DNA of 63,541 nucleotides, filler included. It is 8 parts of 8 records of this genome, joined end to end, with 100 filler letters (N's around TTAATTAATTAA, not from the genome) between each part and the next. Parts side by side here need not be neighbours in the genome. Positions count along the whole stretch, not along the records: positions 1 to 6,030 come from SRR31147125_15923; 7 more parts are not named here. The stretch is one strand, 5' to 3'. Shown here piece by piece: positions 1 through 63,541 of the stretch. The notes beneath the pieces were generated by a model. The model made no database searches, had not been told where the DNA came from, and saw only the letters and a list, made by a program, of their open reading frames with translations. Each line of letters begins with the position of its first letter. Position 1 is the stretch's first letter. Both the position numbers and the translations under genes were made by a program.

Positions 1-75
1 TTTTTTTAAGCCTGATATCATAATATTAACTTAAGAGAATTTAAAGGAAAACAAAATTTAAGGAGGAATACACTT

Positions 76-1141
76 ATGATTGATTATTTGACTGAGTACT
101 TTAATAAAAATGAAATTGATTTCTCACAACATGATTTAAATTCACATCAAATCAAGGAGATCAGCAAAAACAGGTTTAGTTTTGACACAATGCAATTTAA
201 TAAAGACGAAAAAAATAGTTTTTTTCTATTTCACCCATATTTGCATAAAGTAAAAGATGAGCTCTTAGAGAAAAATCTCAATGTTAAAAATCACAAAAAA
301 ATAGCTAAAAAAGATTTAGAAACTAGATCCTCTGTGTTCATTATTTCTGATGAAGTTGCAAATCATAAATCAATCTACATTGGTTATCAAGATACAAGAA
401 AATTTTTAAAAATTAATACTTCAGAATTAAATAAATTTAATAATTTAGAGATCGCTACAATTTCTGAGAATAAGAAATACAAAACAAGAATTCGTCAAGT
501 TTTTCCAGAATCTGAGAAGAAAAATATAGGTAATTATAAAAAGTGTTTTCTCGGGTTTAGCGTAGGTAATGACGAATTTAAAGGGGAAAAATTACATGCT
601 ATGCTTAAGTTAATTGATAGCCGCTTTGACGATTGTGTTATTTTCGTGGGAGATTATCTATACAGAAATACGTTGCAAATTTTAAATAAAAATATCTCTA
701 GTGAAAAAGAAGCATTAGAAGAGTGTATCTTGATGGGAAATGATCTGGAAAATAACTTAAACCTAATGTGCTCTTCTTTTTCTATACAATTTACTATAAT
801 GAGATCATCGGACATGATAAGAAGTAAAAAATATTATGAATATTTAAATATATTTCAGGAATTATTTAAATCAAATCGAAAATTTCATGCCTCAGCTTTT
901 AGATTTTCAAAAATTTTTATCACGTAATTTTAAACATACCCAAATGAATATAGATTTATCTATTAAATATTTATTAGAAGAATTAGCATTTTTTGCTTTA
1001 CTTATTGAAAAGGGATATCACGTTATGTTATATCCTGGTGATTTAGAGTGCTTAATTGATATTGCAAGTAATAAGATTGATGGAGCTCCAAAAATATATG
1101 ATAATTTTATAAAAGTTGTTTTAAAAAATTGTGCTAGATAA
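76..1141 (+). CDS. tRNA-dependent cyclodipeptide synthase (CDPS, XYP subfamily) with an N-terminal YbaK/ProX-like domain; split by one frameshift at ~908-918
   Basis: ORF 76-927 has CFLGFSVGN (catalytic Ser, codon 559-561) and F-x2-CVIFVGD-x3-R-x-TL. The overlapping ORF 887-1141 supplies S-x-x-YLLEELAFF and MLYPG (the Y-P of XYP). An AGGAGG RBS lies at 61-66. The frames switch at a CAAAAATTTTT run. Confidence 0.85.
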
Positions 1142-1152
1142 ATCGATTTAAA

Positions 1153-1201
1153 ATAAAAAATAGTTTTCATTCAAAATATTGAAATGAAAACTATTTTTTA
1201 T
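1153..1201. terminator. AT-rich hairpin, probable (bidirectional) intrinsic terminator after the CDPS gene
   Basis: Perfect 19-bp inverted repeat ATAAAAAATAGTTTTCATT (1153-1171) / AATGAAAACTATTTTTTAT (1183-1201). Confidence 0.65.
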
Positions 1202-1305
1202 ATACGCTTTTATTCCCTATTTCATATAAAGTCGTTTGATTTTCAAAACTTTATGTTGTAATATTCTATAAGGGTATTGCATAAAAATTAAAAGGGGTGA
1301 AATCA

Positions 1306-2466
1306 ATGTCAAAAAAATTTCAAATTGATGAGCAAGGATTATATGATATTCTAAATGGTTCTACTTTTTTAGCTAGTGGTGGCGGCGGTTCCATTGATAA
1401 TGGAGCTGACTTGATCAAAGAAATTCTAAAAGATAAAAAATGGAAAGGATTTATAACTTGTGTTTCTTCTCAAAAAATCCATAACGAAGATAACTTAGGA
1501 GTTGTTTGTGCTCCAGCAGCTCCAAAAGCACTAAAAAAATATGGTCTTGGACAATCTCCAATAAAGTCATTTGAACTCATGGAAAAAATGTACAATAATA
1601 CAAATCCTTTTTCATCAAAAAAGAAAAAAGGATTCAAATATAATTATGCTATTCCAATTGAAACAGGTTGCGTTGCCCATTTAATGGCTATTCAAATTGC
1701 CATGAAAAAGGGAATTAAGGTATTAGATGCTGATGGCGCGGGAAGAGCTTATCCAAAAATGTCAATGAATTCTTTTGCTAATTCAGGAATTCCAATAGGA
1801 CCTATGTCTCTTGCTACAGAAAATTCGGTTAAACAAGGTGGAGCCGATTTTTTATTAAATATAAAAAATGCAGATAATGTTGACCAAATATTTAGAAACC
1901 TTTTAGGTACAGATGAATTTAATAATGTTTCTTCTTCGACTTGCTTCTCAATGAATGGAAAAGAAGTCAAAAGAGAAGGAGTTGTAATTAATAATACTAT
2001 TTCCAGAGCAAGAAAATTAGGAAAAATACTTCGTAAATCAAAAGGCCATGCTGTTAAAGATGTTATGACTTTTTTAAATAATGAGTTTGGATTTGCGACA
2101 ATACTCATACAAGGAAAAGTAACAGAAATAATTCAAACTGTCCAAGGTGGATTTGATGTTGGGATTATAAAGGTTAGCGATGGAAAAAAAGAAATTGAAA
2201 TTTTAAATCAAAATGAAAATATTCTTGCTTTATCAAATCAAAAAAACCATCCACTCGCAATGGGCCCCGATTTAATTTGTTATATGGATGAAGAAGGAAA
2301 TGTTTATAGTAATCCTGATTTAAAAAAAGATAAAAATATTGTTGTCATCGCTGTTAAAGCAGATAAAGAATATAACACTAAATATATTCAAAATGAATTT
2401 AAGGGAATCTTTGAAGGCTTAAATTACTTCGGACCATATATCCCAGTTAATAAATTAAACAAATAG
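1306..2466 (+). CDS. DUF917 family protein (thiohydantoin desulfurase/desulfhydrase-like)
   Basis: Motifs G-x3-LASGGGG, PIETG, DADGAGRAYP, QNEN and GPDLIC. ATG at 1306 follows a GGGGTG SD; alternative GTG start at 1297. Confidence 0.85.
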   Translation: MSKKFQIDEQGLYDILNGSTFLASGGGGSIDNGADLIKEILKDKKWKGFITCVSSQKIHNEDNLGVVCAPAAPKALKKYGLGQSPIKSFELMEKMYNNTNPFSSKKKKGFKYNYAIPIETGCVAHLMAIQIAMKKGIKVLDADGAGRAYPKMSMNSFANSGIPIGPMSLATENSVKQGGADFLLNIKNADNVDQIFRNLLGTDEFNNVSSSTCFSMNGKEVKREGVVINNTISRARKLGKILRKSKGHAVKDVMTFLNNEFGFATILIQGKVTEIIQTVQGGFDVGIIKVSDGKKEIEILNQNENILALSNQKNHPLAMGPDLICYMDEEGNVYSNPDLKKDKNIVVIAVKADKEYNTKYIQNEFKGIFEGLNYFGPYIPVNKLNK

Positions 2467-2477
2467 GAGCTGATAAA

Positions 2478-3218
2478 ATGAGTAAAATTAAACTAAGAAT
2501 TATTGTTCCTGCTAATACAGACACTTTTAACAAATATATATATGATAGTGCTTTAGCTGTTGTCCCCCAAAATGTTAAACTTGACATAGAGAATATAACT
2601 GGAGGAAATGATTGTATAGAGTGTCGATATAACCTTATGCAAAATGCACCGTATGTAATCGAGGCTGTAAAAAAGGCTAAAAAAGATGGAATCGATGGAA
2701 TCTTTGTATCTGATATGGATTTTTGTGGAGTTGAAGTCGCAAGAGAAATTGTTAATATTCCTGTAATAGGAGGTTTTAGACCAAGTGCATTTACAGCAAT
2801 GTCTTTAGCACAAAAATTTTCAATTATTACTATAACAGAGACAATCATGGATTACCAAATAGAGCATATCAGAGCTTTCGGAATAACACAAAACTTTGCG
2901 TCGATTAGAGCAACAAATATACCGGTTAATATTTTGGCTGGCATGTATACCAATCCACAGTATAGAGGAGAGGTTATTGAAAAGGTCACTGCCGAAAGTC
3001 TAAAAGCTATAAAAAAAGATGGCGCAGATGCAATAATATTTGGGTGCACGGGATTTGTTGATATTGCAGCTGAGGTTGCAACAAACCTAAAAGAGCAGGG
3101 ATATAATATTCCAGTATTGGATCCTAACAAAATTGCCATAAATTTTTTATATAATATTGTAAGCAATAATCTTATGCAAAGCCGATTAAGCTATTTTAAA
3201 TATAAACCGAGTAAATAA
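2478..3218 (+). CDS. Asp/Glu/hydantoin (allantoin) racemase family protein
   Basis: IIVPANT N-terminus, G-x3-AREIVNIPVIG, KFSIIT and DGADAIIFGCTGF. AGGAG RBS; starts 11 nt after the DUF917 stop. Confidence 0.85.
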   Translation: MSKIKLRIIVPANTDTFNKYIYDSALAVVPQNVKLDIENITGGNDCIECRYNLMQNAPYVIEAVKKAKKDGIDGIFVSDMDFCGVEVAREIVNIPVIGGFRPSAFTAMSLAQKFSIITITETIMDYQIEHIRAFGITQNFASIRATNIPVNILAGMYTNPQYRGEVIEKVTAESLKAIKKDGADAIIFGCTGFVDIAAEVATNLKEQGYNIPVLDPNKIAINFLYNIVSNNLMQSRLSYFKYKPSK

Positions 3219-3296
3219 AGTTAACCTTGTAAAGGTGCGGAGCTACTCTCCTCAACCTTAGAAATCTCATTAATTATTATTTGTTATCAGAGTGGA

Positions 3297-6030
3297 GTGA
3301 GTAAGATGCATCCAAATAAAAAAAGATTCCTCCTATTTCTATTAATCATTATTAATTTTACAAGTTTTTCTAAATCAAACATTTGGTTTAAACAAGAATT
3401 GAGTACAGAAAGTTTCAACATAATGGTTACTCAAGATAAAGATGGGTTTCTCCTTTTTGCAACCACCGATGGTATCATCAAATATGATGGCTATAATAAG
3501 CATATCATATCAGCAGGAGAAAACTCAATTTCTTCAAATTTAGTTCCCTCTATATTTGTTGACAGTGAGGGACTTATATGGATTGCTACATGGAATGGAT
3601 TAAACCTTTATAATAAAACAGATAAAAGTTTTACTTCTTTTTCAGCAATAGAAAATGACGAAAGTACTATAAGTAGTAGTAAATTTAATTGGGCTCCAAA
3701 ATTGATTGCAGAAGACAGTGATGGCGAAATTTGGATTGGAACTCAATATGGATTAAATAAATATAACAAGAAAAGTAAAAAGTTTATTAGATATGGAAAA
3801 AATCTTCCCGCAATTAGCGATGATAATATTTGGTGCCTTATTGCAGACAAAAATAACAATATATGGGTTGGGACGCAAGAAGGAGGACTGCTAAAGTATA
3901 ATAAGAAAAACGATTCATTTACACTTTACAAACATAACCCTTTAAGGCCTAATGAATCTATTGGAAAAGGTACTGTTTATTCAATTCTTGAAGATAACAA
4001 CGGTTTTATTTGGGTTGGAACAAGTGAAGGAGGATTAACAAGGCTTAATCCAAATACATTGCAATATAAAAATTATAGACACAATCCCAATAATCCTAAT
4101 AGCCTCGCTTCAAATGAAGTTTTCTCTCTAATGGAAGATCGGCAAAACAATATTTGGATCGGTCGAAACTACAGTTCATCTTTTGGTATTGAAAAGTTCA
4201 CACCACACCTAGAGAAATTCGAGGTATATTCAGAAAACAAAGCTAGCGGCCTTAGTGGAAATAATTATATGACAAGTTTTCAAGATAGTTCAGGAACAAT
4301 ATGGTTTCCAAATAATTTAGGAGAAGTTGATAAGTTTGACCCAAAAGCTCCACAATTTAAACAATTTTATCAATTAAAAACAGTTTTATCAACCTATGAA
4401 GATAAATATAATAACTTATGGTTTGCTACTGCAACAGAGGGCTTAATTAAGTATAGCGATGGAGAGTATACATTCTATCAGCCTAATAGCAATGAACAAA
4501 ACTCAATTCCAAGAAGTTATATTTTTTCAGCTATAGAAGATGCTGATGGACTCTTTTGGATAACGACTGATGATGGCAAGTTATGTATATTTAATAGAGA
4601 GACTGAAAAGATTGATAAAATATTTGAAAACAGCATTATTAAAACTGCTGCACGAGATTTGACGCAAGATAAATTTGATAAAAATATCTTTTGGTTTGGT
4701 AGTGAAGGTGATGGATTTTTTAAATTTAATAAAGAGAGCGGGGAATTCAAGCAATATAAAAATAATCCCAAAGATGAAAATAGTATTTCCAATAACATTA
4801 TTCAAAATTTATATCAAGACGAAAATGGAATTCTATGGATTCCAACACATGGTGGTGGTTTAAATCGATTCAACCGAGAAACTGAAACTTTTACCGCATT
4901 CAAAAAAAATAATTTAAACCAAAATTCAATTAGCGGAAACATGATCTTTGATTGCTTTATTGATTCTAAAAATAGATTTTGGATTACTACAGATGATGGT
5001 GGCTTAAATCAGTTTATTGTTAAGAAAAACAAGTTCATAAAATATGGCGTTAATAATGGTTTTCATACTGAAGCTCTTAGATCTATTATTGAAGATGAGT
5101 TTGGTTATCTTTGGATTACATCCAATTCTGGATTGTATAAATTTGATCCCTCTACAGAAAAAGTTTTAAATATCTATTCTGAAAAAGACGGATTAGTAGG
5201 TAGTCAATTTAATTTTTTTGTTACAACAACTAAAAAATTAAAGGATAATAGTATAATCGTTACAACAACAAAAGGAGTCAATAGATTTCATCCTAAAAAT
5301 ATTTTAAAAAATAACTATCAACCTCCACTAGTTCTTACCTCACTAACTCACAACGGGGAGGATTTGGTTCCAGATAAAGCTCCAGAGGTTATAAAAGAGA
5401 TTACTTTACATTGGCCGGAGAGTAGCTTTACTTTCGAATACGCCGCTCTAAACTATACTCTACCAGAGAAGAGTAAGTATAAATATTTCTTAGAAGGATT
5501 TGATACAAAATGGTACGATGCTGGGTATAGGCGATTTGGTCGTTACTCTAAGCTTCCTGGGGGGCATTACACTCTTCGGATAAAAGGAACAAATAACGAT
5601 GGGATATGGAGTGACCAAGAAGCAGTATTAAAGGTTACTATTATTCCTGCATTCTGGCAGACTACAGTATTTAAGTTTCTAATTGTTCTTTTAGTTATTC
5701 TATTAGGATTTTTAATCTCATACTTAAGAATAAAAAGTGTAAAGGATAGAAATATTGAACTTGAAAATCTAGTTGAAATAAGAACACACGAATTGATTAA
5801 GAAAAAAGATGAATTAAATGAAAAAAACGTTAAATTAGTTGATAGTATTCAATATGCTAAAAGAATACAGGAAGTTATTTTACCAACAGAAGAGCAATTT
5901 AGAAATAGCTTTGAAGATGTTATGCTTTTCTACAAAGCTAAAGATATTGTTTCTGGAGATTTCTTCTGGCTTAATGAATGGAATGATAATATATTCGTTG
6001 TAGTCGCAGATTGTACTGGGCACGGAGTCC
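3297..6030 (+). CDS. Sensor protein: two-component-regulator beta-propeller + Y_Y_Y domain + TM + SpoIIE/PP2C phosphatase (3'-truncated)
   Basis: Signal peptide; repeated D-x-x-G-x-IWIGT-x-x-GL blades; Y_Y_Y (YKYFLEGFD...YSKLPGGHYTLRIKGTNNDGIW); TM helix; SIQYAKRIQ, KDIVSGDFFW and ADCTGHGV at the contig end. Confidence 0.9.
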
Positions 6031-6130
6031 NNNNNNNNNNNNNNNNNNNNNNNNNNNNNNNNNNNNNNNNNNNNTTAATTAATTAANNNNNNNNNNNNNN
6101 NNNNNNNNNNNNNNNNNNNNNNNNNNNNNN
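6031..6130. other. Artificial contig-joining spacer
   Basis: 100 nt of N around TTAATTAATTAA (stops in all six frames). Confidence 0.97.
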
Positions 6131-6132
6131 TA

Positions 6133-7518
6133 TTTGTTTTTAGTGCATGCGACGATTATCTGGATTTAGCTCCTGTTTCGGAGATTGGTGAGAATGGATT
6201 TTACACCAACGAAAGTGAAATTGACGCGGCAGTAGTTGCTATTTACGACGGATTACAGGAGATTCCTGAAGTTGAATTTGCAGTAACTGATTTACGTTCA
6301 GACAATGGACGCACTAAAACAAGCGAAGGCTCTTGGGCTCAATTCGAAAATATGAATGTAGACCCAACCAATGCTACTGTTTCAGAATATTGGTCGTATA
6401 ACTATAACACAATCTTTAGAGCAAACAAAGTGCTCGAAAATATAGAGGTACTTGAAGAAGGAACTTCAAAATCGCAATTCGAAGGCGAAGCTAAATTTGT
6501 AAGGGCTTTATGTCATTTTAATTTGGTGCGCAACTTCGGCGATGTGCCAATTATCACACAAATTGTTCAGGCTACCGACGAAGAATTTTTCGACAGAGAT
6601 CCGGTAGCGAGTGTTTATGCTACTATTGAATCTGATTTAACAGATGCTATTTCGATGCTTCCCGGTCGTTCTGATATTGGCGAAGGAAGAGCAACAGTAG
6701 CTGCTGCGCAAACTCTATTGGCAAAAATTTATTTAGAACTTGGCGAATATGGTTCGGCAAAGACATTGCTCGATGCTGTTATTACCAATTCTGATTATGG
6801 TTTAATGGATAACTATAATGATGTTTTTTATGTTGAAAATAATAAAGAAGTAATTTTTAATATTCAATACATTAACGATAATGCAAACGATAGCCAGAAC
6901 TTTTCGTATAGCATGACATGGGCAGGAAGAGCCGGTGGATTAAATTATCCAACCAACGATTTGGTTGCTTTGGTTCATCCTGCTGCAGTAAGCGGAACTT
7001 CGCAAGTAGAAGTTGATGCTGCTGATGTTGCTGACCAGAGATTCTCAACATTATTCTACTTCGAGCCTTTGGCAAACAACCGATACGAATGTGGAAAATG
7101 GAGAACCGATGCTGCCAGCCCTGAAGAAGGTGGAGGTAACGACTGGATTGTATTACGTTACGGCGATGTATTGCTTATGCGTGTTGAAGCTATTTTGGCA
7201 GGAGGAACATCAACATCTGATGGTACGGCTTTAGGCGATTTTAATTCAATTAGAACCCGTGCCGGTTTGGAAGGAGTAACATCTATTACCAAACAAATGC
7301 TTCTTGATGAAAGACGTGTTGAAATGGCTTTCGAAAATTACCGTATTGCTGATCTTATTCGTTTTGGTGAAGCTGTTAGTGTTATGACTGCTTATGCTAC
7401 ATTACCGACAGAAGATGCCGGAGCAAGTTATAGTTTTACTTCTGAAGATTTGTTATTACCTATCCCACAAAGGGAAACGAATTTATATGATGGATTGACT
7501 CAAAATCCTGGTTACTAG
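6133..7518 (+). CDS. susD: RagB/SusD family nutrient-uptake lipoprotein (5'-truncated)
   Basis: The frame is open from the contig start through a lipobox FSAC-DDYLDLAP. Also EAKFVRALCHFNLVRNFGDVP, LRYGDVLL, ERRVEMAFE and a terminal QNPGY. Confidence 0.92.
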   Translation, partial: FVFSACDDYLDLAPVSEIGENGFYTNESEIDAAVVAIYDGLQEIPEVEFAVTDLRSDNGRTKTSEGSWAQFENMNVDPTNATVSEYWSYNYNTIFRANKVLENIEVLEEGTSKSQFEGEAKFVRALCHFNLVRNFGDVPIITQIVQATDEEFFDRDPVASVYATIESDLTDAISMLPGRSDIGEGRATVAAAQTLLAKIYLELGEYGSAKTLLDAVITNSDYGLMDNYNDVFYVENNKEVIFNIQYINDNANDSQNFSYSMTWAGRAGGLNYPTNDLVALVHPAAVSGTSQVEVDAADVADQRFSTLFYFEPLANNRYECGKWRTDAASPEEGGGNDWIVLRYGDVLLMRVEAILAGGTSTSDGTALGDFNSIRTRAGLEGVTSITKQMLLDERRVEMAFENYRIADLIRFGEAVSVMTAYATLPTEDAGASYSFTSEDLLLPIPQRETNLYDGLTQNPGY

Positions 7519-7548
7519 TTTAGTTAGTTTTAGTTTAGTTAGAATCTT

Positions 7549-7580
7549 GAAAGGGGATGGTGCTCCCGTCCCCTTTTTTC
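7549..7580 (+). terminator. Intrinsic terminator/attenuator after susD
   Basis: AAGGGGATGG / CCGTCCCCTT hairpin followed by a T-tract. Confidence 0.7.
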
Positions 7581-7610
7581 TTTATTAATCACACTCTAAT
7601 AAATTTCACG

Positions 7611-8546
7611 ATGAAATCAAGAAGGTCGTTTATTAAACTAACATCGCTTGCTTCAACTGCGGCACTCTCTGGATTAAATCCCTTGTTTGCAGGAAATTAC
7701 ACTCCTGCTCCGATGGCAAGAAAAGTTTATATTTTTTCGAAACATTTGCAGTGGCTCGGCTTCGAAAAGATGGCGAAAACGGCACAGAAAATTGGTTTCG
7801 ATGGAGTTGATTTAACGGTCCGCCCCAAAGGGCATGTTTTACCCGAAAGAGTAAAAGAAGACCTTCCCAAAGCTGTTCGGACCATAAAAAATGCCGGCCT
7901 TTTAGCCGACCGAATGACCACTGCAATTACCAACCCCGACGATGCATTAACAATTGATATTTTGGAAACCGCTGCAAAGCTTGGAATTAAAAATTACCGC
8001 CTTGGCTGGTTTTCTTACAATCAATCTATTTCGATAGAACAAAACATTGAAAATTTTAATTCGAAACTTAAAAAGTTAGCTGAATTGAATAAAGATTTGG
8101 GATTAACTGCAGCCTACCAGAACCATGCCGGCGAAATGGCCGGAAGCCCTGTTTGGGATATGGGAATGATGCTTGAAGGAATTGAGCCTGAATTTGTTGG
8201 AATACGTTACGATATTCGCCATGCAACAGTTGAAGGAGGAACTGCCTGGCCACTTGGTATGAAATTTTTAGCGAATAAAATTAATAGCTTCGATATAAAA
8301 GACTTTATCTGGAAAGAACTGGAAGGGAAATGGAAAACAAACAATGTGCCGCTTGGAGAAGGCATGGTTGATTTCGAGCGCTACTTCCAAATACTTAACG
8401 AATTAAAAATCAAGGGCAATTTTACCCTTCATTTGGAATATCCTATAGGTGGAGCTGAGCATGGGAAAAGCGAACTAAGCTGTTCGCCCGACACTGTTAT
8501 TTCTGCCATGAAAAAAGACTTAAGCACCCTACGCAATTTCTTTTAA
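7611..8546 (+). CDS. Tat-exported xylose-isomerase-like TIM barrel (AP endonuclease 2 / sugar phosphate isomerase-epimerase family)
   Basis: MKSRRSFIK twin-arginine signal; GFDGVDLTVRPKGHV, YQNHAG, YDIRHA, IKDF, PLGEGMVD and LHLEY. Confidence 0.85.
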   Translation: MKSRRSFIKLTSLASTAALSGLNPLFAGNYTPAPMARKVYIFSKHLQWLGFEKMAKTAQKIGFDGVDLTVRPKGHVLPERVKEDLPKAVRTIKNAGLLADRMTTAITNPDDALTIDILETAAKLGIKNYRLGWFSYNQSISIEQNIENFNSKLKKLAELNKDLGLTAAYQNHAGEMAGSPVWDMGMMLEGIEPEFVGIRYDIRHATVEGGTAWPLGMKFLANKINSFDIKDFIWKELEGKWKTNNVPLGEGMVDFERYFQILNELKIKGNFTLHLEYPIGGAEHGKSELSCSPDTVISAMKKDLSTLRNFF

Positions 8547-8561
8547 AAGAACGAAAATTTA

Positions 8562-10806
8562 ATGATTAAAAAGCTTTTATATATCTGCCTGTTTATGTTG
8601 CCCTTTTCTTTGTTTGCGCAAAGTACAATGGTTCCGTTCAAACATGTGCCAGGCAACAAAGAAATTATTGATTTACTCGATGTTGATTACAGCCCCGAAC
8701 TAAAAGCCATACAAAACAAATACAACAAGGGCTTACAAAAAGAAGCTCTTGATGAGTTGGCCTTATATTTTAAAGAGCGTTTTTCTGAACGCTATTTCTT
8801 CGATTGGAAAAACTTCGAAAACCGCTTTGCTGAATACAATCTAATGTATTCGGGGCGAGAAAAATTTCATGCAAAAGAAGCTGCCAAACACCTCGAATTA
8901 TACCCGGCAACTACACAATGGAAAATTGGTTTCGAAAATCTGAAAGGCGAAACAGTTACTTCTTATCCTTACCGCCATTTAACACGCCAGCACAAAGCCG
9001 GAAGTATCGCTTTTTTATATCACTATAAAAACGATAAAAAATATTTGGATTACATTCCCGGGCAGGCAGCCTCGTTAAACGCTGCGTTCAACAACAATCA
9101 ATTCGAAATTATTGAAGACGGCAACGGAGCTTACGAAGTTTACCGCGCCGGAAACCGTGTTTGGCACTGGTTACAAGTTCATCAAATACTTTTGGCTTCT
9201 GATGAATATTCTACAGATCAGCAATTGGAAATGATTCGCACAATGTTGCATACTGCAGCAAAATTTTACCATCACAATCCAAAATACACCAACGGAAACC
9301 ACCAAACTCGTGGAATGAGTGCTTTGGCCATATTGGCTTTTCTTTTCCCCGAAATAAAAGGAGCCGACCAGTGGAAAGAACGTTCGCTTCAACGTTTGGA
9401 AGAGCACCTCGAAAAAGAAATTTATGCCGACGGTTTTCAGTTCGAGCGTGGTGTGCATTATCACATCGACGATATTGAAAATTATTTTTACCCCTACCAG
9501 TTGGCAAAACTGAATAATATTGAATTAAACCCGCTTTGGGAAACAAGAATAAAAGGGCTTTTCGATGTATTGCTGAAAATTGCAATGCCAAACAAAAAAG
9601 TTCCGGTTTTACAAGACGACACCGATTCGCCCTGGGCAGAATACAACGTAATTGATAACACCATGGCTTTGGGAGCCGTTCTTTTTGGCAATCCGGAATA
9701 CGTTTATTTTGCCTCATCGAAAGTGGCATCGCACTATTACTGGTTTTTAACAACCGGGCAATTGGCGCGTTTAAAATCGGTGAAGAAAAAGGCGCCGAAA
9801 ATCGGATCGTGTAATTTACCCGAAACCGGTTACTACGTTACGCGTAACGGTTGGGACCAAGACGATGTGTACATGATTATTTCTGCCGGAATTACGCCAC
9901 AGAAACCAGATCACCAGCACGGCGACATGTTGGGAATTCAGGCATACGCTTACGGAAATATAATGTTACCCAATTACCAGGTGCGCTACTATCTAAAAGA
10001 TTTGCCCGAGTTTAAAAATTCGTGGGTAAAAAATGTGGCTTTGGTCGATTCAATTCCACAAGGTAAAAACTGGAAAGGCAACAAAGGCGGAAGTGGTTTT
10101 GGCAAATTTAAAACCTTTCCAATTCCTGAAGTTATTGGAAAAATACCGATGATTTTGATTTGTTCATAGGAACACACGATGGAAATAAAGACATTGAAAC
10201 AGCAACTTTCCGCACAATAATTTTTGTGAAAGACGAATTTTGGATTGTTAAGGACAACTTCATCTCCAACAACACAGAACATACTACACAACAAGTGTGG
10301 CAAGGCCATTACGGTGTGCACAAAGAAGGCAAGCACATCCGTTCTGTATTTCCGAATGGCGCCGGACTTGAAATCATTCAGTTGGGCGAATCTGCTGATA
10401 AAATCACTTTTGCATCGGCACGTGGAAAAGGCAGAGGTGTTTTCGAAAAAAATTCCGGAACGAAACTTCGTGGACAACAATTTTATTTCCATTTAAAGAT
10501 TTTGAAGAACGCCTGACAATGGACGATTACAGCAATTTTAAAGCGAACGACTGGAAAGTTGTTTCAGCAGAAAATTGTCCTGAAAAACTAAAAACCAATG
10601 CACAGCAAATCGTTTACAAAAAACAGAATTACCTTCTTATCGGAGCATCAGAAATAACGATTGAAGGATCAGAATTATCAATGAATAAAAAGTCTGAATT
10701 GTGGATAAAGGTTATAGAAAATGGATTAGAAATAACCAACTGCGGAATTCAGACAGTAGAGATAAATAAGCAGAGTGTTAAACCGGGCGAAAGAATAAAA
10801 TTATAA
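8562..10806 (+). CDS. Heparinase II/III-family polysaccharide lyase; one gene split by two frameshifts (~10140, ~10450)
   Basis: GNHQTRG, DGFQFERGVHYH, ETGYYVTRNGW and HQHGDMLG. ORFs 8562-10169, 10160-10516 and 10519-10806 join across A-runs to give continuous protein-like sequence. Confidence 0.8.
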
Positions 10807-12080
10807 TGAGCGAAACAAAAGCAAATAAAAGTCTTTTACAAAAACTAATTGCCATTGTATTGTCTTTTGGCCCCGGTATTTTTGCTATTGGTTACACTAT
10901 TGGTACGGGCAGCGTAACATCTATGATTGTTGCCGGTAGTACGTTCGGAATGCAGTTACTTTGGGTGTTGTTACTCAGCTGTATTTTTTCGGGCGTGTTA
11001 ATTTTCACCTACGGAAAATATACGCTGGTAACAGGCGAAACAGCTTTGTTTGGCTTTAAAAACCACCTAAAATTCGGCAAGTTAGTAGCCATTCTCATAA
11101 TTATTGGAATTACCTTCGGGCAGTGGAATTCGCTTTCCGGAATACTTGGTATTTCTGCCAATATGATTTACGAAATTGTAGCTTTATACTATCCTTCAAT
11201 CAGTAACTCTGAATACGAAATTGTGCTGGGAATTGCCATTGTAATTATCGTAACATTCTACGGTTTATTAATGGTGGGAAAATACACATTCTTCGAAAAG
11301 GTATTGGTAATTTTTGTTACCATTATGGGCCTTTCATTTATTGCTTCGCTGTTTTTTGTATTTCCGCAACCAACAGAAATTATTGGAGGTTTAATTCCGT
11401 CGATACCCGATGTGCAAGGCGGACAAATGCTGACTGCTGCATTTGTGGGAACAACCATGGCAGCCGCAACTTTCCTTTCGCGACCTCTTTTTGTGATGGG
11501 AAAAGGCTGGACAATAAAAGATTTGAAAAAACAAAAAAGCGATTCAATTACAGCAGCAATTTTGGTATTTGTAATTAGCAGTTCGATTATGGCGGTAGCT
11601 TGCGGAGCTTTGTACCAGGAAGGTAAAGTGGTAACAAAAGTACTCGACATGGTGAACACGCTCGAACCGATTGCCGGCCGTTTTGCACTTACCATTTTCG
11701 TTTTCGGAACCTTAAGTGCCGGGCTTTCATCAATCTTTCCTTGTTTAATGATTGCACCACTTTTACTTGCCGATTACCAGGAAGGGAAACTTGATACCAA
11801 TTCAAAACAATTCAGAATTGTAACTGCAGTGGCCGGAGTAGTGGCATTGTTAGTTCCAATTTTGGGCGAAAATCCTATTCAGGCACAAATACTTACACAG
11901 GTTTTTAATGTGTTTGTTTTGCCACTGGTAATTGTCGGAATCATCATTTTGGCAAACAACAAGAAACGCATGGGCGAGCATAAAATTAATTGGTTTGTAA
12001 ATAGTGGTTTAGTGTTGGCTCTCATTTTTTCGCTGGTAATTTCGTACAACGGAGCCATTGCTGTAATAAACTATTTTTAA
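10806..12080 (+). CDS. NRAMP-related transporter
   Basis: About 11 hydrophobic segments; FGPG-x5-TIGTGS-x5-AG-x-x-FG-x-x-LLW and FVGTT motifs. Confidence 0.8.
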   Translation: MSETKANKSLLQKLIAIVLSFGPGIFAIGYTIGTGSVTSMIVAGSTFGMQLLWVLLLSCIFSGVLIFTYGKYTLVTGETALFGFKNHLKFGKLVAILIIIGITFGQWNSLSGILGISANMIYEIVALYYPSISNSEYEIVLGIAIVIIVTFYGLLMVGKYTFFEKVLVIFVTIMGLSFIASLFFVFPQPTEIIGGLIPSIPDVQGGQMLTAAFVGTTMAAATFLSRPLFVMGKGWTIKDLKKQKSDSITAAILVFVISSSIMAVACGALYQEGKVVTKVLDMVNTLEPIAGRFALTIFVFGTLSAGLSSIFPCLMIAPLLLADYQEGKLDTNSKQFRIVTAVAGVVALLVPILGENPIQAQILTQVFNVFVLPLVIVGIIILANNKKRMGEHKINWFVNSGLVLALIFSLVISYNGAIAVINYF

Positions 12081-12089
12081 GACAATTAG

Positions 12090-13772
12090 ATGACGAAATA
12101 CGCATTCATAATATTAATCGTACTGCGGGTTGCTTTGTCTTCAAACGCTGAAGTTTATAAAGTAAATTCTGAAAGTCAGCTTGAAGATGCTGTTACAGGG
12201 ATTATGCCGGGCGATACTGTTTTACTGGCAGCACAAAACTGGAACGATGTTGAGCTGGAATTTAAAGGCGAAGGCACAGAAAGTCTACCAATTGTTTTTG
12301 GCGCTGAAACACCGGGGCAAACCATTTTTACCGGCAACAGCCGAATTGAAATTAGTGGCAACTGGCTGGTGGTGCGCGATTTTATTTTCAAAGAAGGTGA
12401 TATTACCGACGATGGCTCAATAATTGCTTTTCGAACCAGCTCGTCTACTTTGGCACATAATTGCCGCCTTACAAATGTTGCTATCGAAAATTATAATCCG
12501 GCAAACGGAAGCCTCGACACAAAATACGTTTCGCTTTACGGAACTTATAACCGCGTTGACCACTGCAGCTTTTCAGGAAAAACAAACGCAGGAGCCACTT
12601 TTGTTGTTTGGCTCGACGAAACACCCGATTATCATTTAATTGACCATAATCATTTTGGTCCGCGCGAAGATTTAGGCGAAAACGGTGGCGAAACTATCCG
12701 CATTGGAACCAGCGATTGGGAAAGCTTCAATTCGAATTGTGTGGTTGAATTTAACCTGTTTGACGAGTGCGATGGTGAGATTGAAATCATTTCAAATAAA
12801 TCGGTTGGTAATCATTACCGATACAACACTTTCGATAACTGCGAAGGAACGCTAACGCTGCGTCATGGCTCGGATTGCCGGGTGTATGGCAATTACTTTT
12901 TTGGCAACGATGAAAAAAATTGCGGAGGCATCCGAATCATTGGTCCCGGACACAGAGTGTTTAATAATTATCTCGAAAATTTGGAAGGAACATCTTACCG
13001 GGCAGCCATTTGTTTAATGAATGGAGTACCCAATTCTCCGGCAAACCGCTATCGCCAGATAGATGATGCGCAAGTTGGTTATAATACCATTATAAATTGT
13101 AAAGAGCCTTTTGCAGTTGGGGCAGGCGTGAGTGATGAATTGTCGCTTGCACCAATAAATTCGTTGATAGAAAATAATATGGTTGTTTCGAAAGAAAGTC
13201 GCGATTTGGTAAACGAATACAGTTCGGCAAACGGAGTAAGCTGGAAGGGAATTTTTACCGATGCTGAAAATATTGGTATCACAGCCGATGGTTTTATTCA
13301 AACTGAATTGCCAATGGTTTTAAGCGGAAAAATGCAAACGCCAACCAGCGAAAATCCTGTAATTGGAGCAGCACAATCAGGAGCATTCGATACTTTAATG
13401 GTTGATATTGACGGGCAAAGCCGCCCCGAAACTGCCAAAGACGCAGGCTGCGACCAGTTATCGGACGAAGGAAAAACAATTGTTCCTTTAACAATATTGG
13501 ATGTTGGCGCCAACTACGAGGTAACTACTTCTGCCCAAATATCAGAAACACCCGAATATAATATTTACATAAATAATGGAACCTTAAACGTAAGTTTCGG
13601 GAATGAAGGAAAACGAACTGTATCAATGTTTTCATTGAATGGAAAGTTGCTTTCAACCTCCCAGGTTTATGCACGGAATTATACGCAAACAGTCGGCCAA
13701 CTTCCACGCTTTTTTATTGTAGAAGTTCGCGAAGAAGCAAGTAGATACACAGTAAAACTTATTCAACAATAA
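12090..13772 (+). CDS. PL6 (chondroitinase-B-like beta-helix) alginate lyase with a C-terminal T9SS-like domain
   Basis: PGDTV, NRVDHC, NGGETIRIGTS, DGEIEIISNKS and GTLTLRHG; signal peptide; C-terminal FSLNGK...VKLI. Confidence 0.9.
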   Translation: MTKYAFIILIVLRVALSSNAEVYKVNSESQLEDAVTGIMPGDTVLLAAQNWNDVELEFKGEGTESLPIVFGAETPGQTIFTGNSRIEISGNWLVVRDFIFKEGDITDDGSIIAFRTSSSTLAHNCRLTNVAIENYNPANGSLDTKYVSLYGTYNRVDHCSFSGKTNAGATFVVWLDETPDYHLIDHNHFGPREDLGENGGETIRIGTSDWESFNSNCVVEFNLFDECDGEIEIISNKSVGNHYRYNTFDNCEGTLTLRHGSDCRVYGNYFFGNDEKNCGGIRIIGPGHRVFNNYLENLEGTSYRAAICLMNGVPNSPANRYRQIDDAQVGYNTIINCKEPFAVGAGVSDELSLAPINSLIENNMVVSKESRDLVNEYSSANGVSWKGIFTDAENIGITADGFIQTELPMVLSGKMQTPTSENPVIGAAQSGAFDTLMVDIDGQSRPETAKDAGCDQLSDEGKTIVPLTILDVGANYEVTTSAQISETPEYNIYINNGTLNVSFGNEGKRTVSMFSLNGKLLSTSQVYARNYTQTVGQLPRFFIVEVREEASRYTVKLIQQ

Positions 13773-13777
13773 ATTAA

Positions 13778-15976
13778 ATGAAACGCATACAAACATATTT
13801 ATTTCTTTTATTGTCGGTAGTGCTGTTTTCTTGCCAGCAAGAAAAAGAAATTGCGAGCAACGATGGCTTTCCAAAGCTGATTCTGCAAAAATCGGCTGTG
13901 TCGGAGATTGTTGACGGACTGGAAAAATATCCAATGCTTACAACATCGTTCGAAAATGCCAAAACCATTGCCGACAAAGGAATGGAAGCCGGAATTGTGG
14001 TGCCTTTCCCAAAAGATCCGGGTGGTGGTTACACGCACGAAAAACACAAGCAGAATTACCTTGAAATGTACAATGCCGGGGTAGTTTATCAGCTAACAAA
14101 AGATGAAAAATACGCAGCGTTTGTACGCGATATGCTAAATAATTACGCGAAACTTTATCCAACGCTTGGCATTCACCCAATGCAGAAAAACCAAGCGTCC
14201 GGGAAACTGTTTTGGCAGGGATTAAACGAATCGGTGTGGTTGGTTTATACCATTCAGGCTTACGATTGTATTTACGATTTTCTTTCTGCCGTAGAACGGA
14301 CAAATATTGAAGATAACCTGTTCAAAGAAGTAGTTGAGTTTTTTACAGTTGAAGACAAGTATTCGTTCGACCGCGTGCACAACCACGGAACATGGGCTGT
14401 TGCCGGAGTAGGAATGACCGGAATGGTTTTAGGCGATTCGCTGTTGGTACAAAAAGCTTTGTACAGCACAAAATTAGATGGTTCGGGCGGTTTCCTAAAA
14501 CAAATTGATGAGCTGTTTTCGCCTGACGGATATTATGCTGAAGGACCGTATTACCAGCGTTATGCTTTGATGCCGTTTATCGTTTTTGCACAGGCATTGG
14601 AAAATAATCTGCCTGAATTAAAAATATTCGAATACAAAGGAGGAGTTCTTCCAAAAGCGGTGAACACGGTTTTGCAATTAACCAACTCCGATGGTAAATT
14701 TTACCCGATTAACGACGCAATTAAAGATAAATCATGGTTAACGGCTGAATTAGTTTTCGGAACAGACATTGTTTATAAATTAACCGAAAACAAAAACCTG
14801 CTCGACGTTGCGCAATACCACGGTAAAGTAATGTTAAGTGCCGAAGGATTAGCAGTTGCAAAAGCAATTGCTGATGGAGAAACCGAAAGTTTTGTGCGTA
14901 AACCGATGATTATAAAAGATGGTGCAAACGGCGATAAAGGCGGCTTGGCATTACTTCGTTTGGGCGATAGCGAAAACCAAACTTCGGTATTATTTAAATT
15001 TGCTTCGCAAGGAATGGGCCACGGACACTTCGACCGCTTGGGCATTAATCTTTACGATAAAGGAGAAGAGATTATTCCGGATTACGGTGCAGCACGTTTT
15101 CTGAATGTTGCGGCTAAAGAAGGAGGCAGATATCTTCCTGAAAATAAAACCTGGGGAAAACATACCATTGCACACAATACTTTGGTAATTAACGAACAAA
15201 GTAACTTTAACGGCAAACTAAAAGCAGCCGAGGCAAGCAATCCGACATTGGTTTTTGCCGACCTCAATAATCCTGCTGTGCAAGTTGTTTCGGCTACCGA
15301 CGAAAATTGCTACCAAGGTGCATCGCTGAACCGCACTTTAGCTTTGTTCGAAGTTGAAGGAAGAACCTATTTAGTCGACTTATTTAATGTCAAAAATAAA
15401 ACAGCGGGCCAATACGATTTGCCGGTGTATTTTAATGGACAGATTTTAGATGCCAACTTCGAATATTCGAGGTTGACCGAATATAAAATTTTAGGTAATG
15501 ACTTTGGTTACCAGCATTTAATTGTGGATGCCAAAGCCACCAACCTTCCTTCAACAGCACGTATAACCTGGATGAAGGAGAAAGGTTTTTACACGCTGAC
15601 CACTCTGGCAGACTCTGACACCGAATTTTTTGTTACCCGCCTGGGTGCCAACGACCCGAATTATAATTTACGCAACCAAATGGGCATGGTGCTACGCTTT
15701 CCAAAGTCGAAAGACAAAAAGTTGCTGACGGTTTACGAAATGCACGGGAACTACAACCCGGTAAGCGAGGCGGTTTTGCATTCAGAAGGTTCGGTTAAAA
15801 ATCTTCAATTAATTGAAGGTGACAATGAAAAAGTGGCTGTTCTGCTTGAATTAAAAAACGAAAAGACAATACAACTCTTGCTCGATTTGAAATTTGCTGA
15901 TTCAGAAACAAATTCTTTACAGGTTGATGGCAAGGAAATAAGTTGGAGTGGAAATTATAGAGTTAAAATGGATTGA
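13778..15976 (+). CDS. PL17 oligoalginate lyase (lipoprotein)
   Basis: Lipobox LFSC; GGGYTHEKHK, LNESVWL, HNHGTW, EGPYYQRYA, GMGHGHFD and DYGAARFLN. Confidence 0.92.
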   Translation: MKRIQTYLFLLLSVVLFSCQQEKEIASNDGFPKLILQKSAVSEIVDGLEKYPMLTTSFENAKTIADKGMEAGIVVPFPKDPGGGYTHEKHKQNYLEMYNAGVVYQLTKDEKYAAFVRDMLNNYAKLYPTLGIHPMQKNQASGKLFWQGLNESVWLVYTIQAYDCIYDFLSAVERTNIEDNLFKEVVEFFTVEDKYSFDRVHNHGTWAVAGVGMTGMVLGDSLLVQKALYSTKLDGSGGFLKQIDELFSPDGYYAEGPYYQRYALMPFIVFAQALENNLPELKIFEYKGGVLPKAVNTVLQLTNSDGKFYPINDAIKDKSWLTAELVFGTDIVYKLTENKNLLDVAQYHGKVMLSAEGLAVAKAIADGETESFVRKPMIIKDGANGDKGGLALLRLGDSENQTSVLFKFASQGMGHGHFDRLGINLYDKGEEIIPDYGAARFLNVAAKEGGRYLPENKTWGKHTIAHNTLVINEQSNFNGKLKAAEASNPTLVFADLNNPAVQVVSATDENCYQGASLNRTLALFEVEGRTYLVDLFNVKNKTAGQYDLPVYFNGQILDANFEYSRLTEYKILGNDFGYQHLIVDAKATNLPSTARITWMKEKGFYTLTTLADSDTEFFVTRLGANDPNYNLRNQMGMVLRFPKSKDKKLLTVYEMHGNYNPVSEAVLHSEGSVKNLQLIEGDNEKVAVLLELKNEKTIQLLLDLKFADSETNSLQVDGKEISWSGNYRVKMD

Positions 15977-15983
15977 AAACGCA

Positions 15984-16011
15984 GTCACACTTCGACTACG
16001 CTCAGACTGAC
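15984..16011. repeat. REP-like intergenic element (CTTCGACTACGCTCAG..TGAC type)
   Basis: GTCACACTTCGACTACGCTCAGACTGAC with GTCA/TGAC ends; resembles repeats widespread in Bacteroidota. Single copy here. Confidence 0.5.
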
Positions 16012-16048
16012 AGGATAAAAAACAAGTATAAACTAAAAATAAAAAATT

Positions 16049-16414
16049 ATGGCAAGCGAAAAATTTATTAAAAACAGTGAGAATTGGGAAGAGCTTGGTG
16101 GTGGCGTATCGCGTCAGTTTCAGGGATGGGACAACCAGATTATGATGGTGAAAGTAAAGTTTGAAAAAGGTGCAGAAGGTGCTCCTCACCAACACTTTCA
16201 TACACAAGCAACTTATTGTGCAGCCGGTAAATTCGAATTTACCATCGATGGAGAGAAAAGCTTGGTTGAAGCTGGAGAAGGCGTTTATATTGCTCCTAAC
16301 TTATTACACGGAGCTCTATGTTTAGAGGCAGGTATTCTAATCGATGTTTTCAGCCCGGTTCGCGAAGATTTCCTTGATGGAACCGGAGTTTCTTATTTCG
16401 GAGATAAAAAGTAG
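16049..16414 (+). CDS. kdgF: Cupin, KdgF-like (unsaturated uronate ring-opening)
   Basis: GVSRQ, HQHFHTQ, HGALCLEAG and IDVFSPVREDF; located between PL17 and the uronate MFS. Confidence 0.85.
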   Translation: MASEKFIKNSENWEELGGGVSRQFQGWDNQIMMVKVKFEKGAEGAPHQHFHTQATYCAAGKFEFTIDGEKSLVEAGEGVYIAPNLLHGALCLEAGILIDVFSPVREDFLDGTGVSYFGDKK

Positions 16415-16467
16415 TATCATAAAAATGGGACATAACAAGGCTTTTGCCAGCTCTTGTTGCTTCGATT

Positions 16468-16508
16468 CTCCCCTTTCTTTGGGGAGATGTCCAAAGGACA
16501 GAGGGGTT
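16468..16508. repeat. REP-like double-hairpin intergenic element
   Basis: CTCCCC-TTTCTTT-GGGGAG followed by TGTCC-AAA-GGACA-GAGGGG. Confidence 0.45.
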
Positions 16509-16528
16509 TTCCCAGCAAAAAATAAATT

Positions 16529-17667
16529 ATGAAATTAAAAGGATTACGTTGGTGGATTATCGGGCTGATTGGCCTGGCAACCGTCATAAATTATATCGAC
16601 AGAAGTGCTTTGGCAATTATGTGGCCAAGTATTTCAGAAGATTTAGGAATGACCAAAAACGACTATGCTCTTATATTGAATGTATTCATGATTGCATATG
16701 CCGTTGGACAATCGGTTTCCGGAAAGTTATTTGATAAAATCGGAACCCGAATGGGATATGTTGTTGTGATAATGGTTTGGGGACTATCGTCATTCTTCCA
16801 TTCAATGGCACGAGGATTATTATCGTTTAGCTTTTTACGCGTAACTCTTGGTTTAGGAGAGGCCGGTAACTGGCCCGGTGCAGCAAAAAGTAATGCCGAA
16901 TGGTTTCCGATTAAAGAGCGTGCTATTGCACAGGGAATCTTTAATGCCGGTGCTTCAGTAGGTTCGGTAATAGCTCCGCCGTTAATTGCGCTTTTATGGG
17001 CAGCCTTTGGTTGGAAAATAACCTTTATGTTTGTTGGTTCTTTTGGTTTGTTATGGTTAATTCCCTGGTTGTTAATAAACCGTGCGGGAGTTGATAAACA
17101 CCCTTGGCTAACCGATTTGGAGCGCGACTACATTAAAAAAGGACAGCACAAATCGGAACAAAAAAGCGACGCAAAAGGCAAAAGGATAGGTCAAATTCTT
17201 TCATACAAAGAATCGTGGGCTGTACTAATTGGGCGATTTTTTCTGGAACCAATATGGTGGCTGTTTGTGGGTTGGATGCCATTATACCTTGCCGATGTTT
17301 ATGGATTTAATGTAAAAGAAATTGGATTCTTTGCCTGGGTTCCGTATGTGGGCGCAGCTGTTGGTAGTATTGGCGGTGGTTGGTTTTCCGGAAGTTTAAT
17401 GACAAAAGGAAATTCGGTTAACCGTTCTCGTAAAACAACCATTGTTATCGGTGGAATTATAATGTTTATAGGTTTAATTGCAACAGTGCTGTTTGCCAAT
17501 ACAGCAGAAAAATTTGTGGCAATTGTTGCCTTTGTGTTGTTCGGATTCCAATTTGCAATTAGCAATGTACAAACTATTCCCAGCGACTTATTCAGTGGAA
17601 AATCGGTTGGCTCGTTAGCAGGACTTGGAGGTACTGTTGGAGTATTCTCTGTTATTATTATGAACTT
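16529..17667 (+). CDS. exuT: MFS hexuronate transporter (ExuT-like, ACS family), 3'-truncated
   Basis: LRWWII, INYIDR, EAGNWPG, EWFP-x-KERA-x-AQGIFN-x-G and RFFLEPIWW. Confidence 0.85.
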
Positions 17668-17767
17668 NNNNNNNNNNNNNNNNNNNNNNNNNNNNNNNNN
17701 NNNNNNNNNNNTTAATTAATTAANNNNNNNNNNNNNNNNNNNNNNNNNNNNNNNNNNNNNNNNNNNN
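17668..17767. other. Artificial contig-joining spacer
   Basis: N-run with TTAATTAATTAA. Confidence 0.97.
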
Positions 17768-17866
17768 CGTTGCTCAGGCTTTTTTTTGTCTTTAGGGTGA
17801 AACCTTGAATGGAAATTTACAAATAACAAGAGAAAGTGAAATGCTTTCCCGTCGTTAACCTGGCTT

Positions 17867-18910
17867 TTATGTTGAATCTCTTTCTATTACTGAAGTTTCC
17901 AATAATGTTGTGAGTCCAGGATTTCTTGATCCCTCTATTATAGCAATAATTTCTTGAATCATAAGCTTTCCAATTTCAAATTCTGGAATGTTTATGGTGG
18001 ATAGTGGTGGATGGAAATGAGAGGCAAGAAGACTGTCTTCAAACCCCATTACAGCTATATCGTTTGGGATGCGTAAATCGGCATCTAAAATCGCATGAGC
18101 AGCTCCAACAGCTATACCGTCAGAAGCACATAATACTGCAGTAGGACGATTGTCACATGATAAAAGTTTATTCATGGAATTTTTCCCGGATTCAGCAGAG
18201 AAATCTGAATTTTTTACCAATGCAGGATCGTAGGGAATGTTGTTTTCCTCTAAACAGTTGACGTAGCCATTGAATTTGGGAAGAGTATTAATTGAGGAAT
18301 CGTCTGAGTTTATAAAAGCAATTCGTCTATGGCCTTTTTCAATGAAATGTGAAATAGCTGAATATGCAGCCTTCCATTCATCGATAAATACACAGCTAAT
18401 GCCTTTTACAGATACATTTCCTCCTGTTATTACAACAGGAATATCAAGTTTCTTAACAAAGTTTATTAGCTCTTTTTTCCATTGTCCAGTAACAACTAAT
18501 AAACCGTCAACATGAGAGGGGCTTGTCATATGAATTAAGTTTTTATCGGTTATATTTATCTGTCGAGAAAAAATTAATCCATAATTAGCATCACGTGCAG
18601 CATCTTCAATTCCAACAGCTACATTATCATTAAAGAGCCGCAGTGGATTGCCAAAGCAATAATTAGCTTGAGATTTACATGGGGCGGCAATTGATAAAAC
18701 ACCAATAGTATTTGTTTTCTTTCCAGCCATGGAACGAGCGCTAAGCCGAGGTCGGTAATTAAGTTCCTCTATGGCTTTTAATACTTTATTTCTAGTATCT
18801 TTGCGGATCTTTGGTGAATTTGTCAGAACAAGAGAAACTGTGCTTTTCGAGACTCCAGCAAGTTTGGCAACATCAAAAATTGTACTCAATTTAGTATCCT
18901 TGTAAGACAA
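17867..18910 (-). CDS. LacI family transcriptional regulator
   Basis: TIFDVAKLAGVSKSTVSLVL HTH, LNYRP hinge, GHRRIAFI, PTAVLCASD and PPLSTI. Confidence 0.95.
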   Translation of the reverse strand: MSYKDTKLSTIFDVAKLAGVSKSTVSLVLTNSPKIRKDTRNKVLKAIEELNYRPRLSARSMAGKKTNTIGVLSIAAPCKSQANYCFGNPLRLFNDNVAVGIEDAARDANYGLIFSRQINITDKNLIHMTSPSHVDGLLVVTGQWKKELINFVKKLDIPVVITGGNVSVKGISCVFIDEWKAAYSAISHFIEKGHRRIAFINSDDSSINTLPKFNGYVNCLEENNIPYDPALVKNSDFSAESGKNSMNKLLSCDNRPTAVLCASDGIAVGAAHAILDADLRIPNDIAVMGFEDSLLASHFHPPLSTINIPEFEIGKLMIQEIIAIIEGSRNPGLTTLLETSVIERDST

Positions 18911-18983
18911 TGGATAGAAATACTTACCCGTTTAGTAATTAATACTAATAATACTCTAAATAAAAACAAAGTCAATACAAAAA

Positions 18984-18995
18984 TGGAACGCTCCA
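18984..18995. promoter_or_regulatory. Secondary LacI-type operator
   Basis: TGGAACGCTCCA, one mismatch to the core of the palindrome at 19143; next to a minus-strand TTGACT (18970-18975). Confidence 0.7.
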
Positions 18996-19142
18996 ATTAA
19001 AGGACGAAAAAATACAAAATATAGTCAGTTTATCGATAAATTAGCATTGTTTAACATGTTTAATGATACCAATAACAGGTAAAAAAACCACCTGCAAGCA
19101 AAGAAATAAGATTTTACATAATTCCCATAAGTAAATACATGA

Positions 19143-19194
19143 ATTGGAGCGCTCCAATAAAATAGTTGACAAGTAGAAAAAATTACGATATGAT
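19143..19194 (+). promoter_or_regulatory. LacI operator plus sigma70 promoter of the ABC operon
   Basis: Perfect palindrome ATTGGAGCGCTCCAAT (19143-19158); TTGACA (19166-19171), 17 bp, TATGAT (19189-19194). Confidence 0.85.
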
Positions 19195-19248
19195 CACTTA
19201 GAATTTACATATATCAATTGTAAATTTAAGACCGATAGGAGGGTTTTT

Positions 19249-20529
19249 ATGAAAAAAGGGTTGCTATTTTTAGTAATGGTATTATTGATGTCATTTGTTG
19301 TAATGGCAAATGCAACAGAAGAGAGTAGTGCGACTGATGAACCAATAGAATTATCTTATTGGGGATGGGGTCCACATGTTGTAGGAGTAAATGAAACAAT
19401 TTCTCCTGCTTTTCAGGAAGAGTATCCAAATGTTACAGTCAAAGCAGAAGCACTTGGACCTTGGGATTTGATGGATAAGTTCTATGTCTCTATGGTAAGC
19501 GGTAAAGGTGCTCCTGATTCAGCTCAGTTAGTGCGAAGAGTTAGCGAGAAGTATCTCATATCAGAATTATTGTATGATTTCACTGATTTTATGAATGAAT
19601 ACGATGGTCAATTCAGCGAGGCTTTAAATAGAGATGTATTGTCTATAGATAATAAATATTTGGGAATTCCCCTTGATTATGGACCATCGGCACTATTTTA
19701 CAACAAACCTTTAGCTGAAAAGTTAGGTATTGATGTATCAAAAATTGTAACATGGGATGATTTTTACGAACTGGCTGTTAAAGTATCAAAAGAAAACCCG
19801 GACTTATATATTATGACTCAATATTATCCAGCTGGAACATGGGGTTCAAATTATTTCAGGATGTTCATGCAATCAGCCGGAGCAAATATTTATGATGCAG
19901 AAGGAAAGGTCATTAGAAATAATGAAAAGATGATTGAAGTTTTGGAGTTTCTCTATAAATTACATAGTGATGTCAAAACCTTGAAAATACCTGTTAATGA
20001 TCCATTAATGTGGGAAGAATCCAAAAAAGAAAATATTTTATTTTATCCCAGAAATTCATACTTTTCCGGTGAAATGGCACAACAGGTTCCTGAAATGGAG
20101 GGAGATATCCATACTATTCCATGGCCGCTCTGGTCGGAAGATGATAATCCTCAATATACAGGTAACTGGGGTGGAGTTGCATTAGTCGTTCCGACGAAAG
20201 GACCGAATGCAGATGTAGCTGCTGAATTCTGTAAATTCTTTGCAACTAATGTTGAAGCACTGACACAACATTGGTATACAACAACAGGTGTTCCCTCATA
20301 TAAACCTGCAAGGGAAAATATCATAACTGATAATAGTGGTGAAACATTTGCTAAGGGGCTCATTGAGGCAATTAATGTAAGAGAAGTAGGTCCATGGTAC
20401 TATACAGAATGGGCTCAAACAGAAAAAATATTAGGCGATGGCCTTGATAGTATGTTTGGTGGAACTCGAACTCCGGAAGAAGCATGGAGATGGACAGAAG
20501 AACAGTTAATAAAAATATTGGGACGTTAG
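19249..20529 (+). CDS. Carbohydrate ABC transporter substrate-binding protein (SBP family 1)
   Basis: Signal peptide, F-x3-YPNVTV, GAPD, GIPLD-x5-LFYNK and WGG-x-AL; AGGAGG RBS. Confidence 0.9.
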   Translation: MKKGLLFLVMVLLMSFVVMANATEESSATDEPIELSYWGWGPHVVGVNETISPAFQEEYPNVTVKAEALGPWDLMDKFYVSMVSGKGAPDSAQLVRRVSEKYLISELLYDFTDFMNEYDGQFSEALNRDVLSIDNKYLGIPLDYGPSALFYNKPLAEKLGIDVSKIVTWDDFYELAVKVSKENPDLYIMTQYYPAGTWGSNYFRMFMQSAGANIYDAEGKVIRNNEKMIEVLEFLYKLHSDVKTLKIPVNDPLMWEESKKENILFYPRNSYFSGEMAQQVPEMEGDIHTIPWPLWSEDDNPQYTGNWGGVALVVPTKGPNADVAAEFCKFFATNVEALTQHWYTTTGVPSYKPARENIITDNSGETFAKGLIEAINVREVGPWYYTEWAQTEKILGDGLDSMFGGTRTPEEAWRWTEEQLIKILGR

Positions 20530-20548
20530 TAACTTAATCACGATTAAA

Positions 20549-20593
20549 ACCCACTCCATTTGAATTTAGTGAAATGGGGTGGGTTATTTTTTT
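20549..20593 (+). terminator. Hairpin after the SBP gene (terminator or mRNA stabiliser)
   Basis: AACCCACTCCATTT / AAATGGGGTGGGTT followed by a T-tract. Confidence 0.7.
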
Positions 20594-20611
20594 ACTTACC
20601 AGGAGATTTTT

Positions 20612-21480
20612 ATGGTTTTTGATAAGAAAAAAGTCCATACCTTTTTCTTATTCCATTTATTGTTATGTTTTGTGTATTTTGGCTTTGGCCGATAATACAA
20701 TCATTTTATTGGAGTTTGTTAGACTGGGATGGATTGCGGTCACCAACATTTATTGGCTTTAAAAACTATATTAAGCTCTTTATGGAAGAAGATTACTTAA
20801 TAGCCTTGAAAAATACTCTATTAGCAGCAATAGTCTATATCGCTTTGATGGTTGTTTTTGCCCTATTCTTGGGATTTATGCTTAATTCTAAATTTTTAAT
20901 AGGCAGGACTCCCTTTCGAACCATAATTTTTCTGCCTGTAACAGTTTCTCTTCCAGTAATTGCGCTTGTTTTCTTTATAATTTATGCAAAAAATAATGGA
21001 GTTCTCAATAATATCATTTACTCACTTGGGTTCGGTAAATCGATTGACTGGTTAGGAGATCCAAGGATAAATCTATGGTCAATTGTTCTATTAAGAATTT
21101 GGCGAGCTAGTGGTTTCTATGCCGTATTCGTGCTTGCCGGGCTCCAGGCAATACCTGATGAAGTTATTGAAGCAAGTTATATAGATGGAGCAAATGGATG
21201 GCAAATCATACGGAGAATCATGCTGCCGTTATTAAGACCCGTAATTGTTTATATCGTGATTGCTTCATCAATATGGGCTTTTCAGCTCTTTGAAGAACCT
21301 TGGATACTTACTAAAGGTGGACCCATTAATTCTACGGCAACGATAGCAATGCATGTTTACAGGAATGGATTCCAGTTTTTCCAATTAGGATATGCTTCTG
21401 CCAGTGCGTATGTGCTTGCTTTTTTAATTATTCTATTTGCATTGATTCAGCTTTTTGTTAACCGGGAAAAGAAGATATGA
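20612..21480 (+). CDS. Carbohydrate ABC permease 1; likely true start 20612 with an A-run frameshift at ~20630
   Basis: AGGAGA RBS before ATG 20612; PYLFLIP lies in frame upstream of 20665; EAA loop EASYIDGA; TKGGP. Confidence 0.9.
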
Positions 21481-22313
21481 TTAAAAACAGTACCTCACGA
21501 AAAATGAAAAAGATATTTTCTTTTCTCATAATTGGCTGCATTGCCTTGGCTATGTTTTTTCCACTTTATTGGATGCTTGTTTCATCATTCAGGACTAATA
21601 ATCAGATTTACAGTACCACATTAAATCTATTTCCTAGAAATTTAATAATTAAGAATTATGTTGACCTGCTTACTACTACAAAGTTCCTTAAATGGTTTAT
21701 GAATTCGGTATTAATAACTATATCGACAACAGTCCTGGGGTTGGTTCTCTGTACAATTGCCGGATTTTCACTTGCTCGATACAGGTTTAAATTCAGGAAT
21801 GTAATAATACTTATTGTTTTTATTATGATATCGATACCACGATTTACCACTATAATTCCAATATTTAAGATCATGTCTGATTTCGGGTTAACAGATACCT
21901 ATTTTGCATTAATACTTCCCTTTGCAGTCAATCCATTAGCTCTTTTCCTGATGAAGCAATATATGGAAAGTATTCCAGAAGATCTATTGGATTCAGCTAG
22001 AATTGATGGATTAAATGAATTACAAATCGTACTCAAAATAGTCATGCCGATAATTAAGCCGGCGATTGGAGCTGCCGGTATTAATATAGTCATGATGACA
22101 TGGAATGATTATCTATTTCCATTGGTTATGATGAATTCTGAAGCTAAGCTTGTTTTGACAGTAGGATTGGCCTCCCTGAAAACTTTATATGTAATTGAAT
22201 ATGGAATGATTATGGCGGGTTCAGTTCTGTCGGTACTTCCCTTAATAATAGGATTTTTAATATTTCAAAAACAGTTTGTTGCTGGTCTTACAGCAGGATC
22301 TGTAAAAGGTTGA
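21477..22313 (+). CDS. Carbohydrate ABC permease 2
   Basis: PLYWML, IPEDLLDSARIDG, WNDYLFP and QKQFVAGLTAGSVKG. Confidence 0.92.
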   Translation: MIKNSTSRKMKKIFSFLIIGCIALAMFFPLYWMLVSSFRTNNQIYSTTLNLFPRNLIIKNYVDLLTTTKFLKWFMNSVLITISTTVLGLVLCTIAGFSLARYRFKFRNVIILIVFIMISIPRFTTIIPIFKIMSDFGLTDTYFALILPFAVNPLALFLMKQYMESIPEDLLDSARIDGLNELQIVLKIVMPIIKPAIGAAGINIVMMTWNDYLFPLVMMNSEAKLVLTVGLASLKTLYVIEYGMIMAGSVLSVLPLIIGFLIFQKQFVAGLTAGSVKG

Positions 22314-22330
22314 CTCCTTATAGGATGTAA

Positions 22331-24568
22331 ATGATGACTAAATATGATGTTGTAGTGATTGGTGGAGGTCTTGCCGGATTCTGTGCAGCAATGTCGGCGG
22401 CCAGACTTGGTTCCAAAACAGCACTAATACAGGACAGACCTGTATTAGGCGGAAACTGTTCAAGTGAAATTCGTGTACCAATTGGAGGGGCCTGTGACTT
22501 TAATCCCTGGGCTCGTGAAACAGGAATCCTTGAAGAATGTTTTTTAGAGGAACGAAGACAGACTGCAAGAAATATCTGGATAGGAGAGGTGACATCAATC
22601 TGGGATATGGTACTTTATCAGGGTTGCTATGAAAATGATTTATTGGATCTGTTTCTGAATACAATAGTTGTGAGCGTTGAAAAAGAGAAGAATCTTATAT
22701 CTGCAGTCAATTGTATATGCTTGGACATAGAAACTGATATCACAGTTTTTGGACAGGTTTTTCTGGATGCTACAGGAGATGGCGTTGTAGCCTTCAAGGC
22801 AGGTGCTGAAACCCGATTTGGCAGAGAGGGTAAAGATGAATTTAATGAAGAGCTAGCACCTGATATTCCGGATGAATTTGTAATGGGATCAACCCTTTCC
22901 TTTCATGCAGAAGATGCAGGAAAAGCTGTTCCTTTCACACCACCATCCTGGGCCCCAGTTTTCAAGACCAATAAAGATTTACTGCATCGTACGCATGCTG
23001 ATATTAAGTCAGGGTACTGGTGGATTGAAGTAGGGAACCCACCTTACCATACAATTTTTGAAAATGATAAAATACGTGACGAACTGTATAAACAGTTATG
23101 GAGTGTCTGGGACCATATAAAAAACCAGGATGATCATGGAGCTGAGAATCTGGCTTTGGATTTTATTGGTGCCATTCCCGGGAAGCGTGAATCCCGACGA
23201 ATAGTTGGTCCATACATGATGCGGGAAGAGGATGTTCGAACTGATAAACAATTCTTTGATTCTGTTGCATACGGAGGCTGGTTTTGTGATCTGCATACAA
23301 TGGGCGGTATTCTCAATACAGAAGAACCTCCCGAGGCATCATTTGATGGAAATCTTGAAGCTGAAGATTCAAGGCAGATGTACATATATTCTATACCTCT
23401 TCGCAGTCTGTACTCGAAGGATATTGATAATTTGTTTATGGCGGGAAGAGATATAAGCGTAAGCCATGTAGCTTTGGGAACTACCAGGTTAATGGCTACA
23501 TGTGCAGTTATAGGACAGGGAGCCGGTACTGCTGCCGCCCATTGTGCTGAACAAAGAAAAATACCAAAAAAATTAAATAAAAATGATATCAAAAAAATTC
23601 AGCAGCAGCTGATTAAGGATGATTGTTATCTCCCGGGAATTACTAATCAGGATGAAAAGGATATTGCCAGAAGTGCAATTGTTTCTGCATCATCAGAAGC
23701 TCCTCTTATTTTTCCTGATTCATTTGAGCGGGGGTTTGAATATGATTACCCAAGGCAAAAAACACATAGTCTAAGTAATTTGGAAGTGCCTAGATTACAG
23801 CAGTTTCCCTGTACAACAGATTTTATTGAGAAAGTATCTGTTTATATCGAATCTGAGAAAAAATGTCCTTCAAAAATAACAGTATCCCTTATTGAGGCCC
23901 AAAGTATTCATGATTTTAATTTATCAAATTGTCTCAATACTATCGAAGTTCCAATAAAACCAGAAAGCTCGGGTTGGGTTGATGTAGAATTCTCCTGTCC
24001 GGTGAAAAAACATTCCTTTCTTTGGATAATGATAGTTTCAGAGAAGGGAATATTTTGGTTATATTCACATAAACCACCAACTGGGACTGTGAGTGCCGAT
24101 ATTATGATTAATAGTCATCGACCTCAAAAAGGAGCCTATGCATTAAAAATATATCCGCAAATGTTCCCTTATACAGCTAGTAATTTGCTTTCTGGTCTTG
24201 CAAGGCCGGAAACATGGACAAATATCTGGATCTCAGACCCAAAAGAAACATTACCTGCCTGGGTGGAGTATTCTTTTCAACAGAAAGTACAATTGAATAC
24301 AATTTATTTGACTTTTGATACCAACCTAACATTAGCACATGTAGCAACCCCCGGATTGTATACAGCTGAGGAATGTGTGAAGGATTATAAAGTTTATGCA
24401 TATGATAATGATGGATGGGTCGAGATTGTTTCTGTAGAAGGCAATTATAAAAGACGGAGAAAACATCAGTTTGAAACGATTTCTACAGAAAAAATAAAAT
24501 TGGAAATTTTGTCAACCAATGGTGATTTATCAGCTCGATTGTATGAACTAAGAGCCTATTTTGAGTAA
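22331..24568 (+). CDS. FAD-dependent oxidoreductase (FAD_oxidored-type) with a C-terminal galactose-binding/discoidin-like domain
   Basis: GGGLAG, DRPVLGGNCSSE, DATGDG, GKRESRR, AGRDIS-x-SH-x-A-x3-R-x-M; beta-sandwich tail ending ARLYELRAY. Confidence 0.85.
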   Translation: MMTKYDVVVIGGGLAGFCAAMSAARLGSKTALIQDRPVLGGNCSSEIRVPIGGACDFNPWARETGILEECFLEERRQTARNIWIGEVTSIWDMVLYQGCYENDLLDLFLNTIVVSVEKEKNLISAVNCICLDIETDITVFGQVFLDATGDGVVAFKAGAETRFGREGKDEFNEELAPDIPDEFVMGSTLSFHAEDAGKAVPFTPPSWAPVFKTNKDLLHRTHADIKSGYWWIEVGNPPYHTIFENDKIRDELYKQLWSVWDHIKNQDDHGAENLALDFIGAIPGKRESRRIVGPYMMREEDVRTDKQFFDSVAYGGWFCDLHTMGGILNTEEPPEASFDGNLEAEDSRQMYIYSIPLRSLYSKDIDNLFMAGRDISVSHVALGTTRLMATCAVIGQGAGTAAAHCAEQRKIPKKLNKNDIKKIQQQLIKDDCYLPGITNQDEKDIARSAIVSASSEAPLIFPDSFERGFEYDYPRQKTHSLSNLEVPRLQQFPCTTDFIEKVSVYIESEKKCPSKITVSLIEAQSIHDFNLSNCLNTIEVPIKPESSGWVDVEFSCPVKKHSFLWIMIVSEKGIFWLYSHKPPTGTVSADIMINSHRPQKGAYALKIYPQMFPYTASNLLSGLARPETWTNIWISDPKETLPAWVEYSFQQKVQLNTIYLTFDTNLTLAHVATPGLYTAEECVKDYKVYAYDNDGWVEIVSVEGNYKRRRKHQFETISTEKIKLEILSTNGDLSARLYELRAYFE

Positions 24569-25976
24569 AAAAATGAATAGAAAAAACAAAGAAAAATTTG
24601 GAAAAGTAATAATTCCAGCAAGTGAAATAGATGTTATTGCTGAATGTGATGTAGTAGTAGTTGGAGGTGGTCCCGCAGGAATTATGGCTGCTGTCTCAGC
24701 TGCCCGTATGGGATGCTCAGTCATTCTTATTGAGAAAAATGGATATCTGGGTGGTGCCATGACGATGCATTTACCAATCCAGGGGTTGGTAGATATGGAC
24801 GGACAGCTAATAATCAAAGGATTAGCGTCTGAGTTTATCGAATTACTCCGTCAGAAGGGAGGAGCTTATCATAAACTTACTCTAAGTCCTCAAACGAATG
24901 ACACTCTTATTATAGATCCTGAAATAGTGAAAATTGTTTGTCAGGAAATGGTGCTCGAAGCTGGAGTAGAGCTGCATTATCATACTATCTTGTCAGATGT
25001 TTTGATTGAAGAAAACAAAATTCGTATGGTAGTTGTTCAAAATAAATCCGGCAGACAGGCTATAAAAGGACGCTTCTTTATTGATGGTTCAGGGGATGCC
25101 GACATAGCTGAATTAGCAAAACTGCCATTTGTGGTCGGTAGAAAAAAGGATGGGCTGCCTCAATCCGCAACTCTAACATTTAGGGTCGATGGAGTGGATG
25201 AAGATGCAATGAGGCGGGCAATCCTTGCAAATCCCAGTTTATATGATTTATATGAACCAGCATATTCAGCTCTGCGGGATGATCGGAAATATTGTCTGGT
25301 CGGATGTACGAAGCTGATAGATTATGCTCGCAAAGATGGATTTTATATTCCTTTTGGGAAGGTAGTAACTTGTTCTTTGATGTCGGATGGTTCAGTGCTG
25401 ATCAATATGGTGCATATTGAAAATGTGCTCTGCCATAATGCATCGGATTTATCATTTGCAGAAATTGAATCACGAAAACAGATTCCTATTATGTTGGATT
25501 TCCTACAGCGTTATATGCCTGGTTTTGAACAGGCTGTGCTGACAACAAGTTCACATGAGGTGGGAGTTCGGGAAACACGAAGAATTGTTGGAGAATATAC
25601 ATTAGAGTTAGAAGATATTCGTAAAGGTGTTATACCTTCTGATACAATCGCCTTGGGAGGATACCCTGTAGATATACACAGTCCTGACGGTACCACTGTA
25701 GAACTGGAGCATGTGCCGGTTTATGGAATTCCATTCAGGTGTTTGGTTCCTAAATATATGGACAACCTTTTGATGGCTGGAAGATCTTTGTCAGCAACAC
25801 ACGAAGCTTTAGCAAGTGCTCGTGTTATGGCCCCTTGTATGGCAATGGGGCAGGCTACGGGAGTAGCAGCGGCTCTCTCTTTGCAAAGTGAAGTGATTAA
25901 TCGCAAAATTGACATTTCTGAGTTGAAGAAAGAGTTAATAAGGCAGGGAGCGATGCTGGAAGTGAAAGCTCATTAG
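24561..25976 (+). CDS. FAD-dependent oxidoreductase (FAD_oxidored-type)
   Basis: GGGPAG, LGG-x-x-T, DGSGDAD, GVRETRRI, DIHSP and AGRSLSATHEA-x3-R-x-M. Confidence 0.88.
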   Translation: MSKKMNRKNKEKFGKVIIPASEIDVIAECDVVVVGGGPAGIMAAVSAARMGCSVILIEKNGYLGGAMTMHLPIQGLVDMDGQLIIKGLASEFIELLRQKGGAYHKLTLSPQTNDTLIIDPEIVKIVCQEMVLEAGVELHYHTILSDVLIEENKIRMVVVQNKSGRQAIKGRFFIDGSGDADIAELAKLPFVVGRKKDGLPQSATLTFRVDGVDEDAMRRAILANPSLYDLYEPAYSALRDDRKYCLVGCTKLIDYARKDGFYIPFGKVVTCSLMSDGSVLINMVHIENVLCHNASDLSFAEIESRKQIPIMLDFLQRYMPGFEQAVLTTSSHEVGVRETRRIVGEYTLELEDIRKGVIPSDTIALGGYPVDIHSPDGTTVELEHVPVYGIPFRCLVPKYMDNLLMAGRSLSATHEALASARVMAPCMAMGQATGVAAALSLQSEVINRKIDISELKKELIRQGAMLEVKAH

Positions 25977-25992
25977 TTCGAAAACATGGGTT

Positions 25993-26829
25993 TTGGGAGA
26001 AGTGTATGAAAAGGGAGATAAAGTAACAATAGAACCACAGCGGTCATGTGGAACATGTTTTTCATGTAAAAAAGGCCAATATAATATATGTGATAATTTG
26101 AAGGTTATAGGATTTCAAACACTTGGCTGTGCGTCGGAGTACTTTATAGCACCGGCAGAGAAGCTGGTGAAATTGGATAAGGGGATGAAGCATGCTCATG
26201 GAGCGTTAATCGAACCATTGGCAGTAGCAGTACGAGCAGTTAAACGTGCGTATGCAGGTACGGGAGAAACAGTAGCAGATAAACGGGTGCTGGTAATAGG
26301 AGCAGGACCGATAGGGAATTTGGTAGCACAAGCTGCAAAAGGGCTGGGAGCAGAGAAGGTAATTATGTCTGATATTAATAACTTTCGGCTTGAAAAAGCA
26401 TCGGTATGCGGAATAGATATCACAGTGAATCCATTGGAACAGAGCCTGGAAGAAGTAGTACATAAAGAATTTGGTGCGGAAAGAAAAGCGGATGTGATAT
26501 TCGAGTGCGCGGGAGTTGACCAAGCCATTCAAACAGCAATAGGGCTTGCACGTAAAGGAAGTACGATAGTTGAAGTAGCGGTTTTTGGAACCCAACCAAA
26601 AATTGATATGGCCCTAATCAACGAAAACGAACTGAAACTGATGGGAACAGCCCGGTATGTGATTGAGGATTTTGAAACAGCGAAAAAACTTATTGCTGGC
26701 GGGAAAGTACGGCTGGATCCAATTGTGACAGAAATCTATTCATTTGAGCAGTACGATGCCGCGTATAAACAAATCCTTGAAAATACTGAAGAAACCATGA
26801 AAGTATGTATTGAAGTTTGTGCTGAATAA
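25993..26829 (+). pseudogene. Zn-dependent (sorbitol/threonine-dehydrogenase-like) MDR lacking its N-terminus
   Basis: Has GDKV, the structural-Zn CGTCFSC..C motif, EPLAVA and GAGPIG. No catalytic Cys/GHE segment; in-frame TGA at 25963-25965. Confidence 0.65.
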
Positions 26830-26856
26830 TACTACTAGTATTATTATCAATAACAT

Positions 26857-27359
26857 ATGATGAAAACAATCGTTCTTAACAATACAGAATACAAATTTGA
26901 ACGCTATCCGATAAATAGCGACCGTTCCCTGCAGGCCTGGGATGCCGCGGATGAGTACGTATATGAATACGTCTATGAGTATATCCAAAGTCGCGAAGTA
27001 GAATCGATCTTGATTTTCAACGACTCATTCGGTTTCCTATCAATAACGTTGCAGCATGTACATCCAATTACCGTTAGCGACTCAAGCTGTGCTCATGCTG
27101 CTGTCAGGAAGAATGCTGAAATCAATTCAATCTCATTACCCGAAGTTTATTTTCCCGGTGAAGAAAAAGGAACATATGATGTAATCCTCATAAAAGCGGT
27201 TAAAAGCCTGGAAATGCTGGCATATGAAGTGTTAAAAACAACGCAGCTGCTAAAACCGGGAGGGGAAGTAATACTTGCCGGAATGACAAAGCATATCCAT
27301 ACGTCGACTATCAAGCTTTTTGAGAAGTATTTCTGTAAAGTTTCAACATCTCTGGCAAA
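26857..27359 (+). CDS. rlmG: 23S rRNA m2G1835 methyltransferase-like (3'-truncated)
   Basis: RYP-x5-LQAWDAADEY, NDSFG-x-L, SDS, K-x-IHTST-x-x-LFEK and TSLA. Confidence 0.8.
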
Positions 27360-27459
27360 NNNNNNNNNNNNNNNNNNNNNNNNNNNNNNNNNNNNNNNNN
27401 NNNTTAATTAATTAANNNNNNNNNNNNNNNNNNNNNNNNNNNNNNNNNNNNNNNNNNNN
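27360..27459. other. Artificial contig-joining spacer
   Basis: N-run with TTAATTAATTAA. Confidence 0.97.
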
Positions 27460-27490
27460 TACCGTGGGTTCGAATCCCACCCCCTCCGCA
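27460..27490 (+). tRNA. 3' fragment of a tRNA, probably tRNA-Ser
   Basis: T-arm GTGGG-TTCGAAT-CCCAC followed by acceptor strand CCCCTCCG, typical of Ser tRNAs. The anticodon is lost at the contig edge. Confidence 0.7.
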
Positions 27491-27536
27491 TAAAAGAAAG
27501 GGTGACCATGTGGTCACCCTTTTCTTTTATGCGGAG
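27484..27536. terminator. Long hairpin (bidirectional terminator) between the tRNA and the convergent GNAT gene
   Basis: CTCCGCATAAAAGAAAGGGTGACCA / TGGTCACCCTTTTCTTTTATGCGGAG, 25 bp with one bulge. Confidence 0.75.
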
Positions 27537-27567
27537 AAATATAAGTTCAAACGAACAAATCACATTT

Positions 27568-28188
27568 TTATTTTGATTGTTGTTCTCTTCGCTCTTGCAA
27601 ATTCTCCTTAACTTTTGGCCACTGATATTCAAACAAGGCGTAAATTGCATCATCTAAAAATTGGCCATTTTCATAGAATGACTCTTTTTTAATACCCTCA
27701 AGCGAAACACCTATACTGTCAAAAAATTTCTTCATTCGTATATTTGTAACAAAAGTGCCAAACTCAACTCTATGCAAATCTAATTTTTCAAAAGCATACT
27801 CAAGACACAATAAATGACATTCTGACGCTACACCCTTACCCCAATATGGATGGTGTAAGATCATTCCGTATACAGCATTTTTATGAAACATATCAACGGT
27901 AGTAAAACCACAATTACCAAGAACTTCGTCTGTTTTTAAATCGTGAATAATAAAATCAATGACCTGCTGATCCGCCTGTCCTTTGCGACGCTTTTCATAT
28001 CGATCTTTCATCTGCTCATAAGTCCATCCACCTTCTTCTATATATGCCATATACTGCAATTGTTGCATTGTAGTTGGGTCACTAAATATTCCTTGCAACG
28101 CAGAGTAATCAACTTCACTAGAGGGTCTTAAAACTACAAGTTCGCCTTCTAGCGTTAAATCCATTGGTATAGCATGATCTTCAGGCAT
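27568..28188 (-). CDS. GNAT N-acetyltransferase, RimJ/RimL family
   Basis: LEGELVVLRP, YWGKGVA, AFEKLDLHRV, N-x-R-x-x-K and EG-x-x-KE. Confidence 0.9.
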   Translation of the reverse strand: MPEDHAIPMDLTLEGELVVLRPSSEVDYSALQGIFSDPTTMQQLQYMAYIEEGGWTYEQMKDRYEKRRKGQADQQVIDFIIHDLKTDEVLGNCGFTTVDMFHKNAVYGMILHHPYWGKGVASECHLLCLEYAFEKLDLHRVEFGTFVTNIRMKKFFDSIGVSLEGIKKESFYENGQFLDDAIYALFEYQWPKVKENLQERREQQSK

Positions 28189-28202
28189 ATTTATCTCCTT
28201 AC

Positions 28203-28592
28203 TTATTCATCAAGCAAATAAGACCCATCTGAATCGTGTTTTTCCTGGCCGGTTACTGGAGGGTTAAAAACGCAGACGAAGGTCATATCTGTTTTTGATA
28301 TTAGTGAGTGTTTGTCGTTGTTGCTTAGGGCATAAACGGTTCCAGGTTTAATAGTGTGTTCTTTGCCGCTTTCTGTCTCTACCAGAACTCCTTCACCTTC
28401 AACACAATAGACAGATTCGAGATGATTTTTATACCACATATCTATTTGCGTTCCGGCAAACGTGGTTGTTATATGAAGCGAATAACCCATCCCATCTTTT
28501 TTTAGAATGAGTCTGCGGCTAACCCAACTTTTATCATCAGCCGAAACATCTCGATCACTACCAATAATTTCATCCAAAGAACGAACAATCAT
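28203..28592 (-). CDS. ectC: Ectoine synthase (solitary)
   Basis: MIVRSL, WVSRRLILKKDGMGYSLHIT, WYKNHLESVYC, Y-x-L-x3-DKH and CVFNPPVTG-x-E-x-HD-x-DG-x-Y. GGAGGT SD before ATG 28592. Confidence 0.93.
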   Translation of the reverse strand: MIVRSLDEIIGSDRDVSADDKSWVSRRLILKKDGMGYSLHITTTFAGTQIDMWYKNHLESVYCVEGEGVLVETESGKEHTIKPGTVYALSNNDKHSLISKTDMTFVCVFNPPVTGQEKHDSDGSYLLDE

Positions 28593-28604
28593 ACCTACCT
28601 CCAT

Positions 28605-28967
28605 CTACTTAACGATAACTTCAAGCCTAGGTTCTATTTTTTCACATTCTTCAGCAATTAAACGCCTATGGCATTTTTTTGGAGATTCTTCTACGCACAT
28701 TATTGTCACTGTTCTTTTTAAAGCCATCTCAATTAGTAATTTCAAAAAATCATGCTTATCCTGCAAAACTTCCTTTTCAAAACGTTCACAATAACCACTC
28801 CAATCTATTTTCTTACCAAAATAGTCATCCAGCAATTCTTTGGATGGAGCAATAATCGGCATCCAGATATCATAGTCGTCTTGCTCTCTGGGACCTCGCA
28901 TAACACAAACACGAACCCCGTCGCCTGTCTCCTTAGGCATTTCAATAGATTTTGTTAAAAGCGGCAT
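28605..28967 (-). CDS. DUF488 (YeaO-like) protein
   Basis: DG-x-R-x3-R, W-x4-APS-x-ELL and C-x-E-x5-CHR. Confidence 0.85.
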   Translation of the reverse strand: MPLLTKSIEMPKETGDGVRVCVMRGPREQDDYDIWMPIIAPSKELLDDYFGKKIDWSGYCERFEKEVLQDKHDFLKLLIEMALKRTVTIMCVEESPKKCHRRLIAEECEKIEPRLEVIVK

Positions 28968-28993
28968 ATCTATCCCTCAGATTAGATTCAATT

Positions 28994-29575
28994 TCACGGA
29001 TATATCTTCACTTCATTTGTTTCAGTCCAAGGCAAGTCTGGTGGAGTCCCAAAATTTTCAACCAACTCAATCCTTACATATTTTGCTTTAACGGGCTTAT
29101 CCAATTTAAACTCAAACCAATCTTCACGTTTTTCCATTTTACAGTCTAATATCTTGGTCCACTTCACTGAATTGATATCCGCATCCTCTCCACCTAATCT
29201 ATGAGCCTTATCATCATCAGAAACATAAATATTGATATGACTGGCCAACTCTTCAATCCTACTTATCGTAGCGCCAACATTATGAAAAAATCTTATCTTA
29301 CCAATTGGCTGTATCTCCCCAAAAAAGCTTAAGATTACATTTGCAGGGCCCATTGTGTTAGCCCCATAAGAGCCCCCATCGCGTTCTATATCATCATCCA
29401 ACAGATTATTAACCCAATAGAGTGGCGTCTTTTCGGTATGACTCGCCCACTCAATTCTAGTATAGTAAGATCCATCTTTACGAACACCTGCCTTTTCGCA
29501 CTTACATGAAGACAAAAAGAATCCAACAACCAAAAAAACAACTAAAAGAGATAAGCTAACTATATTCTTTTTCAT
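28994..29575 (-). CDS. Lipoprotein with a discoidin/F5-8C-like domain
   Basis: Lipobox LSSC; IYVSDD...W and PVKAKYVRIE...EV-x-IY pattern. Confidence 0.7.
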   Translation of the reverse strand: MKKNIVSLSLLVVFLVVGFFLSSCKCEKAGVRKDGSYYTRIEWASHTEKTPLYWVNNLLDDDIERDGGSYGANTMGPANVILSFFGEIQPIGKIRFFHNVGATISRIEELASHINIYVSDDDKAHRLGGEDADINSVKWTKILDCKMEKREDWFEFKLDKPVKAKYVRIELVENFGTPPDLPWTETNEVKIYP

Positions 29576-29602
29576 TTTAACCTCCATCAAACACAATTGA
29601 TA

Positions 29603-30343
29603 TTAAACCTCACCGACCTCACAATGAATAGTAAATGGGTTTGTTCTTAATGCTAGTGAAAAAAGATAGGGGTATTCGTCTTTCAAATGCTTCATATAGA
29701 TAAGCCACTCAGAGAGAAGCGAAGCATATACACGTTCTATATCTCCAGCCAGGTGATCACAATCATCTTCAGGCAAATCCTGTAAAGTATCTCTATGATT
29801 AAATTCTTCACAAATATGAAAAATACCCCAAAGCAGATCAGAAAAAGCCTCATGTTCTAACAACGCTGGGTTTTGCAATACCTGCAGCATAAAACCCCTC
29901 TTTTCTGATAAATATTTCTTCAACGATTCAAGATGTAGAGAATCACATTCAATCTTAGCTTTAAATGTTTTTAAGGACTTTAGAGCTTTCTTAAAACTTC
30001 TATCTGTCCACATCGAATCGACCGCCAGCTCTTCACAAATACCGTCAGTATTTGGATTGAATTCAGACAACAGTGCAATCAAATCAACACCAACTTCACT
30101 AAAAAACGCTCCTATAACCATGTCTAACTTTCTCAGCCTCTGCTTCTTTTCCCTATTCTCTAAAACGCTGTGGATAATAAGCGTGACTAAAAGAACTTCC
30201 ACAAAGACAAAAGCTATATCTCCAACTAGATAGATATAGATATGATGCGCATCGTGAAAAATTAAGTAGTGAATATAGTAAAAAAGTACTGAAAAGAGCA
30301 AAAGCACCACACCCAATATAATCTGCCAACTATGTTTTTTCAT
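29603..30343 (-). CDS. Conserved hypothetical membrane protein
   Basis: Two N-terminal TM helices, IGAFFSEVG, NP-x-LLEHE-x-F and YPYLFSLA-x-R-x-NPF; operonic spacing. Confidence 0.75.
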   Translation of the reverse strand: MKKHSWQIILGVVLLLFSVLFYYIHYLIFHDAHHIYIYLVGDIAFVFVEVLLVTLIIHSVLENREKKQRLRKLDMVIGAFFSEVGVDLIALLSEFNPNTDGICEELAVDSMWTDRSFKKALKSLKTFKAKIECDSLHLESLKKYLSEKRGFMLQVLQNPALLEHEAFSDLLWGIFHICEEFNHRDTLQDLPEDDCDHLAGDIERVYASLLSEWLIYMKHLKDEYPYLFSLALRTNPFTIHCEVGEV

Positions 30344-30348
30344 ATCCC

Positions 30349-31218
30349 CTACCTCTTATAAGCCGTAATTTTGCTCTCCAACATCTCTGGGACAACTATC
30401 AACTCACGATTTGGTATAAATCCAATATCTGCAAAACCCTTTTTACCCGAACAAAGCAGTTTTGATTTACCATTTTTATCTACACTATAAACCTTTCCAG
30501 CAACCCAATCAGAAACAATAAAATTACCTTCTCTGTCCATCTCTATGCCGTCTAGATTACCCAACGGCTTTTTCGTAATATTATGAATCTTCTTTGTCTT
30601 AAGATCTATATAATAGATCCCGCCTGGGCTCGTAGTCGACCAATCTTTTGCAAGACCTGCCCCCCAAGAAGCAACGTAGAGCTTTCCATCTTTGTAAAGC
30701 AGTCCATTTGGTGCTTTTAAATGTTTTCCAGATACAAAAGTTGAAACTTTACCGTTTTTAATTGAGTAGATAGATCCTCCAATGGTATCTGAGACATAGA
30801 CTGTTCCGTCAGGAGTGATAGCAATATCGTTTAAGAATTTTGCCCCATCAATATTTATACGCTTAACAATTTTCCCGCTCTTCATATTAATTGATACAAG
30901 CTGATCAATATCGCTTACCCATAAAGTCCCATTTTGAGATCTCATTCCCTTAGGAGCATTAAAACCGCCTACCCATTTTGAAGAAACGATCTTACCTTTT
31001 GAATTTAATTTCGAAATCCACCCCTTACCATCTTTCTTGTCTCCAGCCCCAGAAACATTAGAAACATACAGAATATCTGAACCTTGATCATAATAGACAG
31101 ATTCTGGATTTAAACACGACGGATCAGAGACACTCCAAATCGAACTCCCGGCCCCAAAAGAAACTTGTGAGAAAGCAAAAAAAACAACGAACAAAGACAA
31201 GACAACTAACTTCTTCAT
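30349..31218 (-). CDS. Secreted SMP-30/gluconolactonase-like beta-propeller
   Basis: Signal peptide; PESV, LYVSN, APKGM, FLNDI, PNGL and LDGI. Confidence 0.82.
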   Translation of the reverse strand: MKKLVVLSLFVVFFAFSQVSFGAGSSIWSVSDPSCLNPESVYYDQGSDILYVSNVSGAGDKKDGKGWISKLNSKGKIVSSKWVGGFNAPKGMRSQNGTLWVSDIDQLVSINMKSGKIVKRINIDGAKFLNDIAITPDGTVYVSDTIGGSIYSIKNGKVSTFVSGKHLKAPNGLLYKDGKLYVASWGAGLAKDWSTTSPGGIYYIDLKTKKIHNITKKPLGNLDGIEMDREGNFIVSDWVAGKVYSVDKNGKSKLLCSGKKGFADIGFIPNRELIVVPEMLESKITAYKR

Positions 31219-31408
31219 ATGACTCCTCCTTTTGAATCTAAGCCCTATCGTCTTTTATCCAGTTCGACAAGTAATAGAATAATTATTGAATAAAAAAAGC
31301 ATCTAAAGAACCGCTGAGCCTCCATTAATAATTTTCAGCACAGAGGCCACACCGCTTGACATTCAAAGCTGCTTCTTATAAGGACTGCTCCTGTAAAAGG
31401 AGGCCTTT

Positions 31409-32065
31409 ATGCAGGCTTTGACTATTGGTATTGCTGGTGGTTCCGGTTCTGGGAAGACAACAATTGCCCAGAAAATCATTGAAAATGTTGGAATTGATAG
31501 AATCAGCTTTCTTGAAATGGACTGTTATTATAATGACCTGGCTCATCTACCACTTGAAGAGAGAGCTCAGAACAACTTTGATCATCCCGCTTCGATAGAT
31601 ATAGATCTCTTTATTGATCATATTAAAAAGCTAAAATCTGGTGTCGATATCGAAAAACCTCAATACGATTTTGTAACGCATACCAGAAAAGAAGAAACTA
31701 CTAAGGTGAAGGCTCATCCTGTAATAATCCTTGAAGGTATTCTTCTCTTTGAAAATGATGAAGTGAACAAACTTATCGATATTAAGAGTTTTGTTGAAAC
31801 CCCATCAGATATTAGATTTATCAGGCGTCTCATGCGCGACATTAAAGATCGTGGTCGTACTCCCGAATCGGTAGTCGAACAATATTATAAGACAGTCCGC
31901 CCTATGTATAAAACCTTCGTTGCCCCAACAAAAGAGGCCGCTGATATGATTATCCCTTGGCAGGGTTACAATGAAGTAGCAGTAGACATGGTCATTAGCC
32001 GAATTGAATACTGTTTGGGCAAAAAGAAGGCTGAAGAGGAGTTTGTAGTAACAGGTGAATCGTAA
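31409..32065 (+). CDS. udk: Uridine kinase
   Basis: IGIAGGSGSGKTT, NFDHP, EGIL, RR-x-x-RD-x3-RGR and VRPM; AGGAGG RBS. Confidence 0.95.
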   Translation: MQALTIGIAGGSGSGKTTIAQKIIENVGIDRISFLEMDCYYNDLAHLPLEERAQNNFDHPASIDIDLFIDHIKKLKSGVDIEKPQYDFVTHTRKEETTKVKAHPVIILEGILLFENDEVNKLIDIKSFVETPSDIRFIRRLMRDIKDRGRTPESVVEQYYKTVRPMYKTFVAPTKEAADMIIPWQGYNEVAVDMVISRIEYCLGKKKAEEEFVVTGES

Positions 32066-32197
32066 ATTGTGAATGGTGAATATATAAAATTATTTATTGA
32101 ATACTATTAACAACTCACGACTCACTACTTTCCATCCACATTTCATTCATTCGAAGACTATTGACGTATCATCAAATCACAGGATAACATAAACAAT

Positions 32198-33085
32198 ATG
32201 AACGTATTATATTTCACACTCTTGTCCATCTTTTGGGGTGGCTCATTTTTGGCAATTAATTTTGCATTGAAGAGTTTTTCTCCATTTCTGGGTGCAAGCT
32301 TAAGAATTCTTACTGCTATGGCTTTCACTTTGATCTATCTAAAAATCAAGGGATACAAAAAACCTGAGAAAAGCATAGCATGGCAGGCAATAGGAACTGG
32401 AGTTTTCGGCCTTGGAATTCCTTGGGGACTTCTATTTTGGGCTGAGCAATTTGTTAGCCCTGGACTCTGCTCAATCATGAATGCCACATCACCAATATTT
32501 ACAGCACTATTTGCAGCAATAATTATCGGAACACCAAGTGAAAAAATGACATGGAATAAATGGCTTGGTTTACTTCTAGGATTTCTAGGGATCTCGGTTA
32601 TATTTGCACCACAGATTCTAGCCAAAGCCGTCTATAGCATAGAAGGTCTTGCTGCTCTCTTAATAATGTCAATCTCATATGGCATATCAACGGCATGGCT
32701 TAAAAAAATATCAGATCAAATTCACATTGGATATGCGATGTTGATGGAGTTTATAGGCGGGCTTGCAATACTAATCCCAGTTACCATAATTTATGGGAAC
32801 TTTATTACTTCATATAATCCAGATGATCTTTGGTTGTCGATTTTTGGAATCCTATATCTAGGGATATTTAGCACAGCTCTAGCATTCGTCCTCTATTTCA
32901 CATTAATTCGAAAGGTGGGGGCAGTTCAAGCTGCAGCTGTTACATATCTAATACCTATCATCTCCATTATGCTTGATTGGCTAGTTCTCGATAAATGGAT
33001 TGGTGAGCAAGCTCTTTTTGGTGGACTGATAGTTTTTGCAGCACTTAGATTAATCCACAGGCCTTCGATACAAGTCTGTAGATAA
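32198..33085 (+). CDS. DMT/EamA family transporter
   Basis: FWGGSFLA, about 10 TM helices, STALAF and VTYLIP. Confidence 0.9.
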   Translation: MNVLYFTLLSIFWGGSFLAINFALKSFSPFLGASLRILTAMAFTLIYLKIKGYKKPEKSIAWQAIGTGVFGLGIPWGLLFWAEQFVSPGLCSIMNATSPIFTALFAAIIIGTPSEKMTWNKWLGLLLGFLGISVIFAPQILAKAVYSIEGLAALLIMSISYGISTAWLKKISDQIHIGYAMLMEFIGGLAILIPVTIIYGNFITSYNPDDLWLSIFGILYLGIFSTALAFVLYFTLIRKVGAVQAAAVTYLIPIISIMLDWLVLDKWIGEQALFGGLIVFAALRLIHRPSIQVCR

Positions 33086-33090
33086 TATCC

Positions 33091-33118
33091 TGGATTCCTG
33101 CCTTCGCAGGAATGACAA
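33091..33118. repeat. REP-like palindrome at the contig end
   Basis: GG-ATTCCTGC-CTTC-GCAGGAAT-GAC. Confidence 0.6.
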
Positions 33119-33218
33119 NNNNNNNNNNNNNNNNNNNNNNNNNNNNNNNNNNNNNNNNNNNNTTAATTAATTAANNNNNNNNNNNNNNNNNNNNNNNNNN
33201 NNNNNNNNNNNNNNNNNN
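33119..33218. other. Artificial contig-joining spacer
   Basis: N-run with TTAATTAATTAA. Confidence 0.97.
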
Positions 33219-33544
33219 TGGTTTTCAGGCATTGGCGAGTGCAACTCGCAGGCCCCTGTATTATGCGGATATCGCCCTGTAATTATGCTTGTTCGGCTGG
33301 GGCTACAAGAACTGGTTGTTAGTACAGCATTCGTAAACTTAATGCCGTTTTTTGCCAGTTTATCAATGTTTGGTGTTTTTATAACCGGATGCCCGTAACA
33401 ACTGAAATCGTCGCGCGAAATATCATCGGCAATCATAATTACCACATTTGGGACTTTATCAATTTCCTGACTATGTACATTATTCGAATAACATAAACTC
33501 AGCAATAGTATTCCGAAAAGAAATTTTGAAAAGGGATGGTTCAT
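33219..33544 (-). CDS. Cys-type sulfatase (3'-truncated)
   Basis: Signal peptide, PNVVIMIADD, TPNIDKLA and CSPSR-x-S-x-x-TGRYP. Confidence 0.92.
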
Positions 33545-33631
33545 AATAAAACAACTATTTTTCTGGCATTTTTTTAACAAAAATATTTTCATACAAAAAT
33601 GCAACCGGAAAATTTTAGTGAGATGTTATTG

Positions 33632-33658
33632 TGTAACGATTCGTTGTCTTTTTGTAAC
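33632..33658 (-). promoter_or_regulatory. Putative HTCS/AraC binding site upstream of the sulfatase
   Basis: Direct repeat TGTAAC at 33632 and 33653 (21-bp period); Bacteroidota -7 box TATTTTTG on the minus strand at 33578-33585. Confidence 0.5.
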
Positions 33659-33678
33659 ATTCAATAAAATCTATTGAT

Positions 33679-36600
33679 TTACCTCTCCTCTGAACGATGC
33701 TTCTCAGAATATTCAGTTGGCGGCATTCCATATTGTTTTTTAAAGGCTTTCGAAAAATAAGAACTACTTTCAATTCCCACTTCGTACATCACCTCAAGTG
33801 CTGTTAAATGCCCCGATTCCAGAAGTTGTGCTGCACGTTTCAAACGTATCGAACGAATAAACTCCGTGGTACTTTGTCCGGTTAAACTTTTTAGCTTGCG
33901 GTGTAATTGCATCCGGCTGATTCCCAATTTCTCGCACATAAAAACCAAATTAAAATTGCCATCGCTCATGTTTTCCTCAACAATATTAACAGCTTTTTGA
34001 AGAAACATTTCTTCAGGCGATTCAACTTTGATTGCCGACGGATTAAGAATAAAATCGCGACGAAGCCTATCACGGTTTTTCTTCAAATCTTTAAGAATAT
34101 TCTCAACCTTAATTTTCAGTTCATTGGGGTCGAACGGTTTTATAAGGTAATCGGTTGCCCCAATATTTAATCCCTCCAATTTTTCTTGTTCCGAAGTTTT
34201 TGCTGTAAGAAATATTATTGGAATATGTGACGTATTTTCATCCTCTTTCAAATTCTTACACATGCCAATCCCGTCTTGTTTGGGCATTAAAATATCTGAA
34301 AGAATCATATCGGGCAGGAATTCTTTGGCATTTTCCTCTCCTTTAAGCCCATTTTCTGCGGTAATAGTTCTGAAACTGGCATTCAACAAACGTTGCAAAT
34401 AATTCCGAATCTCAATATCATCTTCAACAATTAAAATCAGGGGCACTTCTTCCTTCTGAATACTTCTTTCTTCGATAGATTCTTCTTTGGGTTGCGCCCC
34501 AATCCAAACCGGAGCTTTTTCTATTCCTTCTTTGGCAACCTGTTTCTGAATTTGATCAAAGAATGATTCTTTTCCTGTTTTTAAATTTATAGTAAATACA
34601 CTTCCCTGGCCGCGAGTACTTTCAACCTCAATTGTTCCTTTATGAATTTCAACCAACTTTTTCACCAAAGCCAGACCAATTCCTGTACCGGTTTGTTCCT
34701 CTTATGGAAAAAACGCTCAAATATCTTTTGCTGATTTTCCGGTGCAATTCCTTTCCCCGAATCGCGCACAACTATTTCAATTTCGGTTGCTGAAATATCT
34801 TTAAATTCTACACTTACCTTTCCATTATCCGGAGTATATTTAAAGGCATTGGAAAGTAGGTTATGCACCATTTTTTCCAGCTTGTCTTCATCAAACCACG
34901 TTACAAATTCTTCTTTAGAGCTATGAAATTCAAATTCAATTTTCTTCGAATGTGCTATCTCCGAATAGGCTTCAATAATACTTTTTAAAACATCAACAAT
35001 ATCGCCTTTCGTAACCTTTAGTTTTAGTTTGTCCGATTCCGCTTTTCTGAAATCGAGTAACTGGTTTAAAAGCCGCAACATTCGGTTAATATTCAGATTC
35101 AATGGGGTAAGTATCTGGTTGATTTTATCGTTATTCTTAAATTCGTCCATTAACTCACGCACAGGTCCGTGAATCAGGGTTAAAGGAGTTCGAAATTCGT
35201 GGGAGATATCCGTAAAATAGCGAAATTTCATCTCACTCAACTCTGCCTCTTTTTCGCGCTTTGATTTTTCGAGCAGTATTTCGTTTCTCAACTTTATACG
35301 AACTCCCCATATTTTCATTATTACATACGTAATACCAAGCAACAAAATAAAGTAGGCAGCATAAGCCCAAATTGTTTTCCATGGTGGCGGAAGAATACGA
35401 ATTTGCAAGGTTTGCTCATCATTCATCCAAACGCCATCGTTGTTACATGCCTGAAGTTTTAGGGTGTATTTACCGGGACTTAGGTTTGCAAACGAAGCAA
35501 AAGGTTTATTCTGCCCGGTTGTAATCCATTCATTATGATATCCGTCGAGTAAATACCGATACCTGTTTTTTTCAGGAATTGCGTAATGAAGTGCTGCAAA
35601 ACCAATGGTAAAATCATTTTCTTTGTAGGTAATATCCAACTGTTCTAATTCAGCTATACTTTTTTCCAGAATAATCCGCCCATTCATTTCTTCACCGGGT
35701 TCAACAGGTTTATTAAAAACTGATAGCGACGTAAATCTGGCCTGAGGTGCCTCAATATTTATTTCCAACTCATCGGGATAAAAGGAGATTAACCCTTTTA
35801 CAGTACCAAACACCAGCGAACCATCTTCGCGGAGAAAAGCTGCCGGAGTAAAAACATTGCTCAATAAACCGTCGCGAGTTGTAAAAGCACGGAACCGTTC
35901 GGTTTCTTTATTAAATGAAACCAGGCCTTTGTTTGTTCCCATCCAAATTTGTCCTTTATTGCTGGTTTTTATAGAATGAATTGGTCCGGAAGGCAGTCCC
36001 TTTTCTTCTCCAAATTCTGCAGTTAAATCATAACGGTTTTCGTGTGCCGAGTATATAACTTTATTCAAACCATTATCGGTGGCAAGCCAAAGCTTATTAT
36101 CCTCAAACAAAATACTGTTCACACTTCCCGACGGGATAGTACTTCCGTCTTCGGTATGAAATGACAGAGCCTCAAAACTTATATTTTCCAGATTCTCAGA
36201 ATAATTCATCAGAGTAACTCCGCATCCGCGTTGCAATACCCACAGTTGATTCTTTTCGGGATGTGATTGAATTTTTTGAATATCGCAAGGAGAAAGACGT
36301 GTATCATCTTCACGTTTCAAAACATTTACGCCCAGTATTTCACCCTCCTCTGTCCGCGAAATGTAAATCAAATCGCGGTCGCCGGCCAGCCAAATATTTC
36401 CGTTGTAGTCTTCCGAAATTGAATTAAACCGCATCTCTGTTAAATTGTCGTAATTCCACTCGGAAAAATCAAGTTTTTGTTCTTCAACAAATTTTGGGAA
36501 ACCCGGTCTTTCAGGATTCTGCATATATAATCCCTGCGCGGTAATGATCCACACCATCCCTTTACTGTCTTCATATAAGCCAATAACCCGCATCCAATTC

Positions 36601-37814
36601 CACTCCAAAACAAACTTACCGGTTTCGAATTCTGTAACCACAATATGATTCTCATCAAAAGCCGTCCACAAATAACCGTTCCGATCAGAAATAGCATCGG
36701 TAACATGCCGGGTTTCTACGCTTGGAGCAACGGCATTCAGGAAATCGTGTTTATTAAAATCCTTCACCGAAAGTTCGGCATAGTAAATTCCTGCTTTATA
36801 CGACTTACACCATAGCACATTTGAATTGTCCACGATTTCTACCTGTGCACTTGGAATCATCTGAGTTTTATAATGCAAAATACGTAGTTTGCTGGAATGT
36901 AAATTTTCCACTTTGTTCAAGGCATTATCTGTCGTTGAAAACCAGAATCCTCCTCCGGGATTTAGAGTAAGTGCCGTAACATCCATAGCAGAAGTATTTT
37001 GAACGGAGAACCACTTTTCAAATTCCGTTCTGCTTTTTTGCTTATCAGAAAGAACTTGTATTCCCTGAGAAGTTCCGAAAAGTATTGCATTTGAAGAATC
37101 TCTTACTACTGCATTACACCTGGCTCCATTTATATCAATTTCATGAACAAGATATTCGTTTGTATTTTTGTTGGAATAATCTAATCGGTACACCCGTCTT
37201 TTCCAGTCGATTAACCATAGCTCGTTATTACCTTCCTCTATTTTTATAATTCGGTCGATTGAAAAGCCATTCTTATTTGAAAACAATTTAAGTTTTTGAA
37301 TTCCGGATTGATTGCCTTCTAATAATTCTCGTACTGAACCAAACGGTATTCGGTACAATTCGCCCCCGCGTGTACCACAAATCATATCGCCGTTCGATAA
37401 CCTGATGATTGATTGTATTACGTTGTTGAATGCATTGTTTTCATCAAAAATGACATTTATAAACTTCTCCGTTTGAATATTAAAAATCTCAATCCCTCCA
37501 TAACCTGTTCCGGCCCATATATTACCCAAAGAACCTTCACACAAAGAAATAATCCGGTCGGTTTTAAGTCCATGACCACTTCTGAAGTCTTTGTAATAAT
37601 TAACCATCGAATTTCCATCGTAACGGTTTAAGCCATTCAATGTAGAAATCCAGATAAAGCCTCGTGAATCTTGTATTATATCGGTAACATGATAGAATGA
37701 AAGGTTTTGGTCAACGTTTATTTGCTGAACACGTAAATCGTTGTGTTCTGCCTGAACAACGAATCTTGCTATCAGGCAAACCAAAATGAATAATATCTGT
37801 TTAAAAACCTTCAT
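33679..37814 (-). CDS. Hybrid two-component system (propeller, Y_Y_Y, HisKA/HATPase, REC, AraC); frameshifted at ~34700
   Basis: SHEFRTPLT, NLLSNAFKYT and DSGKGI. The G2 box GTGIGLA lies in the second frame just upstream of 34668. REC motifs VEDD...SDILMP...KP; AraC HTH. Confidence 0.92.
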
Positions 37815-37882
37815 TTATTTACATCTTTCGATTTTGTAAAAATACAATATCATCAACTTCCTTCAATGTTCCAAACAGAATT

Positions 37883-39734
37883 TTAATCAAGATTAAAATC
37901 TCTGCTAAATTCACCAGCAGAAACTTTTTGCTCATTTTTAAATAACAGGAAATTTTCCAGAACAAGTACATCCATTTCTGTTCGCATAAAACTTTTAAAC
38001 GCATCGTCGGGTGAACAAACTATCGGCTCACCACGTTCGTTAAAGCTGGTATTAATCAAAACTCCAATTCCGGTTGACTTTTTATACTCCTTTAAAAGAT
38101 TGTGCAATTTCGGATTTCGTTCTTCTGAAACAGTTTGTACACGAGCCGAGCCATCAACATGCGTAACTGCCGGCAAAACACCTTTAGGATATTTCAGTTT
38201 TTCGTCCATGCTGAAGTTAGAAAAATCTGGAGGCAAATCTCCAATAACTTCTTCTTTTACCGGAACAACGTGTAACATGTACGGTGTTTCATCACTCTGC
38301 TTAAAATACACAGAAACATCTTCTTTTAAAACAATGGGAGCAAATGGCCTGAACTCTTCTCGTTTTTTTATTTTCAGGTTCAACTTTTTGCATATCTGCA
38401 TTCCCGGGATCAGCAAGAATACTTCTGTATCCTAATGCACGCGGTCCAAATTCCATACGTCCCTTAAACCATCCAACAACGTTATTTTGATTGATTAATT
38501 CTGCAATTCTAGTATTTAACTGAGAATGTTTTTCGTTCCAGTTTTCGTAAACAGCACCATATTTTAAAAGTACCGATTCAATTTGGCTATCGGTATAAGA
38601 CGGCCCCAACGAGGCGTTTTTCATTGCATCGGGCTGAACTGTTTTGCGCTTATTTCCATCAACAATATGATGAACCGCCAAAGCAGCACCAACCGAACCT
38701 CCGGCATCTCCGGCAGCGGGTTGAATCCATTGGTTATCGAAAATATTCTGAGCCCTTAATTTGCCATTTGCCACACTGTTTAAGGCAACTCCTCCGGCTA
38801 AAACAAGGTTTGTTGCCCCGCTTAGTTCACGTGTAGTTTTTGCCAGCTTCAGAATAATATCTTCAACAACGTGCTGAATTGCCAAAGCCAAATCGGCGTA
38901 CTCCTGTTTTGGTTGTGCTCCCAGTGGTAACGCGGCTATTCCAAATAAGGCACGCCATTTTTTTGCATTGTACATTTTCAGGCCGGTGGCAAATTCAAAG
39001 TAATTCATGTTCAATAAAAACGAACCATCTTCGCGAATATCAATCAGCTCTTCTGTAATACTTTGTTTAAAATTCCGATAGTTTTCTGATTGAACATTTC
39101 CGTAGGGTGCCAGGCCCATTAATTTATATTCGCCACTGTTAACTTTAAAACTGCAATAAGCTGTAAATGCCGAATACAACAATCCCAACGAGTGAGGAAA
39201 ATGTAACTCCTTTAATATTTTAATTGAATTTCCGTTGCCAATTGCAATGGCGGTTGTTGTCCATTCGCCAACTCCATCAACGGTAAAAATTGCTGCTTTT
39301 TTAAACGGAGATGGGAAAAATGCACTGGCTGCGTGCGACAAATGATGCTCGGGGAAATACAACTGATATTGTAGAAATCCCATTTTCTTCAATTCTTTCC
39401 GCAGCAAACGTTTAAAAAATAACTTGTCGCCTATCCAAACCGGTAAAGCCGACAAGAAACTTTTAAGCCCCTTGGGAGCAAAGGCATGATAGGTTTCCAA
39501 CAACCGTTCGAACTTAATAAAAGGTTTATCGTAAAAGGCAATTTTTGTTATTTGTGCCGGTTTAATATCGGCTTCCGACAAAACATAGCGAATGGAATTT
39601 TCGGGAAATGTTGCATGGTTTTTCAAACGAGTAAACCGCTCTTCCTGGGCTGCTGCAATTATTTCGCCACCAATAATTAATGCAGCGGCACTATCGTGAT
39701 AATAGGCTGATATTCCAAGAATTACTTCTTTCAC
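37883..39734 (-). CDS. Carbamoyltransferase (NodU/CmcH/SxtI family); frameshifted at ~38387
   Basis: HDSAAA, QEERF, HHLSHAASAF, DGVGE, EYKLMGLAPYG, AGGVALN and EFGPRALG-x-RS. The second frame has RE-x-FRPFAP, HVDGSARVQTV and NTSFN. Confidence 0.92.
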
Positions 39735-39737
39735 GAT

Positions 39738-39887
39738 TTAAAATATTGAGTAAATAAAAGGAGCCAGTGCCGAACCCGATGAAACAACAATCAGGAAACC
39801 AATCATTAACAAAAGGAAAATTGACGGGATGAGCCAAAACTTTTTCCTTGTCTTTAAAAATCCGAATAAGTCCTTTACAAAATCCAT
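39738..39887 (-). CDS. DUF5989 / SxtK-like small membrane protein (49 aa, absent from the ORF track)
   Basis: Hand translation MDFVKDLFGFLKTRKKFWLIPSIFLLLMIGFLIVVSSGSALAPFIYSIF, with RKKFWL-x-P and APFIY signatures. Confidence 0.88.
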   Translation of the reverse strand: MDFVKDLFGFLKTRKKFWLIPSIFLLLMIGFLIVVSSGSALAPFIYSIF

Positions 39888-39898
39888 GTTCGTTAATT

Positions 39899-40288
39899 TT
39901 AGTACGGATGCAAAATTTTGTCCGCGTTTATTTCTTCGTTTCTGGTTATGAATACCGATTTACCCGACCGTTTAAATTCGGCCAATTTCAGAAGGTCTTT
40001 TCCAAGTACGCGACGTAAAAATGCCACCGGTGTTATTACGCAAAAAAATACGAGTGAAAGAAAAATCAGGGGTACAAATTTGCTGAGCAGTTTTCCTGAA
40101 AACATCAGAATCCAGGTAATTGGAAAAAATGATTTAGGAATTAGCAAGACCAAAACAACAATCGTAACTCCTGCTATCAATTGTACATTCTGAAATCCTG
40201 AATACATCCAAATTAAGTCAGCAAGTAATAATATAAAAGCTGTTTCAAACAGGTTTCTTTTTAATATTTTCACGCTTTTCTTGCTCAT
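39899..40288 (-). CDS. SxtJ family membrane protein
   Basis: TM helices, P-x3-W, FF-x-x-ITP-x3-L-x-R-x-x-GKD-x-L and a terminal PY. Confidence 0.8.
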   Translation of the reverse strand: MSKKSVKILKRNLFETAFILLLADLIWMYSGFQNVQLIAGVTIVVLVLLIPKSFFPITWILMFSGKLLSKFVPLIFLSLVFFCVITPVAFLRRVLGKDLLKLAEFKRSGKSVFITRNEEINADKILHPY

Positions 40289-40673
40289 TATATTTTATCT
40301 TTAGTACGTTCTATAATTTGTTTTGCAAATTCGTTTTTCGGGTCGAGTTCCAATAATTTCGTTGCATTTTCGTTGGCAAATGAATAAACGCCAAAATCGA
40401 AATACAGTTTTGCCAAACGTTGGTATAGATTTCGCTTGTCCTCCATTTCCCATTTGTGTTGCTCAAAAAACTGAAGTTCTTTCACATCCGAAGTCATCCG
40501 TTTTGTCATTTTGTTTTTTAGTACTGCAACCTGTTCCGATTCCAGCACAAACAAAACAAAATCGAAGCTTTGTGCGCTAACGCCCGATTTTACAACCTCT
40601 GCCAAAATTTTAATATCCGGTTTCAACTTAAATGTATTAAAATAATAAACCTCAGCTTTTTTATATTCTTCCA
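40288..40673 (-). CDS. TPR-containing protein (5'-truncated)
   Basis: LAKLY...A...LELDPKNE TPR-like end; frame open to the contig edge. Confidence 0.55.
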
Positions 40674-40773
40674 NNNNNNNNNNNNNNNNNNNNNNNNNNN
40701 NNNNNNNNNNNNNNNNNTTAATTAATTAANNNNNNNNNNNNNNNNNNNNNNNNNNNNNNNNNNNNNNNNNNNN
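40674..40773. other. Artificial contig-joining spacer
   Basis: N-run with TTAATTAATTAA. Confidence 0.97.
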
Positions 40774-40972
40774 TTGTTAAAATTTATACGGAAACACTAC
40801 GATTTAAATTATATATAAAAGGTGCATGAATTGCAAGTATTATTTTTAGTACAATGAGAACTCTAAAACAGCCTCCCCGCCATTTCACGTCTCACTTTTT
40901 ACCCATCCACATTTTAAAACATCAGATAAATTATAATAGCTATTATCCTAACAATTTCAAAACACCTTCTTT

Positions 40973-42325
40973 TTAACCTTTTGGCTTAATATTCCAGGTA
41001 AAAGACAGGAGCACTATGGACAACAGGGTACTTCCAAGGATGGCGAAAATCACCAAATTCCATGCGGTTTCAGCCCCATATATCTGCCCATAGTGGTCAG
41101 CCATCCAGCCAAAACCTTTTGCCTGAACTGTTCGGCCAATATAACCAAAAAGACCAATAAAGCCGGCTGCCGTTCCCACTGCTTTTTTGGAGGTTAAATC
41201 CAGGCCGGAAACACCGAGCAACATAACCGGTGGATAAACAAAAAAACCAATAATAGCCAGCATTGTCAAATCCATCCACAATCGGCCCGGAGGATTCAGA
41301 TAAATACCCACAAAAGCAGCAAAAATAGGAATCATGCACAATAAACTGACCATACCCCGGCGACCACCCAATTTATCGGAAATCCAGCCCATCAATATGG
41401 TGGAGGGGATACCACCGAATTCGATGATAAGAATAGCTATACCACCCCCTGTTAACGTGGCTCCTTTCATTTCGCGCAAATAGGTCGGTCCCCAGTCGAG
41501 CATGCTATAACGTACAATATAAACAAAAAAGTTAGCCAGGGCAAACAACCATAAATATTTATTTTTAAATATATAATCAACAAACAGTTCCTTTGTTTTC
41601 AATTCTTTCTCATGATCTATTGATTTGGACTCTTCGTTAATATAATCATTTTTGTATTTTTCAATTGGGGGTAGTCCCACAGATTGTGGTGTATCCTTTA
41701 AGCGCAAAAAGAGGTAAACAGCGCCGACCAGAGCGATCGTACCCGGAAAATAAAACGCAGCCTGCCATCCATAGTGAGATGCTGCGTAAGCTGCCAAAAC
41801 ACCTGCCAGTCCGCCGCCAATATTATGAGAAACATTCCAAATCGCAAAGGTGGATCCCCTTTCGCGAAGACTATACCAATGACCTATGGACCTGCCACAC
41901 GGAGGCCACCCCATACCCTGAATAAATCCGTTTAAAGCCCACAGGAAAAAATGGACTGTGTAATCAGCCACATCTCCAAAGGCAAAATTACAAAGTGCGG
42001 TTAATAGTAAACCAACGGCCATAAATTTACGCGGATTACTACGATCGGATAGAGACCCCATAAGAAACTTGCCCAAACCATAGGCAATCGCAGAGACAGC
42101 CAAAATGCTGCCTATCATGCTGTGATCATAGTGCAGAGCTCCTTCAATGTCCTTGGCGACTGTGGAAAGATTATTACGGACCAGATAAAAGGTCGCATAG
42201 CCTAAAAAGGTCGATTCCAGAGTACTCCAACGATATTTGTTGTAAAAGTGGTGAACTTTTGATTCCGGTATTGGTTCTATTGCAGGTGCCGGCTTGAAAA
42301 ACTGTCGTATCTTTCCGAAGATCAT
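40973..42325 (-). CDS. glpT: Organophosphate:Pi antiporter (OPA family MFS, GlpT/PgtP-like)
   Basis: GYATFYLVRNN, SDRSNPR, QGMGWPPC, ERG-x4-WN-x-SHN-x-GG, DTPQS-x-GLPPIE, VY-x-VRY-x3-DW-x-P and GTAAGF. Confidence 0.85.
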   Translation of the reverse strand: MIFGKIRQFFKPAPAIEPIPESKVHHFYNKYRWSTLESTFLGYATFYLVRNNLSTVAKDIEGALHYDHSMIGSILAVSAIAYGLGKFLMGSLSDRSNPRKFMAVGLLLTALCNFAFGDVADYTVHFFLWALNGFIQGMGWPPCGRSIGHWYSLRERGSTFAIWNVSHNIGGGLAGVLAAYAASHYGWQAAFYFPGTIALVGAVYLFLRLKDTPQSVGLPPIEKYKNDYINEESKSIDHEKELKTKELFVDYIFKNKYLWLFALANFFVYIVRYSMLDWGPTYLREMKGATLTGGGIAILIIEFGGIPSTILMGWISDKLGGRRGMVSLLCMIPIFAAFVGIYLNPPGRLWMDLTMLAIIGFFVYPPVMLLGVSGLDLTSKKAVGTAAGFIGLFGYIGRTVQAKGFGWMADHYGQIYGAETAWNLVIFAILGSTLLSIVLLSFTWNIKPKG

Positions 42326-42397
42326 CCATACCTCCTTCATTTCCAGTGACTTTTATTATATCAACATATAAATATTTACACATTTTCTTCTGCAAAC

Positions 42398-42440
42398 AAC
42401 AGGCTTGATTCCAGATGAATCATATGACACCAAGCCTGTT
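42398..42440 (-). terminator. Hairpin between the phosphodiesterase and the transporter
   Basis: AACAGGCTTG (42398-42407) / CAAGCCTGTT (42431-42440). Confidence 0.5.
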
Positions 42441-42461
42441 ACAATCGGTATATCTAAAAAC

Positions 42462-44093
42462 TCATTCTAAACGCCAGCTTTTGTCGATATAATAATACCC
42501 GCCGACTTTTGATATCTGAATAACAGCTTTATACGTATTGGATTTATTCGTTACAGTGAGCATTCGAACACTTTTTTCAATTTTTTCACCATCCGGACCA
42601 TCTGCCAGCGCTTCCGATAACACACGTCCGTCCAGATGCTCATCCACATTTAAACCTTTTAATGTTAAAATAGTGGAAACAATATCGACATTACAGGATG
42701 ACAAGTGATTTGTCACACCTTTTTTGAAATCGACACCCCAGGCGATCATGGTATTACGAATGGTCCATGGACTCATGCTGCCATGGCCACTTTTGTTGCT
42801 ACTTATGGCTTTTGTCTCACCAATGGTCATGGTATAATCGGCACCTGAATAACCAAACTGATTTCGATCTGAGGACCAGGGAAAGGTAAAAAGAATATCC
42901 GCACCGCGATCCTTATTGTCTGCTTTAATGAGTTCTAATGAGAACGTCCCATCAACCCAGCCATAGGGATTTTTGTTCACCTTTTCCATTCCTGTTTTTT
43001 CATTTTCATCTTTTGCTGCAGTGAATATCACATCTACCCATTGTTGTGCCTGCAAATACCGGACAATATCCTGAATTTGTTGTTTATCTTTAACATGCAC
43101 AAGCACGGATTGACCGCTGCTGGCTAATACCACGTCTCCTGACTCTTTGTTTTTCTTTAATCCGGCCGTTATCAGAGCGTCAGTCACATTAACCTGATTA
43201 GTAACCCGGCTAAAGCCATGATCAGATATAATAAAAATATCTGCATGGTCGTACAAGCCCAATACCCGAAGTTTCTCCAGTATCAATCCGATATGACGAT
43301 CGTTATTTCTAATAGATTCAATAGACTGAGGAGAACCTATACCGGCTCCATGCTGTGTATGGTCAGGTTCATTCATCCAGTTTATAATCACATCCGGCCG
43401 CAATTCCGGTATGACATATTCTCTGAGAAGATTTTCGGTCCAGTCGATTTTCGGGTAAGGAATGCCAGGTTCCTGTTCCCCCGGAAAGGATGCAAAGCGG
43501 GAAAGGAGTGTTTTGTTAATAGCATCCGGATATGCCAACAGAGAATCGGGTTCCATATTACCATTTATTAAAACGCCAATCCCCTGAGGAGCGTGCGGAT
43601 TCAGTAAAAATCCACTTCCAGTTGAGCCATTGCTGATGGCAACAAATTTTAACTTGTTCTCATGTAGACGTTGTGCTAATGTCTTTACATAAAGTAATCG
43701 TCCATCACTGACCTCTGCAAGTTTAAGCAGATTATTATAATCGCCGGTTGTAAAGGAGCCGGTTGTTTTCACAGCCGGGATAAACATACTGTTACTGACC
43801 AGTCCGTTTTTACCAGGATAAGTACCCGTGGATATAGCCGCAGAATTGACACGCGTTACAGTGGGAAAAACAGCATGACTGTTGATAAAATTCACACCCT
43901 GCTGACGCAGACGATAAATGTGAGGTGTATCAATCGGATTAACTGAATCCGGTCGTAATCCGTCAAGGACGAAAATGAGAATCAGGCGGGCCTTGCCTGG
44001 AAGAGGCTTGGGAGCAGAAATAGCATATGAATTAAAAAAACAACACCATAAAAAACAGACAATACCTATCGACCAAAATATTTTCTTTTTCAT
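42462..44093 (-). CDS. Secreted alkaline-phosphatase-superfamily enzyme (NPP/type I phosphodiesterase-like)
   Basis: DGLRPD, FPTVTRVN (Thr nucleophile), EPDHTQH, SDHG and GHGS; signal peptide from MKKKIFW. Confidence 0.88.
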   Translation of the reverse strand: MKKKIFWSIGIVCFLWCCFFNSYAISAPKPLPGKARLILIFVLDGLRPDSVNPIDTPHIYRLRQQGVNFINSHAVFPTVTRVNSAAISTGTYPGKNGLVSNSMFIPAVKTTGSFTTGDYNNLLKLAEVSDGRLLYVKTLAQRLHENKLKFVAISNGSTGSGFLLNPHAPQGIGVLINGNMEPDSLLAYPDAINKTLLSRFASFPGEQEPGIPYPKIDWTENLLREYVIPELRPDVIINWMNEPDHTQHGAGIGSPQSIESIRNNDRHIGLILEKLRVLGLYDHADIFIISDHGFSRVTNQVNVTDALITAGLKKNKESGDVVLASSGQSVLVHVKDKQQIQDIVRYLQAQQWVDVIFTAAKDENEKTGMEKVNKNPYGWVDGTFSLELIKADNKDRGADILFTFPWSSDRNQFGYSGADYTMTIGETKAISSNKSGHGSMSPWTIRNTMIAWGVDFKKGVTNHLSSCNVDIVSTILTLKGLNVDEHLDGRVLSEALADGPDGEKIEKSVRMLTVTNKSNTYKAVIQISKVGGYYYIDKSWRLE

Positions 44094-44308
44094 GTTTCTG
44101 AAATTCCCATAATGATTTTTTTCGGCATCTTTTAAAATATGCAGCAACTACATAGTTTAACGATCTGCTATCTATACATCACCACAAAAGAAACCTATAT
44201 GCTACCTTATTTTTGCAGTGTTTTAATTTAATTTCAGGTATGTATCACACTTTATATTTCTTGTTACAATAACTACCAGTTCCGATTTTTTCACTATTCA
44301 CTCTAATA

Positions 44309-46275
44309 TTATTTAGCAGGACTGGTGTGAGACAAATCTTTGCGCCCGTAGAACAGAATTCGTCCGTCTTCTTCACCGACGATTAAGTCAGGAGCGTCGG
44401 TTGTAAAGAATGCCGGAGCAGGTCCGCACGAGTGCTGGCCAAGAAAGATCGATTCTCCCTGGAACGTCATAATCTCAGGGAAAGCAAAAACCGGCTTTGA
44501 ATTGGTATTGACGTTACGCAAGAAAAGAACAGCCGATCCCGGCAGACCCAACGATTGTGGAAGGCCATTTTCCGGATTCGGCACAAGACCGTGCCGTGGT
44601 GTGCCGACAACCAGATCCATAAGGCCATCGCGATCCCAATCTACGAGATTAAGCTTTAATCGTCCGGTTCCACCGGCGTGAAGAAAATTAGCGCCAATAA
44701 CGGATTTATCTTCGAGCAAGAGTTTTCCGCTATCCTGCAGATTATAATCATCAATTCGCCAGTAGAGATGGAACTGGTCGTCGTCATCCAAAGCTATATA
44801 GGCCATACGGTTACCCAATTTCGCAACCGCCGGCTTGACCCGCCATGTACCATGCATATCCAGACCGTCAAGGTAAAGCGGGCGACCACGATCGAGCCGC
44901 GGTTTGGTTCGACTTCCACGATTTAAATAAACAGTATGACGAGCCGTACAGTCGCTCAAAAGAATATCCGGAAGGCCATCTTCGTTCCAGTCGGCTACTG
45001 TCGGGCAGGTATACCCCCAACGCGCTTCTCCCGGTCCCTGAATATCCATTCGATATCCGGCCTGAATATGGATCTCGTATCCGCCAGCCCTGAGTGGAAC
45101 TCCTGGCACGTAGGCTGGAGCTGTATTTGTTCCTGCGTTTTTAAAGAATACTATTTTACCATCTGAATTACCGGCAATAATATCCAGAGCACCATCACCA
45201 TCCCAATCAAAAACGTTGGGTACGGGCAATGTACCGGCATAAAGTTCAGCATCCTGCTGTAACACGACACGAGGATCCTTGTAAATGGGCGTGCCTGTTT
45301 CCGTAAAAGACCCGGTAAATTCGTAATAATAGAGTCCACCTTCTCCCCCGGTGATTAAATCGGATAGGCCGGTTTTACTATTGGGATAGGCTACGGGAGA
45401 GGGATTAATGATGGGATGCCGAATAGCATTGCCATCCTGATGAACAAGATGAAGACGAGACTCCAGGTTTATACCCTGAAAAGCCAGATTATGGTAATAA
45501 TGCAATCCGCCATACCGGGAACCGCAAACAAGATCACGCTCCCGTCCCGTCCCCAGATTAACTATTGTGATCTGCTGATAAGATGACTGTACTTCTCGTT
45601 CTGTTGTCGACACCAGGCGTGGTGAAGCTGAAGGGCCATGCAAATAAAATGGCAATGTAACTGCGTATAAATATACATATGGCAACCCACCCCGCCATAT
45701 ACCGGCGCCATCATAGGGACGATAACGCGGATCCCGACCGCCAAAATCATCGGGCCGACCTTTTACGCCGTCTGATATTTCCAGAACCACCTCCACTGTA
45801 CCGTCCGGATTGGGCATTACAACCACATTCCGTGGTGTCCGTGGCAGACCCTGAAGTTGAATACGATTTTTCTCGATAAAAACAGATCTCTTTTTATCAA
45901 AAGTCGTATGCACCAGTTCGTTTGCCTGCAGCCACACTCCATGAATAACATTATCGGCTGACTGGAAAATACTCCCATTGGGTGGATATTTTCCGTCAAA
46001 AGGAAAGGACACACGAATGCGAGCGCCGAAAACAGGTGTGCCATTATCAGCTGAAGCAACCCAGGGATAAAGGAACAAACCCGGTTCACTGCCAAATTTA
46101 CCCGTACGAACAAACAAATCCGGTTGTTGCGAATTAAACACAGAAGCAATCCCTGTAGGGATACTTAATACCGCATGTGCAGCTAAAGGACCCAAATTAT
46201 CCGGTGTGTTAACAAGGATGGCTTTTCCACTCTGTAATCCCTGATCAGCCTGTGTATATGATGTAAATACTAAAA
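44309..46275 (-). CDS. FG-GAP/VCBS-repeat beta-propeller protein (5'-truncated)
   Basis: DWDGDGALDI, DWNEDGLPDI and DWDRDGLMDL Ca-binding repeats; frame open to the contig edge. Confidence 0.82.
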
Positions 46276-46375
46276 NNNNNNNNNNNNNNNNNNNNNNNNN
46301 NNNNNNNNNNNNNNNNNNNTTAATTAATTAANNNNNNNNNNNNNNNNNNNNNNNNNNNNNNNNNNNNNNNNNNNN
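46276..46375. other. Artificial contig-joining spacer
   Basis: N-run with TTAATTAATTAA. Confidence 0.97.
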
Positions 46376-49141
46376 ATTTTTAATCATCATACCAATTAAA
46401 CCGAGTGCTCCAATAATTCCGGCAAAAGTCATGTATGTATTTGTGCTTACCAAACCAATTACAATACCCACAAATGCAAACGGAAATACCAAACCAATTA
46501 TAAGTGGCTGTTTTAAATTGTTAAACAAACCAATAATTATAATAGCCATTAACCCCAGTGCCAGGGGCAAAAACATAAACAATCCGGCATTGGCTTCTCC
46601 CGACCGAGCAGTAGCACCCTCCCAACGCACTTTGTATCCGGCAGGAATTTGAATTTCTTCTTCAATACGCGATTGGAATTTATCCTGAACTTGCTGAGCG
46701 GTATAACCTTTAGCCGCATCGCATTGCGCTTTTATCGAACGCTCGCCATTTAAACGATTTATCAGGTTGTACTCCCACTGTACTTCCAGCGAGTCGACAA
46801 TTTGCGACAATGGAGTACTCGTCCTGCTTTGCTGTCCCCAAACCGGAACATTCATTAACTCTTCCATGTTTTCGGCAACATTACCCGAAGTTTTTAGCAT
46901 GATGGGCATCATATCGTCACCCTCGTAAATGGCTCCAATTGGCATTCCATTGGTGGCAACCAAAATAGAATTACCCATATCGGAACGCGAAAGTCCAAGA
47001 GGCTGTGCACGTTCAACCGAATATTTTGGCACAATCTTTTTCGTCTGATTTTTCCAGTTATCAGTAACATGAACGACAGTTGGTTCCTGCAAAAAGATTT
47101 GTTTTGCCTGGTTGGCCAAATCTTTTAATACTGCCGGGTCGGGTCCGGTAAATTCAATCTCAACATCGGCATCGGCAAATGCAGCACCATATTCCATCAC
47201 TTTGGTAAAAGCATCGGGATAATTTTTATTCAAATACGCTTCAATTTCCGGAATTAAAGTTGGCACCCTTTCAATCTCTTTGGTTTGAATAATTAAATCG
47301 CCATAGTTCGAACCTCCTGTTGCCATACCGCGCATTAGCAGGTATCGGGCTGGCGGTCGTCCAACTGAAGCAGTAATGGAATGCACTCCTTCCATCGCCA
47401 AAACATCTTTCTGAATTTGGTTTAAATCTGCCTCAACGGCTTCAATATCGGCACCTTGTGGCAAATAATACTCAACATAAAACTGGTCGTAATCTATTTT
47501 CGACATAAAGTCGACGGTTACAAAACGGAAGCCCCAGAAAGCTGTAATTAATATGCCAAAAGAAGCAAGTGTGAACAAGTATTTATTTCGAATCCCAAAT
47601 TTCAGAAAACCACCAAAAATACGGTAGAATTTCGAGTCGTAATGTTCTGCTTTCTCTCCTTTTGGGCGTTCTTTTCGATAAAAGAATTTTGCATTAAACG
47701 GGGTTTGAATCATTGCAAATACCCAACTTAAACTCAAAGAAATGATTAATACAGTAAACAACGACGACAAAAACTCACCCGCCATATTTGGCGACATTCG
47801 CAAAGGTAAGAATGCTAAAATTGCCACAGCCGTAGCACCTAGCAAAGGCATCGCAGTTTTTTGTGCGGTATGAACAAAAGCTTTGTTGCGGTCCATGCCG
47901 CTTTTCAGGTCAACCAAAATACCGTCGGCCACCACAATGGCGTTATCAACCAACATACCCATTGCCAAAATAATGGCAGCAAGAGATACACGGTGCAACG
48001 GCAAACCAATTGCCAACATCACAATTAAAGTTCCTAAAATGGTAAATACCAATCCACTCGAAATGAGCAACCCGGAACGAAGTCCCATCGAAAACATAAG
48101 TACCACAATTACAATAGCTACCGAAATCACCAGATTCATCATAAAATCTTTTACAGCTGTATCAACACGGTCGGGCTGGTAGTACACCTGATTTACTTCA
48201 ATTCCCACCGGAAGTTCTTTTTGAATTTCGGCAAGTTTCTCGTCGAGCGCAACGCCCAATTTTACAACGTTAATGCCACTTTCGTTCGAAAGCCCAAGGG
48301 TTAAACCTTTTTTAGTGTTGTAATACAAAACCTCTTGTATGGGCTCCATATACGAACGCTCAACAGTAGCAATTTCGCCTAAACGAAAATTACCTCCGCC
48401 CGGCACCTGAATCAAAAGGTTTTCGATTTCATTAAGCGTTGTAATTTTACTACCAACACCTACCCGAATTGATTCTTTTCCGGTAACAATTGAACCCGGA
48501 TTTACAATAGCTGTTTCGTTTTGCATCGCCATTGCAATCATCATTGGATTTATATTTAAACCCGCTAATTTTTCGGGTGAAAAAATAACGTCAATAGTCT
48601 CTGTTTTTTTACCAAAAATCTGCGAGCGACGTACTCCATCCACACCAATTAGTTCGCTCTCAATATATTCGGTGTATTTTACTAAATCGTTATGCGAATA
48701 ACCATCTGCGGTAATTGCGTATAAAATTCCGTAAACATCGGCAAAATCGTCGTTTACAATCGGCTCGTACGCACCACTTGGCAAACTTCCTTTTATATCG
48801 TTAACCTTGCGTCGCAGGTGGTCCCAAAGCTGTGGCAACTGAGGCGTTTTTACAACCGATTTTATATCAACAGTAATTAATGAAACTCCAGGGCGCGAAA
48901 CCGAGGTAATTTCATCCACATTTTCCAGTTTCTGAATTTGTTTTTCCAACACATCGGTAACTTCAAGCTCTACCTCGTGTGCAGTTGCACCCGGGTAAAC
49001 CGTAATTACCATGGCTGTTTTAATCGGAATTTCAGCGTCCTCCAGCTTACCGATATTTGTATACGCAATAAAACCTCCAATCAATACTGCAAACAGTATT
49101 GTGGAAATCATTGCCTTTTGGTTCAATAATCTTTCGAGCAT
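46376..49141 (-). CDS. RND efflux permease (AcrB/AcrD/AcrF family), 3'-truncated
   Basis: YPGA-x3-EVE, GMLVDNAIVV, LAFLP and G-x-x-IKN. Confidence 0.93.
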
Positions 49142-50214
49142 TACAGCAACCCTCCTACATTAGTTACCGATGGTGTTTCAACGGGTTTTACCAACTGACC
49201 GTCGACCAAATAATGAACACCGGCTGTAACAACTTGCTCACCACTTTTTATTCCTGAAGTAACTGCAGCATTACCACCGGAAATTACAGCAGAAATTTTA
49301 ATCTCGCGCTTTTCAACTTTATTTGTTGAGGGATTATAAACCCAAACAAAATCGGAAGTTTTTTCGTGAAATACTGCCGAACCCGGAATTGTAATATTGT
49401 TATTTTGCGCATCGCACAACATCGTAACTTCGGCAGTCATTCCTGAGGCAATATTTAATTCACTATTATTTTTAAATGAAAATTTAACCTCATATAAACC
49501 ATCACCCATGGTTTTTTCGCTAACGCTTTGCAGTTTTACCGCCAGGTTGTTTACTCCTGCATTTGCAACAGTCAGAAAACTTTCTTTATCGTTATGAATT
49601 CTGCTTACCTGGCTTTCCGAAACAGAAACAACAGCTTCCAGTTGCGAATTATCGATAACCGATACAATTGGCATACCAGCTCCTATTGTTTGATGGTTTT
49701 CAACAAACTTCTCGAAAACATACCCTGAAAAAGGAGCTTTTAACTCGGTATCGCTCAACTGATTTCGCGCATTTTCGTAAGCAGTTTTTGCCATTAAATA
49801 CCCCGACTTAACACGTTCGAATGTATTCTCCGGTATTTTCTTCTGCTCAACTAAAATCTTGTAACGATTGTATTCGCTTTCAGTTTGAGTAAACTGTGCT
49901 TTTGTGGTTTGCAGCTGCAGTTCGTAGTCGCGTTTGTCAATTTGTGCAATTACCTGCCCGGCACGCACATAATCTCCGGTTTCAACATTAAGTTTCATTA
50001 GTGGTCCGCCCACACGAAACGAAAGCGAGGTAAGGCTTTTCTCCTTAATCTTTCCGTTAAAAACCATTTTGTTTTGTACCACGCCATCGGCAATGGTTTC
50101 CACCTTAACATATTTAACTGTTTCGGCTTGAGGCTCGTCGCCGCTCGAACTTTTGCAGCCTGTAAATGCAAAAGCGATCGCGATTAGTGTAAATAAAATG
50201 TTTCTGAGTTTCAT
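49141..50214 (-). CDS. RND periplasmic adaptor (MFP) lipoprotein
   Basis: Lipobox FTGC; LSFRVGG, L-x-APFSG and GMTAEV. Confidence 0.93.
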   Translation of the reverse strand: MKLRNILFTLIAIAFAFTGCKSSSGDEPQAETVKYVKVETIADGVVQNKMVFNGKIKEKSLTSLSFRVGGPLMKLNVETGDYVRAGQVIAQIDKRDYELQLQTTKAQFTQTESEYNRYKILVEQKKIPENTFERVKSGYLMAKTAYENARNQLSDTELKAPFSGYVFEKFVENHQTIGAGMPIVSVIDNSQLEAVVSVSESQVSRIHNDKESFLTVANAGVNNLAVKLQSVSEKTMGDGLYEVKFSFKNNSELNIASGMTAEVTMLCDAQNNNITIPGSAVFHEKTSDFVWVYNPSTNKVEKREIKISAVISGGNAAVTSGIKSGEQVVTAGVHYLVDGQLVKPVETPSVTNVGGLL

Positions 50215-50266
50215 TTTGTTGTGACTATTTTTTGTATTGTTTCTTGTTTCGTATTTTAAATCAGTA

Positions 50267-50338
50267 CAAAAATATTTTTAACTGATAGTTAATTAGTTAT
50301 AAAAGTGTATGAAGTGATAAAACTTATTCGTGAAATGA
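50267..50338 (-). promoter_or_regulatory. Bacteroidota -7 box plus upstream direct repeats for the RND operon
   Basis: TATTTTTG (minus strand, 50267-50274); TGAAGTGA at 50310 and TGAAATGA at 50331 (21-bp period). Confidence 0.55.
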
Positions 50339-50425
50339 CTTTTTGGAGCTAGGTTACATGTTTCAGGTTATCAGGTTCTACTTTAAACCAAACAGAAACT
50401 TGCAATCTGTAACCGGTAAGTTTTC

Positions 50426-51205
50426 TTATGCCAACTCCAACTCTGTTATTCTTTCTTTCAGAATTTTCATTCGCCTGTTTAAGTCGAACTGAACGCTGGT
50501 AATTGTCGATTTTGTGTAGTTCTGTGTTTTCTGAATATTATTTTGTACACGCTTTGTAATTAAGTCGATGTTAGAAAGTAAAGCATTTGCCACTTCCAAA
50601 TCACTTTCCGACTCGGTCTCAACAGTTGAATAACGTTCAACATCGGCATTCTGCTGTACCAGTTTCAAACCATCTAATACGGCGAAATGTACGCGCTTCC
50701 CAATGGTTTGGTAGTGCAGCATGATAAAATTCTCAACGCTAAAACGAATTTCGCGGATATCGTTTAAAATTGGCATTAAATCCTCTTTTAGCATAGCTTT
50801 TTGCCCAATCATCGATTTGTACGGATTCGACTTAAAATCGATTGTTACTCCTGATGGTGCTCCAATTACCAAATCGGCAACTTCATTCTGAATTGGTTTG
50901 AGCATTGCTTCAAAATGCTCTTTTCTAACTTCCGAAACATCGGCGTTAAAAAATAGAATTATCTCCCCACTTGCATATTCAGCTCCGTGCGCCATTGCAT
51001 AGCTTTGTCCCTTATTCCCTGTAAGTTTCAGGTAGGCAAATTTGTAATGTATCGAAAGAGTTTCTAAAATCGCTTCGGTGTCGTCGGTCGAACCATCGTC
51101 AACCACAATTACTTCGGCTCCCGGATTATGTTTACAACACGCAGCCACCACGTTAAAAATGGTTTCTTCTTCGTTGTAAGTACAAATAATAATACTTGTG
51201 TTCAT
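50426..51205 (-). CDS. Glycosyltransferase family 2-like protein
   Basis: SIIICTYNEE, VVDDGSTD and N-x-G-x3-A; the DXD position reads NAD. Confidence 0.8.
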   Translation of the reverse strand: MNTSIIICTYNEEETIFNVVAACCKHNPGAEVIVVDDGSTDDTEAILETLSIHYKFAYLKLTGNKGQSYAMAHGAEYASGEIILFFNADVSEVRKEHFEAMLKPIQNEVADLVIGAPSGVTIDFKSNPYKSMIGQKAMLKEDLMPILNDIREIRFSVENFIMLHYQTIGKRVHFAVLDGLKLVQQNADVERYSTVETESESDLEVANALLSNIDLITKRVQNNIQKTQNYTKSTITSVQFDLNRRMKILKERITELELA

Positions 51206-51239
51206 TTTCGCTAGCTTTCTTGTTTTCTGAATTCAAAAG

Positions 51240-51310
51240 CGAAAATATTAACCATTTTTAACAGTGCGGAAAGGAAGTTCGCGAAATGATGAAATTTGCG
51301 GGTGAAGTGA
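51240..51310 (-). promoter_or_regulatory. -7 box plus direct repeats for the GT2 gene
   Basis: TATTTTCG (minus strand, 51240-51247); CGAAATGA at 51282 and TGAAGTGA at 51303 (21-bp period). Confidence 0.55.
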
Positions 51311-51361
51311 AATTCTATAGTAAATTGGACAACGGTGCACACCGTAAAATGCACAAGTAAA

Positions 51362-51661
51362 TTAAAGCCTTATAGATAAATCAAGTTCTCCGCCTAATCC
51401 CAAATGAACAATTTTTTGTAATGTTGAAAATCGAACTTCCTTCAAATTATTTTCAATTTTTGAGATATACGATTTTGTTGTTCCAACTTTTTCAGCCAAC
51501 TCCGCTTGAGTCATGCCTTTTTCCAACCGGGCTTCGTGTATAAGAGTTCCAAGCTTAAAGCTTTCATAGCCCTCGTCCAATTCGTCACGCTTTTTAGTTC
51601 CTTTTTTACCAAAATGCTTGTCCTTAAATTCATCAAGCGTCAATTTATTAGTTGTTTTCAT
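51362..51661 (-). CDS. XRE-family HTH antitoxin (HigA-like)
   Basis: ARLEKGMTQAELAEKVGTTKSYISKIEN; overlaps the toxin gene. Confidence 0.88.
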   Translation of the reverse strand: MKTTNKLTLDEFKDKHFGKKGTKKRDELDEGYESFKLGTLIHEARLEKGMTQAELAEKVGTTKSYISKIENNLKEVRFSTLQKIVHLGLGGELDLSIRL

Positions 51662-51998
51662 TTTTGTATTCCTCCATTATTTTAAGAGCCCTTTCAATTT
51701 CTCTCTTCGGCGTTTTTTGTGTCTTCTTTTGAAATCCATTTGCTACAACAATCAGTTTTCCCTGATCAAAAAAGCAAAAGATTCTAAAAATATTCTTGCC
51801 ATGCTTTATTCTAATTTCATATAGTCCTTCAGTTGATTCAATGTGTTTAAAATAAGTTTCCGGTATTCTTTCCACCTCCTCAACCAACTGAAAAGTCCAG
51901 ATAATTTTAGACTTAACTTTGTCTGATTGTTTTAAGAAAAAATCTTCAAAGTAATCTTTATAAAATATTACCCTCCGATATTTTTTCTTTTCATCCAT
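51648..51998 (-). CDS. RelE/HigB-like toxin (Gp49/DUF891 type)
   Basis: GLYEIRI, RIFCFF and GFQKKTQKTP-x-x-EI-x-x-A; toxin-first gene order. Confidence 0.9.
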   Translation of the reverse strand: MDEKKKYRRVIFYKDYFEDFFLKQSDKVKSKIIWTFQLVEEVERIPETYFKHIESTEGLYEIRIKHGKNIFRIFCFFDQGKLIVVANGFQKKTQKTPKREIERALKIMEEYKNENN

Positions 51999-52002
51999 AA
52001 AA

Positions 52003-52036
52003 CAAAAATAGACAAAGTTTCACTAAAGTGCAACTT
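52003..52036 (-). promoter_or_regulatory. TA promoter -7 box and probable antitoxin operator
   Basis: TATTTTTG (minus strand, 52003-52010); inverted repeat AAGTTTCACT-AA-AGTGCAACTT (52015-52036). Confidence 0.6.
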
Positions 52037-52167
52037 GTATTTATATTGAACAGACAGCAGGTATTGTTTTGAAGTCTAATAAATTTAAATAACCTTCTTT
52101 AAAAGAGCTGTTTTTTCGTTTCTATGATTTAACTATTTTCGCAAATTAATTATGCAATAATCAGCTT

Positions 52168-53334
52168 ATGAATTACGATATAGCTTACCTTTCGTACAAC
52201 GATAACGACCCCGAATTAAAGAATCGCTCGGAACAAATTCTAAACGATTTTTTCAAGTCCGCGAGTTACACTTTTTCGCCTAACGAGGGACAAGTGCTTT
52301 TTATAGCAAGTGGTGGCTCGGAGCAAAATGCTGAACAACTTACAAAAGAACACCAAAATATTACGCTGCTATGCCACCGCGAAAGTAATTCGTATGCCGC
52401 GGCCATAGAAATTGCAGCCTTTCTACGAGCTCAAAACAAAAGGATTAATTTAATTGATGTTTTTGCGCCGTCGGCTTTTCAAAAATTCGAGGAACTTCAG
52501 AAAGTAAACCGGGCTTTGGAAACACTGGCCAAACAAAAAGCTGCGTTAATTGGCGAAGTTTCCAACTGGCTGATTATTTCGGATGTTGAAAACGAACTGG
52601 CGAAACAGCAACTTGGCATTGAATTAATACGCCTGCCATGGAGCGAATTAGCTGATTATCGTGAACAAGAACCATCGGCTGAGTTTCTTGAATATTTTCC
52701 CGGAGTGAAACCCGATAAACTTCAGGAAACAGCCAAAGTATACACTTTACTGAACGAAGTTATCGAAGAAAATAATCTCACTGCAATTAGTGTTGAATGC
52801 TTTTCGATGGTGGTGCGCGACCGCGTTACAGCGTGTTTGCCATTGGCAGTGATAAACGCAAAAAATAAAGTTGCTGCCTGCGAAGGAGATATTTGCTCGA
52901 TGCTGGGAAAAATGCTGATTCGGGCCATTGCCAACGAAGTTCCGTGGCAAGCCAACATTGCCGAGATAAAAGATGAAAGTATATTATTTGCACACTGTAC
53001 GGCTCCGTTAAATGTGCTAAAATCATTCGATATTACCACGCATTTCGAAACCAATTGCGGCACTGCAATTCGAGGTAAATTCGAAAAACAAAAAGTTGGT
53101 GTATTCCGCATAAATAACAAACTGGATAAATACACTCTTTTGGAAGGCGCAATAGAAAATACACCCGATTACGATTTTGCATGTCGCACACAAATTGAGC
53201 TAAACGTTGAAGCTGCACAGGCTAAGTTACTAAAAGACAAAAGCTTGGGAAATCACCAGTTGATATTTCCGGCAGTACATATTCCGCTTTTAATTCGCAT
53301 GATGGAGGTTTTAGGGATTAACAGGGTTGAATAG
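52168..53334 (+). CDS. L-fucose/L-arabinose isomerase-like protein
   Basis: SGGSE, NS-x-AAA-x-E, CF...TACL, CEGD, AHCT-x-P, CRTQ and GNH. Confidence 0.78.
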   Translation: MNYDIAYLSYNDNDPELKNRSEQILNDFFKSASYTFSPNEGQVLFIASGGSEQNAEQLTKEHQNITLLCHRESNSYAAAIEIAAFLRAQNKRINLIDVFAPSAFQKFEELQKVNRALETLAKQKAALIGEVSNWLIISDVENELAKQQLGIELIRLPWSELADYREQEPSAEFLEYFPGVKPDKLQETAKVYTLLNEVIEENNLTAISVECFSMVVRDRVTACLPLAVINAKNKVAACEGDICSMLGKMLIRAIANEVPWQANIAEIKDESILFAHCTAPLNVLKSFDITTHFETNCGTAIRGKFEKQKVGVFRINNKLDKYTLLEGAIENTPDYDFACRTQIELNVEAAQAKLLKDKSLGNHQLIFPAVHIPLLIRMMEVLGINRVE

Positions 53335-54445
53335 TAATCGTATAAATATTTACTGAATTTTGCTTGCCTGACAAGTGAGCCGTATCCACAAACTCAGGTC
53401 GAACTGTGGGATTTTCCTTTTGAAAACTATAAGCAAATTCTGATGTAACCAGCAATTGTTTTTCCAGGTTTTTACATTGTTTCTGAATGCGCGCTGCGGT
53501 ATTTAACACATCACCATGAAAGGCAATTTCACTTTTTATGACCCCAACTTCTGCAACCATAATATTCCCTGAATTTATTGAACCCGTAAAACAAGGAACC
53601 AACCCAAACTTCTCGTGGAAACAGGAGGCTTTTTCATCTAAAATGGCCATGTATTCGTAAAAAAATTGCACAGCAAAAAGATAATTTTTCTTTTTTGCCG
53701 GCCAGGTTAAAACCACCTCGTCGCCCACAAACTGATATTGCATGGCACGGTATTTTATTTCCAAAATTCCGAGGTACTTAAAACATTCCTGAATGAACAA
53801 ACTGTATTTTTCGTGTCCCAACTGTTCAGCATATTTTGTCGATGAAACCAGGTCGACAAATAAAAATATTCGGTTTTCTTCTTTTGGAGAGCGATAATCC
53901 CCAATTATATAATTCCAAAACTTTTCGAGTCCAACTTTCTGCTGTATAATCTTAAAGAAGTTAATAACTGAAGCTATCATTATCGCCACAATAAAAAGAT
54001 AGGCACTGGTTCGGTTCAAACAAAAATCTTTCAACAGGTGAAAGTATTCCGACAAATCGGTGGTAAAGGTTGTACTATAATGGAACACAGAAACAACTAT
54101 AAAAGTAGAAACGAGCATTGCAATTACAAATAGCAACCTGAGTATATATAATCCAAAAACACTTCTTTTAAACAAAAAACTCTGGAAAATAACATCCTCG
54201 AGCAACCAACTACTGAATGCCACAAAAGAAATTAATCCGGTTTGCAAGCACTGATTTTGACCAAAAACCTGAAAAAATCTTGCTCCGGAATAGAAAAAAT
54301 CAGGATTAAGAAAGAGGTTCAACCATATCATTAAGCGCACAAGAATATTCCAACTTAACAGGTTGTATAACAATTGCCGTAGCGACCACAGCGCACGAAC
54401 CTTCCAGTTGTTTGCCTCGAATTTTATGACATTCTTATACGCCAT
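53318..54445 (-). CDS. Membrane-bound class III adenylate/guanylate cyclase
   Basis: N-terminal TM helices; FVDLVSST, FVGDE and FHGDVLNTAARIQ. Confidence 0.9.
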   Translation of the reverse strand: MAYKNVIKFEANNWKVRALWSLRQLLYNLLSWNILVRLMIWLNLFLNPDFFYSGARFFQVFGQNQCLQTGLISFVAFSSWLLEDVIFQSFLFKRSVFGLYILRLLFVIAMLVSTFIVVSVFHYSTTFTTDLSEYFHLLKDFCLNRTSAYLFIVAIMIASVINFFKIIQQKVGLEKFWNYIIGDYRSPKEENRIFLFVDLVSSTKYAEQLGHEKYSLFIQECFKYLGILEIKYRAMQYQFVGDEVVLTWPAKKKNYLFAVQFFYEYMAILDEKASCFHEKFGLVPCFTGSINSGNIMVAEVGVIKSEIAFHGDVLNTAARIQKQCKNLEKQLLVTSEFAYSFQKENPTVRPEFVDTAHLSGKQNSVNIYTITIQPC

Positions 54446-54446
54446 T

Positions 54447-54626
54447 TCAATTCTCCATCGAATTCAGAAAACTCACCAATGCTGTAATATCTTCTTTCGA
54501 AGAGAATAAATATTCATCGCCTTTTTTTAATGTACAAAGGTTATGGTACAATAGGCTTTGTTTTTGCGGGCTGCATTCGTTGAGTTGCAATACAGCTTCG
54601 TTGAATCGCTCTTTTTGGATTTCCAT
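54447..54626 (-). CDS. Small hypothetical protein (59 aa) just upstream of the cyclase
   Basis: Hand translation MEIQKERFNEAVLQLNECSPQKQSLLYHNLCTLKKGDEYLFSSKEDITALVSFLNSMEN; its stop is 1 nt before the cyclase ATG. Confidence 0.5.
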   Translation of the reverse strand: MEIQKERFNEAVLQLNECSPQKQSLLYHNLCTLKKGDEYLFSSKEDITALVSFLNSMEN

Positions 54627-54653
54627 AATTATTGATTAAAAATTTAGGTTTGT

Positions 54654-54682
54654 TGTCATTTCGACGAAGAATGAGGAGAAAT
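54654..54682. repeat. Partial REP-like element at the contig end
   Basis: TGTCATTTCGAC...GAGGAGAAAT, resembling Bacteroidota GTCATTTCGA-type repeats; cut off by the spacer. Confidence 0.45.
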
Positions 54683-54782
54683 NNNNNNNNNNNNNNNNNN
54701 NNNNNNNNNNNNNNNNNNNNNNNNNNTTAATTAATTAANNNNNNNNNNNNNNNNNNNNNNNNNNNNNNNNNNNNNNNNNNNN
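54683..54782. other. Artificial contig-joining spacer
   Basis: N-run with TTAATTAATTAA. Confidence 0.97.
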
Positions 54783-54783
54783 T

Positions 54784-57501
54784 AAGATCAGAAACAATCA
54801 GATCACTGGTCAACTGCCAATTTCAGATGTTTTAAACGCAAGAAATGCAAGTAATTTAATGATGCAGCAAAAAGCTGCTGCTTCTAATTACGGTTGGACA
54901 ACTATGGGACCAAACAATATGGCTGGCCCATCCAAAGCAGTTATCTTCGATAATAGAGATGCTACAAGTAATACACTATATGCTGGTAGCAATAATGGAG
55001 GAATCTGGAAAAGTACAAATTATGCTGCAACCTGGAGCAAAGTCGAAATGGATAATGTTTTAAACGTATCCACCATTGCTCAAGCAGACGACGGAACCAT
55101 TTATGTTGGAACCGGTGTAAGTTTAGAACCAGCTGCAGATAAAATTTCTGAAGGTAGTACCATTGGAAAAGGTATTTGGAAATCAAGTGGTGATAGCTTT
55201 GTTTTAATGGAAGGAACTGCTCCTTCTGGCTTAGATGCTTCTGAAGAATGGGCGTTTATTCAAAAAGTCGCTACAGATGGAACAAGCGTATTTGCTGCAA
55301 CAAATACTGGTTTAAAATATTTCGATGGCACAGCTTGGTCTTATGCTAAAGCAAATGATGTTGATTTAATTGGAAAATCTTGTGATGTTGTAATAGAAGA
55401 TGGTATTATCATAGCTGCAGTTGCTGGAAATACATATATTTCTACAGGTTCATCATCAGAATTTGCTCTTAAATCCGGAGAAGAAGAAGGAATGTTACCA
55501 ACAGGTGAGTTTGGCAATATTAAATTTGCAATTTCTGAATCTAATTCAGATTATATCTACGCTTCTTATGTTGATACAGAAGGTGCATTATATAATGTAT
55601 ATGTTTCTACTGACAAAGGAAATACCTGGAGAGTTGTTTATCCTGGTGGATCTTCTCTTGAAGATATTTATAATGGCGAAGGTTTAAGAAACAATTCTAT
55701 TACAGTTCATCCATCAAATGAGAAATCTGTTTATTTAGGTGCATACAATGTATTTGTAGGATACGAAGCTCAATCTACTGGTTATTATAACTGGACACAG
55801 CTAAGTAATGGAAATTTTGATCCATATCCATCAATGGGAACCTCAACTTATATTCACTTTGGAATTAACTCTATTGTTTTTAACCCAACTACAGCTGGTC
55901 ATGCAATTACATGTAGTGACGGTGGGTTAACTATAACTAAAGACAACTTCGAAAGTCAGCAAATTGTAAACAGAGGATTTGTTACTACTGAATTCTATAC
56001 AGTAAATGCTTCTAAAGCAGGCGACCTTATCGCAGGCGCTCAATTTAATGGAATACAAGGTATTTATGATAATGGATCAAATCAAGCATTTGAATTACTA
56101 CAAAATTTATATGGTGGACCTAGTGCTTTAACTGGTGGCCACGCTCATGTTAGTTATATTAACCCAGAATTTATAGTAGCATCTGCAACAGATGGTACTT
56201 TCTGGAGATCTGAAGATTTAGGAGAAAATGTATCTTATGATATTCTTGAAAATGTAACTATTGGTAGTGAATTCATCACTCCTTTTGCAATTTGGGAAGA
56301 CAATAATCTAGAATATAAATATGATACTGCTGAATTTAGTGCATATAGAGATTACGAAGCTGGTTCTGAAATTTGGGTGGCTTCTAATAGCTATGATTTT
56401 CCTTTCAAAGTAACTTTAGAAACAAAATTAGACTCTGCGGAAAGCAGAATGTTTATGGATGAAGTTGGTTCAAGAGCATTTATTGCTGTTGAAGGTGAAG
56501 CAGGAAAAAATGATTTCGAAGGTGGTGTTTATATGACATTAGGTATTTTAGATTTTACAGCATCCCCTACTTGGTGGCAAATTGGTGCTGTTGAAGGTAT
56601 TCCAACATGTTTAGACTACTCCTCAGATGTTAATTATGTTTGGGTTGGAACTATGGAAGGTAAACTTTACAGATTATCTAATGTAGCTCGAGCAACTAAT
56701 GAAGAGAAAGCAGATATTAATAGCCCTGGATGTATTATTGCAATCACAGAAGTTGATTTAGGCATTTCTCAAGCAATTACATCTGTAGCCATAGATCCTG
56801 ATAACTCTAATAATGTATTAGTTACTTTCGGAAACTACGGTAACGATGAGTATGTAATGATTACAAAAGATGGTCAGAGTGACGATCCAATGTTCAATAG
56901 TATTCAAGGAAACCTTCCAAAAATGCCCGTTTATTCTTCTACTTTCGTACTAAACTCAGATGTAGCATTTATAGGTACCGAAAATGGATTGTTCTACACT
57001 ACTGATGTATCAGCAGACAATGTTGAATGGAACTACGAAGATGCAGCATTTGGAAATGTGCCTGTTTTTGCTCTTAAGCAACAAGATAATAACTGGCCAT
57101 CAATTACCTATACAATTGGCGAAACAGTGTATTCTTACCCAGGAGCTACCAACTATGGAGCTGTTTATGTGGGAACATTTGGAAATGGAGCATATGTAAG
57201 TAGAGACTTTGTTGGATTTGATGAGTTTGAAAACAAACCAGAAAGTGTTAGCAATTTAAGCGTTTATCCAAACCCAGCATTTGATCATATCAAATTATCA
57301 TTAAATGCTAATTATAGTGGTTCGGTTTCAATTGAGATATTCGACCTATCGGGAAAATTAGTATTGTCTGCACAAGAAAATGTTAGACAAGGAAATAACA
57401 TTATCCCTATGGATACTTATCAAATTGAAAACGGTTCTTACATTGTTAGAGTTAATAATGGAGAACAAGTAGCTCAAACAAAACTGATCATTTCAAAATA
57501 G
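54784..57501 (+). CDS. T9SS-secreted BNR/Asp-box (sortilin/GH74-like) beta-propeller protein, 5'-truncated
   Basis: W-x3-GP-x-N-x-x-G, GGIWKS-x6-W, STDKGNTW, SEDLGE and GTFGNG; CTD VYPNP...IFDLSGK...G-x-YIV...KLII. Confidence 0.85.
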   Translation, partial: KIRNNQITGQLPISDVLNARNASNLMMQQKAAASNYGWTTMGPNNMAGPSKAVIFDNRDATSNTLYAGSNNGGIWKSTNYAATWSKVEMDNVLNVSTIAQADDGTIYVGTGVSLEPAADKISEGSTIGKGIWKSSGDSFVLMEGTAPSGLDASEEWAFIQKVATDGTSVFAATNTGLKYFDGTAWSYAKANDVDLIGKSCDVVIEDGIIIAAVAGNTYISTGSSSEFALKSGEEEGMLPTGEFGNIKFAISESNSDYIYASYVDTEGALYNVYVSTDKGNTWRVVYPGGSSLEDIYNGEGLRNNSITVHPSNEKSVYLGAYNVFVGYEAQSTGYYNWTQLSNGNFDPYPSMGTSTYIHFGINSIVFNPTTAGHAITCSDGGLTITKDNFESQQIVNRGFVTTEFYTVNASKAGDLIAGAQFNGIQGIYDNGSNQAFELLQNLYGGPSALTGGHAHVSYINPEFIVASATDGTFWRSEDLGENVSYDILENVTIGSEFITPFAIWEDNNLEYKYDTAEFSAYRDYEAGSEIWVASNSYDFPFKVTLETKLDSAESRMFMDEVGSRAFIAVEGEAGKNDFEGGVYMTLGILDFTASPTWWQIGAVEGIPTCLDYSSDVNYVWVGTMEGKLYRLSNVARATNEEKADINSPGCIIAITEVDLGISQAITSVAIDPDNSNNVLVTFGNYGNDEYVMITKDGQSDDPMFNSIQGNLPKMPVYSSTFVLNSDVAFIGTENGLFYTTDVSADNVEWNYEDAAFGNVPVFALKQQDNNWPSITYTIGETVYSYPGATNYGAVYVGTFGNGAYVSRDFVGFDEFENKPESVSNLSVYPNPAFDHIKLSLNANYSGSVSIEIFDLSGKLVLSAQENVRQGNNIIPMDTYQIENGSYIVRVNNGEQVAQTKLIISK

Positions 57502-57522
57502 AGAATAATAAAAAACAATATA

Positions 57523-59040
57523 ATGATGAAGAAATTTTACGGAATAGTTGTTTTGATGCTGATAGTGCAAATTTCATTTGCTCAAAAAATATCAGATCCT
57601 CAATTAATAGCTCCTGAAAATGAAATGGTAAATGTAATGCCAAACGCAACATTGGATTGGAGTGCAGTTTCAGGTGTTGGAGAAATCACGTATCATCTTC
57701 AAGTAGCAACAGATGCAGCTTTTAGCGATTTAATCGTTGATACCGATGGTATTGATATTACTGCTTATTATAATGAAAATTTAATCTTTGGACTAGAATA
57801 TTTCTGGAGAGTAAAGGCTAAAGAAGTAAATGATAACGGAACCTTTGAATCTAATTGGTCAGAAACATTTTCATATACCGTATTTTCAACAGTTGAATTA
57901 AAAAATCCTGATGATGATGAGGAAGCTTTAAGACCAACTTTCCAGTGGGAAGACGAAATTGACGATGTTGTAATTGAAGGAGTAGATCATTTTAAAATTG
58001 AAATTGATTCTACTGAAGATTTTAATAGTCCTCTTTTAATTTCAGAAGTTATTCCTGCCGAGATTGATAAATATTATGAATATATTTCAGATTATCTTCA
58101 ATTCGGGACTGTATATTTTTGGAGAGTGAAGCCTTATAGCGTAACTAGTGAAGGAGAATTTGATGAAGTTTTCGAATTCGAAACTCTTTTTACAGTTGAA
58201 TTAGATGAACCAGGAGAAGGTGACGATAAAATTGAATTTGATATTTTGTTTGAATGGACTGATCTTGTTGAAAATGACGAAGAACCTAATATAGATTTAT
58301 TTGACTATACAATGGAACTTAGTACAGACGATGCTTTCACAGACCCTATTACCTATGTTGTAGATTCTAATACAATTACTTCTAACATATTAAAATTTGG
58401 AACAGAGTATTTCTGGAGAGTAAAAGCATCTCACGTAAACGGATCTTCAATGTGGTCAGAGGTTTTTGATTTCAAGACTGTTGAAGAAGTTGTGCTTGAC
58501 GCACCTGATGATGGTTCTTTCTTAGTTGATCCTAGACCAACACTAGAATGGGAAGCATTAGCAGAAGTTGATGGTTATCAAATTGCTTTAAGTACAAATG
58601 CAGACTTATCTGATCCTACTTATTACTTAGTAGAAAATGCAAGTACAGAAAAATATCCTTTAACAGAATTAGATCCTGGATATGATTATTATTGGTCTAT
58701 CAGATCTTATAATGGAACCGATACAACTGTATGGGCTGAGCCATTCACATTTTATGTATCTGCTGATGGAGTAAATAGCTTGAGCCATATTAATAATATG
58801 AGCCTATATCCTTCTCCAGCTACCGATAATGTAACTATGGCATTCAATGTAAAACAATCTACTCAAATTACATGGATCATAACTGATGTATTAGGACAAA
58901 ATATTACTGAAGAAACATTAACAGTTTCAACAGGATTATTTACTAAAGACATTAATGTTGCTGATTTTAATAATGGAATTTATTTCCTGGAAATCAGACA
59001 AGGTGAAGAAAAAAGCGTAATGAAATTTATGGTTGAATAA
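57523..59040 (+). CDS. T9SS-secreted acidic protein with four FN3/Ig-like repeats
   Basis: Four repeats ending Y(F/Y)W(R/S)(V/I)(K/R); CTD LYPSPA...DVLGQ...GIYFL...KF. Confidence 0.85.
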   Translation: MMKKFYGIVVLMLIVQISFAQKISDPQLIAPENEMVNVMPNATLDWSAVSGVGEITYHLQVATDAAFSDLIVDTDGIDITAYYNENLIFGLEYFWRVKAKEVNDNGTFESNWSETFSYTVFSTVELKNPDDDEEALRPTFQWEDEIDDVVIEGVDHFKIEIDSTEDFNSPLLISEVIPAEIDKYYEYISDYLQFGTVYFWRVKPYSVTSEGEFDEVFEFETLFTVELDEPGEGDDKIEFDILFEWTDLVENDEEPNIDLFDYTMELSTDDAFTDPITYVVDSNTITSNILKFGTEYFWRVKASHVNGSSMWSEVFDFKTVEEVVLDAPDDGSFLVDPRPTLEWEALAEVDGYQIALSTNADLSDPTYYLVENASTEKYPLTELDPGYDYYWSIRSYNGTDTTVWAEPFTFYVSADGVNSLSHINNMSLYPSPATDNVTMAFNVKQSTQITWIITDVLGQNITEETLTVSTGLFTKDINVADFNNGIYFLEIRQGEEKSVMKFMVE

Positions 59041-59062
59041 CCAATCATCATATAAAGCTTAT

Positions 59063-59095
59063 AAAAGCCATTCGATATTTCGGATGGCTTTTTTT
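59063..59095 (+). terminator. Intrinsic terminator
   Basis: AAAAGCCATTCGA-TATT-TCGGATGGCTTTT followed by T residues. Confidence 0.75.
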
Positions 59096-59209
59096 ATACG
59101 ATTATTTTTATTTCTTCGTTTATCAACAAAACGATGTTATCATTTAAGGAAAGTTGATAAAACAACACCTCTATTTCTTGGTAATTTAGCACTATCAAAT
59201 ATAATGTCC

Positions 59210-62200
59210 ATGCAAAAGAGATTCATTTTTAGCCTATTTACAATCTTGTTTTTTGTAGCACTTCTACAACCAGCAAAATCGCAATTACCAGCATCCTATA
59301 ATGAAATAGAAAATGAGCTGATGCTTCTTAATGATATGATTGAGAACAACAGGCATATGGCTGCTCAAACACTTATCAATCAACTTCAACAGGAAGATAT
59401 AAGTGATGCCGAAAAAGCCAATCTCGATTACTATCAATGTCTTCTTTCTTTAAGAATGGATTTAAGAGAAGGTCCGGGTTTAGTAAAAAGATTTGAAACA
59501 AATAACCCTCAGCATAGCAAACTGGAAACTCTTAAAAAAGAAAAAGGAGATTACTATTTCAAACATAAGAAGTTTAAAAATGCAGTTAAAGAATACGAAC
59601 AGGTAAAATCATCAAATCTATCTCAAGAGGATCGGTTAACCTATTTCTTTAAACTTGGATATAGCTATTTTGAAACTGATAAACCTGAAAAAGCTAAAAA
59701 ACATTTTTACAAGGTTAAAGACTCGAAATCTTCTTATGCTGCTTCAGCTACTTATTACTATTCACATATTAATTATGACGAAAGAAACTTTGCTACAGCC
59801 ATCAAAGGATTTAATGAACTCATAGACCATCCTTCATTTAAAGCTATTGTTCCTTATTACATAAGCCAAATATATTACCAGGAAGAGAATTACGAAAAAC
59901 TATTAAATACCGCTCCTCAACTCTTTGAGGAAGCCAAAGGACCAAGAAAAAACGAAATAGCTAAATTAGTGGGTGATGCCAATTTCAAGTTAGAAAAGTA
60001 CCAAGAGTCTATAGAGTATTTGGAGTATTATAAAACCAATTCCCGATCTGGTTATGAAAAATCAGACTACTACCAGTTGGCTTATGCCTATATGATGGTT
60101 GAAGATTATGAAATGGCTATTAAATATTTCGAGAAAGTTAGAAATAAAGAAAATGCATTATCGCAAAACGCACTTTATAATCTGGGAAACTGCTACTTAA
60201 AAACCCATCAAAAGGAATTTGCAGGTAAAGCATTCTATGCTGCTTATCAATTGGATTTCGATCAAAAGATCAAAGAAGATGCCATGTTTAATTTTGCTAA
60301 AATTTCTTACGAATTAAGCAACGATCCCTTTAATAGAGCTATTTCTGCCATTAACACTTACTTGGAAAACTATCCAGACTCGCCTCGCAAATCAGAAGCC
60401 TATGGATATCTCGTTAACTTATTCCTTTCTTCTAAAAACTATAAAGGAGCCCTCCTCTCCTTAGAAAATATACCCGATAGAAATACTGATTTAGATAAAG
60501 CCTATCAAAAAATAGCCTACAACAGAGCCTGCGAATTATACGATGAAAACAGATTTGGAGAAGCCTTGGAATTATTTGAAAAATCCATGAAATATCCACA
60601 CGATAAAACCATGAATCTGGAAGCAAAATACTGGGCGGCCGATTGTTTTTATCAAACCAAAAGGTATTTCGACGCTATTATTTATTGGAAAGAATTGGCA
60701 TCTGATTATAGAATTAAAAACCTAAAGGAAGCCAAAAACATCAACTACAATATTGCTTTTAGCTATTATATGGTTGACAATTATAGCGACGCTATTACCT
60801 ATTTCGATAAGGTGAACCAACAGTTAGACGCTCCTCAAAAACTAGTTTCCGATGCTTATTTAAGAAGTGGCGATTGCTATTATATTATGAAAAACTTCTC
60901 TAAAGCAGTTCAATTCTATGGCGATGCCTTATCAATGAAACAACCCAATGCAGATTATGCCATGTATCAGAGAGCTCTGGCTTATGGTGGCATGGGAAAT
61001 TTAAACAAAAAAGCAGAAGAGTTAAATAGGTTTCAAATAGAATTTCCGAAATCTAAACTAGCAGATGATGCCTTATTTGAATTGGGAACAACCTATCTTA
61101 TTTTCGAACAAAACCAACAAGCAATCAATAGCTTCACTAAACTGGTAGATAACTATCCCAATAGCCCATTTAAGAAACAATCTTTATTAAAAATTGGTCT
61201 TACCTATTATAATATGGACCAAAACGAGAACTCTTTGAAAATTCTTAAAACTGTTGTTCAAAATTATTCCGGAACCAAGGAATCAAAAGAAGCATTGGTA
61301 AGTATTCGAAATATTTATGTAGAATCTAATGCCGCAGAGGATTTCTTCGTTTATGTAAAGAACATTCCTTTTGCCAATATCAGCAATAGCGAACAAGACA
61401 GCATAAGCTATATGGCCACAGAAAATGTTTATATGAATGGGAATTGCGACGAAGCTGTTCCGGGTTTCAATAAATATCTGAGCCAATATCCCGAAGGTGC
61501 TTTTAGTATTAATGCGCATTTTTATAGAGGAGAATGCTTAATGAAGAATAACGAATTTGATCTGGCCCTTATGGATTATCAATTTGTATTAAGCAATTCG
61601 CAAGCCGCTTTTAGAGAGTCTTCTTTAATGAAATCGGCGAGAATATATAAATTCAAGAAACAGTATAAAGAAGCCACTCAGAAACTACCAGGAGCTATTC
61701 TCTCTGGCATCTAATGAAATGTATATCTCCGAAAGCCTGGATGGCCAGCTGGAATGCTACCATCGTTTAGGAGAAGCCGATAGTGTTTTAATGATTGGTA
61801 AAACCATCTTAACCTCTAAATCGGTTCCAGAGCCAACCATTAAAAAAGCACATGCTTATATGGCCAATGCTGCGTTACAAACAGGCGATTTACAACTGGC
61901 CAATCAGGAATACACCATAGTATCGAAGTTAATGAAAGGAGAAACCGCCGCAGAAGCTAAATACCAACAGGCTTATATACAATTCAAATTAGGAAACTAT
62001 AAGGAATCGGAAAAGCTGGTATTTGAATTGATCAACGAATTTGGCTCCTACGACGAATGGATCACCAAAGGATTTATTCTTCTGGCAGATATTTATGTGA
62101 AATACGATAATACCTTCCAGGCAAAGCAAACCTTGCAAAGTATTATCGATCATCAGGAGGATTCTACATTGGTAAATATAGCTCTAAAGAAGAAAAGATT

Positions 62201-62287
62201 ATTGAGGAATTGGAAGCTATTGAAGAACAAGTAAACGAGCAACCTCAGGAAGCCGACAGTGTAATTTTAGACGATATAGAGAAGTAA
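59210..62287 (+). CDS. Large periplasmic TPR-repeat protein; frameshifts at ~61685 and ~62193
   Basis: Signal peptide and continuous TPR repeats across ORFs ending at 61714 and 62234. A final shift gives an acidic tail ending TAA at 62285-62287. Confidence 0.82.
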
Positions 62288-62314
62288 ATATTTGACCATT
62301 GAAATAAAAGAAAC

Positions 62315-63541
62315 ATGAAACAATTTAAAAAATCATATACTTTAATTGGACTTGTAGCCGCTCTTTTGATTTCCTTTTCAAATATAGCTAAAGCACAGGT
62401 AGAAGAGATGGAATCGATGGAAGAAGTAATGGTTATTGCTCCTTTCAATCCTAGTATTAGTAAAGCTCACAAACTTAATTTTTCACCGCTCCTAGATACC
62501 AACAGAGCAGATAGAGTGCAAATAGATTATCTTACACTCCCCAAATTATTTGAGACCAACTATTCTGTGGAAAAACTCACTGCTGCAAAATTTATCGATC
62601 GTAGAAGTCCTAAATATGCGCAAAACTTTATTAAAGCAGGTTATGGTTTATATAATACTGCTTACGGAGAATTGTTCATCAACAACAAAATGAGTAAGGC
62701 ATCTCAAATGGGTGTTCATATACGCCATATCAGTACCAATGGAGGATTAGATGATTATGGATGGTCGGGAAATGCTTTAACTTCAGCCAAAGTATGGACC
62801 AAACATGTACAGCGTAAACAAACCACCCATTTAGGCGTTCAATACAAAAGGAATGCGGTACATCATTATGGTTTCAAACTGGAAGATTACCCTTCTGAAC
62901 TTGCGAACACCACCAACGAATTTAAAGACGATATCAAGCAAACCTATTCGCATTTTGGTTTCGATGTAAATATGCTGGGAACCTACGATAAAAGATTTAG
63001 AAATTGGGAGGTTGATTTAAACTATAAATACTTCTGGGATATTTTTAAAACCCAGGAACATTTGGTTGATTTATCGGCACATTATCATTTCCCTGTGGAT
63101 TGGGTAGATGTTAAATCGCAACATTTAGGCGTTGAATTCAATACCCAAACCTATAATACTCAGTTTAACTTCAATGGGCTTAATCCTGCAATAGATAGTA
63201 CCAGTAGTTATTTTCATGGATTATACGATGTGGCACCCTTTTACAAATTAGGCTGGGAAAGTTTCAGTATCGAATTGGGAGCCAAATTAAGCATGGGGCT
63301 AGATAGCAATACCAATGTGGCAGTAGCACCAAGGGTAAAACTAGATGTGGGTTTAATGGATGACGACCTCAGACTCTATGTGAAAGCAGGAGGAGGCTAT
63401 TATAACAATAGCATTTATGAGTTTAGTAAGGAAAATAATTTCATCACTCCCGTTGTTCCATTAAATTACTCTCAGGATGTGTATAATGTTGAATTAGGTT
63501 TAAAAGGACGATATTTAAGTTTTATCGATTATCATTTATTC
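62315..63541 (+). CDS. TonB-dependent-receptor-like outer-membrane beta-barrel (runs off the window; not in the ORF track)
   Basis: MKQFKKSYTLIG signal peptide, EEVMVIAPFNPSISKA-x-K, NFIKAGYG and beta-strand pattern; usual partner of the upstream TPR gene in Bacteroidota. Confidence 0.75.
   Translation, partial: MKQFKKSYTLIGLVAALLISFSNIAKAQVEEMESMEEVMVIAPFNPSISKAHKLNFSPLLDTNRADRVQIDYLTLPKLFETNYSVEKLTAAKFIDRRSPKYAQNFIKAGYGLYNTAYGELFINNKMSKASQMGVHIRHISTNGGLDDYGWSGNALTSAKVWTKHVQRKQTTHLGVQYKRNAVHHYGFKLEDYPSELANTTNEFKDDIKQTYSHFGFDVNMLGTYDKRFRNWEVDLNYKYFWDIFKTQEHLVDLSAHYHFPVDWVDVKSQHLGVEFNTQTYNTQFNFNGLNPAIDSTSSYFHGLYDVAPFYKLGWESFSIELGAKLSMGLDSNTNVAVAPRVKLDVGLMDDDLRLYVKAGGGYYNNSIYEFSKENNFITPVVPLNYSQDVYNVELGLKGRYLSFIDYHLF

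Follow-up and report, generated by a model that had tools for sequence, protein, structure and literature searches.

Cyclodipeptide synthases (CDPSs) are small enzymes that take aminoacyl-tRNAs from translation, and the means by which they recognise and compete for tRNA are still under study; a CDPS appears together with aminoacylated RNA microhelices in PDB entries of 2026, and a structure with such a microhelix has been solved for Nbra-CDPS. The XYP subfamily is defined by Tyr-Pro at AlbC positions 202–203 (PMC11580168), and the closest solved XYP enzyme to the protein described here is SsBcmA (PDB 9j61), the cyclo(Ile-Leu) synthase of bicyclomycin biosynthesis. The characterised CDPSs described in section 14 of PMC5816076 are either single-domain proteins or carry C-terminal tailoring domains; the supplement of that survey covers 765 putative CDPSs. 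Here we describe a natural fusion of a CDPS with a domain whose ancestors bind the substrate end of aminoacyl-tRNA.

Reading frame of the fused gene

The gene lies at positions 76..1141 of the window, by which we mean the whole stretch of DNA that was analysed (63,541 nucleotides, filler included), and comprises the following features.

60..66, + strand: SD-like AAGGAGG, 9 nt upstream of the start codon (ATG) at 76 (from the sequence and an upstream-motif scan of all long ORFs)
76..927, + strand: ORF1, 283 aa, overlapping ORF2
76..456, + strand: degenerate N-terminal domain of predicted YbaK/ProX fold, residues 1–127 (AF2, Foldseek, VIA-align, hhalign)
457..913, + strand: CDPS domain, part 1, same frame as position 76, including the catalytic Ser162 (partial matches of TIGR04539 and Pfam CDPS; 9j61, 5ocd)
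887..1141, + strand: ORF2, 84 aa, in the next frame, with its stop at 1139–1141
909..913, + strand: A5 homopolymer, the apparent frameshift site (A7 in a read-derived contig)
914..1141, + strand: CDPS domain, part 2, same frame as position 887 (TIGR04539 profile positions 150–208; family CDPS HMM)
1153..1201, + strand: A/U-rich hairpin of 22 bp with a U run at its end, immediately downstream of the stop (RNA folding)

The initial annotation had called for repair of a frameshift. The break is indeed present in the window, but it is absent from a contig of 10,357 bases (word depth 29.9) built from the one sequencing run that contains the stretch, so no repair is needed there. This contig spans positions 1..3300, differs from the window only by AA inserted behind position 908, and passes through the whole gene, which disposes of the chimeric join that had been considered. 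The run may share the window's sample, so that A7 comes from an independent assembly and not from an independent sample, and contigs hide minority variants. With A7 in place of A5, the frame from 76 was open for 355 codons; in a frame test, only two or five additional A residues gave an ORF of 355/356 codons, while additions of zero, one, three or four gave 283–291 codons. The apparent frameshift is very probably an A5-for-A7 homopolymer error in the assembly, an error through which the gene would be miscalled as two fragments, and under the A7 reading 76..1141 is probably one intact gene encoding a two-domain protein of 355 residues.

It is very improbable that the frameshift is real and marks a pseudogene or an A run whose slippage switches the gene off and on. 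The window itself has A5, homopolymers in coding regions can slip, and minority variants would be invisible in contigs. However, the read-derived contig has A7 at a word depth of 29.9 and is otherwise identical over 3300 bases, the conserved CDPS residues are all kept in both halves with no further stop, and a run of five to seven A residues is short for a contingency locus. A search of the window for further split genes, which would be a sign of an error-prone assembly, led to an ORF at 10160–10516 with no Pfam family.

The hairpin at 1153..1201 has a predicted energy of −19.6 kcal/mol (z −8.3), and none of 200 shuffled sequences was equally stable (0/200). It is probably an intrinsic terminator, and since it directly follows the stop, the gene looks monocistronic. 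A consensus terminator scan of positions 1–3400 listed none; the scan requires three G-C pairs and this hairpin is A/U-rich. Megablast of positions 1–6000 against plasmids gave no match, and no bicyclomycin-type tailoring genes were found near the window CDPS gene.

The synthase and its N-terminal extension

Judged by its motifs and profile matches, the part of the protein after about residue 127 is a complete XYP-type CDPS with all catalytic residues, and it is predicted to synthesise a cyclodipeptide. TIGR04539 matched residues 151–280 of ORF1 (profile positions 14–143, E 5e-7, 29.5 bits) and residues 16–67 of ORF2 (profile positions 150–208, E 3.2e-5, 23.6 bits), each piece alone being under the cutoff of 45 bits, and Pfam CDPS (PF16715) gave a partial match on the window protein. 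When the two frames were read through with X at the break, 221/225 positions of an HMM of the CDPS domains of fused homologues were matched (204 bits). Among PDB sequences, ORF1 matched only CDPSs, the two solved enzymes 9j61 (E 5e-13) and 5ocd (E 1.9e-9), with alignments that begin at ORF1 residue 129–132. The C-terminal part therefore fits CDPS profiles and solved CDPSs alike, as the initial annotation had maintained, and its three motifs G-F-S-V-G-N, YLLEE and YPG were all located. The catalytic Ser162 (nt 559–561) lies within C-F-L-G-F-S-V-G-N, Y-L-L-E-E occupies nt 968–982 (Tyr at 968–970, Glu at 980–982), and L-Y-P-G occupies nt 1028–1039, with Y-P-G at 1031–1039 and the Tyr-Pro of the XYP signature at 1031–1036. 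Equivalents of AlbC S37, Y178, E182 and Y202 are all present, and the window Ser, Tyr and Glu correspond to S43, Y185 and E189 of SsBcmA in the 9j61 alignment and the residue list of PMC11580168. An alignment of 28 fused homologues has nine invariant columns (P, G, S, D, Y, E, A, Y, P), and the window protein has the invariant residue in each of them; it also has Tyr-Pro and not Tyr-His at AlbC positions 202–203 and, like SsBcmA (N46), Asn at AlbC position 40.

The substrate pockets were compared using the pocket residues given for SsBcmA in PMC11580168 and the motif table of PMC5816076. The P1 pocket reads FGFGSFFM in the window and FGLGCIFM in SsBcmA (5/8 identical), and the three differences from SsBcmA are Leu to Phe, Cys to Ser and Ile to Phe. 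Phe at AlbC position 33, Phe at 186 and Met at 200 are common to the window and the Leu-accepting P1 pocket of SsBcmA. Bulky residues at such positions had been read as a sign of Gly or Ala substrates, a guess that this comparison does not support: they are the Leu-pocket signature of BcmA-type enzymes. By residue comparison, the Leu/Ile-type (BcmA-like) signature is the one that the window pockets resemble most, which makes a hydrophobic cyclodipeptide a likelier product than cGly or cAla.

The extension ahead of the CDPS consists of residues 1–127. It is not chance sequence, because the best homologue, P0001 (349 aa, E 2.2e-35 in an exhaustive HMMER search), aligns from residue 1 and because the region folds confidently. 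The AF2 model of residues 1–120 had a pLDDT of 89.3 and a pTM of 0.79. A Foldseek search of the pdb set with this model retrieved Haemophilus influenzae YbaK (1dbx_A; E 8.6e-6, TMq 0.68), and ranks 1–35 were held only by YbaK, ProX, ProXp-ala and ProRS-INS structures, YbaK-like domains (SadB, Maqu_0641) and design scaffolds. VIA-align gave a Z of 10.0 for 1dbu_A (rmsd 3.8, 118/120 modelled residues aligned), 9.6 for 1wdv_B and 8.5 for 3op6_B; the eight chains with Z ≥ 6 are all of the same kinds as in the Foldseek list, and the next, of unrelated fold, had a Z of 3.7. Pfam tRNA_edit (PF04073) did not match window ORF1 even at E values up to 1, and homology of the window domain to tRNA_edit rests on profiles and the predicted fold: hhalign of N-terminal domains only, with the window clade against Pfam-tRNA_edit-positive homologues, gave 92.6% and E 4.6e-7 over 110 columns. 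By these models and profiles, the N-terminal domain has the YbaK/ProX/INS fold and is homologous to the tRNA_edit domains fused to related CDPSs. The initial annotation of a CDPS fused to a degenerate YbaK/ProX-like domain thus agrees with the fold, for which the AF2 model matched YbaK/INS structures in both Foldseek and VIA-align, and with the fused homologues, the contig and the CDPS matches. A full-length AF2 model of P0001 with both domains reached a pLDDT of 94.9 and a pTM of 0.89, which are model confidence and not measurement; complex prediction between its residues 1–124 and 128–349, with alignments unused and the partner fold uncertain, gave no answer, scoring 0.00.

The conserved Lys of the editing site, which we take to be Lys46 of YbaK and Lys279 of Escherichia coli ProRS, was placed by aligning A-K-T of the fused homologue P0075 to A-K-T of the ProRS INS domain (5znj, chain position 279) and to lpg1207. 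The equivalent strand of the window domain (residues 33–41) contains no Lys, and the Lys column is occupied by Asp37 or Thr38, according to which alignment is used. The G-x3-P loop is deleted between residues of about 81 and 85, leaving a gap of about 17–22 columns at which P0012, P0075 and the fused loci L001–L009 have P-x-x-E-x-G-T-x-P-P-x-G. Both losses, reported before from the sequence, are seen in the alignment. Since the Lys is absent and the loop deleted, the window domain would be a pseudo-enzyme, predicted to be unable to deacylate aminoacyl-tRNA. A dead domain is, however, not a rule for the whole fusion family. Glu or Asp stands at the Lys column in 16 rows with an intact G-T-x-P-P-x-G-type loop, and eight members keep the Lys, three of them together with a loop.

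The fusion family and the role of the N-terminal domain

Other fused homologues exist, as the initial annotation required. N-extended proteins make up 28/150 of the best 150 homologues; 9 of them exceed the Pfam cutoff for tRNA_edit, 6 have a tRNA_edit match that falls short of it, and for the other 13 tRNA_edit is not listed. Among 58 genome loci found with an 8-sequence alignment, 11 are fused (Nostoc, Anabaena, methanotrophs and MAGs), and six of the eight fused loci that were scanned passed Pfam tRNA_edit. At least 39 distinct CDPSs, spread over several phyla, have the domain, and P0001 passes Pfam CDPS (48 bits, cutoff 27). The fused proteins are annotated only as 'tRNA-dependent cyclodipeptide synthase', and eroded N-terminal domains escape Pfam. 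The architecture had been thought undescribed, and a search of the literature likewise found no description of it; the supplementary lists of PMC5816076 and PMC11580168 may include some such proteins. A word-indexed homologue search with ORF1 gave 799 candidates, none at E ≤ 0.01, and two profile scans of metagenome contigs for close relatives of the window protein found none. A free-standing YbaK-like ORF was absent from the flanks of 47/47 unfused CDPS loci, and homologues of the window's DUF917-like, racemase and Y_Y_Y genes were found near none of the 58 loci.

Over 741 pairs, the median pairwise identity was 18% for the N-terminal domain versus 36% for the CDPS domain; on this measure the N-terminal domain evolves about twice as fast, which is compatible with both a relic and an adaptor. 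Between 8 and 14 gains or losses are required to place the fusion label on the CDPS-domain tree, and many close relatives lack the N-terminal domain. The net charge of the domain is mostly not basic (zero or negative in 32/40 members, +2 in the window); any contact with tRNA is hypothetical.

We consider it moderately likely that the gene encodes an intact two-domain protein whose degenerate, non-catalytic N-terminal domain docks or orients the acceptor end of aminoacyl-tRNA or stabilises the enzyme. The family would go back to the fusion of a CDPS with a trans-editing protein of the lpg1207 type. In most loop-bearing members, replacement of Lys with Glu or Asp would have disarmed the domain, because an active deacylase attached to the synthase would use up the substrate of the synthase, and in the window lineage the loop would have been lost as well, after disarming. 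The domain would now most likely pack rigidly on the CDPS, with docking or orienting of the acceptor end as its role, or it may merely stabilise the enzyme. A bolder version, possible but doubtful, is that one lpg1207-type fusion founded a whole branch of XYP CDPSs and that the disarmed domain acts as a built-in, non-hydrolytic receiver of the aminoacyl-CCA end, through which the synthase competes with EF-Tu for charged tRNA and which helps to select the aminoacyl-tRNA that reaches the pockets, with single-domain relatives, including the BcmA lineage, as secondary losses. If so, it would be the first known conversion of an editing domain into a module that delivers substrate to a natural-product enzyme.

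The domain could instead be an evolutionary relic that handles no tRNA and is kept only because its packing on the CDPS serves folding or solubility. The loss of both active-site hallmarks, a divergence about twice that of the CDPS domain, the near-neutral charge and the existence of related CDPSs without the domain would all fit, and the two-domain model, by its high pTM, points to a fixed interface that could have made the domain structurally indispensable. Yet the fold is kept at high predicted confidence despite 11–18% identity to relatives, and the domain persists across the family's phyla. Moreover, loop-bearing members have specifically Glu or Asp, and not random residues, in place of the Lys, a pattern suggestive of selection for an altered function, and we regard a mere relic as rather unlikely.

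Reuse of the YbaK fold as a ligand-binding module, as in signalling proteins, would make the domain a small-molecule sensor that regulates the CDPS. SadB (9qzk) and a putative signal-transduction protein (3mem) contribute YbaK-like domains to the structural matches, and fused CDPS genes adjoin signalling genes: PAS-GGDEF-EAL in Methylococcaceae, a hybrid histidine kinase at L025 and STAND NTPases in Nostocaceae. A Reg_prop/Y_Y_Y regulator lies 2.2 kb from the window gene. These neighbourhoods vary between lineages, however, the SadB and 3mem matches are weaker than those to true editing proteins, and the window domain has lost the loop from which the family's ligand pocket is formed; a sensor is quite improbable. 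A still-active trans-editing deacylase that proofreads the aminoacyl-tRNA pool for the CDPS is hardly credible for the window protein, which has no Lys in the equivalent strand, no G-x3-P loop and no Pfam tRNA_edit match, although P0075, P0064 and P0068, with Lys and loop, may be active and P0075 is close to the free-standing lpg1207 (E 3.7e-33).

The family offers a graded series, from Lys and loop kept, through Lys replaced by Glu or Asp, to loop deleted, in which the fate of an editing fold that has lost the ability to edit can be studied. The series might also help engineers to control substrate delivery.

Comparison with known systems

The CDPS half resembles SsBcmA in its fold, in the catalytic Ser within G-x-S, in the Tyr and Glu of Y-L-L-E-E and in Tyr-Pro, and the model of P0001 superposes on 9j61 with a TM of 0.94 and an rmsd of 2.0. 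In contrast to SsBcmA, which has no such domain, the window protein adds an N-terminal domain of YbaK fold. The multi-domain proteins treated in PMC5816076 show that CDPSs can work inside larger polypeptides; their partners, however, are C-terminal and act on the product, whereas the partner in the window is N-terminal and derives from a protein acting on the substrate.

The N-terminal domain shares its fold with YbaK, ProX, ProXp-ala and ProRS-INS over 118/120 modelled residues, but it differs from them in having no Pfam match and neither the shared Lys nor the loop, and in being joined to an enzyme that consumes aminoacyl-tRNA and not to a synthetase. Legionella pneumophila lpg1207 (PDB 3op6), which is YbaK-like, free-standing and of unknown function, is by sequence the closest solved relative of the canonical fused N-terminal domains; it matches P0012 (E 3.5e-30) and P0075 over about 150 residues end to end and also matches the model of the window domain structurally. 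Whereas lpg1207 stands alone and keeps both Lys and loop, the window domain is fused and has neither.

The nearest architectural counterparts are the fusions of Nostoc, Anabaena, Prochloraceae and Methylococcaceae (L001–L009), which have the same domain order as the window protein, lie on the same side of the CDPS tree and have N-terminal domains that are matched by the profile of the window clade. Their N-terminal domains nevertheless pass Pfam and keep a G-T-x-P-P-x-G-type loop, with Glu or Asp at the Lys column, while the window protein and its sister P0001 have the most eroded domains, about 25–30 residues shorter than in L001–L009.

The gene and its cyclodipeptide synthase half

The gene under study spans positions 76–1141 and appears as two overlapping frames. 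These and the surrounding features are:

60–66, + strand: Shine-Dalgarno-like AAGGAGG upstream of ORF1
76–927, + strand: ORF1, 283 codons (residue numbers count from its ATG)
887–1141, + strand: ORF2, 84 codons, in the next frame and overlapping ORF1
1153–1201, + strand: A/U-rich hairpin of 22 bp with a U tail, 3′ of the gene (RNA folding)
1306–2466, + strand: DUF917/S-Me-THD-like protein (Pfam, 2.6e-30 and 5.7e-24), directly downstream of the CDPS gene
2478–3218, + strand: Asp/Glu/hydantoin racemase (Pfam, 1.1e-28)

In one public run, 99% of the sampled words of positions 1–3300 were present. A contig from its reads (10,357 bases, word depth 29.9) spans this entire region, and it represents a second assembly, perhaps of the window's own source run, rather than a second sample, contigs also hiding rare variants. 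Its sole difference from the window over 1–3300 was the addition of two A behind position 908, which turns the A5 run at 909–913 into A7. With A7 the frame from 76 is open for 355 codons, while the addition of 0, 1, 3 or 4 A leads to a stop after 283–291. The read-through protein, with X at the break, matched 221 of the 225 positions of a CDPS-domain HMM of fused homologues (204 bits), and the nearest homologue, P0001 (349 residues), has no interruption. The A5 run is very probably an error of the assembly or of homopolymer length, and we regard the gene as intact. None of 200 shuffles was as stable as the hairpin (−19.6 kcal/mol, z −8.3); with AAGGAGG before it and the U-tailed hairpin after it, the unit looks like one separately terminated gene.

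TIGR04539, the NCBIfam model of tRNA-dependent cyclodipeptide synthases (CDPSs), matched ORF1 residues 151–280 (profile 14–143, E 5e-7) and ORF2 residues 16–67 (profile 150–208, E 3.2e-5), each piece alone falling below the cutoff of 45 bits, and Pfam CDPS gave a weak partial match to ORF1 only. Among PDB sequences ORF1 had two matches, both CDPSs and both beginning at residue 129–132: 5ocd (E 1.9e-9) and 9j61 (E 5e-13), the latter being SsBcmA, an XYP-type CDPS that makes cyclo(Ile-Leu) in bicyclomycin biosynthesis (PMC11580168). The catalytic set is kept: Ser162 in G-F-S, Tyr and Glu in Y-L-L-E-E, and Tyr-Pro as the XYP signature. These results and the HMM match agree with the XYP-type CDPS proposed in the initial annotation.

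Pocket residues of SsBcmA were transferred through the ORF1–9j61 alignment and the family alignment. P1 of SsBcmA (F39, G41, L71, G73, C125, I192, F193 and M204; PMC11580168) and of many fused relatives reads FGLGC[IV]F[MF], which Table 2 of PMC5816076 gives for the cLI/cLL group. The window has FGFGSFFM in P1 and F-?-F-R-G-L-E in P2, the second P2 position falling at the frame break. Bulky pocket residues had been taken to indicate Gly or Ala, a prediction that is not supported, since the same residues form the Leu-pocket signature of SsBcmA and the cLI/cLL group. With additional Phe in place of Leu and of Ile, the window's P1 pocket could be narrower, and the product is therefore not predictable from it.

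The DUF917-like and racemase genes are also adjacent on a Vibrio plasmid, with no CDPS there, and on a Peribacillus plasmid DUF917 is paired with a hydantoinase/oxoprolinase and a cytosine permease; the pair probably forms a module of its own, devoted to a cyclic amide. The first three genes (1–3300) have the lowest G+C of the window (26–33% versus ~36–44% elsewhere), and all carry well-placed Shine-Dalgarno-like motifs, which are absent from most of the polysaccharide-utilisation genes and present in a few other window genes. This region may have been acquired from another lineage. Further along, Pfam found no kinase, receiver or DNA-binding domain in a Reg_prop/Y_Y_Y regulator (926–929 aa; region 3306–7518). 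The SusD-like gene at 6352–7518 begins at position 67 of the SusD-like_3 profile with no SusC gene before it, and the 266-base gap at 6086–6352 may be a rearrangement or deletion junction. Positions 7557–17719 hold a typical Bacteroidota polysaccharide-lyase cluster (xylose-isomerase-like TIM barrel, heparinase II/III-like, Nramp transporter, chondroitinase-B-like, alginate lyase with heparinase C-terminal domain, cupin and MFS transporter).

Fold and homology of the N-terminal domain

Residues 1–127 matched no Pfam or NCBIfam family, tRNA_edit (the Pfam family of YbaK, ProX and ProRS INS domains) being absent at E up to 1. An AF2 model of residues 1–120, built on an alignment of 28 homologues, reached a pLDDT of 89.3 and a pTM of 0.79. 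Its best Foldseek match in the PDB was H. influenzae YbaK (1dbx_A, E 8.6e-6, TMq 0.68). Ranks 1–35 consisted exclusively of YbaK, ProX, ProXp-ala, lpg1207, APE2540 and similar proteins, ProRS INS, the YbaK-like domains of SadB and of Maqu_0641, and design scaffolds, and the first unrelated folds appeared at E 0.6. Independently of Foldseek, VIA-align against 48,161 representative chains returned 1dbu_A (Z 10.0, rmsd 3.8, 118/120 aligned), 1wdv_B (Z 9.6) and 3op6_B (Z 8.5); the eight chains at Z ≥ 6 all belong to this superfamily or derive from it, and the next scored 3.7. The YbaK/INS-like character suggested earlier for this region is thus recovered from the model.

An exhaustive HMMER search returned 302 proteins at E ≤ 0.001, and intact two-domain homologues were among them: an N-terminal extension of ~90–170 residues alignable with that of the window is present in 28 of the best 150 of the 302, and in the fragment P0149. 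Pfam tRNA_edit scored above its cutoff in nine of the 28 (among them P0012, 63 bits; P0075, 57; P0061, 48), below it in six and was not listed in 13, which include the window's nearest relatives P0001, P0002, P0008 and P0003. In hhalign of N-domains only, the profile of the window and these four relatives matched that of the nine Pfam-positive domains over 110 columns (92.6%, E 4.6e-7). Canonical N-domains lie near the free-standing Legionella protein lpg1207 (3op6; P0012, E 3.5e-30; P0075, E 3.7e-33).

Distribution and divergence of the fusion

Among 58 CDPS loci from a scan of one genome per species, 11 encode the fusion: Anabaena sp. WFMT, three Nostoc, a Prochloraceae MAG, three Methylococcaceae or Methylomonas MAGs and proteobacterial, Symploca and Zetaproteobacteria MAGs. 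Six of the eight fused loci scanned passed Pfam tRNA_edit, and the source annotation of the fused proteins was only 'tRNA-dependent cyclodipeptide synthase'. A FastTree phylogeny of 179 CDPS domains (midpoint-rooted, with local supports only) put every one of the 39 fused rows on a single 130-row side, mixed among single-domain enzymes. The fusion label needs 14 changes, or 8 if only starred branches count; some 'plain' rows, such as P0032, which opens with an N-domain tail, come from truncated gene calls, so the number of losses is overstated. A single origin is compatible with the tree but not demonstrated by it. P0001 and the window form a pair (support 95), their identity being 18% in the N-domain and 44% in the CDPS domain. 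Divergence is faster in the N-domain, with a median pairwise identity of 18% over 741 pairs, against 36% in the CDPS domain.

Classical tailoring genes were absent beside the fused CDPS genes at seven loci (L001, L004, L005, L006, L007, L009 and L025). In the Nostocaceae/Prochloraceae group (L001, L004, L005), the Nostocaceae gene follows a SIR2_2-metallophosphatase protein and an nSTAND1-WD40 NTPase. In methanotrophs (L006, L007, L009) a PAS-GGDEF-EAL protein adjoins the gene, which in two of the three loci lies between it and peptide-type ABC permeases. At L025 the flanking genes encode a hybrid histidine kinase and a sodium:alanine symporter. Such neighbourhoods hint that the product acts in signalling or conflict.

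Full-text searches of the openly accessible literature found no paper on an editing-domain–CDPS fusion, in line with the initial annotation, which knew of no description of this architecture. The accessible text of the 2018 family overview (PMC5816076) lists only C-terminal fusions (methyltransferase, P450, ABC-transporter and, in Legionellaceae, an unknown domain), and that of a 2022 and a 2026 review does not mention this one. The canonical fusion is surely displayed in domain-architecture databases. Other long N-terminal extensions, without a match to the YbaK-like HMM, occur in P0027, P0105, P0017, P0053, P0038, P0115 and L041 (454–1137 aa, CDPS domain from residue 156–472); further undescribed CDPS fusions may exist.

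A degenerate editing site beside an active-site-complete CDPS

The A-K-T of the fused protein P0075 aligned with the A-K-T of ProRS INS (5znj, chain position 279 by counting) and of lpg1207. We take this Lys to be the essential editing residue (Lys46 of YbaK, Lys279 of E. coli ProRS). At this column the window has Asp37 or Thr38, varying with the alignment, and strand 33–41 lacks any Lys; in place of the P-x-x-E-x-G-T-x-P-P-x-G-type loop of canonical members it has a gap of ~17–22 columns. The absence of both hallmarks, as first read, is therefore upheld.

Among 40 fused proteins, the alignment of eroded members being uncertain, Glu/Asp occupies the Lys column in 16 intact-loop rows (15 distinct sequences, L007 being identical to P0074). 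Those with a G-T-x-P-P-x-G-type loop and Glu/Asp are P0012, P0023, P0037, P0046, P0061, P0074, P0087 and L001–L009. Eight keep the Lys, with the loop (P0075, P0064, P0068) or without it (P0004, P0008, P0107, P0140, L025), and the others have different residues. In free-standing lpg1207 and in ProRS INS this very column holds the Lys; its exchange for Glu/Asp in canonical fused domains is a specific and recurrent substitution rather than random decay.

The N-domain of the window would be unable to hydrolyse aminoacyl-tRNA. In loop-keeping members, the recurrent substitution suggests selection against hydrolysis from the time the domain was joined to an enzyme whose substrate must be intact aminoacyl-tRNA. 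A full-length AF2 model of P0001 with both domains (pLDDT 94.9, pTM 0.89), whose CDPS part superimposes on SsBcmA with a TM of 0.94, suggests, as far as model confidence goes, that the two are packed in a fixed arrangement. As a tentative best guess, the N-domain would be a non-catalytic adaptor for the substrate's acceptor end. That it is instead a relic or scaffold is nearly as likely, as the domain shows no basic character (net charge at or below zero in 32 of the 40; window, +2) and the pocket loop is gone from the window's copy.

PDB entries released in 2026 (9iam, 9iaj, 9i5m, 9gun) show Nbra-CDPS bound to aminoacylated RNA microhelices, and a putative Porphyromonas gingivalis CDPS; they would be useful templates for modelling the position of a fused N-domain relative to tRNA. 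A complete CDPS active site next to a YbaK fold that lacks both Lys and loop supports the main interpretation of the initial annotation. The protein would be a CDPS that carries its own pseudo-editing domain, in this case the most eroded form.
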